Source: an uncultured Gammaproteobacteria bacterium (lineage in GTDB: Bacteria > Pseudomonadota > Gammaproteobacteria > SURF-13). Taken from it: DNA of 43,568 bases. The stretch is taken from assembly GCA_964442865.1 (NCBI GenBank), contig CAYUAZ010000001.1, positions 1 to 43,568 on the forward strand, written 5' to 3'. Below, in pieces: positions 1 to 43,568 of this stretch. The notes under the pieces are model-generated. The model was not told where the DNA came from. It did not search any database and worked only from the letters and a program-made list of their open reading frames with translations. The translations under genes were made by a program, and so were the position numbers. The stretch's first letter is position 1. Each line of letters begins with the position of its first letter.

Positions 1-92
1 GCAGCGCAATAAATTCGTTCGCCTTATTGACGAGGGTCGGCTAATGGGTGACCCCCCTCATCCATCATCCTGCTCATCCTGCATCCTGTGGG

Positions 93-473
93 TTAATTGG
101 TTGCGGAGGTGTGACGGTGCAGCATGGCAATGAGTTCGGCCTCGCCGCGGGCCAGGCCGCAGGTGGATATCAGCTCTTCGACATCGGCGCCTTTGTGGGC
201 GAGTTTGATGGCGGGTTCGTAAGTCTGGGTGATGGGATCGCGCAGGTCCAGGTGATCCTGACGTTCGCTCAGGTGGGTGATGCGGTCTTCGCTTTGGGTG
301 AGGCGCGGCCAGACTGCGCTCATCTCGCCCTTCAAGGCGGCCAGCTCTTGTTGCAGTCTGCTGAATTCCTGTTTGCCGATTAGCTCACGGGCGTTGGCGC
401 GCCACAGCAGCACGCACATCACCAGGGTGAGCAGGCCACTGCATACTACGGCGCTTAGATACAGAATGTTCAT
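93..473 (-). CDS. DUF2802-like flagellar-cluster protein (N-terminal TM helix plus helical region)
   Basis: 126-aa ORF with hydrophobic N-terminus MNILYLSAVVCSGLLTLVMCVLLW followed by a charged helical segment. It is the last gene of the che/mot operon after cheW, where DUF2802 proteins sit in Pseudomonas-type clusters (recollection, not searched). Confidence 0.6.
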   Translation of the reverse strand: MNILYLSAVVCSGLLTLVMCVLLWRANARELIGKQEFSRLQQELAALKGEMSAVWPRLTQSEDRITHLSERQDHLDLRDPITQTYEPAIKLAHKGADVEELISTCGLARGEAELIAMLHRHTSATN

Positions 474-499
474 GTACGTTACCTCGTGTTCAGCAACGA

Positions 500-661
500 T
501 TAAGCATATTCATCTATGTGCGGATCTTTGTCTTCGCCGGATTGCGGTTCGGGCTTTTTTTGCTGCGGGTTTTTACGCGGCGGGTTGCGCTCGGCCAGCG
601 GCTCGCGCTTTCGGATCGGCACGATGGAGTGCAGCGGGGTCACATCCCTTACATCTACCAT
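500..661 (-). CDS. Small hypothetical protein, 53 aa, below the ORF-track cutoff
   Basis: Hand translation of the minus strand gives MVDVRDVTPLHSIVPIRKREPLAERNPPRKNPQQKKPEPQSGEDKDPHIDEYA*. The ATG at 661 is preceded by GGAGGA with a 7-nt spacer. It fills the otherwise empty 210-bp gap between cheW (ends 684) and the DUF2802 gene (starts 473). Confidence 0.5.
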   Translation of the reverse strand: MVDVRDVTPLHSIVPIRKREPLAERNPPRKNPQQKKPEPQSGEDKDPHIDEYA

Positions 662-683
662 GGCGTAATCCTCCGGCGTCAGG

Positions 684-1160
684 TTATAACGCCTGCATCT
701 CCTTCAACTCATCGGCGGAGAGCAGCTTGCTGAGGTCCACCAGGATGAGCAACTCTCCTTCCCGGCTGGATACGCCTTGAATGAATCGGGAGCTATCGTC
801 GTTGCCGACATTGGGGGCGGTCTCGATCTCCGACATGCGCACGTCCACTACCTCGGCGACGGCGTCTACCAGCATGCCGATCACTTGCTGTTCGATTTCG
901 GTGATGACGATGCGGGTGGAGTCATCCACGTCGCGCGGCTCCAGACCGAAGCGCTTGCGGGTGTCTATGACTGTGACCACGTTACCGCGCAGGTTGATAA
1001 TGCCCAAAACATAGTCCGGCGCGCCGGGTACCGGTGCGATCTCGGTCATGCGCAGCACTTCCTGCACCTGCATGACATTGACCCCGTAGGTTTCGTTGTC
1101 CAGACGGAAGGTCACCCACTGTAATAGCGGGTCCTCAGTTCTCATGGCGGCATGGCTCAT
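684..1160 (-). CDS. cheW: Chemotaxis coupling protein CheW
   Basis: 158 aa, single CheW domain (LQWVTFRLDNETYGVNVMQVQEVL...GIINLRGNVVTVIDTRKRFGL). Confidence 0.93.
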   Translation of the reverse strand: MSHAAMRTEDPLLQWVTFRLDNETYGVNVMQVQEVLRMTEIAPVPGAPDYVLGIINLRGNVVTVIDTRKRFGLEPRDVDDSTRIVITEIEQQVIGMLVDAVAEVVDVRMSEIETAPNVGNDDSSRFIQGVSSREGELLILVDLSKLLSADELKEMQAL

Positions 1161-1183
1161 ACGTTATCCTCATATTAAATTAC

Positions 1184-1211
1184 TAATCGGCCTTACTATG
1201 ACTGAAAATTA
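1184..1211 (-). promoter_or_regulatory. Candidate sigma28 (FliA) promoter upstream of cheW
   Basis: The minus strand reads TAATTTTC-N12-GCCGATTA, against the consensus TAAAGTTT-N11-GCCGATAA. The -10 ends 24 nt before the cheW ATG. Motif match by eye only. Confidence 0.3.
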
Positions 1212-1237
1212 AGCATTATCCGTGCCAAAAACCACTT

Positions 1238-1885
1238 TTAATGGCCTGATTGAGCCTCCCTGGTGGCCAGCAGGGTGGCCAGTTCGTCGGCGTCCAGCAG
1301 GGCGCACATACGGTCTTTTACTATGCCGGCGAGCCAGGGGCGTATGCCTAGTGCAGTGCGCCAGCGCACCTGATGCGGATGTAAGGTCACCACCTCCGAG
1401 ACCGCTTCGCAGGTCAGCCCCCATTCGCTGTCAGCGATCAACACGATGTAACGCTGTTCCATTTGGGATATTTGCTTGGACATGACGATCTGTGCCGTGT
1501 CCATGACCTTGACGTGTCGGCCGAGATGGGGCAACAGACCCAGGAACGAGGGGCTGTGGCCGGGCATGGGGGTGATAGAGGAAGACCAGGGCGTGATCCC
1601 GTTCAACTTGGCAAGCGGTATGCCCAGGGTGAGGCCCGCAGTCTTGAACAGGAGACACTGAAACGGGGCTTGCGCCCAGCCCGGCGTGCCTTCTATGAGA
1701 ACTGTTGGTTCGGCATGAGCAACTTCGGGCTGTGGTTCAGGGGCGGGCGACGTCGCTGGTTCCGTTGGTTCAGGCATAGCGGGTGGCGCAGTGGCTGGCA
1801 GCTCGGGCCGTAACAGGGATTCCAGATACGCGGCAAGTGCGGCCTGGGGTTCTGCATACGTTTGCGTTGAAATTTCTTTCAGCAT
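1238..1885 (-). CDS. ParP-like CheW-domain protein (Pro-rich N-terminal linker plus C-terminal CheW-like domain)
   Basis: 215 aa. N-terminal Pro/Ala-rich region (PELPATAPPAMPEPTEPATSPAPEPQPE), then a CheW-like domain. It sits immediately downstream of the ParA-like ATPase, as ParC/ParP do in Vibrio and the PA1462/PA1463 pair does in Pseudomonas. Confidence 0.75.
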   Translation of the reverse strand: MLKEISTQTYAEPQAALAAYLESLLRPELPATAPPAMPEPTEPATSPAPEPQPEVAHAEPTVLIEGTPGWAQAPFQCLLFKTAGLTLGIPLAKLNGITPWSSSITPMPGHSPSFLGLLPHLGRHVKVMDTAQIVMSKQISQMEQRYIVLIADSEWGLTCEAVSEVVTLHPHQVRWRTALGIRPWLAGIVKDRMCALLDADELATLLATREAQSGH

Positions 1886-2685
1886 GATGCAGCCACCACT
1901 TGTTGGTTTGCGGGGGACTCGCCCTGCAAAGTGTCCAATAACGCTGCGTAAGCGATCGAACCGCGCGCCTGGGGATTGCTCAAGGACAGCGGCGCACCGG
2001 TGCGGCTCGCCTCCCTAAACTGGGTGTCCACCGGAATCTCGGATATCCAGGTCTCGCGGTACTTCTGCCGCAGCAGGTTAAGGCTTTCCACGCCGGCACG
2101 GGTGCGGCGGTCGAACAGTGTCGGCACGATGGTGTAGACCAAGGGCAGCTTGCGCGCGCGGGTAATCATGGCGAGGGTATGCAGCATGCGCTCCAGTCCC
2201 TTGAGCGCGAGAAATTCGGTCTGTACCGGGATCAGCAGATGCTCGCAGGCAGCGAGCGCATTGACCATCAACACGCCCAGCATGGGCGGGCAATCCAGCA
2301 GCGCATAATCAAATTCGTTCTGCACTTCCGCGAGAGCGCGCGCGACAATGAGGCCCATGCCGTCCTGACCGCTAAGTTGCCGGTCGAGGGTAGCTAGGGC
2401 GGTGCTGGCGGGAAGGACGCTGATACGGTTGAAGCGGGTCGGACGGATCGCCTGCGCGATGCGCTGTTTGTTCAAACCCGCCGCATCTTTATATTGAAAC
2501 AGGGTGTACAGACTCGTCTCGACGGCGTCAGGGTCGTGACCGAAATAGCTGCTGAGCGAACCGTGCGGGTCCATATCCACCAGCAACGTGGCGTAGCCGC
2601 GCGCGGCCAACAGGCCGGCCAGGCTGATGGCGGTAGTGGTCTTGCCTACCCCGCCCTTTTGGTTGGCGACTGCCCAGATTTTCAT
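1879..2685 (-). CDS. ParA/MinD-family ATPase of the chemotaxis cluster (ParC-like)
   Basis: 268 aa with deviant Walker A (MKIWAVANQKGGVGKTTTAISLA). Its ATG overlaps the motD stop as ATGA. Confidence 0.85.
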   Translation of the reverse strand: MKIWAVANQKGGVGKTTTAISLAGLLAARGYATLLVDMDPHGSLSSYFGHDPDAVETSLYTLFQYKDAAGLNKQRIAQAIRPTRFNRISVLPASTALATLDRQLSGQDGMGLIVARALAEVQNEFDYALLDCPPMLGVLMVNALAACEHLLIPVQTEFLALKGLERMLHTLAMITRARKLPLVYTIVPTLFDRRTRAGVESLNLLRQKYRETWISEIPVDTQFREASRTGAPLSLSNPQARGSIAYAALLDTLQGESPANQQVVAASC

Positions 2686-4415
2686 TTTCCCGCCCCTGGC
2701 GCGGGGGCGTTTGACGCGCCCGGTTTAGTGGTGCCGATGGTCATCGGCGGCCTGACCAGGCTGCCGCCAAAGGGCAGTTGTATCGGCGGGGCGATCTGCT
2801 GCGGGAAGCCCGGCCTTACTGATTGAGGCGCGCGGCTGAATTCTACCGGCGCGCGCGGGGCCACCGGCTGCACCGGCGGGGCAGTCTTGACCGGCGGGGC
2901 GGGCGGCGCCACAGGCGGCGCAGGTATATTAACCAGGGTGCGGCTGTCCTGCGCATCCGCATTCTGCGATGGCGCGGGAGTCTGGGGCGGCGCAGCAGGT
3001 AGCGTCGGCGCTGTGCTGGGCGCGACAGCGGGTAGTTCCTGGCGATGCTGGCCGAATGAATTCGGCCCTACAGGCGCCGGGCTGGTTTGCGCAGGTAAAC
3101 GAATGGGTGACAAAGGCGCCACAGGGTGAACCGGCGGGGCAGCGCTGATCGGTGCCAGCGGCCGCGCTATGGGGACAATGGGCGCTATGGGCGTCAAGGG
3201 TGCCGACGGTTGTGTCCGCACGGGCAGGCTGACGGATGGCTTTACTACCGGCGTGGAGTTCGTCTGCACCTGCTTTTCACTATAAGAGATCGAGGGCTTC
3301 AGCAACTCCGGCGACGGCGCGGAGGCTCCGGCCGGCTCGCCGAGTTTGAGCCAACCCGGCAATTCAACAGGTGGCGCAGCAGGCACTGGCGTGGCCTTGT
3401 TCATCATAAGCAATGACGCTGCTGCAGCGGCGGGCGCAGCGGTCTCGCCGGTGGAAGGTGACGGACTGGCAGGCGCTTGTTCAGGCTGGTTTGCGGCCTG
3501 TACCGGTTTGGGTTCGGGTTTGAATTCTTGCAGATCCGGCGCCTGCTCCGGTTCGGCCAGTATGGCCAGTATCACGCGGCGGTTTTTGCTGCGGCTCTCC
3601 GCGGTGTCATTGTCGGTAACCGGTTGATATTCGCCATAGCCTATCGCGGCCATGCGCTCGGGGCGCACGCCGCTATCGGCGAACAGGTGCACGACGCTCG
3701 CGGCGCGCGCGGCGGAGAGTTCCCAGTTGGAGGGAAAAACAAAGCTGCGGATCGGGTCGTTGTCGGTATAGCCGGACACCTCGATGGGGTTGGAGAACGG
3801 CGCGAGGATCGCGGCGATGCGTTCCAGAATCGGTACCGCCTCCGCTTGCACGCGCGCGCTGCCGCTGCCAAACAGGATGCTGGCCTTGAGTTCGATCTCC
3901 ACGCGCTGCGGTGCGCTGCGCACCTCGATGAGTTTGCTCTCCGCAAGCTGGCCGAGCGCCTCCTTGATCCGCGCGGCGATCTCCTGCATCGGCGCCACGG
4001 TTTCGCCCTGATGCGCCGACGCCTGTGGCTGTGCCGCACCTCGCGGCGCGGTCTCCTTGCCCTGCGAGTCGGGCAAGGGCTTGCGGCCCTGATGGGTGTC
4101 GGGCGGGAACGGCGAAAGCGGGCGCGGCAGCGGCGGGCGCGGCGGCTGGATCACGGCCGGCTTGTCGCGCACGTTGGGACTGGGTGAGGCCGGTGACTTG
4201 GAGGGCTCGCCGACCTGGATCGGCTCCAGGGTCTTGGGGGCGGAACGGAACGCCGCCACCAGGGCGTCGGAGAGCACGCGGTATTTGCCCTGGTTCACCG
4301 ACGAAATGGCGTACATCACCACAAAAAAGGCGAACAGCAGCGTGATGAAATCGGCGTAGGACACCAGCCACCGTTCATGGTTGACGTGCTCTTCATGTTT
4401 TTGTTTGCGGGCCAT
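2682..4415 (-). CDS. motD: Flagellar stator protein MotD/MotB-like with a long Pro/Ala-rich C-terminal extension
   Basis: The N-terminus carries the MotB-type TM/plug with the conserved Asp (WLVSYADFITLLFAFFVVMYA). An OmpA-like peptidoglycan-binding domain follows (GYTDNDPIRS...NWELSAARAASVV...NRRVILAIL) up to about residue 290. A further ~287 residues of P/A/V/S-rich sequence run to an ATGA-coupled stop. Confidence 0.85.
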   Translation of the reverse strand: MARKQKHEEHVNHERWLVSYADFITLLFAFFVVMYAISSVNQGKYRVLSDALVAAFRSAPKTLEPIQVGEPSKSPASPSPNVRDKPAVIQPPRPPLPRPLSPFPPDTHQGRKPLPDSQGKETAPRGAAQPQASAHQGETVAPMQEIAARIKEALGQLAESKLIEVRSAPQRVEIELKASILFGSGSARVQAEAVPILERIAAILAPFSNPIEVSGYTDNDPIRSFVFPSNWELSAARAASVVHLFADSGVRPERMAAIGYGEYQPVTDNDTAESRSKNRRVILAILAEPEQAPDLQEFKPEPKPVQAANQPEQAPASPSPSTGETAAPAAAAASLLMMNKATPVPAAPPVELPGWLKLGEPAGASAPSPELLKPSISYSEKQVQTNSTPVVKPSVSLPVRTQPSAPLTPIAPIVPIARPLAPISAAPPVHPVAPLSPIRLPAQTSPAPVGPNSFGQHRQELPAVAPSTAPTLPAAPPQTPAPSQNADAQDSRTLVNIPAPPVAPPAPPVKTAPPVQPVAPRAPVEFSRAPQSVRPGFPQQIAPPIQLPFGGSLVRPPMTIGTTKPGASNAPAPGAGK

Positions 4416-4424
4416 AATAAATAA

Positions 4425-4477
4425 GTAGGGCCGAATTCATTCGGCCTTCGGTACAGTGCGAATGAATTCGCACCTAC
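4425..4477. repeat. REP-like nested palindromic element between motD and motC
   Basis: gtagg-GCCGAATTCATTCGGCC-ttcggtacagt-GCGAATGAATTCGC-a-cctac: two hairpins with cgaa/ttcg stems inside an outer gtagg/cctac stem. Its first 22 nt recur, reverse-complemented, at 3050-3071. Confidence 0.55.
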
Positions 4478-4479
4478 AG

Positions 4480-5220
4480 TTAATGCATATACCCCTGCAG
4501 CTTGGTCTCGATGTTACGCGGGTTATCACCTTGGGCGATTGAGATCACGCCTTCCATAATCATGGTGCGAAATTGGGTCTGATTCTGAATCAAGCTCTTT
4601 AACTTGCCCGCGAAGGGTAGAAAAAAAAGATTGGCGAGGGCCACGCCGTAGATGGTCGCCACGAACGCCACCGCGATACCGCTACCCAAGGCGGAAGGGT
4701 CCGAGAGGTTACCCATAACATGGATCAAGCCCATCACTGCGCCGATAATGCCTATGGTGGGGCTGTAACCACCCATGGCCTCGAACACCTTGGCGCCCTG
4801 GTTGTCGTGATGCTCTTTGGCCTCCAGCTCCACATCCAGGATGCTGCGTATCACCTCCGGTTCACTGCCGTCCACCAATAACTGCAAGCCCTTGCGCGCA
4901 AACAGGTCGGGCTCGGCCTCGGTCACCGCCTCCAAACCCAGCAGACCTTCCTTGCGTGCGATATTGCTCCAGTTGACGATCTTCTCGACGGCCTCGTGCG
5001 GGGCCAGCTTGGGGGGCATAAATACCCACTTGGCGATCTTGAAGGCGTGGATAAACACCGGCAGCGGCGTCTGTAGCATGACCGCGCCCAAGGTACCACC
5101 TACCACGATGAGCACGGCAGTGGCGTTCATGATGCTGCCGATGTGCCCGCCATCGAGCACCTGGCCGCCGAGGATGGCGCCGAACGCCAGCACCAGTCCA
5201 GCTATACTGAGGATGTCCAT
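4480..5220 (-). CDS. motC: Flagellar stator protein MotC/MotA(PomA)-like
   Basis: 246 aa, four predicted TM segments and MotA/ExbB-type C-terminal half (GGYSPTIGIIGAVMGLIHVM...[22 protein letters not shown]). Confidence 0.9.
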   Translation of the reverse strand: MDILSIAGLVLAFGAILGGQVLDGGHIGSIMNATAVLIVVGGTLGAVMLQTPLPVFIHAFKIAKWVFMPPKLAPHEAVEKIVNWSNIARKEGLLGLEAVTEAEPDLFARKGLQLLVDGSEPEVIRSILDVELEAKEHHDNQGAKVFEAMGGYSPTIGIIGAVMGLIHVMGNLSDPSALGSGIAVAFVATIYGVALANLFFLPFAGKLKSLIQNQTQFRTMIMEGVISIAQGDNPRNIETKLQGYMH

Positions 5221-5223
5221 GCA

Positions 5224-6285
5224 TCAGTTCCGCTTGGCGAGATTCACACCGATCTCGGACAGCGGCAACACCTGATCGGCGAGACCCGCCTCCACCACTG
5301 CCATCGGCATGCCATAAATCACACAGCTTTGTTCGTCTTGCGCCCAGATGGTCGCACCGCCTTGCTTAAGCAGCCGCGAACCTTCGCGTCCATCGGCGCC
5401 CATGCCGGTGAGGATGATGCCCAGCACCTGGCCGGGCATGGCGCGCGCGAGCGAGCTGAACGTCGTGTCTACCGAGGGTTTGTAGGTTTGCCCGGGTTCA
5501 CTGTCCTGGATGCGCACCACCGCAACTCCGCCGCGTTGTTCTATCACCATCTGCCGTCCACCCGGCGCCAGCAGCGCGGTGCCGGGTTGCAACGGCTCGC
5601 CGTCCACCGCCTCCTTCACGGTGATGGCGCACAATTGATTGAGACGTTGCGCGAAGCTAGGGGTAAAACTGGCGGGCATGTGCTGCACCAGCAACAAAGG
5701 CATGGGAAAATCCGCCGGCAGTTTGGTGAGCACCTGCTGCAAGGCGACTGGCCCTCCCGTGGAGGTGCCGATAGCGACCAGTTTGTAATTCACCTTGCCC
5801 GCGGCGCGCCCGGACGCGATGACCGGGGTGCCGTTGACCGGCTTGCTTGGCGCGGGACGCGCAGCAACAGAGGCAGAACTTCTCAGGCCGCGCTGGCCGA
5901 GCGCGCGCACGCGCTGACAGAGGAGTTGCTTCGCCTCGTTGCGATCCTGCGAAATATCCTCGAAACGCTTCGGCAGAAAATCCACCGCGCCGGCCTCCAG
6001 GGCCTCCAGGGTGGCCTGCGCACCTTCATGGGTCAACGAGGAAAACATCAACACCGGCGTAGGGCGCATGCTCATGATCTTGCGCACGGCGCTGATGCCG
6101 TCCAGCACCGGCATTTCGATATCCATGGTCACCACATCGGGCTTGAGCTCGATGACCTTGTCCACGCCTTCCTGCCCGTTGCTTGCCGAACCGATCACCT
6201 GAATCTCGGGATCGGCATTCAACATTTCGGTGACGCGGCGGCGGAAAAATCCGGAATCGTCTACGACTACTACGCGCACGGGCAT
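5224..6285 (-). CDS. cheB: Chemotaxis response regulator protein-glutamate methylesterase CheB
   Basis: 353 aa with an N-terminal receiver ([14 protein letters not shown]...[14 protein letters not shown]) and a C-terminal methylesterase domain ([23 protein letters not shown]). Confidence 0.95.
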
Positions 6286-6303
6286 TACATTACTCCTTGG
6301 TTG

Positions 6304-8346
6304 TCACGCCGCCCGTCGGGCGTAAGTCTTCATCATGCCCGGCACATCCAGGATGAGCGCGATACGACCGTCGCCGGTAATGGTGGCGCCGGCGATGCCT
6401 TGTGTACCGTGCAGCAATGCACCCAGCGGCTTGATGACGACCTCTTCCTGGCCGATCAATTGATCCACCACAAAGCCGAGGCGCTGAATGCCGAAATGCA
6501 CTATCACCACGTGGCCGTTTTCCGGTGGGGCCTCGTACGCCCCGCCTGCCACCAGCCACTGGCGCAGATAAAACAACGGGTAGGGCTTGTCGCGCACCAT
6601 CACGGTCAACTGGCCGTCTATGACATTGGTGCGCTTCAAGTCGAGATTAAATATTTCACTGACGCTCACCAACGGCAGCGCGAAGGTCTGCCCCCCGAGC
6701 ACTACCATCAGGGTCGGAATGATCGCCAGAGTGAGGGGCACCTTGATGATGAGACGGCTGCCCTTGCCCGGCGTCGAATCTATCTCGACCACACCGTTGA
6801 GCTGCGAGATGCGGGTCTTGACGACATCCATGCCCACGCCGCGCCCGGAGACATCGGAGATCTCGGACTTGGTCGAGAAGCCCGGCATAAAGATGAGGTT
6901 AAAGCATTCACGGTGATCCAGACGCGCAGCGGCGTCGGTATCCATCAGCCCTTTCTCCACCACCTTGCGGCGCAACAGTTCCGGGTCCATGCCCGCGCCA
7001 TCGTCGGAGATAGTCAGTAATATGTGGTCGCCCTCCTGTTCGGCGGCGAGTATCACCGTACCGGTGCGCGGCTTACCCTTGGCGGCACGCACGTCCGGCA
7101 TCTCGATACCGTGATCCACGGCATTGCGCACCAGGTGTACCAGCGGATCGGCCAGGGCCTCAACCAGATTTTTGTCGAGATCGGTCTCCTCGCCCAACAG
7201 TTCCAGATTGACCTCTTTGTTCAGGCTGCGAGCGAGGTCACGCACCACGCGCGGGAAGCGGCCAAATACTTTTTTGATGGGCTGCATGCGGGTCTTCATC
7301 ACCGCGATTTGCAGATTGGCCGTCACCACATCCAGATTGGAAACCGCCTTGGTCATTTCCTCGTTGGCGAAGCCCGTCTCCAGCGTGACCAGACGGTTGC
7401 GCACCAGCACCAGTTCACCCACCATGTTCATGATGTCGTCTATGCGCTTGGTGTCCACCCGCACCGTGGTCTCGGCTGCGGGCGCCGCCATTTCCTGGGC
7501 ATCGGGTTTGGCTGCGCGCGCGGGGGCGGGTTTTGCTTCGAGCTTTACCGGCGGTTCTGCGGCGGCGGGTTTTTTCTCTTGCCCGCCTTTCTTGGCAGGG
7601 CCGTGCAGTTGATCCAGCAAGGCATCGAATTCACTGTCGGTGATCAGATCGGGTTCAGGCTTGGTGGCCTTTGCGGCAGGCGTCGCTGCCGGCTGGGACT
7701 TGGTGGAACTGACTGCGGCTACAGGAGCAGGCGCCTCGCCACTGTGCGCTCCGGGGCTGTGCAATTGATCCAGCAGGGCCTCGAATTCCGCGTCGGTGAT
7801 CTCATCATTCGCTGCAGAAACCACAGCGGGCGCAGAGGGTTTCTGTCCGCCCAGCGCACCGAGCAGCTTGTCGAACTCCGCATCCGTTGCGTCACCGCCC
7901 GGGGCTTGCGGCTGCTCGTGCTTGGCCAATGCGACGTCCGCCTTAGCGGTATCTTGAGCCTGTTCGACTACTGAGAGTTTATCAAGCTGATCGAGGATGG
8001 CGGGGTCGGCGTGCTCCGGATCTTCGCCGGCCAGCAGCGACGCGAACATGCGATTCAACGCATCCAGCACCTCCAGCATCACGTCCATGAGCTGCGCGTC
8101 CACCTGCCTCTGTCCTTGACGCAGGATGTTAAACACGTCCTCGGCGCGATGGCACACTTCGACCAGCGGTACGAGGCTCAGAAAACTGGCGCCGCCCTTG
8201 ATGGTGTGAAAACCGCGAAACACGGCATTGAGCAAATCCTTGTCATCGGGACGCGACTCCAGATCCACGAGCTGTTCTCCCAGTTTTTCCAGGATCTCGC
8301 CGGCCTCGACCAGAAAGTCTTGCAGGATCTCGTTATCGTCATTCAT
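6304..8346 (-). CDS. cheA: Chemotaxis histidine kinase CheA
   Basis: 680 aa. P1 Hpt with FRGFHTIKGGA, dimerisation/kinase core (HLVRNAVDHGIE, DDGAGMD, GRGVGMDVV) and a C-terminal CheW-like P5. The 135-295 linker is low-complexity and contains three TD(A/S)EF(D/E)xLL motifs. Confidence 0.95.
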   Translation of the reverse strand: MNDDNEILQDFLVEAGEILEKLGEQLVDLESRPDDKDLLNAVFRGFHTIKGGASFLSLVPLVEVCHRAEDVFNILRQGQRQVDAQLMDVMLEVLDALNRMFASLLAGEDPEHADPAILDQLDKLSVVEQAQDTAKADVALAKHEQPQAPGGDATDAEFDKLLGALGGQKPSAPAVVSAANDEITDAEFEALLDQLHSPGAHSGEAPAPVAAVSSTKSQPAATPAAKATKPEPDLITDSEFDALLDQLHGPAKKGGQEKKPAAAEPPVKLEAKPAPARAAKPDAQEMAAPAAETTVRVDTKRIDDIMNMVGELVLVRNRLVTLETGFANEEMTKAVSNLDVVTANLQIAVMKTRMQPIKKVFGRFPRVVRDLARSLNKEVNLELLGEETDLDKNLVEALADPLVHLVRNAVDHGIEMPDVRAAKGKPRTGTVILAAEQEGDHILLTISDDGAGMDPELLRRKVVEKGLMDTDAAARLDHRECFNLIFMPGFSTKSEISDVSGRGVGMDVVKTRISQLNGVVEIDSTPGKGSRLIIKVPLTLAIIPTLMVVLGGQTFALPLVSVSEIFNLDLKRTNVIDGQLTVMVRDKPYPLFYLRQWLVAGGAYEAPPENGHVVIVHFGIQRLGFVVDQLIGQEEVVIKPLGALLHGTQGIAGATITGDGRIALILDVPGMMKTYARRAA

Positions 8347-8361
8347 TGCAAACTCCCGGCA

Positions 8362-9096
8362 TCAGAATCCAAGGCTCGACAACAGCGCATCCACGTTATC
8401 CTGTCCGTCCACCACATCCTCGCGGCCTTTGGCATTGATCTGCGGGCCCTCAAGCTTGGACTTGGCCTTAGTCGCGGCGGGCGCGGCGGGCTTACCGCCC
8501 GACAGACGGATCATGTTGACTAAACTCTGTTCCATATCCTGCACCAGGGTAATCACCCGGCGGATGATCTGGCCGGTGATGTCCTGGTAATCCTGCGCGA
8601 TCATCATCTCGGAAAGATTGGTGTGTATCTGGGTGGCATGCTCCTCAACCAGCGGCAAGAACTCGCCCACCTCCTGGCTGAGTGCCTTGAATTCTTTAGC
8701 GTCCATCTCCCGGCGCATCAAACGCTGCCATTTCTGGGTCAGATCGTTGCCGAGCTTCTCCAACTGTTCGGAGAGGGGAATGGTCTCCTCGACCATGGTT
8801 AGGGTGCGATGGGCTGCTTGATTGGTCATGTCTATGACGTAGTTGAGACGCTCCTTGGCATCCGGGATCTCGTGTTCCGCCAGCTCGCTGAGGCGGGCGT
8901 CGAATCGAAAGCTGTTGAGCGACTCGTGCAATTCGCGCGTCATCCGGCCCAACTCCTGAAACAGGGTGGACTCGCGCAGTTTGCCGATCTCCTCCAGCAA
9001 GACATTCACTTGTGGCTCATTGCCGGCCTCGATCTCTTGCACCAGGGCGCGCACCTTGATGAGCAGTTGTTCTTGATTTATGGTTATTGTGTCCAT
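8362..9096 (-). CDS. cheZ: CheY-P phosphatase CheZ
   Basis: 244 aa with a long helical hairpin, catalytic-region motif QDYQDITGQIIRRV and a CheY-binding C-terminal peptide (DNVDALLSSLGF). Confidence 0.9.
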   Translation of the reverse strand: MDTITINQEQLLIKVRALVQEIEAGNEPQVNVLLEEIGKLRESTLFQELGRMTRELHESLNSFRFDARLSELAEHEIPDAKERLNYVIDMTNQAAHRTLTMVEETIPLSEQLEKLGNDLTQKWQRLMRREMDAKEFKALSQEVGEFLPLVEEHATQIHTNLSEMMIAQDYQDITGQIIRRVITLVQDMEQSLVNMIRLSGGKPAAPAATKAKSKLEGPQINAKGREDVVDGQDNVDALLSSLGF

Positions 9097-9141
9097 GGGT
9101 TATCCTTTGCCTGGAACGGGGGCCGTTCCATACGATTGAAG

Positions 9142-9540
9142 TTAGGCCGCGTTGGTGGCCTCAAGCCGCTCAAATATTTTGTCTATCTTTTCCTTGAGGG
9201 TGACGGCCGTGAACGGCTTAACGACGTAGCCGCTGACGCCCGCCTGCGCCGCCTCGACGATCTGCTCGCGCTTGGACTCCGCGGTGACCATCAGCACCGG
9301 CAGCTTGGCGAGTTTCGCATCGGCGCGCACCGCCTTGAGGAGATCTATGCCCTGCATGCCGGGCATATTCCAGTCCGTCACCAGAAAATCGAAGGACCCG
9401 GCTTGCAGCATGGGCAAGGCCGAAGTGCCGTCGTCCGCCTCGCTGGTATTGTTGAAACCCAGATCGCGCAGCAGATTCTTGATGATGCGGCGCATCGTGG
9501 AAAAATCATCCACGATTAAAATTTTCATGTTTTTGTCCAC
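9142..9540 (-). CDS. cheY: Chemotaxis response regulator CheY
   Basis: 132 aa single receiver domain ([31 protein letters not shown]). Confidence 0.95.
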
Positions 9541-9589
9541 AACTAGTCCTCCTGATTTACCAATGCAGCAGTCAGATCCGACCTGCCTG

Positions 9590-10327
9590 CTACCCTCTTT
9601 CCCTTCCGCCCCAATGCCGCATCTGCGTCTGTAGACGCAGCAGCGTCTGACTCAATATCTGGCTGACGCGCGACTCGCTGACCTCCAGCACCTCTCCGAT
9701 CTCGCGCAGGTTCAGCTCTTCGTCGTAATACAGGGCGAGCACCAAACGCTGCCGTTCGGGCAGGGCCTCTATCGCCTCGGTGAGCACGCGGTGCAGGTCT
9801 TCATCCACCAAGCCTTCGAAAGGGTTCTGGCTGCGGTCGGCCACACTCTCGGCCACGCTCTGCTCGTCTTCGCCCAAGTCATCGAAGCTGAACAGGCGGT
9901 GCGCGCAGGCGTCCTGCACGATGTGATGGTATTCCTCCATACTGAGCCCTAGCACCGCCGCCACTTCGTGATCGCGGGCATCGCGGCCGGTCCTGTGCTC
10001 CACCTCATGCACCGCCTCGGCCACCTGACGGGCCTTGCGATGCACCGAGCGCGGCGCCCAATCGTTCTTGCGCACCTCGTCCAGCATGGCGCCGCGGATG
10101 CGGATGCTGGCATAGGTCTCGAAGCTCGCGCCTTGCGCCGCATCGTAATTGCGCGACGCCTCCAGCAGGCCGATCATTCCGGCCTGGATCAGGTCGTCCA
10201 CCAGCACGTTGGCCGGCAGGCGGCTCTTCAGGTGATAGGCGATGCGCTTGACCAGCGGCGCATGCCGCGTCAGCAGATCGTCCTGCGCGCCGGGCTGGGC
10301 GGCGGCGTACATCGCCAGACTGCTCAT
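9590..10327 (-). CDS. fliA: Flagellar sigma factor FliA (sigma28)
   Basis: 245 aa with sigma70 regions 2, 3 and 4 ([14 protein letters not shown]...; [20 protein letters not shown]). Confidence 0.95.
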
Positions 10328-11241
10328 ACCACTAGCCTCGCTACCGGTTCTGGCCGACTCGCAAAATCCACTGCTGCGGGCGGTGTGCGGATGAGCCGCT
10401 CGACAAAAAATTCCATGTGCCCGGAGGCCGCCGTCGGCATGGGCCAGGTATCGGTCTTTTGCGCCAGGGTCTTGAACGCCAGCGCCGCCTTGCTGCGCGG
10501 GAACAGGTCCACCACCGCGCGCTGCCGCTGCACCGCCTTGCGCACATACTCGTCATAAGGCACCGCGCCCATGAAATCCAGCGCCACGTCGAGGAAGCGG
10601 TCTGTCACCTTGCTGATCTTGGCGAACAGCTCGCGGCCCTCCTGCATGGCGTGCGTCATGTTGGCGAGGATGTGAAAATTCTGTATGCCGTGCTCACGGT
10701 GCAGCACCTTCATCAGGGCGTAGGCATCGGTGATGGAGGCCGGCTCGTCGCAGACCACCACGATGACCTCCTGCGCGGCGCGGGTGTAACTCACCACGCT
10801 GTTGGAAATCCCCGCACCGGTATCTATCAGTAATATGTCCAATTGTTCGCTGAGTTCGCTGAAGGCGCGGATGATGCCGGCGTGCTGCATGGGATCGAGG
10901 TCCATCATGCTGCGCGCACCCGAAGAGGCCGGCACGATGCGCAGACCGTCCGGACCGGCGACGATAATCTCCTCCAGCGAGCGTTCGCCGTCCAACACAT
11001 GGGACAGGTTGTAACTGGGCCGCAAACCGAGCAGCACGTCCACGTTGGCGAGGCCGAGATCGGCATCCATCAGCATGACCTTTTTATCGCGCTGCGCGAG
11101 AGCCAGGGCGAGATTGACCGAGACATTGGTCTTGCCCACCCCGCCCTTGCCGCTGGTCACCGCGATCACGCGCACCGGGCGCGGCTTGACGATGCGGCGC
11201 AGACCGGCGGCCTGATCGGCCGATGTTTCAGAATTGAGCAT
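10324..11241 (-). CDS. fleN: Flagellar number regulator FleN/FlhG (MinD-like ATPase)
   Basis: Deviant Walker A (VIAVTSGKGGVGKTNVSVNLALALA). The stop overlaps the fliA start. Start placed at the ATG at 11241 (MLNSETS...), overlapping flhF by 14 nt. The ORF-track start at 11280 is an alternative. Confidence 0.88.
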   Translation of the reverse strand: MLNSETSADQAAGLRRIVKPRPVRVIAVTSGKGGVGKTNVSVNLALALAQRDKKVMLMDADLGLANVDVLLGLRPSYNLSHVLDGERSLEEIIVAGPDGLRIVPASSGARSMMDLDPMQHAGIIRAFSELSEQLDILLIDTGAGISNSVVSYTRAAQEVIVVVCDEPASITDAYALMKVLHREHGIQNFHILANMTHAMQEGRELFAKISKVTDRFLDVALDFMGAVPYDEYVRKAVQRQRAVVDLFPRSKAALAFKTLAQKTDTWPMPTAASGHMEFFVERLIRTPPAAVDFASRPEPVARLVV

Positions 11242-12517
11242 GCGCCGCCAACCCCCCAAAGGCCAATTCCAGCGATTCATCTTCGATGTTCTCGCCGCTG
11301 TGCTGCATGATGCTGACGCTGCGTATCACCAGGCTGTGCGCGCGCGCCGGTTGCATGTCCTCCGGGACGCGCTGACCGGCGCTCACGTAAGCGACCGGGA
11401 GCTGCTGCTCGATGCTGACGGAGAGCGCCGGTCCCAGACTGGTGGTTTCGTCCAGTTTGCTCAAGATACAGCCGTGCAGTTTGACGCCTTGATAGGCGCG
11501 CGCGACTTCATTCAGGCCGTGCAGCGCCGTGGTGGTGGACATGACGAGATAGGTCTTCACCGGTATCCGGTCCGCGCTGCTGCCGTTCAACAGCGCGAAC
11601 TGTTCCGAGAGGCGCACGTCACGCTGACTCATGCCGGCGGTGTCTATCAGCACCAGCGGCTTGTCGCGCAGGCCGAGCAAGGCGTTGTGTAACTCCTCAT
11701 GATTCATGGCGATGCGCACCGGCACACCCAGGATGCGTCCATAGGTGCGCAATTGTTCGTGGGCGCCGATGCGGTAATTGTCGGTGGTCACCAGCGCCAC
11801 CCGGTTGGGGCCGTGGCGCAAAGCGTAACGTGCGGCCAGCTTGGCGATGGTGGTGGTCTTGCCGACGCCGGTCGGGCCGACCAGGGCGACCACGCCACCC
11901 TCGCTGAGAATATCGTCGTTAGTCACCGGGAGTTGATGTGCGAGCACGCCCAAGGCATGACGCCAGGCCTGATCGAAATCCAGATCACCGGCCAGGGTGT
12001 CGCTGATACGCAGACTCAAGGCCGGGCTCAAGCCCAGCTCCATCAGCCGCCGTAACAGCTTGGCGCGCAGCGGATGACGCCGCCCGAGGTCGCCCCAGGC
12101 GAGCCCCGATAATTGCTCCTGCAACAATTCGCGCAGGGTCTTAATCTCTTCGTTCATCTCCACCAGCGCCGGCTCCTGGGCCCACAGGATGCTGCCTCTA
12201 CCGGTGGAGTGTTGCGTCTCTATACGCTCAACACGCGGTTCAGGTTGGGCCGCCGTTACGGCGGCGGGAATTTGCTTGGGTGATTTACGCACAGTGGCTT
12301 CGGCAGCAGGCTTGGCTTGAGCAACGGCTTCTTGCGCGGCGGGCCGAGCACCGCCCATCTCATTAAACAGCGCGGCGTCATACTCAATCGCGGCGACCAG
12401 CTCGATGCCGTCTTCCATCGAACGGTTGGAGAGGATGACCGCATCGCTGCCCAACTCATCACGCACCTGACGAATCGCCTGACGCATGTCACTTGCAAAA
12501 AAACGTTTAATCTTCAT
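11228..12517 (-). CDS. flhF: Flagellar biosynthesis GTPase FlhF (SRP-type)
   Basis: 429 aa with MKIKRFFASDMRQAIRQVRDELGSDAVILS at the N-terminus and an SRP-GTPase NG domain (LVGPTGVGKTTTIAKLA, DTAG). Confidence 0.92.
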   Translation of the reverse strand: MKIKRFFASDMRQAIRQVRDELGSDAVILSNRSMEDGIELVAAIEYDAALFNEMGGARPAAQEAVAQAKPAAEATVRKSPKQIPAAVTAAQPEPRVERIETQHSTGRGSILWAQEPALVEMNEEIKTLRELLQEQLSGLAWGDLGRRHPLRAKLLRRLMELGLSPALSLRISDTLAGDLDFDQAWRHALGVLAHQLPVTNDDILSEGGVVALVGPTGVGKTTTIAKLAARYALRHGPNRVALVTTDNYRIGAHEQLRTYGRILGVPVRIAMNHEELHNALLGLRDKPLVLIDTAGMSQRDVRLSEQFALLNGSSADRIPVKTYLVMSTTTALHGLNEVARAYQGVKLHGCILSKLDETTSLGPALSVSIEQQLPVAYVSAGQRVPEDMQPARAHSLVIRSVSIMQHSGENIEDESLELAFGGLAAHAQF

Positions 12518-12636
12518 ATCGGCTTTCCTCGGAAACCACTTAGCTGCAAGTGAGGTGTTAGGCGTAACCTCTCACTCCTCACCACTCCTTCTTCTCCGCC
12601 ATCCTGGCGCGACTTCATCTCACTAAATAAGCCCCA

Positions 12637-12658
12637 GCCCGCACATCCGTGTGCGGGC
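12637..12658. repeat. REP-like GC-rich hairpin in the flhA-flhF spacer
   Basis: gcccgcaca-tccg-tgtgcgggc: perfect 9-bp stem with loop tccg. The core cacatccgtgt is shared with the H2 hairpin of the element at 15915-16140. Confidence 0.5.
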
Positions 12659-12682
12659 GTTCGCGGCTCCTAAGCCCGCCGC

Positions 12683-14749
12683 TCACCCTACTGTCGCAAC
12701 CATTTTGATTTGCTTGTTATCCGGGATCTCGTCATACGAGAGCACGTGCAGACCCGGGATGGTGTGCCTGACAAAGCGCGCCAGCAGGGTGCGCAGCCCG
12801 GCGGGAACCAGCAACACCGCCACCTGACCCGAGAGTTCCAGACGCTTGGCGGCATCCGCCAGGGACCTGTGCATGCGCTCCGCCAAACCCGGTTCGAGAC
12901 CCGCGCCTTCTCCTATCTTTATGCTCTTTTGCAATATTTGTTCCAACGAAGGATCAAGTGAGATAAACGGCAGCTCGGAGCCTGTACCATTGATGTTTTG
13001 CACGATAGAACGGCCCAGCGAGACCCGCGCGGCAGTGGTCAACTCCACCGGATCCTGTGTCTTTCCGGCATGTTCCGCCAAGGTTTCGGCAATACTGCGC
13101 ATATCGCGGATCGGAATGTTTTCTTCGAGCAGGTTCTGCAATACCCTGAGGACAACCCCGAGCGAGAGCGCTTTGGGGACCAATTCCTCGACCAGCTTGG
13201 GGAAGGTCTTGGCGAGATTGTCGAGCAGCCGCTGCACATCGTCGCGGCCGAGTAATTCGTATGAATGGTTTTGCAGCAGTTGGTTGAGATGGGTCGCCAC
13301 CACCGTGCTGGTGTCCACCACGGTATAGCCCATGGTCTGCGCCTGATCGTGCTGATTCAACTCTATCCACACCGCATCCAGCCCGAAAGCGGGGTCCTTG
13401 GCGGCCATGCCCGGCAACGTGCCGAACACCCGGCCCGGATTGATGGCCAGCTCGCGCTCCGGGTAGACATCGGCCTGACCGACCGTCACGCCCTTCAGGG
13501 TGATGCGATAGCTGTTGGGGCCGAGATCGAGATTGTCACGAATATGCACGGGCGGGACCAGAAAACCGAGATCCTGCGAAAGTTTCTTGCGCACCCCCTT
13601 GATGCGCGTCATGAGCTGACCGCCCTGTTGTTTGTCCACCAGCGGGATGAGCCGGTAGCCGACCTCCAGACCGATGGTGTCCACCGGAATCATGTCGTCC
13701 CAGTTTAGCTCCTTGGGTTCGGTGTGCGACTGCAGCACGGGCGGGGGCGGGGGAGCCGCCTTTTCCGCCCGCTGACGCTGGGCGATCAGATAGGCCGCGC
13801 CGCCGCTGATGGCGGCAAGACTCAGGAACGCGACATTGGGCATGCCCGGCACCAGGCCCATGGCGCCCATGATGGCGGCGGTGGTGCCCAGCGCGCGCGG
13901 GTTGCCCAGCAACTGGCCGACGATCTGCTGGCCCATATTCTGCGCGCTGGAGACGCGCGTCACCATGATCGCCGCCGCAGTGGACAGCAACAGCGCGGGG
14001 ATCTGCGCCGCCAGGCCGTCGCCGATGGTGAGCAAGGCGTAATTGTGCATGGCCATAGAGAACGGCAGGCCATGCTGAGCCATGCCGATCGCGAGGCCGC
14101 CGATCAAATTGATGAACACGATCAAGATACCGGCGACCGCGTCACCACGCACAAATTTGCTGGCGCCGTCCATGGCCCCATAGAAATCGGCCTCCTGGAT
14201 CACCTCGGCGCGGCGTGTCTTGGCCTCGTCCTGGGTCACCAGGCCGGCGTTGAGATCGGCGTCTATCGCCATTTGTTTGCCGGGCATCGCATCCAGGGTA
14301 AAGCGTGCGCTCACCTCGGCAATGCGCCCGGCGCCCTTGGTCACCACCACGAAGTTGATGATGATCAGGATCGTAAACACCACCAGTCCCACCGCGTAGT
14401 TGCCGCCCACCACGAACTCGCCGAAGGCCTTGATGACCTGGCCCGCCGAGTCCGTTCCGGTGTGACCGTGCAGCAGCACTACCCGCGTGGTGGCGATGTT
14501 GAGCGCCAGACGCAACAGGGTGGCCAGCAACAGCACCGTGGGAAACACCGCGAAATCCAGCGGCCGCTGCGTATACACGCCCGCCAGCAACACCACCATG
14601 GCGAGTGCGATATTGAAGGTGAACAATATGTCCAACATGAACGGCGACAGCGGCACCACCAGCATCGCCAGCATCAGCAACATCAACACCATCGCGCCGA
14701 CGCCGCTGCGGCCGAGGTCTTGCAAACGCATCAATAAGGAATCGGACAT
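12683..14749 (-). CDS. flhA: Flagellar type III export gate protein FlhA
   Basis: 688 aa with a conserved TM domain (FPTVLLLATLLRLALNIATTRVVL), FHIPEP region and cytoplasmic C-terminal domain. Confidence 0.97.
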   Translation of the reverse strand: MSDSLLMRLQDLGRSGVGAMVLMLLMLAMLVVPLSPFMLDILFTFNIALAMVVLLAGVYTQRPLDFAVFPTVLLLATLLRLALNIATTRVVLLHGHTGTDSAGQVIKAFGEFVVGGNYAVGLVVFTILIIINFVVVTKGAGRIAEVSARFTLDAMPGKQMAIDADLNAGLVTQDEAKTRRAEVIQEADFYGAMDGASKFVRGDAVAGILIVFINLIGGLAIGMAQHGLPFSMAMHNYALLTIGDGLAAQIPALLLSTAAAIMVTRVSSAQNMGQQIVGQLLGNPRALGTTAAIMGAMGLVPGMPNVAFLSLAAISGGAAYLIAQRQRAEKAAPPPPPVLQSHTEPKELNWDDMIPVDTIGLEVGYRLIPLVDKQQGGQLMTRIKGVRKKLSQDLGFLVPPVHIRDNLDLGPNSYRITLKGVTVGQADVYPERELAINPGRVFGTLPGMAAKDPAFGLDAVWIELNQHDQAQTMGYTVVDTSTVVATHLNQLLQNHSYELLGRDDVQRLLDNLAKTFPKLVEELVPKALSLGVVLRVLQNLLEENIPIRDMRSIAETLAEHAGKTQDPVELTTAARVSLGRSIVQNINGTGSELPFISLDPSLEQILQKSIKIGEGAGLEPGLAERMHRSLADAAKRLELSGQVAVLLVPAGLRTLLARFVRHTIPGLHVLSYDEIPDNKQIKMVATVG

Positions 14750-14751
14750 GG

Positions 14752-15885
14752 TCAGTCTCGCCTAAACTCGTCGGGGATCGGCAGTTCGTCGGGCAACGGC
14801 GTGGGTTGTAGATCCGGGTTCTCCACCTGGCGCCGCAGTTGGTACACATAGGCGAGTACCTGCGCCACGGCGAGATACAGGCCGGCCGGGATCTCCTGAT
14901 TGAGATCGGTGCTGTGATACACCGCGCGCGTCAGGCTGGGCGCCGAGACGATGCTCACCTTGTGCTCGGCGCCCACTTCGCGGATTCGCTGCGCGATAGG
15001 TCCCGCGCCCTTGGCGACCAGCCTGGGCGCGCCCATGCGGCTCTGGTCGTAACGCAGCGCCACGGCGTAATGGGTCGGGTTGGTGATAATCACGTCGGCC
15101 TTGGGCACCTCGGCCATCATGCGCCGCTGCGCCATTTCGCGTTGCAGGAAGCGGATACGGCCCTTGATCTGCGGATTACCGTCGGTCTCCTTACCTTCAT
15201 CACGAATTTCCTGGCGGGTCATCTTAAGCTTCTTGGCGTGATCCCAGATCTGGAACGGCACGTCCGCAGCGGCGATGACTAGCATCGTCGAACTGCACAC
15301 CAGAAACGCCCAGGCCAGCAGATTGATCGTATGGGCGAGCGCCACATTGAGCGGCTCCGTGCCCAGATTCAGAATTGCGCCGGCGTTATACTTGAGCCAC
15401 ACCAACAGCGCGGCGACCACCAGGGTGAATTTCACCAGGGCCTTGATGAGCTCCATGCCGCTGTGCGCCGAGAACAAGCGGCCCAAACCCTTGAGGGGGT
15501 CGAGCTTCTCCCAACTGAAGGCCAGCGCCTTGCTGCTGAACGACCAGCCGCCCAGCAACAGCGGCGCGACCAGCGCGACCATAACCAGCAGCAGGAAAAA
15601 GGGGAACAGCGCACTCAGCGCATCGAACACACCCTGCCCAAACAGGCGCGTGAGCGCGGTGGGATCGAAGACTTGAGTACGGTTCAGGCTCAAGCCGCCG
15701 CGCATCAACGCGCTCAAGTTATTGACCAGTCCCGCGCCTAAAAAAAGCAACGCCCCGGCGGCCGCCAACAACATCGCCAGGGTGTTCATCTCGCGCGAGC
15801 GTACCGTTTGCCCTTTTTCGCGCGCCTCCTCCAGGCGCTTGGGTGTCGCTTGTTCTGTGCGTTCTTGCCCGTCATTTTGCGCCAT
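14752..15885 (-). CDS. flhB: Flagellar export switch protein FlhB
   Basis: 377 aa. N-terminus MAQNDGQERTEQATPKRLEEAREKGQ and NPTH autocleavage site (ITNPTHYAVALRY). Confidence 0.95.
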   Translation of the reverse strand: MAQNDGQERTEQATPKRLEEAREKGQTVRSREMNTLAMLLAAAGALLFLGAGLVNNLSALMRGGLSLNRTQVFDPTALTRLFGQGVFDALSALFPFFLLLVMVALVAPLLLGGWSFSSKALAFSWEKLDPLKGLGRLFSAHSGMELIKALVKFTLVVAALLVWLKYNAGAILNLGTEPLNVALAHTINLLAWAFLVCSSTMLVIAAADVPFQIWDHAKKLKMTRQEIRDEGKETDGNPQIKGRIRFLQREMAQRRMMAEVPKADVIITNPTHYAVALRYDQSRMGAPRLVAKGAGPIAQRIREVGAEHKVSIVSAPSLTRAVYHSTDLNQEIPAGLYLAVAQVLAYVYQLRRQVENPDLQPTPLPDELPIPDEFRRD

Positions 15886-15914
15886 GGCTCAATTCTCCGG
15901 TTGCACCAGATGAA

Positions 15915-16140
15915 CTCTGAAAAATTCCATCCTAGCGCTACGCTGTCCTGCTACGCTTGGATGCCAGGGTTTGCCATCCTTGGCAAACCCGTTCGCTGCT
16001 TTGCAGCTCACCCATGGAATTTTCAGAGGCGAAAGGCAAAAACATGGTTCTTGCCTTTCTTCGCTCTTCAAATGCGTACGCATTTGAAGAGTGGCGGCAC
16101 ATCCGTGTACCGCAGGAATCTCTGATATATCAGAGATTCC
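15915..16140 (-). repeat. Five-hairpin structured element, copy B (homolog of 18876-19026, opposite orientation, 83-bp nested insert in hairpin 5)
   Basis: The reverse complement aligns module by module with copy A. Modules: H1 ggaatctctga/tcagagattcc, H2 gcggtaca/tgtgccgc, H3 ctcttcaaatgcg/cgcatttgaagag, H4 gaaaggcaagaac/gtttttgcctttc, H5 ctctgaaaattccat/atggaatttttcagag. The differences from A are mostly compensatory. Confidence 0.65.
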
Positions 16141-16169
16141 TTAACGGATTCTACTGAGGGAAACAGATC

Positions 16170-16532
16170 ATGACAAAATCAGAACTCATAGAGATACTCT
16201 CCCGCAAACAGACTCAGTTGGCCTATAAGGATATAGAACTGACTGTAAAAACCATGCTCGATCAGATGGGTCAGGCGCTCGCCAACGGTCAGCGCATCGA
16301 GATCCGCGGCTTCGGCAGTTTTTCCCTGCATTACCGCCCGCCTCGTGTCGGCCGTAACCCCAAGACCGGCGATCCGGTGTCGCTGTATGGAAAGTACGTG
16401 CCTCACTTCAAGCCGGGCAAGGAGCTGCGTGAGCGAGTCAATCGCGGCATGGTCGCTCCCGGCGCCCCCGGATCGAGTCCGGGGCAGGCTCTGTCTCCCG
16501 CGACATTGGTACGTCCCTATACGTCAAAATAA
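16170..16532 (+). CDS. ihfB: Integration host factor beta subunit
   Basis: MTKSELIE...[48 protein letters not shown] is the classic IHF-beta/HU fold. At 120 aa it is ~26 aa longer than the E. coli protein, with a Pro/Gly/Ser-rich tail. Confidence 0.92.
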
Positions 16533-16553
16533 GTACCGGCGTGTAATACCCGC

Positions 16554-16588
16554 ACGGCATGCGCTGAAAAGCCCATGCCGTTTTTTTT
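16554..16588 (+). terminator. Rho-independent terminator after ihfB
   Basis: acggcatg-cgctgaaaagcc-catgccgt followed by T8. Confidence 0.7.
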
Positions 16589-16696
16589 GAGCGAGCGGCT
16601 CCTCCGGGAATGATTGATTCAACCGCGCTATTAGGCTTATCCTGTGCAGTATCGCTCCCGCGACATTAGTCGTCCCTGTACGTCAGAGGTGGCATC

Positions 16697-16987
16697 GTGC
16701 GTATTATTCGTTTATTGTTTTTCTTTATCATCCTGCTGCTGGGTTTGAGCTTCGCGGTGCTTAACGCGGAGCCCGTCAACCTCGATTATTATTTCGGTAG
16801 TTGGCAGGCCCCGTTATCGCTGCTGCTGGTTGCAGCCATGACCTTGGGGGTGATGTTCGGTATCCTGGCGTGCCTGGGTATGCTGCTGGGCTTGAAGAGA
16901 GAGGTGCGCAAGCTTCGCAAGTCGGCGCAGCTTGCTCAGGAAGAGGTTGCCAATCTGCGGGCCTTGCCTCTCCAAGGGACCGAATAG
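16697..16987 (+). CDS. lapA: LPS assembly protein LapA (YciS, DUF1049)
   Basis: 96 aa with two TM helices and a basic/coiled tail. GTG start. It lies directly upstream of lapB with a 1-nt overlap (TAGTG). The ihfB-lapA-lapB-pyrF synteny is conserved. Confidence 0.75.
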   Translation: MRIIRLLFFFIILLLGLSFAVLNAEPVNLDYYFGSWQAPLSLLLVAAMTLGVMFGILACLGMLLGLKREVRKLRKSAQLAQEEVANLRALPLQGTE

Positions 16988-18153
16988 TGTGGGAATTGCT
17001 GTGGCTTTTGTTGCCTGTGGCAGCCATCTCGGGTTGGTGGGTCGCCAAGCGCGATAGCGACCGCAGCACGCATTACAAAACGCCCGGTCTGTCGTCGCAT
17101 TACTTCAAGGGACTCAACTATCTGCTCAACGAGCAGCCCGATAAGGCCATCGAAGTTTTTCTCAAGATGCTCGAGGTGGACAGCGAAACGGCGGAGACGC
17201 ACCTGGCCCTGGGCAACTTGTTCCGGCGTCGCGGCGAAGTGGATCGCGCCATCCGCATTCACCAAAACCTCATCGCCCGTCCCTCCCTGAGCCGTCCGTT
17301 GCGCACACTTGCCCTGCTGGAGTTGGGTCAGGATTACATGCGGGCGGGGTTATTCGACCGCGCCGAAACCTTGTTCCTGGAGCTGATCGAGATGAACGAT
17401 CATACCGCACCGGCGCTGCGGCACTTGATTGATATCTATCAGCAGGAAAAGGAATGGGACAAGGCGATAGCCGTAACGAAAAGATGGGAAGAGGTCAGCG
17501 GCAAAAGTTGCTCCGAGGTCATCGCCCATTACTATTGCGAATTGGCCGAACAGGCGCGGCAGCAGCGGAATTTCGATCAAGCTGCGCGCATGATTGAGCG
17601 CGCACTGGAATTCGATCGCAACTGCGTCAGGGCAAGTTTGCTACAGGGAGATATGGAAGTGGCGGCTGGGGATTGCAAGGCGGCCATACGCACCCTAAAG
17701 CGGGTCGAGCAGCAAGACCCTGATTATCTTCCCGAAGTCATCGAGCCGCTGCTCGATTGCCATAACACATTAGGTCAGACCGGCGAAATCATTGTCTATC
17801 TGAAACAGATTCTTGCCAAGCACAGCAGCATCAGCCTGATACTCGCGCTTGCCGAACTGTTGCGTCGCCAGGAGGGCGATGACGTGGCTGCAAACTTTAT
17901 TACCGAACAGCTTCGTAAACGTCCGTCAGTGCGCGGCCTTGATCGTCTTATCGAATTAAATCTCGTACATTCCGAAGGCGCCGCGCGTGACAATCTCCTG
18001 ATCCTCAGGGATCTGGTAAAAAAGCTGCTTGAAGAAAAACCCGTCTATAAATGCAATCACTGTGGATTTGTTGGGAGGTCGCTGCATTGGCAATGCCCGA
18101 GCTGCAAGAACTGGAACAGTATGAAACCTATTCATGGAGTCGAAGGTGAATAA
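16987..18153 (+). CDS. lapB: LPS assembly protein LapB (YciM): N-terminal TM, TPR repeats, C-terminal rubredoxin-like zinc site
   Basis: Start set at GTG 16987 ([23 protein letters not shown]), giving 388 aa against 389 in E. coli. TPRs ([22 protein letters not shown]) and a C-terminal [25 protein letters not shown]. The longer track ORF from 16801 overlaps lapA. Confidence 0.9.
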
Positions 18154-18862
18154 CTCGCCGATCATAGTCGCGCTGGATTTTGCCGATCCGTCCAAGGCGC
18201 TGGAGCTATTGAGCCGTCTTGATCCGCAGCAGTGCCGTGTAAAGGTTGGCAAAGAACTGTTCTGCCGGGGCGGCCCGGCATTAGTAGAAAAGGTGATGAA
18301 GCTGGGCTTCGATGTCTTTCTCGATTTGAAATTCCACGATATTCCCAATACTGTTGCGCAGGCCTGTACTGCGGCTGCGGAACTCGGCGTGTGGATGGTA
18401 AACGTTCACGCCCTGGGCGGGCGCAAGATGATGGAAGCAGCGCGTGCGGCGATTAACGCGCAATCCAAACCCCCGTTGTTAATTGCGGTCACTGTTCTCA
18501 CCAGCCTCGATGCCAACGACCTTCTCGAAATCGGCCTTGCAGGTGCTCCACAGGAAAATGTCCTGCGCCTGGCGGCATTGGCCAAACAGGCGGGTATGGA
18601 TGGCGTGGTGTGCTCCCCCCTGGAAGCAGCGGCGCTGCGCGCCATCCACGGCAAGAATTTCTTATTGGTTACGCCGGGGGTGCGTCCGCTGGGCGCTGAG
18701 CAGGGCGACCAAAAGCGCATTATGACACCGCGCGAAGCAGTCCAAAACGGCGCCGATTATCTGGTTATCGGCCGGCCGATTACCGCCGCCGCCGACCCCG
18801 GCCGCAGCCTGATGAGTATCCGGGAGGAACTTGGTAATGACCACGCAGTGCACACATCTTGA
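18134..18862 (+). CDS. pyrF: Orotidine 5'-phosphate decarboxylase
   Basis: [16 protein letters not shown] and [10 protein letters not shown] motifs. GTG 18146, preceded by GGAG, is an alternative start. Confidence 0.93.
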
Positions 18863-19250
18863 CCAAATCCAAAAAGGAACCTCTGATTAAGTCAGAGGTT
18901 CCTGCGGTGCAGGGATGCACCGCCATTTTTCAAACACGTAAGTGTTTGAAAAATGAAGAAAAGCAAAAACCACGTTTTTTGCTTTTCTTGCTCTGAGAAG
19001 TCCAGGATGGACTTATTCAGAGCTTCAAAAAGTCGCGCCCAGTGCGCCGGGCTGTGAAGACTGTCTCAAGACCGGAGACGAGTGGGTACATCTGTGCCTA
19101 TGTTTGATCTGCGGGCATGCAGGCTGCTGCGACTCGTCGAAGAATAAACACGCGACCAGGCATTTTCACGGGACCGGTCATCCTGTTATTCAATCCCTTG
19201 AACCTGGCGAAGACTGGCGCTGGTGCTATGTGGATCAGACCTACTTGTAA
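18837..19250 (+). pseudogene. zf-UBP-type zinc-finger protein gene interrupted by a 151-bp hairpin element
   Basis: The 5' piece ATG 18837 encodes [13 protein letters not shown]. The 3' piece, in the same frame, encodes VAPSAPGCEDCLKTGDEWVHLCLCLICGHAGCCDSSKNKHATRHFHGTGHPVIQSLEPGEDWRWCYVDQTYL*. Between them are 156 bp carrying three in-frame stops (18888, 18939, 18954). Removing the insert restores ...HLDQIQKVAPSAPGCEDC..., the usual N-terminus of this small-protein family. Confidence 0.7.
18876..19026 (+). mobile_element. Five-hairpin MITE/REPIN-like element, copy A, inserted in the zf-UBP gene with a short A-rich target duplication
   Basis: Hairpins: H1 18876-18902, H2 18904-18923, H3 18925-18954, H4 18958-18987, H5 18991-19022. 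The element is flanked by caaaaag at 18870-18876 and 19026-19032. The 5-7 bp duplication boundary is ambiguous. No coding capacity. Confidence 0.65.
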
Positions 19251-19559
19251 CTAAAGTGGCTTCGAGGCGCGTAATACAGCGTCCAGCAGACCTGGAAAGC
19301 GGGAATCGAGATCCGTACGGCGCAGCGTATTCTTACAGCTCGCGCCCTCGGCGCGCATGGTGATGACACCGGTTTCACGTAACACCTTGAAATGATGGGA
19401 CAGGGTGGATTTGGCGACCTTGTCGCAAAACGCCCCGCAGGTTTGTTCGCCCTTTACGGCCAAGCGGCTCACAATTTCCATACGAATCGGATCGCTCAGG
19501 GCATAGAGGACGCCGGATAACGAAATTTCCTTGCGTGTTGGCGTGGTAAGTTTACGCAT
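19251..19559 (-). CDS. ArsR/SmtB-family winged-helix transcriptional regulator
   Basis: 102 aa with LYALSDPIRMEIVSRL...STLSHHFKVLRETGVI, the ArsR-type HTH. Cys pair TCGAFC lies in the helix-3 region. Divergent from the RND operon. Confidence 0.85.
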   Translation of the reverse strand: MRKLTTPTRKEISLSGVLYALSDPIRMEIVSRLAVKGEQTCGAFCDKVAKSTLSHHFKVLRETGVITMRAEGASCKNTLRRTDLDSRFPGLLDAVLRASKPL

Positions 19560-19587
19560 CTTGACAGTATGTCATGCGGGGGCTTAG

Positions 19588-19623
19588 TATTCAATTGTTC
19601 GGAAACATACGAACAATTGAATA
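19588..19623. promoter_or_regulatory. Candidate operator: perfect 14-bp inverted repeat in the arsR-like/RND divergent promoter region
   Basis: TATTCAATTGTTCG-N8-CGAACAATTGAATA. It overlaps a candidate -10 (TAGTAT, 19585-19590) that lies 18 nt downstream of TTGACA (19561-19566), reading toward the RND genes. Confidence 0.5.
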
Positions 19624-19683
19624 TCCCTTACCTGTCACAATAGATTCACATACAGAGTACAACATCTCTATACCGCTGACAAA

Positions 19684-20862
19684 GTGAGAACGCTTATGAC
19701 AACCCGCTGGGCTTGGTTTATGTTGTACGCGGTCGTGTTGTCCGCATGCGGCAAGCCCGAGGCACATGCTCCACAGACACCGCCTGCCCCACAGGTGAGT
19801 GTGGCAAGTGTCATCGAGCGCGAGGTGAACGAGTGGGATGAGTTTTCCGGACGGCTGGAAGCGGTGGAGAAGGTTGAGGTGCGCCCGCGCGTGTCCGGCT
19901 ATATCGAGGCCATTCATTTCCAGGAAGGTAAAGAGGTCAAAAAGGGCGATCTCCTGTTTGTCATTGACCCGCGTTCCTTTGCGGCGGAATTAAAACGGGC
20001 CGAGGCCGATCTGGTGCGCGCCAATGCCGGCGCCGAACTGGCCAAGAGCCAGCGCGAGCGTGCGGGGAAGCTGTTACAGAACAAGTTTATTTCGCAACAG
20101 GATTATGACGAGCGCAGCAACGGCCTGCGCGCGGCGGACGCCAATGTGCTGGTTGCGCAGGCCGCGCTCGATGTCGCGAGCCTGAATCTGGAATTTACCC
20201 GCGTTACGGCCCCGATTGACGGGCGGGCAGGGCGCGCCGAGATCACGGTGGGCAATCTGGTCAGCGCCGAAGGGCCTGCTGGTGCGACCTTGCTGACTAC
20301 TATCGTGTCGCTCGATCCGATCTACGCCTACTTCGAAGGCGACGAGCAGATTTATCTTAAATACATGGAGCTCGCGCACAGTGGCGCACGCCCCAGCTCG
20401 CGCGAGGTGCGCAATCCCATTTATCTCGGACTCGGCAACGAGGAGGGTTACCCGCATCAGGGCTATATGGACTTTGTGGACAACAAGCTTGACCCCGCCA
20501 CCGGTACGATTCGCGCACGCGCCGTGTTCGACAACAAGGAGCGCTTGTTCACGCCGGGTTTATTCGCACGCTTGAAACTGATCGGCAGCGGCAAGTTCAA
20601 GGCTGTGCTCATCAACGATCGTGCGGTGGGCACCGATCAGAACCAGAAGTTTGTCCTGGTGCTGGGCGCGCAAAACAAGGTGGATTACCGTCCGGTGAAG
20701 GTCGGACGCCTGGTTGATGGTTTGCGCGTGGTGAAGGAAGGGCTCAAACCCGGCGAGCTGATTGTGGTAAACGGTCTGCAGCGCGTGCGCTCCGGAATGC
20801 CGGTGACACCGCAGACGGTGCCGATGGAAGAACAGGCACAGGTTGCGGCGCCGGCGCACTAA
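19684..20862 (+). CDS. RND efflux periplasmic adaptor (membrane fusion protein, AcrA/MexA family), lipoprotein
   Basis: 392 aa with a lipobox (VVLSAC), biotinyl-lipoyl/hairpin/beta-barrel pattern (VEVRPRVSGYIEAIHFQEGKEVKKGDLLFVIDP ... TRVTAPIDGRAGRA). Confidence 0.9.
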   Translation: MRTLMTTRWAWFMLYAVVLSACGKPEAHAPQTPPAPQVSVASVIEREVNEWDEFSGRLEAVEKVEVRPRVSGYIEAIHFQEGKEVKKGDLLFVIDPRSFAAELKRAEADLVRANAGAELAKSQRERAGKLLQNKFISQQDYDERSNGLRAADANVLVAQAALDVASLNLEFTRVTAPIDGRAGRAEITVGNLVSAEGPAGATLLTTIVSLDPIYAYFEGDEQIYLKYMELAHSGARPSSREVRNPIYLGLGNEEGYPHQGYMDFVDNKLDPATGTIRARAVFDNKERLFTPGLFARLKLIGSGKFKAVLINDRAVGTDQNQKFVLVLGAQNKVDYRPVKVGRLVDGLRVVKEGLKPGELIVVNGLQRVRSGMPVTPQTVPMEEQAQVAAPAH

Positions 20863-20877
20863 TAACAAAACACCGTC

Positions 20878-23800
20878 ATGGACTTCTCACGCTTCTTTAT
20901 AGACCGCCCGATCTTCGCGGCGGTATTGTCCATCCTTATCCTTGTCGCCGGCGCCATCTCCATGTGGCAACTGCCGATCAGCGAATATCCCGAAGTCGTT
21001 CCCCCCTCCGTGGTGGTGCGCGCAATCTATCCGGGCGCCAACCCGCGCGTGATCGCCGAAACTGTTGCCTCGCCACTGGAAGAACAGATCAACGGCGTCG
21101 AGAACATGCTGTACATGTCGTCGCAGGCCACCACCGATGGTGTGCTCAACCTCACCGTCACATTCAAGCTGGGCACCAACGTGGACACCGCGCAGGTACA
21201 GGTGCAAAACCGCGTGGCGCAGGCGCTGCCCAGGCTTCCCGAAGAAGTACGCCGCCTCGGCGTGAGCACTATAAAAAGTTCACCCGATCTCACCATGGTG
21301 GTGCATTTGCTGTCGCCCGACGACCGCTACGACATGGTGTACCTGCGCAACTATGCGGTGCTGAACGTGAAAGACGCGCTGGCGCGCATCCGTGGTGTCG
21401 GCCAGGTGATGATTTTCGGCGCCGGGGATTATTCCATGCGCGTGTGGCTTGACCCGCAAAAGGTCGCGGCGCGCGACCTTACTGCCGGCGACGTGGTACG
21501 CGCGATCCGCGAGCAAAACGTGCAAGTGGCCGCCGGCATAGTCGGTGCGTCTCCCGCAGCGGCGGGTGTGGATTTTCAATTGAGCGTCAATGCGACGGGC
21601 CGCCTAGTCACGGAAGAGCAGTTCGGCGACATCATCATCAAGGCCAATCCGGACGGTGCGCTCACCCGGCTGAAAGATGTCGCGCGCATCGAGCTGGGCG
21701 CGAGTGAATACGCGTTGCGCAGCCTGCTCAATAATAAAGCCGCAGTGGCGGTCCCCATTTTCCAGGCGCCCGGTTCGAACGCGATCGAACTCTCCAACGA
21801 CGTGCGTAAAGCCATGGAGGAATTGAAGCGCTCTTTCCCGCAGGGCGTGGATTACAAGATCGTCTATGACCCCACGGTGTTCGTGCGCGATTCCATCAAG
21901 GCGGTGGTGATTACCCTGCTAGAATCGGTGGCGCTGGTGGTGCTGGTGGTGATCGTATTTTTACAGACCTGGCGCGCCTCGATTATCCCGCTGCTCGCGG
22001 TGCCGATCTCCATCATCGGCACCTTCGCCCTGCTCCTTGCATTTGGTTTTTCCATCAACGCGCTTACGCTGTTCGGCCTGGTTCTTGCCATCGGCATCGT
22101 GGTGGATGACGCCATCGTGGTGGTGGAGAACGTGGAGCGTAATATCGCGTTGGGTCTGAGCCCCAATCAGGCCACACACAAGGCCATGAGCGAGGTGAGT
22201 GGGCCGATCATCGCCATCGCGCTCACCTTGTGCGCGGTGTTCATCCCGCTTGCCTTTATCAGCGGCTTGACCGGCCAGTTCTACAAACAATTCGCGCTCA
22301 CCATAGCCATCTCCACGGTGATCTCGGCGTTCAATTCGCTTACCTTGAGCCCGGCCTTGTGCGCGGTACTGCTTAAACCGCACGGCGCGCGCAAGGACTG
22401 GCTGATGCGTGTCATGGACAGCGCATTCGGTTGGTTTTTCCGCCTGTTCAACCGTGGCTTCGGTAGTGCGTCGCACGGGTATGGACGTGCCGTGCAGGGC
22501 ATATTGCATCACAAGTCCATTGTGATGGTGATTTATCTGGGGCTGATCGGCCTCACCTACGTTATGTTCAACACAGTGCCGACCGGATTTGTGCCCGCAC
22601 AGGACAAACAGTATCTGGTGGGCTTCGCGCAACTGCCGGATGCCGCTTCGCTCGACCGCACCGAGCAGGTGATCCGCAGGATGTCGGAGATCGGACTTAA
22701 GCAGCCCGGCGTGAGCGACTCGGTGGCCTTTCCCGGGCTGTCTATCAATGGCTTTACCAACAGCTCCAACGCCGGGATTGTATTTTTTACGTTGCAAGAC
22801 TTCAGCGAGCGCAAGTCGCCGGAACTGTCAGGCTTCGCCATCGCCGATGCGTTGAATCAAAAACTCTCCGGCATCCAGGACGCCTTCATCGCGGTGTTTC
22901 CGCCGCCTGCGGTGATGGGTCTCGGCACTATTGGCGGCTTCAAGATGCAGATCGAAGATCGCGCCGATCTGGGATATGAAGAATTATATCAAGCCACCCA
23001 GGCCCTGATCGGCAAGGCCTACCAGACGCCGGGGCTGGCCGGGGTGTTCTCCGGTTATCAAATCAATGTGCCCCAACTCTACGCCGACGTGGATCGCGTC
23101 AAGGCCAAGCGCCTGGGCGTGAACGTCAATGACGTGTTCGAGACCATGCAGATTTATCTCGGCTCGCTGTATGCCAACGATTTCAACCGCTTCGGGCGCA
23201 CCTACCAGGTGATCGTGCAGGCCGACGCGCCGTTCCGCGCGCACGCCGATGACATCATGCAATTAAAGACGCGCAATAATTCGGGCGAGATGGTGCCGCT
23301 CGGCAGCGTACTCAAGGTCGCCCCCAGTTACGGGCCAGATCGCGTGCTGCGTTACAACGGTTATCTGTCTGCTGATCTCAACGGCGCGCCTGCGCCCGGC
23401 TTCAGCTCCGGACAGGCGCAGGGGCTCATCGAAAAGCTCGCCAAGGAAACGCTACCCAACGGCATTACTTTTGAATGGACCGATCTCACCTATCAGCAAA
23501 TCCTCGCCGGCAACACCACCCTGCTGGTGTTCCCGCTCTGCGTGTTGCTGGTGTTTCTGGTGCTTGCCTCGCTCTACGAAAGCTGGACGTTGCCGCTCGC
23601 GGTGATTTTGATCGTGCCGATGTGTCTGTTGTGCGCCATCACGGGTGTGTGGTTGTTCGGTAACGATAACAATATCTTCACCCAGATCGGGTTTATTGTA
23701 CTGGTGGGGCTGGCGTGCAAAAACGCGATCCTGATCGTCGAGTTCGCACGGGAACTGGAGATACAGGGCCGGGACGTGGTGAGCGCCGCACTGGAGGCCT

Positions 23801-24042
23801 GCCGCCTGCGCCTGCGCCCGATTCTGATGACCTCGATGGCGTTCATCATGGGTGTATTCCCGCTGGTGGTGTCCAGCGGCGCTGGTTCCGAGATGCGTCA
23901 GGCGATGGGTGTCGCTGTCTTCGCCGGAATGCTGGGCGTCACCTTGTTCGGCCTGTTGCTCACGCCGGTGTTTTACGTACTACTGAGAAGCAGGCGCAGT
24001 AAGGCGGTTGCCGCCGAGCCGGCGTTATCTGCCGAGTCTTGA
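20878..24042 (+). CDS. RND multidrug-type efflux permease (AcrB/MexB-like, HAE1)
   Basis: 1054 aa with N-terminus MDFSRFFIDRPIFAAVLSILILVAG and a 12-TM RND architecture with two large periplasmic loops. No outer-membrane factor gene follows. Confidence 0.95.
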   Translation: MDFSRFFIDRPIFAAVLSILILVAGAISMWQLPISEYPEVVPPSVVVRAIYPGANPRVIAETVASPLEEQINGVENMLYMSSQATTDGVLNLTVTFKLGTNVDTAQVQVQNRVAQALPRLPEEVRRLGVSTIKSSPDLTMVVHLLSPDDRYDMVYLRNYAVLNVKDALARIRGVGQVMIFGAGDYSMRVWLDPQKVAARDLTAGDVVRAIREQNVQVAAGIVGASPAAAGVDFQLSVNATGRLVTEEQFGDIIIKANPDGALTRLKDVARIELGASEYALRSLLNNKAAVAVPIFQAPGSNAIELSNDVRKAMEELKRSFPQGVDYKIVYDPTVFVRDSIKAVVITLLESVALVVLVVIVFLQTWRASIIPLLAVPISIIGTFALLLAFGFSINALTLFGLVLAIGIVVDDAIVVVENVERNIALGLSPNQATHKAMSEVSGPIIAIALTLCAVFIPLAFISGLTGQFYKQFALTIAISTVISAFNSLTLSPALCAVLLKPHGARKDWLMRVMDSAFGWFFRLFNRGFGSASHGYGRAVQGILHHKSIVMVIYLGLIGLTYVMFNTVPTGFVPAQDKQYLVGFAQLPDAASLDRTEQVIRRMSEIGLKQPGVSDSVAFPGLSINGFTNSSNAGIVFFTLQDFSERKSPELSGFAIADALNQKLSGIQDAFIAVFPPPAVMGLGTIGGFKMQIEDRADLGYEELYQATQALIGKAYQTPGLAGVFSGYQINVPQLYADVDRVKAKRLGVNVNDVFETMQIYLGSLYANDFNRFGRTYQVIVQADAPFRAHADDIMQLKTRNNSGEMVPLGSVLKVAPSYGPDRVLRYNGYLSADLNGAPAPGFSSGQAQGLIEKLAKETLPNGITFEWTDLTYQQILAGNTTLLVFPLCVLLVFLVLASLYESWTLPLAVILIVPMCLLCAITGVWLFGNDNNIFTQIGFIVLVGLACKNAILIVEFARELEIQGRDVVSAALEACRLRLRPILMTSMAFIMGVFPLVVSSGAGSEMRQAMGVAVFAGMLGVTLFGLLLTPVFYVLLRSRRSKAVAAEPALSAES

Positions 24043-24115
24043 TACCCGCTTTAGAGCTTGTCTAAGAGCTGTTCCGCATCAACCGCGTGTCCTTGCTCGG
24101 TAGCCTCTTCTTCAT

Positions 24116-24143
24116 TTGACATTCCATAGTGCTATGGTAGATT
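24116..24143 (+). promoter_or_regulatory. Candidate sigma70 promoter for the sigma54-activator gene
   Basis: TTGACA (24116-24121), 16-nt spacer, TAGATT (24138-24143). The spacer contains the palindrome ccatagtgctatgg. Confidence 0.35.
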
Positions 24144-24177
24144 GTTAACCAAGTATGCGACTTGGAAGGTAACTATT

Positions 24178-25632
24178 ATGCAAGCCGATGGCACATGGAC
24201 GGTTCTGGTGGTCAATGATGAGACCCCGGCCCGGATTTCATTGGTTTATCGTCTTGAGGAAGACTACCGTGTATTGACCGCCACGTCGGTCCGCGACGCG
24301 CTGCATATCCTGAACAGTGAAGAAGTGGATCTGGTGCTGTGCGACCAGCGATTGCCGGACAGGAATGCTGTCGAGTTCTTTCGGGAAACGCGAATTTCCC
24401 ATCCCGAATCCATACGCATCCTGATTACCGAGACCACGGATCACCTGGATTTGATCCGCTTGATCAACGATGCGGCCGTCTATCAAGTAGTGCCCAAGCC
24501 CTGGCAACCCGACCATTTATTGCTGTTGGTCAAACGAGCCCTCGAAAGCCGCGAACTGGCGCGGCGGCATCGTTACCTGAGCCGGGAACTCAAGTTCGCC
24601 GACACCGTATTGCGGCGGCAGAACGACCATATGGTCAAGCTGTTGCAGGACAGTTACGAGTTCGATAAGTTAATTTACGCGAGCGATAGCATGGGCGCTG
24701 TCTGCAACCTGGCCCGCAAGGCGGCGGCCACGGATCTGCCGGTGCTGATTGAGGGTGAAACCGGGACAGGCAAGGAGCTGATGGCGCGGGCGGTGCATTT
24801 TTTCAGCAGCCGGAGGGATTTCCCGTTCCTCGCCCAGAACTGCGGTGCGCTGCCTGACGAATTGCTGCATTCGGAACTCTTTGGACACAAACGCGGCGCT
24901 TATACCGGCGCCATCAGCGACCGGCTGGGACTGTTCCCCGCCGCCGATGGCGGCACGGTGTTTCTCGACGAGATTTCCGATGTGTCGCCGTCGTTTCAAG
25001 TGAACTTGCTGAGATTTTTGCAGGAGGGCGAGGTCAAACCGCTGGGAACCCATCTGACCCGCCACTGCAACGTCCGGATTATCGCCGCATCGAACCGGCC
25101 GTTGCAGGAGCTGGTGGAGCAGGGTAGGTTTCGCCGTGATCTTTACTATCGGTTACGCGGCTTCGAATTGAACATTCCGCCGCTACGTGAGCGGGTAGAA
25201 GACATCCCGATACTGGCCGAACACGCCGCGAAGAAATACGCGGAAGGGATACACCGCAAGATCGCGGGGATATCGTCCGAGGTGTTGCAGCGCCTCAAGG
25301 CCCACCCTTTCCCCGGCAACGTGCGCGAACTGGAAAACGAAGTGCGGCGCATGGTGGCGCTGGCGGAGGACGGCGAATTTCTCTCGGTGAAGTTGATGTC
25401 GCCGGAGTTCGCGCGCCTGACTGCAAAGGAGGGCAAGGAGGGACAGGACGCTTTTCTTGCCCAGCAGGGGACGCTCAAGGACAAAGTCGAGTCCCTGGAG
25501 GAGTATCTGGTAGCGCAGTCATTGCTCAGGCACAAATGGAATCGCAGCCGCGCGGCGCTGGAATTAGGTATATCGCGCGTGGGTCTGACCAACAAGATCA
25601 GGCGCTATAAACTGGATATGAAGAGTGCCTAG
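24178..25632 (+). CDS. Sigma54-dependent response regulator (receiver + AAA+ enhancer-binding domain + Fis-type HTH), NtrC family
   Basis: Receiver (VLVVNDE..., DLVLCDQRLPD, PKPW). AAA+ Walker A GETGTGKE, sigma54-contact loop GAYTGA, ELFGH. C-terminal HTH SRAALELGISRVGLTNKIRRY. ATG 24178 is preferred over the track's TTG at 24142. Confidence 0.9.
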   Translation: MQADGTWTVLVVNDETPARISLVYRLEEDYRVLTATSVRDALHILNSEEVDLVLCDQRLPDRNAVEFFRETRISHPESIRILITETTDHLDLIRLINDAAVYQVVPKPWQPDHLLLLVKRALESRELARRHRYLSRELKFADTVLRRQNDHMVKLLQDSYEFDKLIYASDSMGAVCNLARKAAATDLPVLIEGETGTGKELMARAVHFFSSRRDFPFLAQNCGALPDELLHSELFGHKRGAYTGAISDRLGLFPAADGGTVFLDEISDVSPSFQVNLLRFLQEGEVKPLGTHLTRHCNVRIIAASNRPLQELVEQGRFRRDLYYRLRGFELNIPPLRERVEDIPILAEHAAKKYAEGIHRKIAGISSEVLQRLKAHPFPGNVRELENEVRRMVALAEDGEFLSVKLMSPEFARLTAKEGKEGQDAFLAQQGTLKDKVESLEEYLVAQSLLRHKWNRSRAALELGISRVGLTNKIRRYKLDMKSA

Positions 25633-25644
25633 TAGGAGGCGTCT

Positions 25645-25893
25645 ATGTCGGAAGACCCCAGCGACCCGTCCGGCCCGGATGTAAAAGCAGGAACCCACCC
25701 GTTCCCGTATTCACGTATTAGCCCACCCGCTACGCCGGGAGGGTTCAAGGATCTCGGCATCACGCCCCTCGCGCGTCAACTCGGACTTACCCTAGAACAG
25801 ACCAATGGCCATTGGTGTAGCCGTTGCCAGGGCATTTGGTTTGGCTACACCCTGGAGGCCGAGTGTCCTGTGTGTGGCAATCGCAACCGCTGA
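25645..25893 (+). CDS. Hypothetical small protein with C-terminal zinc-ribbon (CxxC...CxxC)
   Basis: 82 aa with a strong SD (GGAGG, 5-nt spacer). Disordered Pro-rich N-terminus, then CSRCQGIWFGYTLEAECPVCGNRNR. It starts 12 nt after the regulator stop. Confidence 0.6.
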   Translation: MSEDPSDPSGPDVKAGTHPFPYSRISPPATPGGFKDLGITPLARQLGLTLEQTNGHWCSRCQGIWFGYTLEAECPVCGNRNR

Positions 25894-25933
25894 ATCCCCG
25901 CGTCATTACTGCCCGCTCGTTTATAAAGTTAAT

Positions 25934-25955
25934 TTGCACTTCCCGTTAGGTGCAA
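25934..25955. promoter_or_regulatory. Candidate enhancer (UAS) dyad upstream of the hydrogenase sigma54 promoter
   Basis: TTGCAC-N10-GTGCAA, ~100 bp upstream of the -24/-12 element, followed by an AT-rich stretch. Assigned by position and symmetry only. Confidence 0.3.
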
Positions 25956-26044
25956 AGAAACTTTTCAATCCATTCCAATGAATTCTATCAGTTCGTATTT
26001 TATAACTCTTTGATACGATATATATAATTTGCTCATCGTGGCGC

Positions 26045-26060
26045 TGGCACGCTGATTGCC
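26045..26060 (+). promoter_or_regulatory. Sigma54 (-24/-12) promoter for hupS
   Basis: TGGCACGCTGATTGCC against the consensus TGGCACG-N4-TTGCW, with GG and GC at the canonical spacing. It lies 82 nt upstream of the hupS ATG, and a sigma54 activator gene is adjacent. Confidence 0.65.
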
Positions 26061-26141
26061 TTGGGGTAAAGGACGCCCGACGATTGCACCGCCAAGGGCT
26101 ACCGGTTTGTTCCCGCACACACATTAAGAAGGAGCTCCAAG

Positions 26142-27104
26142 ATGGCAAATCTGCTCTGGCTGCAAGGAGGGGCGTGTTCCGGAAATACGATGTCATTTCT
26201 GAACGCCGAAGAACCCAGCGCCTGTGACCTGGTCACCGACTTCGGCATCAATATCCTGTGGCATCCGTCACTCGGTGTCGAGTTGGGCGACAACCTCCAG
26301 AAGCTTCTCCGCGATTGCGTGTCGGGTGCAATCCCGCTCGACATTTTCGTTTTCGAAGGCACTGTGGTCACTGCACCCAACGGCACCGGTCAATGGAACC
26401 GCTTCGCGGGCAAGGCGATGCAGGAGTGGGTGAAGGCGCTTTCCGATGTGGCTACCTTTGTTGTGGCCGTCGGCGACTGCGCGACCTGGGGCGGCATCCC
26501 GGCCACGGCGCCCAATCCCAGCGAGTCGCGCGGCATGCAGTTTTTGAAGCGTGACAAGGGTGGCTTTCTCGGCAGCAACTTCAAATCCAAGTCCGGCCTG
26601 CCCGTGGTCAATATCCCTGGCTGCCCGGCGCACCCGGACTGGATCACGCAAATCGTGGTGGCGATTGCGACCGGTCGCGGCGGCGACATCGCGATTGACG
26701 ACTTCCAGCGGCCGAAGACGTTTTTCAGCAGCTTCACGCAAACCGGTTGTACCCGCAACATGCACTTTGCCTACAAGGTCTCAGCCACCGAATTCGGCCA
26801 GCGCAAGGGTTGTTTGTTCTATGATCTGGGCTGTCGCGGGCCGATGACGCATTCGCCCTGCAACCGTATTCTCTGGAACCGGCAGTCGTCCAAGACCCGT
26901 TCCGGCATGCCCTGCCTGGGTTGTACCGAACCCGAGTTCCCGTTTTTCGATCTTGCCCCCGGCACCCTGTTCAAGACCCAGACGGTGATGGGCGTACCCA
27001 AGGATCTGCCCACCGGGATCAACAAGACAGGCTATATCGCGCTCACCGGGGCGGCGAAAAATGCAGCGCCGGCCTGGGCTGAACAAGACATGTTCGTGGT
27101 TTAG
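26142..27104 (+). CDS. hupS: [NiFe] hydrogenase small subunit, no Tat signal (group 2a-like, cytoplasmic)
   Basis: 320 aa, begins directly MANLLWLQGGACSGNTMSFLNAEEPSACDLV with no twin-arginine leader and no C-terminal anchor. FeS-cluster Cys patterns run throughout (GDCATWGG, PGCPAHPDW, GCTRN, LGCRGP, MPCLGCTEPEFP). Confidence 0.92.
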   Translation: MANLLWLQGGACSGNTMSFLNAEEPSACDLVTDFGINILWHPSLGVELGDNLQKLLRDCVSGAIPLDIFVFEGTVVTAPNGTGQWNRFAGKAMQEWVKALSDVATFVVAVGDCATWGGIPATAPNPSESRGMQFLKRDKGGFLGSNFKSKSGLPVVNIPGCPAHPDWITQIVVAIATGRGGDIAIDDFQRPKTFFSSFTQTGCTRNMHFAYKVSATEFGQRKGCLFYDLGCRGPMTHSPCNRILWNRQSSKTRSGMPCLGCTEPEFPFFDLAPGTLFKTQTVMGVPKDLPTGINKTGYIALTGAAKNAAPAWAEQDMFVV

Positions 27105-27134
27105 CGTGGTCAGGAAATCTGAGGAGATAACATC

Positions 27135-28730
27135 ATGGCTGTGCAAACATTAGACATCTCACCGGTCGGGCGTGTCGAGGGCGATCTCGATGTGCGCGTT
27201 GATATCGAGAACGGCGTAGTCACCAACGCCTGGACCTCGGCGGAGCTGTTCCGCGGTTTTGAAATTATCCTGCGCGACAAGGATCCGCAGGCCGGGCTGG
27301 TGGTCACACCGCGCGCCTGCGGCATCTGCGGCGCTTCGCATCTCACGTGCGCCGCATGGGCGCTAGACACCGCATGGCAAACCGAGGTGCCGCGCAACGC
27401 GATTCTGGCGCGCAATCTGGGCCAGATCGTGGAGAGCCTGCAAAGCCAGCCGCGCTATTTCTACGGCCTGTACGCGATTGACCTGACCAACAAGAAATAC
27501 CGCAAGAGCAAGTATTACGAAGAGGCGTGCAAGCGTTTCGCGCCGTTCACCGGTACGTCTTACGAGCTGGGCGTCACCATCTCCGGCAAGCCGGTCGAGA
27601 TCTACGCCCTGCTCGGGGGCCAGTGGCCGCATTCGAGCTATATGGTGCCGGGCGGCGTCATGTGCGCGCCGACCTTGTCGGATGTCACCCGCTCCTGGTC
27701 GCTCCTCGAGTACTTCAAGAAAAACTGGCTCGAGTCGTGCTGGCTGGGTTGTTCGCTGGAGCGCTACGAGCAGATCAAGACCTACAACGACTTCATGGCC
27801 TGGCTGGACGAGAGTCCCGCCCATGCCAATTCCGACCTCGGCTTTTACTGGCGCATGGGGCTGGATATCGGCCTCGACAAGTACGGCGGCGGTGTCGGCC
27901 GCTACATCTCCTGGGGCTATCTGCCGCACGAGGACAAGTACCAGAAGCCCACCATTGAGGGTCGCAATGCCGCGCTGATCATGAAGAGCGGCGTCTACGA
28001 CGGCAAGACCGATAAGCATACGCTGATGTCGCAGGACAAGGCGCGCGAGAACGTGTCGCACTCGTGGTACGACGAGGGAACCGCAGACATGCACCCGTAC
28101 GACCGCGTCACTCGCGCCACGCAAAAAAATGACACCGATTTCAAGGGCGCCTATTCGTGGGCGACTGCCGTCAACCATAGTGAAAATGGCCGCCTCGAAG
28201 CCGGACCGTTTGCGCGTCAACTTATAGCGGGCGGCAAACACGGTGAGCCGTGGCAGCACTACGACGGGCTGATCCTGGACATGTACAAGAAGATGGGTGG
28301 CCCGAGCCTGCACCTGCGCCAGATCGCGCGCATGCACGAGACCATCAAGCTCTATCGCCAGGCCGAACACTGTCTACGTGAGTTCCGTCTCAACGATCCG
28401 TGGTATATCAAGCCCAAGGAGCGCGATGGGCGCGGCTGGGGCGCGACCGAGGCGATCCGCGGGGCGCTGTGCCATTGGATCGAGGTGAAGGACGGCAAGA
28501 TCAAGAATTACCAGATCGTTGCGCCGACCACCTGGAACGTGGGTCCGCGTGACGGCAAGGGCATCCGCGGACCGATCGAGGAAGCCTTGATCGGCGCGCC
28601 CATCGCCGACCCGACCGACCCGGTCGAAGTGGGTCATGTGGCGCGCTCTTTCGACTCCTGCCTGGTATGCACGGTGCATGCCCACGACGCCAAGACCGGC
28701 AAGGAGTTGGCGCGGTTCCGTACCGGGTGA
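27135..28730 (+). CDS. hupL: [NiFe] hydrogenase large subunit with cleavable C-terminal extension
   Basis: 531 aa. N-terminal Ni-binding motif RACGICGASH and C-terminal DSCLVCTVH, followed by the 16-aa tail AHDAKTGKELARFRTG. A tail plus a dedicated protease gene argues for a catalytic enzyme rather than a sensor (HupUV-type). Confidence 0.95.
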   Translation: MAVQTLDISPVGRVEGDLDVRVDIENGVVTNAWTSAELFRGFEIILRDKDPQAGLVVTPRACGICGASHLTCAAWALDTAWQTEVPRNAILARNLGQIVESLQSQPRYFYGLYAIDLTNKKYRKSKYYEEACKRFAPFTGTSYELGVTISGKPVEIYALLGGQWPHSSYMVPGGVMCAPTLSDVTRSWSLLEYFKKNWLESCWLGCSLERYEQIKTYNDFMAWLDESPAHANSDLGFYWRMGLDIGLDKYGGGVGRYISWGYLPHEDKYQKPTIEGRNAALIMKSGVYDGKTDKHTLMSQDKARENVSHSWYDEGTADMHPYDRVTRATQKNDTDFKGAYSWATAVNHSENGRLEAGPFARQLIAGGKHGEPWQHYDGLILDMYKKMGGPSLHLRQIARMHETIKLYRQAEHCLREFRLNDPWYIKPKERDGRGWGATEAIRGALCHWIEVKDGKIKNYQIVAPTTWNVGPRDGKGIRGPIEEALIGAPIADPTDPVEVGHVARSFDSCLVCTVHAHDAKTGKELARFRTG

Positions 28731-28772
28731 GAGTGCTACTGCTGAAATAAGTTATCGAACGCCGTACAATCT

Positions 28773-28803
28773 AAAAAGGGGGCATGCTGTGTGCCCCTTT
28801 TTT
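28773..28803 (+). terminator. Terminator/attenuator-like hairpin after hupL
   Basis: aaaaagggggca-tgctgtg-tgcccctttttt: GC core stem flanked by A5/T6 (bidirectional shape). Operon genes continue right after it, so termination may be partial. Confidence 0.5.
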
Positions 28804-28818
28804 ATGGAGACCCTGGAG

Positions 28819-29133
28819 ATGCATAGCGACCAAGAAAACGCCTTGCGGGCACGCATCGCCAAAATGATGGCAGACGGGCTGCAAACACAGACCGAACCCT
28901 TCCCTGAGACCGACCGCGAGTTCGGTAACCTGCTCACGGCGCTGCGTGAGTTGAATCCGGATGACCTGACAGGGAAATTGGTGTTGTCGGGCTTTATTGA
29001 CAAGCCCTATGGCGAAGATCAGATGCGCTGCCAGGAATGCATGTATTACCTGGTGCATCGCAAGTGGTGCGATCTGCCGGAACTTGCGGTGCCGGTGGAG
29101 CCTAACTGGTGGTGTCGTTTGTGGCGAATCTGA
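28819..29133 (+). CDS. HiPIP-like putative [4Fe-4S] protein, no signal peptide
   Basis: 104 aa from ATG 28819 (GGAGA 9 nt upstream; ATG 28804 is an alternative). The C-terminus is RCQECMYYLVHRKWCDLPELAVPVEPNWWCRLWRI. It has four Cys and matches the HiPIP pattern C-x(6,9)-[LIVM]-x3-G-[YW]-C-x2-[FYW], except W replaces G. Confidence 0.6.
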   Translation: MHSDQENALRARIAKMMADGLQTQTEPFPETDREFGNLLTALRELNPDDLTGKLVLSGFIDKPYGEDQMRCQECMYYLVHRKWCDLPELAVPVEPNWWCRLWRI

Positions 29134-29140
29134 ATAATCA

Positions 29141-29614
29141 GTGCTTACGGTTATCGGCTGCGGAAACTCTAACCGGTGCGATGACGGCGTAGGCGTTTTT
29201 GTCGCACAGTCGTTGCAGTCCTATCTGCGCCAGCGGCCGCGCGACAATGTGCGGGTGTTCGATGCGGGCACCGGCGGCATGGACGTTATGTTCCATGCGC
29301 GTGGCGCGCACAAACTCATCATCGTGGATGCAGCGCAGACCGGTTCAGAACCCGGCGCCATCTATGAGGTGCCGGGAGAGGAACTGGCGGCGGAGCGCGA
29401 GCCCAGCTACAGCCTGCATGACTTCCGCTGGGATCACGCGCTCGCCGCAGGTCGCAAAATTTTCCGCGACAGCTTTCCGACCGATGTAAGCGTGTATCTG
29501 ATTGAATCCGCCAGCCTCGATTTCGGCCTCGAACTTAGCGACCTCGTGCGTGCTGCGGCGGACAAGGTGATTGCTGACATCCGGCGCATCATTGATGAAT
29601 ACCCATCCATCTGA
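29141..29614 (+). CDS. hupD: [NiFe] hydrogenase maturation endopeptidase (HupD/HoxW/HybD family)
   Basis: 157 aa with a GTG start. LTVIGCGNSNRCDDGVGVFV, KLIIVDAA and SLHDF motifs are typical of HycI/HybD proteases. Confidence 0.85.
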   Translation: MLTVIGCGNSNRCDDGVGVFVAQSLQSYLRQRPRDNVRVFDAGTGGMDVMFHARGAHKLIIVDAAQTGSEPGAIYEVPGEELAAEREPSYSLHDFRWDHALAAGRKIFRDSFPTDVSVYLIESASLDFGLELSDLVRAAADKVIADIRRIIDEYPSI

Positions 29615-29966
29615 CTCTCTGGCGCAGGGCGACGCTGACACAGCGCAGCACCTGGTGTCCGTGCTGCGCGGCAATCTCTATCTCGCACGCGAGACGTGCG
29701 ATCAATATTTTCCGGACATCCAGTCAGTGGCGTTAATCGCCCGCGAAGAGATGGTCATGATCGTGCCGCTCACCCTGGAGTCCGGCGGAGGATTGCTGTT
29801 AAAAATCCGCAATGCGCGCGGCGACCGGGTCATCCACGCGCAGGAATTTTTCCGGGCGCAAGGTTTTGTCGAGGATTTTCAGGAGCGCACCGTCCCCGTT
29901 CATTGGAGCAGCGAATTGGCCGCTCTGGCCGTAGCGGGAATTCCAAAAACAGGGCATAAAGTGTAA
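29595..29966 (+). CDS. Hypothetical protein (123 aa) in the hydrogenase operon
   Basis: The ORF overlaps the end of hupD by 20 nt. No motif recognised. Start is uncertain (TTG 29571 or ATG 29595). Confidence 0.45.
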   Translation: MNTHPSDSLAQGDADTAQHLVSVLRGNLYLARETCDQYFPDIQSVALIAREEMVMIVPLTLESGGGLLLKIRNARGDRVIHAQEFFRAQGFVEDFQERTVPVHWSSELAALAVAGIPKTGHKV

Positions 29967-30081
29967 AGATACTTTGCATATTGAAAAAATACTGGACAGT
30001 TAGATTCCTTGGTCCTAGACTCGAAAACAAGAAAAAATCACATCCCAAAATCCATAAAAAATCCGCATCCTGGAGGTGAAA

Positions 30082-31170
30082 GTGGCACAAACCCTGTCCA
30101 TGTCCCAGTTCGACGCCGCGCTGCAGGCGGTCGAGTCCGATGCGGCGACGCCCGAGGAAAAGGCCGAGATGCTCATGGAAATCGCCATGGGCATGCAGAC
30201 CCGCCCCAAGACCCTCGATCAACTGCATCAAGCCGTAGCCCTCTACGAACGCGCACTGGCGACATGTCCAGCCGAAGCCCCGCTACTTCAGGCGCGTGTG
30301 CGTGCGCGCATGGGCACCGCGCTGCAAGCCCTCCCCGACGGTGGCGTCGAGGCCTTGTACAAGGCACAGGCCTGCTATGAAGAGGCTTTGCCGGTATTGA
30401 AGGAAAAGGGCCGCCCGGAAGAAACCGCCGAAACTGAAATGAACTTGGGGCTCACGCTGCAATCGCTTGCCGGTTCCGGTATGGCGCGCATCCACGACGC
30501 CGTGCAGTGTTACCACCGTTCGTTACGGGTGTTCACGCGCGAGGCCTACCCGCAGGAATACGCCATCCTGCACAATAATCTCGCCATCGCCTATCTGGCG
30601 ATCCCGCTTTCCGACGAGCGCGGCAAGATGCGTGAAGCCCTCGCGGTGCAATCGTTCGAAGAAGTCCTTAAGGTCATCAATTTGGTGGATCACCCGACCG
30701 AGTACGCGATGATCCAGAACAATCTGGGCAATGCTCTACAGTATGTGTCCAGCGGTCATGCCCTGGAGAACAATCTGCGTGCGCTGGAGGCCTACGACGA
30801 GGCGCTCAAGGTGCGCAACGTCCGCGACACGCCGCTGGAATACGCCAACACCATTTCCAACAAGGCCAATGTGTTGAGGAACCTGCCGGATGATCCGGAG
30901 AATTCGATTTCCGATGTACAGGGAAGAGCGACAGCGAAGGGTACTACCAGTGTCGCGGGAGGCAGGACGCCGGGAGCGACCGGCAAGCGCAGTAACCTGA
31001 CCCGCGCGCGTGAGCTTTACGCGGAGGCAAAGTCCATCTTCACGCGCCTCCAGCAGCCTGGCAGTGCAGGCGTAGTGGACGATGCCTTGGCGGAAATCAT
31101 ACAGGAGCTCGCGTCCAGCCAGTTGAGTGACCGCCACAGCAATGGCGATGGTCGCGCGGACGTTGCTTAA
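30082..31170 (+). CDS. TPR-repeat protein
   Basis: ~362 aa with repeated A/L/Y/N helical pairs (ALYERALATC, NLGLTLQSL, HNNLAIAYLA, QNNLGNALQY, ISNKANVLRNL). GTG 30082 lies 5 nt after GGAGG. Preceded by a 109-bp AT-rich spacer. Confidence 0.72.
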   Translation: MAQTLSMSQFDAALQAVESDAATPEEKAEMLMEIAMGMQTRPKTLDQLHQAVALYERALATCPAEAPLLQARVRARMGTALQALPDGGVEALYKAQACYEEALPVLKEKGRPEETAETEMNLGLTLQSLAGSGMARIHDAVQCYHRSLRVFTREAYPQEYAILHNNLAIAYLAIPLSDERGKMREALAVQSFEEVLKVINLVDHPTEYAMIQNNLGNALQYVSSGHALENNLRALEAYDEALKVRNVRDTPLEYANTISNKANVLRNLPDDPENSISDVQGRATAKGTTSVAGGRTPGATGKRSNLTRARELYAEAKSIFTRLQQPGSAGVVDDALAEIIQELASSQLSDRHSNGDGRADVA

Positions 31171-31193
31171 GCAGCTTTTTTGGAGAGATTATT

Positions 31194-31424
31194 ATGGAAA
31201 CATTCATGCACCAACTGCTGTCTGGACAACTGAACATCCTGACCGTACTAATCTGGACGGTTGTTATCTTTCTGCTGTCAATGGCGGGTGGGGCCATCGC
31301 GGCTGTCAAGCTCGCCGGAAAAGATTTAGGTAACGAACTGGCAGCCTCGATGGGGGCGATGTTCGGCCCGACTGGAGCTGTGCCGGGGATACTCCTCGGT
31401 TTAATCATTTTGGCATTCATTTAA
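31194..31424 (+). CDS. Small membrane protein (76 aa, 2 predicted TM helices)
   Basis: LNILTVLIWTVVIFLLSMAGGAIAAV ... GAVPGILLGLIILAFI. Preceded by GGAGAG. Confidence 0.6.
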   Translation: METFMHQLLSGQLNILTVLIWTVVIFLLSMAGGAIAAVKLAGKDLGNELAASMGAMFGPTGAVPGILLGLIILAFI

Positions 31425-31429
31425 AGGAG

Positions 31430-31660
31430 TTGGTTATGTGGGCCCTGTTTTCCAATTCACTCATGTTGTTCCTTAAGGGCAAGCTGTTCCGCGAGCCGCT
31501 TGAGGTGTTGAAAAAATGGCTGATCGGTGTCTGCGTGGCGCTGGTTGCAGTCGTCGTGCTGGCCAAGATCAGTGTGCCGTTGTGGCTCGCGGTGGTGATC
31601 ACGGCGCTGGGTAGTGGCGCGCTCCAGCCCTATTTATTCAAGAACCTCAAATATTCCTGA
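31430..31660 (+). CDS. Small membrane protein (76 aa, 2-3 predicted TM helices)
   Basis: WALFSNSLMLFL ... WLIGVCVALVAVVVLAKISVPLWLAVVITALGSGAL. AGGAG lies upstream and the gene starts 5 nt after the previous stop. Confidence 0.6.
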   Translation: MVMWALFSNSLMLFLKGKLFREPLEVLKKWLIGVCVALVAVVVLAKISVPLWLAVVITALGSGALQPYLFKNLKYS

Positions 31661-31670
31661 GTGTGCTTTC

Positions 31671-32588
31671 ATGAACAGCGCCGCACCCGATCAAATTACT
31701 CAGCCGTCTGGTGAAGATTCCGACGCCGATCTGGAACGGCGAGTGCGGGCGATCACCAGCTTGGAGGCCATCGTCGCAGGCTGGGACGAGACGCACATGC
31801 TTACTGTGCAGGTACTCAAGTCCGCCATCGAGGAATTAAACAAGGAGGCGCTGAAGCGCTTGATCCGTGTCCTCAAGGATGATCCGGCAAGCTATGCGCG
31901 AATGAGGGAAGCCTTGAACGACCCGTTGATCTACGGTGTGTTACGTTTCCATGGCTTGGTGAAGGAGTCGTTGCAAACCCGCATTGAAAAAGCACTGGAT
32001 GAAGTGCGGCCGTATATGGCTACGCACGGCGGCAACGTGGAACTCGTTGCAGTCAAGCCGCCGGATACCGTTGAGATCCGCCTGATCGGGTCCTGCCACG
32101 GCTGTCCCGCATCGAGCCAGACGTTGACTGAAGGTGTGGAAAAGGCAATTCGCGCGCACTGTCCTGAAATTGTTCATATCAATCAAGTCAGCAAAGGCCC
32201 ATCGGAATCCCAGCACGGCGTCGTGAAAAACGGCGAGTCCGTGGTCCATTTCATCAGCCCCTTTGCGCTGCATGCGAAATCGGGCTGGGTAGACGCAGCC
32301 GGCCTGAATGAAATTCCGGAAGGCGGCATCACCGAACGCAAGATCAAGGGGCGCTCGGTGCTGCTCAGCAAGCAAGGCAGTCGCGTCAGTTGTTTCGACA
32401 ACAGTTGCGCGCATCTCGGCATGCCCCTGGAAATGGGTGAGGTGCGTGAGGGTGTCATCACCTGCTCCTATCACGGCTTTCAGTATCTGCTGGAAACTGG
32501 TGAATGCCTCACCGCGCCCGAGGTGCAACTCAAGGTACATGCGGTGCGGGTAGTGAGTGATCGGGTGCAGGTCCGGCTGGAGGAATGA
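31671..32588 (+). CDS. NifU-like + Rieske [2Fe-2S] two-domain iron-sulfur protein (HucE/HhyE-like)
   Basis: Nfu/NifU C-terminal-type domain (VRPYMATHGGNVELVAVKPPDTVEIRLIGSCHGCPASSQTLTEGVEKAI), then a Rieske motif pair CAHLG ... CSYHGF. ATG 31671 is preferred because the track start 31614 overlaps the previous gene. Confidence 0.8.
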   Translation: MNSAAPDQITQPSGEDSDADLERRVRAITSLEAIVAGWDETHMLTVQVLKSAIEELNKEALKRLIRVLKDDPASYARMREALNDPLIYGVLRFHGLVKESLQTRIEKALDEVRPYMATHGGNVELVAVKPPDTVEIRLIGSCHGCPASSQTLTEGVEKAIRAHCPEIVHINQVSKGPSESQHGVVKNGESVVHFISPFALHAKSGWVDAAGLNEIPEGGITERKIKGRSVLLSKQGSRVSCFDNSCAHLGMPLEMGEVREGVITCSYHGFQYLLETGECLTAPEVQLKVHAVRVVSDRVQVRLEE

Positions 32589-32733
32589 GCGCTTATGAAT
32601 AAATCTACTGCGCAGTCCGTCCGCGTCGTTGCGCGGTGCTCGGAATCCTCATTGACTAGCGTGTCAACTCCGGTTCCTGCGCTCCGGGCGCCTAGCGGCC
32701 GGACTTGCTCGCTACGATTTCTTCATAAGCGCT
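32588..32733. mobile_element. 146-bp TIR-bounded MITE-like element in the NifU-Rieske/NHL gene spacer
   Basis: Left end AGCGCTTATGAATAAATC (32588-32605). The reverse complement of the right end (32716-32733) is AGCGCTTATGAAGAAATC, 17/18 identical. The interior holds several short hairpins. Without the element the two genes would be ~5 nt apart. Confidence 0.6.
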
Positions 32734-32739
32734 AACGTC

Positions 32740-33954
32740 ATGACCACCGCTCTGCGTGTCAGTCTCACGTCGTCCTTAAAGCAAGCACCCTTGCCCGGCC
32801 CGGCGAGTGTTGCGCTGTTGGCGCGGGGCGGGCCGCAGGTGAGCATCGGCGGCGCGCCGGGCAGTGATGGCCTCGCGGTGCCGGTGAAACCGGATGCAAT
32901 TTCTCTGTTCGGGCCGCGCGGCGCTTGTCTCGCGGGCGACGAGGGCCCGCTGTGGGTGAGCGATACCGGCCATCATCGGCTGCTCGGTTGGGCGCGCGCG
33001 CCGCTCACGAGCGATACTCCTGCGGACTGGATCATCGGGCAGCCGGACTTCCGGCATGAAGGACGTAACGCCAAGGGCGAGCCTGGAGCTGCGACACTCA
33101 ATGTGCCTACCGGCATCACGCCGTGCGGCGCAGGCCTCGCCGTGGCGGATGCCTGGAACCATCGCGTGCTGATCTGGCGCCGGTTGCCGTGTGACCACAA
33201 CACGCCCGCCGACCTCGTGCTCGGTCAACAGGATTTTAATTCCATGCAGGCCAATCGCGGCGCCGAAAATCCAACTGCCGATAGTCTGTTCTGGCCTTAT
33301 GGTATCCATTGGGACGGCGCCCGCTTGTGGGTGGCCGACAGCGGCAACCGGCGCGTGCTGATGTGGAACGGTTTGCCCGCGCACAACGGGCAAGCCGCCG
33401 ACTTGGTGCTCGGTCAGCAGGGTTTCACCTGTCGCGACGAAAACGCCGGCGGAGAGCCGAGTGCCTCCAGCATGCGTTGGCCGCATGGCCTGACGTTATG
33501 GCAGGACCGGTTGTGTGTATCTGACGCCGGCAACAACCGGATTATGGTCTGGGACACCGTGCCCACTCAGAACAACACCCCTTGCGATCACACCCTCGGA
33601 CAGAGCGATGTTAGTTCAGTGGACAACAACCAGTCGCTCTACTGGCCGAACGAGGCCAGTTTGAATATGCCCTACGGCTGTGCCGCAGCCGGAAACTGGT
33701 TGATGGCCGCAGACACCGCCAATTCGCGTCTCATCGCCTGGCACGCCGACGATTGCCACACCGGCGCGCCCGCCCGTGCACTGAGCGCGCAACCCGATTT
33801 CCGCGCCAAGGGCGACAACCGCTGGCAACTGCCCGCACACGACAGTTTGTGCTGGCCTTACGGAGTCACGCACTGCGCCGGCCTGGTGGCCGTCGCCGAT
33901 TCCGGCAACAATCGCGTGTTGTTGTGGCGGATTGCGGAAGACTTGGCGCCATGA
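32740..33954 (+). CDS. NHL-repeat beta-propeller protein
   Basis: 404 aa, roughly six repeats of the pattern (I/V)LGQxDF...N...P.G(I/L)...L.V.D..N.R(V/I)L.W (e.g. IIGQPDF, LVLGQQDF, LVLGQQGF, HTLGQSDV, SAQPDF; DTGHHRLLGW, DAWNHRVLIW, DSGNRRVLMW, DAGNNRIMVW, DTANSRLIAW, DSGNNRVLLW). Confidence 0.8.
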   Translation: MTTALRVSLTSSLKQAPLPGPASVALLARGGPQVSIGGAPGSDGLAVPVKPDAISLFGPRGACLAGDEGPLWVSDTGHHRLLGWARAPLTSDTPADWIIGQPDFRHEGRNAKGEPGAATLNVPTGITPCGAGLAVADAWNHRVLIWRRLPCDHNTPADLVLGQQDFNSMQANRGAENPTADSLFWPYGIHWDGARLWVADSGNRRVLMWNGLPAHNGQAADLVLGQQGFTCRDENAGGEPSASSMRWPHGLTLWQDRLCVSDAGNNRIMVWDTVPTQNNTPCDHTLGQSDVSSVDNNQSLYWPNEASLNMPYGCAAAGNWLMAADTANSRLIAWHADDCHTGAPARALSAQPDFRAKGDNRWQLPAHDSLCWPYGVTHCAGLVAVADSGNNRVLLWRIAEDLAP

Positions 33955-36380
33955 ATACCATGACCATGCCCGAAGTCGTACCGGAACACGCCGAATTTAT
34001 CCGCGTGCGCGGTCTGGTGCAGGGCGTGGGTTTCCGTCCCACCGTGTGGCGGCTCGCTCAACGCTACGGCCTGCGCGGGTGGGTGGCGAACGACGTGGAG
34101 GGCGTCAGCATCCACGTCTGCGGCATGGCGGCATGCGTCGAAGCATTTGTGTATGCCTTATCGCGTGAAGCACCGCCGCTCGCGCGTATTGATCGCATAG
34201 AGCGTGAGCCGGCCGCGCTGCTGCCGCAGGACGCGGATTTTTGCATCAAGGCGAGCCAGGCCAACGGCCTACACTTGCAAATCAACACCGGCGTCGTGCC
34301 CGACGCGGCAAGCTGTCCCGAATGCATCAAGGAGGTGTTCGATCCCTTCGCGCGACGTTACCGCTACCCCTTCACCAACTGCACCCACTGCGGGCCCAGG
34401 CTATCCATCATCGAGGCCATTCCCTACGACCGCACCGCGACCACGCTGCGCGCGTTCGCGCTGTGCCCCGCGTGTGCCGCCGAGTATCACGACCCGAACG
34501 ATCGCCGCTTCCACGCGCAACCGATAGCCTGCCACGCCTGCGGCCCGCGCGCCTGGCTGGAGCGCGCCGACGGCGCCGCCATCGCGCTGGACACGCTCAC
34601 CACGCTGGACGCGGTGGATGCGGTCTGCTCGCTGTTGCAGCGCGGACACATCGTCGCCATCAAGGGCCTGGGCGGATTCCAGCTCGCCTGTGACGCCAGC
34701 AACGAAACCACCGTGGCGCGTCTGCGCCAACTCAAACAGCGTGAACGCAAACCCTTCGCGCTGATGGCGCGCGACCTGGAGGTGATACGCCGTTACTGTA
34801 CCGTGACTGAAATCGAAGAGACGTTGCTGCAAAGCCCCGCCGCGCCAATCGTGATTATGAACGCGGAGGGCGCCGGCCACGTTGCCGCCAGCGTCGCGCC
34901 GGGCGTGAAAACCCTGGGCTTTATGTTGCCCAATACGCCGCTGCACCATCTCATGCTGCGCCGCATGAACCGGCCCATCGTGTTGACCAGCGGCAATCTG
35001 TCCGACGAGCCTCAGTGCATAGACAACGCCGAGGCCCGCACGCGGCTGGGGGGTGTCGCCGAATATTTTCTGCTGCACGACCGCGACATCGCGTGCCGCG
35101 TGGACGACTCAGTGGTGGGTGTGGCCGACGCTGCGCCGCGCCTGCTGCGCCGCGCACGCGGCTATGCGCCGGCGACCTTGCCGCTGCCACCGGGATTTTC
35201 GGCGGCGCCTGCGGTGCTCGCTATGGGTGGCGAATTAAAAAACACCTTTTGTCTGCTACGCGCAGGCCAAGTCATACTCTCGCATCACATGGGCGATCTG
35301 GAAAACGCCGCGACCCACGCCGACTACACCCGCTCCATCGAGCAATATCTGAAACTGTTCGAACACACACCGCGCGTCATCGCCGTGGATAGGCATCCCG
35401 AATATCTATCAGGCAAGCTCGGCCGGGAGCGTGCTGCACAGCAGTCGCTCACACTCACGGAAGTGCAGCATCATCACGCCCATATCGCCGCCTGCCTGGC
35501 GGAGAACGGTATCGCGCTCGATGCCGGGCCGGTGCTCGGCGTTGCCCTCGACGGCCTCGGCTATGGGGCCGACGGCACGCTGTGGGGCGGGGAATTTCTG
35601 CTGGCCGACTACCGCGCATGCAAGCGCCTGGGGACGTTCAAGCCGGTCGCTCTGCCGGGCGGAGAGCAGGCCATGCGCCAACCCTGGCGCAACACCTACG
35701 CGCACCTGATGGCGGAAATGGGCTGGGCGCGCTTCAGCATGAATTACAGTGAACTCGATCTCTACCGGTTTCTCGAAACCCAACCGCGCAAACTGCTCGA
35801 TGGCATGATCGCAACCGGCGTCAACAGCCCGCTGGCGAGTTCCTGCGGACGGTTGTTCGATGCTGCCGCCGCAGCGGCGGGGATATGCCGTGAGCAGGCG
35901 CTGTACGAGGGTCAGGCCGCGATTGAATTCGAGGCGCGGGTGGATCAGCGCACGTTGGCGGAGGAAAGCGATGAACTCGCCTATCCGTTCGCCATCCCGC
36001 GTCTCAAGACCAACAACCTCCCTTATATAGAACCGCTCGCCATGTGGCAGGCGCTGCTCGGTGATCTGATACTCGCCACACCCGTGCCGGTAATCGCGGC
36101 GCGCTTTCACAAAGGGCTCGCCATCGTCATCGCGCGCATGGTCGAAAAACTGAGCCGCTATGAAAGCGGCGCAGAACCGATCATGACCGTCGCACTCTCC
36201 GGCGGCGTATTTCAGAATCGCGTGCTGTTTGAGCAGGTGGTGATGCGGTTGGAGCGGCAGGGTTTTCGCGTACTGACACACCGCCAGCTACCCGCCAATG
36301 ATGGCGGGCTGGCCCTGGGCCAGGCAGTCATCGCGGCGGCGCAAGCGCTCGCGGTCATGGGTGTAACTAACGGAGGCTGA
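33951..36380 (+). CDS. hypF: Carbamoyltransferase HypF
   Basis: 809 aa from ATG 33951 (ATGA overlap with the NHL gene stop). Acylphosphatase domain (IRVRGLVQGVGFRPTVWRLA), two zinc fingers (CPECIKEV...CTHCGPR; CPACAAEY...CHACGPR), and YrdC-like and Kae1-like domains. Confidence 0.95.
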   Translation: MNTMTMPEVVPEHAEFIRVRGLVQGVGFRPTVWRLAQRYGLRGWVANDVEGVSIHVCGMAACVEAFVYALSREAPPLARIDRIEREPAALLPQDADFCIKASQANGLHLQINTGVVPDAASCPECIKEVFDPFARRYRYPFTNCTHCGPRLSIIEAIPYDRTATTLRAFALCPACAAEYHDPNDRRFHAQPIACHACGPRAWLERADGAAIALDTLTTLDAVDAVCSLLQRGHIVAIKGLGGFQLACDASNETTVARLRQLKQRERKPFALMARDLEVIRRYCTVTEIEETLLQSPAAPIVIMNAEGAGHVAASVAPGVKTLGFMLPNTPLHHLMLRRMNRPIVLTSGNLSDEPQCIDNAEARTRLGGVAEYFLLHDRDIACRVDDSVVGVADAAPRLLRRARGYAPATLPLPPGFSAAPAVLAMGGELKNTFCLLRAGQVILSHHMGDLENAATHADYTRSIEQYLKLFEHTPRVIAVDRHPEYLSGKLGRERAAQQSLTLTEVQHHHAHIAACLAENGIALDAGPVLGVALDGLGYGADGTLWGGEFLLADYRACKRLGTFKPVALPGGEQAMRQPWRNTYAHLMAEMGWARFSMNYSELDLYRFLETQPRKLLDGMIATGVNSPLASSCGRLFDAAAAAAGICREQALYEGQAAIEFEARVDQRTLAEESDELAYPFAIPRLKTNNLPYIEPLAMWQALLGDLILATPVPVIAARFHKGLAIVIARMVEKLSRYESGAEPIMTVALSGGVFQNRVLFEQVVMRLERQGFRVLTHRQLPANDGGLALGQAVIAAAQALAVMGVTNGG

Positions 36381-36381
36381 T

Positions 36382-36663
36382 ATGTGCCTGGGCATTCCCG
36401 GACAAATTGTAGAAGTGAGCGACCACGCCAAAAAACTCGCCATCGTCAACGTCAGCGGCGTGAAGCGCGAGATCAACATCGCCTGCGTGGTCAATGAAAA
36501 CCACCCGGTAGCCTCCTGCGTCGGCGACTGGGTGCTGGTGCACGTCGGCTTCGCCATGAGCCGCATTGACGAAGAGGAGGCGATGAAGACGCTGCAACTG
36601 TTGACGGAGCTGGGCGAGATACAGGACGAGTTGCGGGCGATGCGCGAATCCGCGCGAGTCTGA
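36382..36663 (+). CDS. hypC: Hydrogenase maturation chaperone HypC
   Basis: MCLGIPGQIVEV N-terminus; 93 aa. Confidence 0.93.
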   Translation: MCLGIPGQIVEVSDHAKKLAIVNVSGVKREINIACVVNENHPVASCVGDWVLVHVGFAMSRIDEEEAMKTLQLLTELGEIQDELRAMRESARV

Positions 36664-36666
36664 ACT

Positions 36667-37359
36667 ATGACCGATGCCAACGCCCACCTCCAGGCCCTCT
36701 ACCCGTTTCTGCACGGCGGCAAGAAAGATGCGGCGCGTGAGAATATCGCGCTGCTGGAATCGGTGCGCCAGAAGTCATCCCACAGCGTCGAGACCAAGCA
36801 AGATTTTTTTGCCACGCACGCACAGCAGGTGGTGGACACGGCGCGCGCCATCGCCGGCATTTATCTCGGCGACGGGCGCTTGTTCACCATGGGCAACGGC
36901 GGCTCCAGTTGCGACGCCGCGCATATCGCCGTGGAGTTTCTGCACCCGGTCACGGCGGGCCGCCCGGCGCTCACCGCCATCAATCTGGTGGCGGACACGG
37001 CGATGCTGACGGCGGTGGGCAACGATGTCGGTTTCAAGCATATCTTCGTGCGCCAGATCATCGCCCAGGGCCGGCGCGGCGACGGCCTGATCGGCATTTC
37101 GACCAGCGGCAATTCGGAAAATCTGCTGGCGGCGTTTACGCAAGCGAAAGAGATGGGTATGACGACGATAGGCCTGACCGGCATGGACGGCGGCCGTATG
37201 GCGCAAAGCCCGCAGCTCGATCATTGCCTGACTGTACGCACCGACAGCATCCATCGCATCCAGGAAACGCATGTGGCGATTTATCACATCCTGTGGGACT
37301 TGGTGCACACCCTGCTCGCGGATCAGCGCGGCAATCTTGAGCCAGAGGCGCAGACATGA
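36667..37359 (+). CDS. SIS-domain protein (GmhA/DiaA-like sugar-phosphate isomerase fold) embedded in the hyp operon
   Basis: 230 aa with LFTMGNGGSSCDAAHIAVEF, GDGLIGISTSGNSENLL and TIGLTGMDGG, all SIS-domain signatures. Confidence 0.85.
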   Translation: MTDANAHLQALYPFLHGGKKDAARENIALLESVRQKSSHSVETKQDFFATHAQQVVDTARAIAGIYLGDGRLFTMGNGGSSCDAAHIAVEFLHPVTAGRPALTAINLVADTAMLTAVGNDVGFKHIFVRQIIAQGRRGDGLIGISTSGNSENLLAAFTQAKEMGMTTIGLTGMDGGRMAQSPQLDHCLTVRTDSIHRIQETHVAIYHILWDLVHTLLADQRGNLEPEAQT

Positions 37360-37513
37360 GGGCACCTCTAAAAATGCGTCTTTTGTCTTTATGCGGCGTT
37401 GAAAGTCTGCTCGGAATGCGGGGCCGGGAAGCGGTAGACTGGCGTGTACACTGCGCTTCCTCGCAGAATTTCGCCTTGCCTAAAGCCAAAATCCACTATT
37501 TTTAGAGGTGCCC
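37360..37513. mobile_element. 154-bp MITE-like element with perfect 16-bp terminal inverted repeats, inserted exactly at the SIS-stop/hypD-start junction
   Basis: GGGCACCTCTAAAAAT (37360-37375) ... ATTTTTAGAGGTGCCC (37498-37513). ATGA lies on both flanks (37356-37359 and 37514-37517), consistent with duplication of an original overlapping ATGA stop/start. Confidence 0.7.
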
Positions 37514-38686
37514 ATGAAATACGCAGACGAATTCCGCGATCCCGAAAAGGCCAAAGTGCTGCTGCGCGAAATTGAGACGCTGGTTCAGCGCATTGAGGTG
37601 TGCAAGCAACGCCCGCTGCAACTGATGGAAGTGTGCGGCGGCCACACCCATTCCATTTTCAAATACGGCATCGAGCCGATGCTGCCCAAGGCCATCGAGT
37701 TCGTGCACGGCCCCGGTTGCCCGGTGTGCGTATTGCCCATGGGGCGGGTGGATGATTGCGTGGCGCTGGCCCAGCATCCGCAGGTCATCTTTACTACCTT
37801 TGGCGACGCCATGCGCGTGCCGGGGTCGAAGAAGAATCTGCTGCAGGCCAAGGCCGACGGCGCGGACGTGCGCATGGTGTACTCGCCCATGGACGCCTTG
37901 AAGCTGGCGCGCGCGCATCCCGATAAAGAAGTGATCTTCTTCGCGCTGGGTTTCGAGACCACCATGCCCAGCACCGCGCTCACCGTACTCCAGGCGGAGC
38001 GCGAAGGCATCAAGAATTTTTCGTTGTTCTGCAATCACATCACTATCATCCCCACCATCAAGGCGATTCTGGATTCGCCCGAACTGACGCTGGACGGCTT
38101 CCTGGGGCCTGGGCATGTGAGCATGGTGATCGGTACCGAACCCTATGCGTTTATCGCCAAACACTATCGCAAACCGATAGTGGTCGCCGGTTTCGAGCCG
38201 CTGGATATTCTGCAATCAGTGTGGATGCTGCTCAAACAAATCGCCGAGGGCCGTTGTGAGGTCGAGAACCAGTACCAGCGCATCGTGCCTGAGACCGGCA
38301 ACGATCAGGCGCTCACCGCCGTCAGCCGGGTGTTTGAGTTGCGCGAATTTTTTGAGTGGCGCGGCCTGGGCTCGATTGACCACTCCGGCATTCGTCTGCG
38401 TGAGGCTTACGGGCGCTTCGACGCCGAACGCAGATTCTCCGTCCCTAATCTCAAGATTGCCGATCCCAAATCCTGTCAGTGCGGCGAGGTGTTGAAGGGC
38501 GTGATCAAACCCTGGGAGTGCAAGGTGTTTGGCCGTGCCTGCACACCGGAAACACCGCTCGGCGCGCTCATGGTGTCCTCCGAAGGCGCGTGCGCGGCCT
38601 ATTACAATTACGGCGGCGTGGAAATGGCACGCTTGATCCGCGAGCGCGCGGATGAAGTTCTGCTGGCAGCGGGAGAGATTGCATGA
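37514..38686 (+). CDS. hypD: Hydrogenase maturation protein HypD
   Basis: MKYADEFRDPEKAK N-terminus, with CGGHTH, GPGCPVCV and FETT motifs. Start at ATG 37514 (the track's GTG 37508 lies inside the element TIR). Confidence 0.95.
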   Translation: MKYADEFRDPEKAKVLLREIETLVQRIEVCKQRPLQLMEVCGGHTHSIFKYGIEPMLPKAIEFVHGPGCPVCVLPMGRVDDCVALAQHPQVIFTTFGDAMRVPGSKKNLLQAKADGADVRMVYSPMDALKLARAHPDKEVIFFALGFETTMPSTALTVLQAEREGIKNFSLFCNHITIIPTIKAILDSPELTLDGFLGPGHVSMVIGTEPYAFIAKHYRKPIVVAGFEPLDILQSVWMLLKQIAEGRCEVENQYQRIVPETGNDQALTAVSRVFELREFFEWRGLGSIDHSGIRLREAYGRFDAERRFSVPNLKIADPKSCQCGEVLKGVIKPWECKVFGRACTPETPLGALMVSSEGACAAYYNYGGVEMARLIRERADEVLLAAGEIA

Positions 38687-39768
38687 GCCAGGTACTTGAG
38701 ATCCGTCCGGAGCTGAGCCCGATCCGCCGCCGCAGCGGCAAGCTGCGCGATACGCGCATCACGCTGTCGCACGGCAGCGGCGGCAAGGCCATGCGTGATC
38801 TGATTGACGACATTTTTGTCGGTAACTTCGATAATCCCACACTGTCACTACTGGAAGACCAGGCGCGTTTTAATCTGGCGGATTTGCTTGCCCATGGCGA
38901 CCGGCTTGCCTTCACCACCGATTCCTACGTGGTGGATCCATTGTTCTTTCCTGGCGGCGACATCGGCACGCTGGCGGTGAACGGTACCGTGAATGATTTG
39001 GCCGTGAGCGGCGCGCGTCCCTTGTATTTGAGTTGCGGCATGATACTCGAAGAAGGTCTGGACGTAGAGCTGCTGCGCCGTGTGGCGTGCTCCATGGCGG
39101 AAGCGGCGCGCGCGGCGGGTGTCGCCATCGTCACCGGCGATACCAAGGTGGTACATAGGGGAGCTGCGGATAAATTATTTATCAACACTGCAGGCATCGG
39201 CATTATTCCACACGGCGTCAATATCGCTGCCAGCCGCGCCCGGCCCGGCGATGTGATACTGGTGAACGGAACCATCGGCGACCACGGCGCGGCCATTCTC
39301 GGCGCGCGTCAGGATCTCGCCCTCGACGCACCCATCCTCAGCGACTGTCAGCCGCTGCATGGGTTGATCTCCGCCATGCTCGCCGTCTGCCCGGATATTC
39401 ACTGCCTGCGCGACGCGACGCGCGGCGGCATCGCCACGGTGTTGAATGAAATCGCGCAAGCCTCCTCGGTGTGCATGCGCTTCAAGGAAAGCAGCCTGCC
39501 GGTGCATGAGGTGGTCAAAGGCGTGTGCGAAATACTGGGGCTCGATCCTTTGTACATGGCCAATGAAGGAAAATTGATCGCAGTGGTGCCGAAAGAATAT
39601 GCCACAGCCGTACTCACCGCCATGCGCGCCCATCCTGCCGGCAGCGACGCTGCAATTATTGGCGAGGTGAGCGCGGCGCCGCAAGGTGTGGCCTTGCTCA
39701 CCACGATCTTCGGCGGCGAGCGCATTGTGGATATGCTGGTCGGCGAGCAACTGCCGAGAATTTGCTAA
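38683..39768 (+). CDS. hypE: Hydrogenase maturation protein HypE (carbamoyl dehydratase)
   Basis: 361 aa with a PurM-like fold and C-terminal PRIC motif. Its start overlaps the hypD stop (ATGA). Confidence 0.95.
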   Translation: MSQVLEIRPELSPIRRRSGKLRDTRITLSHGSGGKAMRDLIDDIFVGNFDNPTLSLLEDQARFNLADLLAHGDRLAFTTDSYVVDPLFFPGGDIGTLAVNGTVNDLAVSGARPLYLSCGMILEEGLDVELLRRVACSMAEAARAAGVAIVTGDTKVVHRGAADKLFINTAGIGIIPHGVNIAASRARPGDVILVNGTIGDHGAAILGARQDLALDAPILSDCQPLHGLISAMLAVCPDIHCLRDATRGGIATVLNEIAQASSVCMRFKESSLPVHEVVKGVCEILGLDPLYMANEGKLIAVVPKEYATAVLTAMRAHPAGSDAAIIGEVSAAPQGVALLTTIFGGERIVDMLVGEQLPRIC

Positions 39769-39771
39769 CCC

Positions 39772-40101
39772 GTGCACGAACTCGGCATTACGCGCAATGT
39801 GGTGGCCATCTGCGCCGAGCGCGCCAACGGTGCGCGGGTCATCCGCGTGACGCTGGAGATCGGCAAGCTGGCGGCGGTGCTGCCCGACTCGGTGCGTTTT
39901 TGTTTCGATATCTGCGCCCAGGGCACACCGGTTGAAGGCGCTGCACTGGACATCATCGAGACCGCAGGTCGCGCGCGTTGCCGCGATTGCGACGGCGAAG
40001 TGGCGCTGAGCGAACTGTTTGGCCGTTGCGGCTGCGGCAGTGTGAATCTGCAACTGATCGCAGGCGAAGAAGTGAAAATCAAAGAAATGGAGGTGGCGTA
40101 A
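39772..40101 (+). CDS. hypA: Nickel insertion protein HypA
   Basis: 109 aa with GTG start (V/M)[10 protein letters not shown] and zinc site CRDC...CGCG. Confidence 0.9.
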
Positions 40102-41006
40102 TGTGTGTCACATGCGGCTGTTCCGAAACGGATGAGGTGGTCTACACCGATGCGCAAAGCGGTGAGAAAATAACGGCGCCCCGGGCTGGCGCGGATGTGC
40201 GCTTTCATCCTCACACACATGGCAGCGATGAACATCATCACCATCCGCATGATTTCGCGCACGGTCATTCCCACAGCCACGACCACCCGCACGAGCACGC
40301 CGGCGTGGTGGCGCTGCATGCGCATGCGCCGGGAACCACCATCACGCTGGAGCAGGACATCCTCGCCAAAAACCAGCTCATCGCCGAGCGCAACCGGGGT
40401 TGGCTGGCCGGGCGCGAGATACTCGCGCTGAACCTGGTAAGTTCTCCGGGCTCGGGCAAGACCACACTGCTGGAGCGGACTATTCACGATCTCAGGGGCG
40501 AGCTTGCACTCAGCGTTATTGAAGGCGATCAGGCGACCGTAAACGATGCGGAACGCATCCGCGCCACCGGCTGCCGCGCAATCCAGATCAATACCGGCGC
40601 CGGATGCCATCTGGAAGCGGACATGCTGGAGCGTGGCCTGCGCCAACTCAATCCGTCGGCCGGATCGGTGGTAATGATCGAAAACGTCGGCAACCTGGTG
40701 TGCCCCGCCTTGTTCGATCTCGGCGAGCAGGCCAAGGTGGTGATCCTCTCGGTGACGGAGGGTGAAGACAAGCCGATCAAATATCCGCACATGTTCAAGG
40801 CCAGCCGTGTGATGCTGCTCAACAAAATTGATCTGCTGCCCCACCTCAAATTCGACGTCGAGCGCTGCATCGCCTACGCGCGCCAGGTCAATCCCGCCAT
40901 TGAGATATTCCGCGTGTCGGCTGAAACCGGGGAGGGGATGAGTGCCTGGTACGGCTGGTTGCGCAGTCACAGCATCGGCCAACAGGAGTTGCGCGCCGCG
41001 CCATGA
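40101..41006 (+). CDS. hypB: Nickel-binding GTPase HypB with His-rich stretch
   Basis: ATG 40101 overlaps the hypA stop (TAATG). N-terminal MCVTCGC high-affinity Ni site, His-rich [31 protein letters not shown], and G-domain [24 protein letters not shown]. Confidence 0.93.
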
Positions 41007-41707
41007 CCGGTTTGTTTATTTTAATCGTAGGCTTTCTGCTCGGCATGAAGCACGCCACCGAGGCCGACCACCTGGCCGCCGTGGCGACGCTGGCCACCGG
41101 CCAGCACTCGCTCGCCCAAACCATGCACCAGGGGATAGCATGGGGCATCGGTCACACGCTCACACTCATGCTGTTCGGCGGTATCGTGCTCGCACTCGGC
41201 ACGTCTATCCCCGAATACATGGCTCAAGGCCTCGAACTCGTAGTCGGTCTCATGCTCATCGCCTTGGGCGCCGATGTACTGCGCCGCCTCGTACAGCGAC
41301 GGATTCACTTTCATGTCCACAGCCACGAGAGCAGCGTAAAGCATGTGCATGTCCATAGCCATGTTGGCGAAGGCGCACACCGCTATTCGCTTCATCACCA
41401 TATCCACAGAGAAAAACTGCCGCTGCGCGCGCTGGCGGTGGGGATGATGCACGGCATGGCGGGTTCGGCCGCGCTGATCCTGCTCAGCCTAGGTGCGGTG
41501 CAGTCATTTTCGATGGGGCTGCTCTACATCGTCTTGTTCGGCGCCGGCTCCATAGCCGGCATGGCGCTGCTCTCGGTCGCCATCGCCATCCCCCTCAGAC
41601 TCTCCGCCAGTTATCTCGGCTGGCTGCATAATGGAATGATAGCGCTGGTGGGCGGCTTCAGTTGCGTGCTGGGTGCGCTTATGGTGTACCAAATCGGCTT
41701 CGCGTAG
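41003..41707 (+). CDS. NicO/RcnA-family nickel (cobalt) transporter with His-rich loop
   Basis: 234 aa, about 6 TM. HX4DH-type motif in TM1/2 ([13 protein letters not shown]), central loop [34 protein letters not shown], and second-half motif [15 protein letters not shown] overlap with hypB. Confidence 0.78.
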
Positions 41708-42662
41708 CGGCTGCTACTTGGGTAAGAGGCGTCTTAAAACTACTCAACTTTCGTAAGCCTTTACCGATGCAATTCAGCGTCGTGAAAAAATCCTTGCCAT
41801 GACCGTCGAGCCAATCGGCCTCTAACTTTGAAAATGTCTCTTGATTGCGTTTGTTGAGCCGATTCAGGAGCGCAGTGAGTCCGCGGACCTCTTGTGCCCC
41901 ATTCGGCCACTGCTGGTTGGCGATGACGATCTCGTGGGCAAGTATGTGTGCATCGTGCAAGTCACCGAGCAGATCCTGCAAGGATTCCAAGCGTTCAATG
42001 AGTGGCGCGCCACCCTCTAACGATCCAGCGCAGGGCTCCAATAAATAACGCAAACGCTTGCCCGCGATACGGGCTTGGTGAACTTCTTGCTCATCGGTTA
42101 TTGATTGTATTTTTGAAAGATGCCGTTGCAATGTTTGCCCTAGTTGCACGATCTGCCCTGCAGTGACCTCTGCGTAGCTTTTTTCATGTGAAGATTTATG
42201 CAAGCTCACGGTTACGGTATAGAAAGACAGGCGTCGTTTGAGTCCGGCCTGGATGTGGCTGAAGCTTGTGGTGATGTAGCGATGGAGTTCGCTATCGGCT
42301 ACCTTTTTGCGGTCTTCCAGTTGCTGGAGCATCCTGTGCGCTCCGATACGCTGCCGGGCGCCAAGCCGGGAGAGCCAGGCGAGCTGTACTTCGAGGTCGC
42401 GGCTGGTACGCGTCGCAGCGGCCAGTTCACGCAGTTGACGGCGCATCGTCTTGGATAGACTCTCCTTTAGATAAGGCTTGTAGGCACGCAAACAGCTACG
42501 TAAGCGCCGCAATGCGACGCGGAAATCATGCAGGGCTGCGGTGTCTTTAGGATTATCAAGACGCTGTGGCGCGCGCCGTATTTCTTCGAGCACAGCAAGG
42601 GCAAGGAAACGGGCGGCTGCCTTAACTGGGAGAGTGAGCAACTGGGATGAAGGTATCGTCAT
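41679..42662 (-). CDS. CHAD-domain protein
   Basis: 327 aa, all-helical, with repeated conserved His/Arg motifs (LHDFRVALRRLRSCLRAY; VHQARIAGKRLRYLLE; LGDLHDAHIL) typical of CHAD. Its 3' end overlaps the NicO gene end by 29 nt (convergent). Confidence 0.8.
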   Translation of the reverse strand: MTIPSSQLLTLPVKAAARFLALAVLEEIRRAPQRLDNPKDTAALHDFRVALRRLRSCLRAYKPYLKESLSKTMRRQLRELAAATRTSRDLEVQLAWLSRLGARQRIGAHRMLQQLEDRKKVADSELHRYITTSFSHIQAGLKRRLSFYTVTVSLHKSSHEKSYAEVTAGQIVQLGQTLQRHLSKIQSITDEQEVHQARIAGKRLRYLLEPCAGSLEGGAPLIERLESLQDLLGDLHDAHILAHEIVIANQQWPNGAQEVRGLTALLNRLNKRNQETFSKLEADWLDGHGKDFFTTLNCIGKGLRKLSSFKTPLTQVAAATRSRFGTP

Positions 42663-42709
42663 ACTGGTTACCAGACCGTTGCCTCGTCAGGCCGGTGATT
42701 ATGATCGAG

Positions 42710-43568
<859 letters not shown>

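Follow-up and report, generated by a model that had tools for sequence, protein, structure and literature searches.

Two clusters of hairpins lie within 3 kb of each other in the window (the whole stretch of DNA that was analysed, 43,568 nt), one between flhB and ihfB and the other just downstream of pyrF. The question raised by this locus is what kind of element they represent, since the first-pass annotation had left the choice between a REPIN/MITE-type element mobilised as folded single-stranded DNA and a structured non-coding RNA family. Our analysis favours, with a probability of about 0.88, a non-autonomous MITE of the IS5 group of about 150 bp, of which one copy (copy A) would have been inserted recently and the other (copy B) would be an old insertion that was later rearranged, the interior of the element being carried as cargo.

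Two copies of a five-hairpin element in the window

The reverse complement of copy B (15915-16140) was aligned module by module with copy A (18876-19026) using MAFFT. The longest inverted repeat of the whole window, recovered with a repeat finder, corresponds to a portion of these two regions (16032-16125 versus 18892-18985; 94 nt, 79% complementary), and no third copy of the five-hairpin element was found within the 43,568 nt. Both copies are predicted to fold into five abutting hairpins, H1 to H5, copy A with an energy of -61.7 kcal/mol and a DNA z-score of -14.8 and copy B with a DNA z-score of -10.0; in each case, none of 200 shuffled sequences folded as well. A pair-by-pair comparison of copy A with copy B revealed eight compensated stem pairs, four of them in H3 and one in each of the other hairpins (C:G to T:A in H1, G:C to A:T in H2, A:T to G:C in H4 and G:C to T:A in H5), together with two changes from a Watson-Crick to a G:T pair (H2 and H4) and one A:C at the outermost pair of H3. 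Alignment, folding against shuffles and pair comparison therefore agree on two diverged copies of one element, as had been proposed, and the recount returned the eight compensated pairs and two wobbles estimated earlier. The ends of the copies were corrected to 18876-19027 (copy A) and 15911-16140 (copy B).

Copy A is a complete element of 152 nt on the + strand (18876..19027), which scores 159 bits over the full length of the covariance model described below. Its left end reads GGAACCTCTGATTAAGTC and its right end, on the other strand, GGAAGCTCTGAATAAGTCC with the last base mutated (TTCA, not TTCC). In H1 (GGAACCTCTGA-TTAAG-TCAGAGGTTCC; 18876..18902, +), the left terminal repeat pairs with a second, internal occurrence of the right terminal sequence; H1 alone is also found in other genomes, between identical 4-mers. 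H2 (GCGGTGCA-GGGA-TGCACCGC; 18904..18923, +) carries a loop motif, CAGGGATG, that fits the ANGGAN-type CsrA/RsmA consensus. Folding predicts 14-bp stems for both H3 (18924..18955, +), for which the loop survey gave a GNRA-like GTAA loop, and H4 (18956..18989, +), whose stem is A/T-rich. H5 (18990..19023, +) consists of an outer stem, GCTCTGA/TCAGAGC, and an inner hairpin, AAGTCC-AGGAT-GGACTT; its loop CAGGATG is the CsrB repeat motif and its 3' arm belongs to the right terminal repeat. The motif contexts are GUGCAGGGAUGCAC in H2 and GUCCAGGAUGGAC in H5, with the GGA placed in a hairpin loop and in an ANGGAN or RUACARGGAUGU context.

Copy A is an insertion that splits a zf-UBP gene just downstream of pyrF. 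Translation places the first 13 codons of this gene at 18837..18875 (+), from an ATG at 18837, and the other 72 codons and the stop at 19032..19250 (+), where reading in the original frame continues beyond the element with VAPSAPGCEDCLKTGDEWVHL. Stop codons are met when this frame is read through copy A, and excision of 18877-19032 (156 bp) restores an 85-aa product that matches Pfam zf-UBP and is 85-86% identical, over its full length, to 85-aa homologues. In three related loci, L123 (GCA_016195665.1), L124 and L125, the order ihfB-lapA-lapB-pyrF-zfUBP was found with the zf-UBP gene uninterrupted. Their empty site, CAAATCCAAAAAGTGACA, has a single A-run, and in the window the A-run stands on both sides of the element. 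From this empty site and the 4-bp length common to the family, the target duplication was assigned as AAAA on the left (18872..18875) and on the right (19028..19031), with boundaries that may shift by 1-2 nt owing to the A-run. Copy A would thus have been inserted fairly recently, with loss of function of the small zf-UBP gene.

Copy B (15911..16140, - strand) is an older and degraded element, recognised by its folding, by the covariance model and by orthologous copies upstream of ihfB in relatives (L123, 3045-3245; L124, 1-77). Its right end is one base short (TCAGAG-TTCA) and its target duplication survives on the ihfB side only (TTAA, 16141-16144), within a flank, CCCTCAGTAGAATCCG-TTAA, that is identical in the window and in L123. 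The comparison of copy B with the L123 orthologue gave four compensated pairs and one single change. Judged from these alignments, copy B is an old insertion common to related genomes. On its other side, the L123 copy is flanked by TTAG and then by the end of rpsA, in the common gene order cmk-rpsA-ihfB. In the window, the duplication is lost on that side and the flhB start codon lies 25 nt beyond the damaged end of the element. Since L123 has TTAG-rpsA at the very place where the window has a damaged end and flhB, the synteny breakpoint falls at the H5 end of copy B, and a rearrangement with its breakpoint at this end would have brought flhBA alongside the old insertion upstream of ihfB.

The gene context agrees with the earlier description of flhB adjoining ihfB, with a 284-bp leader in which copy B is oriented like flhB. 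The flhA and flhB genes (flhB, 14752-15885) are on the - strand; beyond the 284-bp gap that holds copy B come ihfB (start at 16170), lapB and pyrF, all on the + strand. As a result of the presumed rearrangement, which placed flhBA beside copy B, the region upstream of flhB would now consist wholly of MITE sequence in the flhB sense. A nested insert had been reported in H5 of copy B; it is indeed present in the H5 loop, with a size of 79 nt (15933..16011, -) rather than 83 bp. This insert was found in this copy only, is missing from the L123 orthologue and carries a GGA-loop hairpin of its own, GGGTTTGCC-AAGGA-TGGCAAACCC, so that the flhB leader has at least two intact GGA hairpins (H2 of copy B and the nested insert). 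No other copies of the insert were detected in the window or in 126 loci, and the idea that it belongs to another repeat family was left unsupported. A putative sigma-70-like promoter, TTGTCA-17-TAGAAT (16148..16176, -; a 10/12 match to consensus only), lies directly upstream of H1 of copy B and would read through copy B into flhB. A sigma-54 promoter within the 79-nt insert was ruled out by eye, the spacing being unsuited.

Spread of the family, terminal repeats and probable IS5 parentage

To delineate the family, species-representative genomes were scanned with an H1-hairpin pattern, and at least 120 loci of 8 kb each were recovered. The matches listed come nearly all from Gammaproteobacteria and cover many orders; among them are Pseudohongiella, Lysobacterales/Xanthomonadaceae, Ahniella, Methylococcales, Acidiferrobacterales, Chromatiales and Wenzhouxiangellaceae, and, as cultured species, Thermomonas alba and Dyella choica. 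With a covariance model trained on 38 copies, about 90 full-length copies were recognised among the loci listed (at least 120). Most copies are 147-165 nt long and without coding capacity, and hairpin parsing and alignment showed the H1-H5 order and the size of about 150 nt to be constant across loci. On chromosome OZ244905.1, the H1 pattern is matched at least 10 times, in 8 loci, among the matches listed; OZ251218.1, Thermomonas alba SYSU G04536 and Dyella choica 4 M-K27 likewise carry many copies. No blastn match to copy A was obtained among 72,556 plasmids; the single match in viral contigs is a lone H1 hairpin, and carriage of the element by phages is not evident.

Searches of Rfam with the whole window gave no match at gathering thresholds, and E-values up to 5 over 15850-19100 gave chance-level matches only; the CsrB and Rsm families were not matched even at E <= 5. 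In the literature, the terminal-repeat strings were met in unrelated primers only. No prior description of the family was found in the PubMed Central and bioRxiv full texts searched or in Rfam. In the way it works, the element is comparable to other bacterial MITEs such as Correia and ERIC (PMC10969869).

Full copies are bounded by 18-bp terminal inverted repeats, GGAAnCTCTGAwTAAGTC on the left and GGAAGCTCTGAATAAGTCC, read on the other strand, on the right. At 14 of 18 positions, the element end is identical to the IRR (right inverted repeat) of IS5A from E. coli K-12, GGAAGGTGCGAAYAAGTC. Identical 4-mers occur on both flanks in 49 of the 76 copies with recognisable ends, compared with 8.6 on average, and never more than 19, on shuffling (10,000 trials). 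These 49 matching duplications include 24 non-palindromic direct repeats and 15 that are non-YTAR, and only one flank pair was inverted rather than direct. The preferred targets TTAA, CTAG, CTAA and TTAG (YTAR) make up 34 of the 49 duplications; YTAR is also the sequence duplicated by IS5 (PMC5009759).

Metagenomes were then scanned for the terminal repeat joined to non-element sequence. Among the matches listed, the same terminal repeats with YTAR flanks border insertion sequences of 1.17-1.18 kb (L148, 4365-5534; L245, 149-1331; also L197, L183 and L136). The transposases encoded inside share 46-56% identity with InsH and match DDE_Tnp_1, DUF772 and NF033581, the NCBIfam model for the IS5 family (339 bits, cut-off 140). 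Because the five-hairpin element has IS5-like ends, a 4-bp YTAR duplication and the same ends as those found around IS5-family transposase genes, we assign it to the IS5-group MITEs. An IS5-type DDE transposase supplied in trans would recognise the 18-bp terminal repeats and insert the element at YTAR-like sites, duplicating 4 bp.

Several observations are less easily accommodated by this assignment. A tblastn search with InsH detected no IS5-type transposase in the window or in the 8-kb genome loci (at least 120), which leaves the proposed mobilisation without a transposase partner there. The complete insertion sequences L148 and L245 are without clean direct duplications, the duplication at copy A is AAAA and not YTAR, with an exact length ambiguous by 1-2 nt, and copy B has no matching duplication. 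The plain MITE model also leaves the conservation of the interior hairpins and loops unexplained.

Covariation, loops and possible origin of the interior

Of the 37 pairs predicted by RNAalifold, 26 showed compensatory changes. When the full five-hairpin structure was considered on the MAFFT alignment, double changes were found at 38 of 63 pairs, shuffles giving 26.9 and none of 500 reaching 38; sliding the partners gave only 15-23 pairs with double changes, and the covariation score was 0.295 versus 0.130. The earlier claim, made on the two copies of the window, that structure rather than sequence is kept is thus borne out by covariation across about 90 copies from many genomes, among the loci listed.

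This interior is not a general property of elements with these ends. Among the metagenome matches listed, 68 short elements bounded by the terminal repeats fell into 24 interior groups of 52-450 bp, and the 12 largest groups, which were inspected, all differ from the five-hairpin interior and have no consistent GGA loops. At least 23 other MITE types would therefore appear to share the ends and lack the five-hairpin interior (12 largest groups inspected). The covariance model found no H1-H5 match in the insertion sequences with the same ends; the possibility that the interior is a deletion remnant of an insertion-sequence leader was rejected, on this basis, for the insertion sequences found. 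Since other MITE types and insertion sequences with the same ends lack the H2-H5 interior, transposition does not need it. The H2-H5 interior would be cargo, its stems being held paired by compensatory change.

The loops are conserved above the stems, and on the H1-to-H5 strand only. The H2 loop is CA-NGGA-TG in 41 of 65 clean copies, the H5 loop CA-GGA-TG or CA-NGGA-TG in most clean copies, and the H3 loop mostly C-GTAA-G or C-GCAA-G (GNRA-like). Using CsrA consensus sequences taken from a review (PMC7652899), we found that 48 of 90 copies match ACANGGANGT, that 39 of 90 contain the CsrB repeat CAGGA[UAC]G and that 13 of 90 contain the exact SELEX consensus RUACARGGAUGU; motif counts on the opposite strand were 1 and 4. 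Both GGA loops are present in 64 of the 90 copies. Conservation of the loops on one strand only suggests that the H1-to-H5 strand is under selection in a single-stranded form, the likeliest being an RNA that would display two CsrA/RsmA-type GGA hairpins.

The strand asymmetry noted earlier in the stem mismatches was found again on the H1-to-H5 strand (56 G:T-type versus 15 A:C-type) but proved to be confined to mismatches common to several copies. When recurrent events were collapsed, the counts were 28 G:T versus 15 A:C (p = 0.07); mismatches private to one locus were balanced (15 versus 14), and the mismatch classes common to several loci, obtained by subtraction and small in number, amounted to about 13 G:T versus 1 A:C. 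This excess of shared wobbles fits selection on propagating lineages, on small numbers. The orientation of the copies is random with regard to flanking ORFs (34 sense and 40 antisense downstream of genes, 19 and 25 upstream) and to local GC skew (49 versus 41), which argues both against a host-context mutational origin of the wobble bias and against a general role in host messenger RNAs. In the window, copy A has the same orientation as pyrF and zf-UBP, and copy B the same orientation as flhB.

These data bear on three other explanations of the element. Of the origins proposed at first, a mobile, multi-copy element of MITE type was retained, and the REPIN/REP-type alternative, in which folded single-stranded DNA is moved by a RAYT or an IS200/IS605-type Y1 transposase, is contradicted by the terminal inverted repeats, the 4-bp duplication and the IS5-like ends. 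Recognition as single-stranded DNA would be consistent with the abutting hairpins and with the excess of G:T on one strand, and GTAG-type REP units exist elsewhere in the genome, but Y1 transposition does not make the 4-bp direct target duplication, and the element has its 18-bp terminal inverted repeats in common with IS5-family DDE elements. Moreover, no GTAG or CTAC stands beside the hairpins, the element starting with GGAA and being flanked by YTAR duplications, and no orientation bias was seen against GC skew taken as a proxy for replication. We consider this origin highly improbable. It is also rather unlikely that the hairpins are functionless DNA palindromes, kept perfect by template switching (quasipalindrome correction), whereby a change in one arm is copied to the other, or by gene conversion between copies. 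Either DNA strand can form the hairpins, each of the five modules being a simple local palindrome, and the balance of private mismatches, the random orientation and the build-up of small palindromic inserts inside copies are all as expected from such a process. It leaves unexplained why loops are more conserved than stems and in a strand-asymmetric manner, why persistent shared mismatches are 13 G:T versus 1 A:C classes, and why the five-module order and the size of about 150 nt are constant over many orders.

The third explanation would add to the IS5-group MITE assignment and not replace it. The interior may be a functional RNA module whose transcribed H1-to-H5 strand presents two putative high-affinity CsrA/RsmA hairpins (H2 and H5), in which case the MITE would scatter Csr/Rsm sites or decoys into untranslated regions. 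Loops that stay constant while stems vary, CsrA-type motifs on one strand, a mostly GNRA-like H3 loop and the 13 to 1 ratio of shared mismatch classes speak for it, as do the absence of these hairpins from the other MITE types that share the ends and the four compensated pairs against one single change between copy B and its L123 orthologue. Against it stand the random orientation with respect to genes and GC skew, the lack of an evident internal promoter or terminator and of any Rfam match (CsrB and Rsm families included), and stems that, at 8-14 bp, exceed the length typical of SELEX CsrA ligands. The match to the motif was recognised post hoc, the wobble asymmetry weakens on collapsing and is absent from private events, and no link between MITEs and CsrA was found in PubMed Central and bioRxiv full texts. 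A tblastn search with E. coli CsrA gave no match in the window or loci examined, an outcome that is uninformative on csrA presence. An RNA-level role of the interior is plausible, and the module as described is a possibility to be held tentatively. That the MITE carries a selected RNA cargo, comprising putative CsrA/RsmA hairpins in H2 and H5 on a covarying scaffold, and thereby moves Csr/Rsm sites or decoys across orders, appears somewhat doubtful.

Significance and comparison with known systems

For annotation purposes, the assignment to IS5-group MITEs means that the two hairpin clusters of the window are transposon copies, one of which would have inactivated the zf-UBP gene by insertion and the other would mark the breakpoint that joined flhBA to ihfB. 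The family is abundant in environmental Gammaproteobacteria and is present in two or more cultured species. The elements that share its ends form a large IS5-type superfamily with many MITE interiors, which offers a natural experiment where the same transposase signals are combined with different cargo. In the five-hairpin cargo, structural constraint is combined with CsrA-like loops on one strand. If the CsrA reading is true, the family would show clearly how a transposon can spread the binding sites of a global RNA regulator, and post-transcriptional regulons would be rewired, the flhB leader being one example; if it is false, the family would still be a useful model for the upkeep of local DNA palindromes.

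The closest known relatives are IS5 of E. coli and the IS5 group, with which the element shares an end that starts with GGAAG and matches at 14 of 18 positions, a 4-bp duplication with YTAR preference and, in metagenomes, the occurrence of the same ends around InsH-like transposases. It differs from IS5 in that it has no transposase gene, measures 150 bp versus about 1.2 kb and has an interior unrelated to the insertion sequences examined. REP/BIME and REPIN-RAYT systems are likewise made of short, highly repeated, hairpin-forming intergenic units that can be assembled into mosaics. REPs carry a GTAG-type tetranucleotide, are not known to duplicate their target and rely on a RAYT of the Y1 type (Nunvar 2010; Bertels and Rainey 2011; Ton-Hoang 2012), whereas the five-hairpin element is without the GTAG signature and has a target duplication. 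As a separate observation, a GTAG-bearing REP-like doublet is present elsewhere in the window, at 4425-4476.

Correia elements (CREE/NEMIS) of Neisseria are also small and abundant MITEs with terminal repeats; they are found mostly near gene ends, their transcripts form stable stem-loops and they can supply regulatory signals (PMC10969869). They duplicate TA, form one long end-to-end foldback and have IHF and RNase III sites, in contrast to the five independent local hairpins and the 4-bp YTAR duplication described here, and they are restricted to one genus where the five-hairpin element spans many orders. The ERIC/IRU sequences of Enterobacteriaceae and Vibrionaceae resemble it in size (about 127-150 bp), in their gammaproteobacterial hosts and in a mostly intergenic location, with occasional copies in genes; a structure at the RNA level has been proposed for them and effects on RNA processing have been reported (PMC10969869). 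ERIC consists of one imperfect palindrome and has other ends, and no sequence similarity to the element was found by Rfam or BLAST. Finally, the CsrB/RsmZ-type RNAs that sequester CsrA share with the element CAGGAUG or ANGGAN hairpin loops and a gammaproteobacterial distribution. The element has only two such loops, with CsrA binding being putative, has no dedicated promoter or terminator and no Rfam match, and, unlike these RNAs, is dispersed as a transposon in both orientations.

Gene order around copy B and the flhB leader

The gene order cmk-rpsA-[MITE]-ihfB found in relatives is replaced in the window by flhA-flhB-[MITE]-ihfB, and gene-order comparison shows that synteny is broken at copy B's H5 end (window 15886-16169; 3033-3273 of L123, the related contig from GCA_016195665.1). 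The target duplication of copy B is kept on the ihfB side only. Taken together, the breakpoint and the one-sided duplication suggest a rearrangement at or through copy B.

A sigma-70-like match on the minus strand (window 16148-16176, TTGTCA-17-TAGAAT, 10/12, a consensus match only) overlaps the start of ihfB and is directed through copy B into flhB, which makes it, on sequence, a candidate flhB promoter. The sole public contig carrying exactly this FlhB, Logan contig SRR13723388_1877 (L126), ends 81 nt upstream of flhB, within copy B; this repeat is probably where the short-read assembly breaks off.

Elements sharing the same ends and their hosts

Among the matches listed from the metagenome scan (loci L127-L246), 68 short elements that share the five-hairpin element's 18-bp terminal repeats and have YTAR flanks fell into 24 interior groups of 52-450 bp. 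True IS5-family insertion sequences bordered by these ends are also among the matches (L148 4365-5534, L245 149-1331, L197 and L183). Elements with these ends form a large IS5-type MITE superfamily, present in soil, peat, groundwater and marine samples. Two cultured hosts usable for experiments, Thermomonas alba SYSU G04536 (genome locus L037, 2154-2305) and Dyella choica 4 M-K27 (L099, 7058-7208), carry complete copies with all five hairpins and GGA loops.

Nested inserts and REP-like units

Some copies contain small nested inserts (L123 3085-3132 and genome locus L020 6640-6681; also L011, L065 and L101). The L123 and L020 copies have in common a GC-rich insert of 48 nt, placed between H4 and H5. 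CTGCCTGCAGCAGGCAGG palindromes are present in copies from chromosome OZ251218.1. Small palindromic insertions seem to be attracted by the five-hairpin element.

Unrelated to this element are REP/REPIN-like units that have GTAG/CTAC tails (window 4425-4476 and 3050-3071); they would be the element type on which a RAYT would act. The motA-motB interval holds GTAGGGCCGAATTCATTCGGCC plus its inverted partner GTGCGAATGAATTCGCACCTAC, and the long motB-like ORF (2682-4415) contains a third such unit.

Lone H1 hairpins

H1 also occurs alone, as 26-28-bp hairpins with identical 4-mers on both flanks (for example L005 6649-6675, L040 5435-5461, L058 6265-6291, L103 572-598 and L110 962-988). Such hairpins are either a minimal transposable unit, consisting of two abutting terminal repeats, or a deletion remnant, which could arise by deletion between two direct TCAGAGnTTCC copies, by analogy with solo LTRs.

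Follow-up and report, generated by a model that had tools for sequence, protein, structure and literature searches.

The hydrogenase genes in a 43,568-nt stretch of DNA from an uncultured Gammaproteobacteria bacterium (GCA_964442865.1 CAYUAZ010000001.1:1-43568; hereafter the window) probably form a complete operon under sigma-54 control that encodes an O2-insensitive uptake hydrogenase of the Huc type (group 2a), which would reduce quinone on its small subunit, HupS, and is served by a mosaic of accessory genes. We put the probability of this whole account at about 0.7. In the proposed mechanism, H2 would be oxidised on HupL, the electrons would then cross three FeS clusters of the HucS type, and a respiratory quinone bound to HupS beside the distal cluster would take them up, as in the Huc enzyme of Mycobacterium smegmatis. 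The interval between hupL and hypF would be a mosaic and not a single electron-relay module. Its accessory genes make up a block that earlier work had documented in groups ranging from cyanobacteria to mycobacteria; the new point of our analysis is that two small membrane proteins, TM1 and TM2, are candidate tethers that exclude the known stalk protein HucM.

Organization of the locus

All of the hup-locus genes listed here are present in the window, and all lie on the + strand:

24142..25632, +, NtrC-type sigma-54 activator with REC, AAA+ and HTH_8 domains (Pfam Sigma54_activat 2.7e-63, Response_reg, HTH_8)
25645..25893, +, o82, conserved zinc-ribbon-like protein of 82 aa (HWCSRCxGIWFGYTLExxCPxCGNR)
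26045..26059, +, sigma-54 (-24/-12) promoter TGGCACGCTGATTGC, 83 nt 5' of the hupS ATG
26142..27104, +, hupS/hucS, group 2a small subunit (PDB best match HucS, 7UUR)
27135..28730, +, hupL/hucL, group 2a large subunit (PDB best match HucL, 7UTD/7UUS)
28819..29133, +, orfA, 104 aa, four-cysteine protein with an invariant C-terminal Cys motif
29141..29614, +, HupD/HycI-type endopeptidase for the HupL tail (Pfam HycI 2.5e-20; TIGR00072 5.6e-39)
29595..29966, +, orfB, 123 aa (AF2 model; fused to the protease elsewhere)
30076..31170, +, TPR protein of the alr0691 type (Pfam TPR_12)
31194..31424, +, TM1, 76 aa, two-helix membrane protein (NCBIfam NF052670 asr0689_fam)
31436..31660, +, TM2, 74 aa, membrane hairpin in the asr0690 position (alignment and hydropathy)
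31671..32588, +, HucE-type NifU+Rieske protein (Pfam NifU 1.7e-22, Rieske 1.7e-15)
32740..33954, +, NHL-repeat beta-propeller of the alr0693 type (Pfam NHL 4e-18)
33951..41006, +, hypF, hypC, SIS-domain gene, hypD, hypE, hypA and hypB (Pfam)
41003..41707, +, NicO-like putative nickel permease, a weak call (Pfam NicO 8e-06, just under the gathering score)

The complete [NiFe] maturation set occupies 33951..41006, with hypF starting at 33951; the hypA call is based on 57% identity to a PF01155 gene of another hup locus (L168). A preliminary description of this DNA had the genes co-oriented and mostly 0-30 nt apart. The orientation holds and most pairs are separated by -20 to 30 nt, but three gaps are wider, at 88, 109 and 151 nt. 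Dozens of proteobacterial, Nitrospira and acidobacterial loci share this colinear block, so the arrangement is not due to chance, and the accessory genes accompany hupSL far outside the source genome. No gene for a cytochrome b, diaphorase, flavoprotein or DUF1641 protein turned up when all sizeable ORFs between 24 and 42 kb were scanned with Pfam, in agreement with the earlier remark that the locus has no cytochrome b, diaphorase or other standard redox partner.

A group 2a enzyme with a conserved quinone site

HupS begins MANLLWLQGGACSGN, with neither a twin-arginine leader nor a C-terminal anchor, and in the alignment its residue 2 pairs with the first residue of mature HucS, which bears out what had been said of its N-terminus and missing anchor. 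It matches HucS (7UUR) over its full length with an E-value of 1.2e-157 and 68.7% identity. A global alignment shows that 10 of the 11 HucS cysteines are kept, including the single-Cys CSGN proximal motif, as are all three quinone-site residues of HucS (Lys212, Tyr229 and Tyr301, taken from PMC10017518); the counterparts of the two tyrosines are HupS Tyr227 and Tyr298. At 69% identity to HucS, the small subunit would be expected to give HupSL the same three [3Fe-4S] clusters, quinone binding and oligomeric state.

The C-terminus of HupL reads DSCLVCTVH followed by a 16-residue tail, AHDAKTGKELARFRTG, predicted to be cleavable by the HycI-family endopeptidase, whose gene is the second downstream of hupL, with orfA between. 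The best PDB match of HupL is HucL (E ~5e-194), followed by a group 1 enzyme (2.5e-64). HupL, in which His166 is kept, shares 58% identity with Mycobacterium HucL and 79-93% with the HupL proteins of Nitrospira, Acidobacteria and cyanobacteria (79-83% for Nostoc and Calothrix, 85-88% for Nitrospira), while large subunits annotated as HupU sensors reach only 32-34%. Its PDB matches and percent identities place the enzyme among the catalytic group 2a [NiFe] hydrogenases that face the cytoplasm. The tail, the protease and the distance from HupU agree with the previous view that this is no HupUV sensor. Two other classes were considered and rejected: group 2b sensors (HupUV/HoxBC), on the C-terminal tail and the HupU identity, and group 1 membrane-bound respiratory hydrogenases, given the missing Tat leader and the lack of a cytochrome b in the Pfam scans.

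As purified, the Huc complex has no subunits besides HucS, HucL and HucM, and menaquinone receives its electrons directly at HucS (PMC10017518). Most simply, the missing acceptor would be respiratory quinone reduced on HupS, and such direct reduction, as proposed here, would explain why the locus has no gene for a cytochrome b or other acceptor.

Shared genes of probable assembly function and clade-specific membrane proteins

Three accessory proteins recur across the group 2a clades. TPR orthologues with 30-54% identity occur in Mycobacterium, Thermus, Sulfobacillus and Sphingopyxis loci, and the protein is found in cyanobacterial loci too. The HucE-type protein carries intact CHGC (NifU) and CAH-x17-CSYH (Rieske) motifs, shares 34-47% identity with its positional counterparts of the NifU family in Mycobacterium, Thermus and Sulfobacillus loci, and is syntenic across all clades compared. 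NHL orthologues range from 41 to 59% identity across clades. Together with orfB, these genes are found alike in clades that have HucM and in those that have TM1 and TM2. Bacteroidota-type loci are without HucE.

The block had been suggested as a proteobacterial counterpart to actinobacterial Huc/Hhy, a reading that fails with the presence of HucE, TPR, NHL and orfB orthologues in the huc loci of Mycobacterium, Thermus and Sulfobacillus. It was also said that the individual roles are essentially undescribed. This is right for most of the proteins taken singly, but five genes of the block were already published for Nostoc in 2008 (PMC2408588), and HucE and NHL were tied to group 2a in 2019 and 2020 (PMC6883350, PMC7784904). 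Loss of HucE in mutants removes both amperometric and NBT-zymogram activity (PMC6883350). The original authors preferred an electron-transfer role for HucE (PMC6883350); because even dye-linked activity is abolished, we favor a role in assembly. TPR, HucE and NHL would then form a universal, group-2a-specific assembly set, which most likely builds or shields the unusual small-subunit clusters in air.

OrfB is probably a partner of the endopeptidase. The two are encoded in frame in one ORF in 25 of 110 loci, the M. intracellulare locus among them, and orfB directly adjoins the protease gene in the remainder; orthologues of both occur in Mycobacterium, Thermus and Sulfobacillus loci. The AF2 model of orfB (pLDDT 85) is a pseudo-twofold beta-barrel built from two copies of a beta-beta-alpha-beta-beta unit, for which no confident match was found among PDB folds. 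The barrel protein and the endopeptidase probably process the HupL tail jointly.

TM1 and TM2 are distributed differently. TM1 has two hydrophobic segments by hydropathy, and matches NCBIfam NF052670 (asr0689_fam) at 4.8e-23 and 81 bits, under the curated cut-off of 95. In TM2 the N-terminus is conserved and amphipathic, and the C-terminus carries QPYLFKDLKY (alignment, hydropathy); its family comprises ~70 clusters at 50% identity, all ~74 aa and without fusions, and its homologues, distant members included, were found in hupSL loci only. Where the flanks were long enough (73 loci), TM1/TM2 alone occur in 39 and HucM alone in 18; no locus has the two together, and 16 lack both, some of these 16 being truncated by the end of the fetched locus. 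An HMM built from the HucM proteins of Mycobacterium, Thermus and Sulfobacillus found no match at E<=10 in the window and loci L001-L080. Since TM1 and TM2 are never found together with HucM (DUF1641), they are the strongest candidates for tethering the enzyme to the membrane. These clade-specific proteins of the asr0689/asr0690 type would stand at the place that the DUF1641 stalk takes in the HucM clades, and are the likeliest means by which the enzyme docks on the membrane and gains access to quinone. The membrane tether proposed earlier is thus retained for TM1 and TM2, on their strict exclusion of HucM, and dropped for the rest of the block. The exclusion follows HupL phylogeny, and may go back to a single ancestral event, or a few, instead of functional replacement.

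Alternatively, the whole block, TM1 and TM2 included, could serve small-subunit maturation only, with membrane and quinone reached through HupS itself or an unlinked protein; the distribution of TM1/TM2 and HucM could have a purely phylogenetic cause. In Nostoc the block is co-transcribed with hyp genes and a role in HupS maturation has been proposed (PMC2408588, PMC3126725), and in nearly all loci it lies directly 5' of hypF. We nevertheless consider this unlikely: integral membrane proteins are unexpected in the maturation of a cytoplasmic FeS subunit, and HucM-type loci have TPR, HucE and NHL without TM1 or TM2, which makes the two membrane proteins dispensable for the shared assembly chemistry.

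The four-cysteine protein and a possible electron relay

OrfA carries a C-terminal C-x2-C-x9-C-x14-C motif that is invariant in the alignment of its homologues, and its last 35 residues are nearly invariant. All 1195 homologue clusters are named "hypothetical" and have no Pfam domain. Of 67 loci, 50 carry a tandem paralogue of orfA; the source locus has none. From the motif, orfA probably binds metal. The "HiPIP-like" label given to it previously draws on Cys spacing, the one feature in which it resembles HiPIPs: seven family members had no match to the Pfam HiPIP family (PF01355) at E<=10, a 42-sequence profile searched against all PDB sequences had no HiPIP match at E<=10, and Foldseek returned no match for what is a poor model (pLDDT 65). 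Nor did these searches bring up any other family. Given its extreme conservation, orfA could still be a redox protein.

Such a protein, the HucE Rieske centre or both might carry electrons from HupSL through the small membrane proteins to the quinone pool. The intact Rieske and NifU motifs, the four invariant, HiPIP-spaced cysteines of orfA and the lack of a cytochrome b would all suit an FeS relay, as would the requirement of Huc activity for HucE, for which its authors proposed electron transfer (PMC6883350). Against this, menaquinone reduction takes place directly at HucS in a Huc preparation that contains no HucE (PMC10017518), HupS keeps the quinone-site residues, NBT fails to bypass the loss of HucE, and orfA is unlike HiPIPs in Pfam, PDB profile and fold searches. 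OrfA is also missing from cyanobacterial and HucM-type loci, whose enzymes still work. We therefore abandon the soluble relay of the preliminary description as distinctly unlikely, and prefer quinone reduction on HupS itself. OrfA and the zinc-ribbon protein o82 would be add-ons of a proteobacterial, Nitrospira and acidobacterial subclade.

Regulation and upstream genes

The feature originally delineated began at 26045, which is the first position of a perfect sigma-54 promoter consensus and not a gene start. TGGCAC-N5-TTGC has a single zero-mismatch match in the whole window, at 26045..26059, and a strict version precedes hupS in 17 of 42 o82-type loci and in 0 of 52 HucM-type loci. The NtrC-type activator at 24142..25632 is likely the regulator of the hup operon, and is syntenic 5' of hupS in most non-cyanobacterial loci. 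At the hup locus, promoter and activator adjoin each other. Between them lies o82, which has no significant Pfam family in the Pfam scan; its HMM matches 43 ORFs, every one upstream of hupS, and found none in cyanobacterial and HucM-type loci.

A cytoplasmic enzyme that lacks a Tat leader and adjoins a sigma-54 response regulator might also be read as a regulatory H2 sensor of the HupUV type (group 2b), or as a soluble enzyme that supplies a cytoplasmic acceptor and not the respiratory chain, but this is hardly credible for a protein with 32-34% identity to HupU versus 58% to HucL and ~80% to cyanobacterial HupL, a C-terminal tail, its own protease, a full hyp set and a retained quinone site.

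Comparison with known systems

HoxR/HupI rubredoxin and HupGHIJ, which are needed for aerobic small-subunit maturation in O2-tolerant group 1d hydrogenases, are likewise small helpers, Cys-rich or thioredoxin-like and TPR-like, whose genes lie between the structural and the hyp genes; they have no sequence homology to the proteins here and serve Tat-exported enzymes. The DUF1641 quinone-transport scaffolds (HucM; ForCE; Ndh-Ncp of Bacillus subtilis) allow a peripheral, soluble-type oxidoreductase to reach quinone without an integral cytochrome. None is encoded here, and TM1 and TM2, as integral hairpins, have no sequence relation to them, although by analogy they may be functional equivalents.

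Nostoc PCC 7120 HupSL and its "extended hyp operon" (Agervald et al., 2008; Holmqvist et al., 2011) combine a HupL of ~80% identity with the asr0689-alr0693 set of TPR, two 2-TM proteins, NifU-like and NHL proteins between hupSL and hypF, a five-gene set described in 2008 (PMC2408588). By tblastn, homologues of TPR, TM1, TM2, HucE and NHL are present in Nostoc, Calothrix, Scytonema and other loci. Cyanobacterial HupSL loci also have neither HucM nor a cytochrome b. They differ in lacking orfA, orfB, o82 and a sigma-54 regulator near hupSL, in the divergent orientation and NtcA-type control of the block, and in that their enzyme recycles nitrogenase H2.

HucE/HhyE (Islam et al., 2019), whose function has been tested in M. 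smegmatis alone, resembles the product of 31671-32588 in its NifU CxxC, C-terminal Rieske domain and genomic position, although identity to the mycobacterial plasmid orthologue is only 34%. M. smegmatis Huc itself (7UTD, 7UUR, 7UUS; Grinter et al., 2023) is the closest solved relative of HupL and HupS. The source locus departs from it in having two small membrane proteins instead of a HucM/DUF1641 stalk gene, in the addition of orfA and the zinc-ribbon protein, and in sigma-54/NtrC-type control as opposed to the AraC-type neighbour of the mycobacterial plasmid locus. Common to both are the Cys pattern, the quinone-site residues and His166, along with the protease, the orfB domain, TPR, HucE, NHL, hypF, hypC, SIS, hypD and hypE.

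Gene content of the hydrogenase locus

The window enzyme is a catalytic group 2a [NiFe] hydrogenase, and the locus as a whole is complete, ordinary and of a known type. Its genes and those around them are as follows.

Features of the hydrogenase locus (coordinates, strand, description)
24142-25632, +, NtrC-type sigma-54 activator
25645-25893, +, conserved 82-aa zinc-ribbon protein (HWCSRCxGIWFGYTLExxCPxCGNR)
26142-27104, +, hupS, small subunit
27135-28730, +, hupL, large subunit
28819-29133, +, orfA, 104 aa, Cys-rich
29141-29614, +, HycI/HupD-type endopeptidase (Pfam/NCBIfam)
29595-29966, +, orfB, 123 aa
30076-31170, +, TPR protein (Pfam/NCBIfam)
31194-31424, +, TM1, small membrane protein
31436-31660, +, TM2, small membrane protein
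31671-32588, +, HucE, NifU+Rieske (Pfam/NCBIfam)
32740-33954, +, NHL propeller (Pfam/NCBIfam)
33951-41006, +, hypF, hypC, SIS-domain gene, hypD, hypE, hypA, hypB
41003-41707, +, NicO-like permease, weak match

The closest solved structures are HucL and HucS of Mycobacterium smegmatis Huc (E-values of 5e-194 for HupL and 1e-157 for HupS), with group 1 enzymes next at ~1e-64 and ~1e-34, respectively. HupL is 79-93% identical to its relatives in genomes of Proteobacteria, Nitrospira, Acidobacteria and Cyanobacteria, 73-80% to alphaproteobacterial plasmid copies, 56-58% to the Mycobacterium, Thermus, Runella and Sulfobacillus proteins, and merely 32-34% to the products of genes annotated as HupU, an H2 sensor. 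The matches to the Huc structures and the low identity to HupU rule out a sensor, and the catalytic group 2a class given in the preliminary description is borne out. Its direct observations were also confirmed from ORFs and family scans. HupS lacks a twin-arginine leader, its first residues being the conserved MANLLWLQGGACSGN; HupL carries 16 residues after DSCLVCTVH, with a protease encoded nearby; and Pfam scans of the sizeable ORFs between 24 and 42 kb of the window found no cytochrome b, diaphorase or DUF1641 protein. The top HupL matches (92-93%) come from Pseudomonadota MAGs, and none of the compared loci is identical to the window.

The sigma-54 promoter consensus is matched perfectly by TGGCACGCTGATTGC at 26045-26059 (+), 83 nt 5' of hupS; this is the sole zero-mismatch match in the window, where no sensor kinase or HupUV sensor was found. 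The SIS-domain (sugar-isomerase-like) gene at 36667-37359, between hypC and hypD, has counterparts in plasmid loci of Sphingopyxis and Mycobacterium and in one further comparison locus, L168. A 405-aa ORF at 39765-40982 (-) has no Pfam match, runs antisense to hypA (39772-40101) and hypB (40101-41006) and, the DNA here being GC-rich, most likely represents a shadow ORF. Positions 1-20000 hold genes for flagellar export and chemotaxis (FlhA, FlhB, FlhF-like, FleN-like, FliA, CheA) along with LapB, pyrF and an RND efflux pair, which bear no relation to the hydrogenase.

The small subunit as a likely quinone reductase

In 2019 the direct acceptor of electrons from the cyanobacterial group 2a enzyme was called long enigmatic (PMC6883350). 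For mycobacteria, the Huc structure settled the matter: the small subunit reduces quinone delivered by HucM. Huc purified from M. smegmatis consists of HucS, HucL and HucM only, and it reduces menaquinone on HucS beside the distal cluster, with Lys212, Tyr229 and Tyr301 holding the menaquinone (PMC10017518). Full-length alignment of the window HupS with HucS gives 68.7% identity. Of the 11 HucS cysteines 10 are kept, among them the lone Cys of the CSGN motif at the proximal cluster, and so are all three quinone-site residues, with Tyr227 and Tyr298 of HupS corresponding to Tyr229 and Tyr301. By homology, the simplest reading is that HupS itself would be the quinone reductase, in which case the locus would be expected to lack cytochrome b and other partner genes, and their absence is no puzzle. 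The soluble FeS relay proposed in the preliminary description is unlikely, since purified Huc reduces menaquinone on HucS without HucE and HupS keeps the quinone site. The window locus has that site in a clade without HucM, one that consistently carries two tiny membrane proteins instead.

The accessory block is a mosaic

Much of the block between hupL and hypF, whose individual roles were earlier called essentially undescribed, has precedents. [quoted passage not shown] HucE is needed for M. smegmatis Huc activity and has also been recorded in Cyanobacteria, Nitrospira and Acidithiobacillus (PMC6883350), while hucE, NHL-repeat and hypothetical genes are linked to hucL across group 2a as a whole (PMC7784904). 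A 2026 paper handled the block genes merely as hup-context genes; the one experimentally tested role within the block comes from HucE genetics.

To follow the block across genomes, family HMMs were run against all ORFs of four locus sets: 80 loci from genomes with a close HupL relative, five annotated plasmid loci, 80 metagenome loci around a more distant "mixed" clade, and four loci reached via TM2 homologs. The protease, orfB, TPR, HucE and NHL genes are common to both major group 2a clades; they are present in the loci of Mycobacterium intracellulare, Thermus thermophilus and Sulfobacillus acidophilus, at 30-43% identity to the window proteins. TM1 and TM2 are confined to the clade of loci from Cyanobacteria, Proteobacteria, Nitrospira and Acidobacteria. 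Within it, orfA and the genes for the zinc-ribbon protein and sigma-54 activator occur only in the non-cyanobacterial part. The complete pattern of the window was found again in 27 loci with sufficient flanks; the accessory genes accompany hupSL well outside this genome. Judged by orthology, most of the block is probably an assembly and maturation set shared with actinobacterial Huc, and the idea of a specifically proteobacterial counterpart does not hold.

Two groups of loci differ in gene content. In Hydrogenophaga-type loci (L027-L031, L040, L067) and in L011, L017, L019, L041, L044 and L064, orfA, protease and orfB are present, and TPR, TM1, TM2, HucE and NHL were not found within 10 kb. 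The hyp operon of the Hydrogenophaga-type loci is inverted and runs past the stretch examined, and the TPR-to-NHL block may lie just outside; its absence there was therefore not taken as a sign that the block is dispensable. Bacteroidota-type loci (L084 on a Runella plasmid, L158-L163) retain TPR, orfB and a more distant NHL gene, with no HucM, TM1/TM2 or HucE near hupSL, and are a third, unexplained arrangement.

The HupL identity of 79-93% across phyla (L001-L080), together with the plasmid copies, indicates that horizontal transfer of the cluster has been frequent. Plasmid-borne clusters (hits H1-H12, e.g. NC_008036.1) include those on Bradyrhizobium and Mesorhizobium megaplasmids, and a 28.5-kb plasmid of Sphingopyxis alaskensis is mostly hydrogenase cluster; strain RB2256 of that species has the cluster on a plasmid.

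Putative roles of HucE, orfB and orfA

The window HucE has intact CxxC and Rieske ligands. Loss of mycobacterial HucE also abolishes dye-linked activity, and HucE is not in purified Huc; together these favor a role in assembly over one in electron relay. His166 of HucL, an unexplained D-histidine in Huc, is kept in the window HupL, so an isomerising accessory factor is to be expected somewhere.

In 25 of 110 loci (e.g. L081:13590-14450), spread across both group 2a clades, orfB is in frame with the endopeptidase with no stop between them, and the mycobacterial locus is one of the 25; in the remainder it lies immediately beside the endopeptidase, and the window pair spans 29141-29966. This fusion pattern argues that orfB probably partners the endopeptidase on the HupL tail. 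The confidently predicted orfB model (pLDDT 85) has a beta-beta-alpha-beta-beta unit in two repeats, for which no significant PDB neighbor was found, the top match being a plant B3 domain (E 0.06, TM 0.45).

The preliminary description labeled orfA "HiPIP-like". Its Cys spacing recalls HiPIPs, but no HiPIP match was obtained with Pfam (E<=10, seven members), in a search of all PDB sequences with a 42-sequence profile, or with Foldseek on the AlphaFold2 model, which is poor (pLDDT 65), and the label was dropped. Its homologs fall into 1195 clusters, all unnamed and none with a Pfam domain, and the last 35 residues, at the C-terminus, are almost invariant across phyla. We treat orfA as a putative metal-binding protein; on a secondary reading, this invariant 4-Cys protein would represent a novel kind of metal or redox cofactor protein confined to its own, non-cyanobacterial subclade. 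A tandem orfA paralog (C.TCMYY..HR.FC.LPEL..PV...WSC.LWRI) lies between orfA and the protease in 50 of 67 related loci, e.g. L004, L007, L013 and L082 (12143-12499); the window has a single copy.

TM1 and TM2 as candidate replacements for HucM

HucM, the stalk protein of Huc, is a DUF1641 protein (PMC13524794). DUF1641 genes adjoin hucS in most metagenome loci of the mixed clade, as they do in Mycobacterium, Thermus and Sulfobacillus; none was found in the window or in any compared locus of its clade, and phmmer, a three-sequence HMM and Pfam returned no HucM homolog in the window. Of the 73 loci whose flanks reach 4 kb or more upstream and 6.5 kb or more downstream, 39 have TM1/TM2 only, 18 have HucM only, none has both, and 16 have neither, the examined stretch ending early in several of these.

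TM1 contains two hydrophobic segments, and TM2 a single long one, wide enough for a hairpin, between an amphipathic N-terminus and a C-terminal QPYLFKDLKY that are both conserved. In a search of 1.8 billion representatives, the TM2 family comprised ~70 clusters, all ~74 aa, with members seen in hupSL loci only and no informative fusions. The mutual exclusion with HucM and the restriction of TM2 to hupSL loci make TM1/TM2 the best candidates for the part that HucM plays elsewhere, in membrane docking or quinone access. We tentatively suggest, at a probability of about 0.3, that these two proteins of ~75 aa, of the asr0689/asr0690 family, form an integral-membrane module, unrelated to DUF1641, that would replace the HucM stalk by docking HupS2L2 and giving the quinone site access to the pool. 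The exclusion tracks the HupL tree and so may represent few evolutionary events. Of the membrane tether once envisaged for the block, the part that remains plausible concerns TM1/TM2 alone.

Comparison with known systems

The group 2a enzymes of Cyanobacteria, Nitrospira, Acidobacteria, Proteobacteria and Actinobacteria oxidise H2, that of the atmosphere included. If TM1/TM2 replace HucM, they would explain the respiratory coupling of most Gram-negative and cyanobacterial members, be a second solution for bringing quinone to a peripheral enzyme, and be the membrane partner long sought for the group 2a hydrogenases of Cyanobacteria, Proteobacteria and Nitrospira. The locus sharpens the question of how HucM-less enzymes gain access to quinone, and of what TPR, HucE, NHL and orfA do. 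Compared with Huc, the clade of the window has TM1/TM2 and lacks HucM and DUF1641, whereas the quinone-site residues are common to both.
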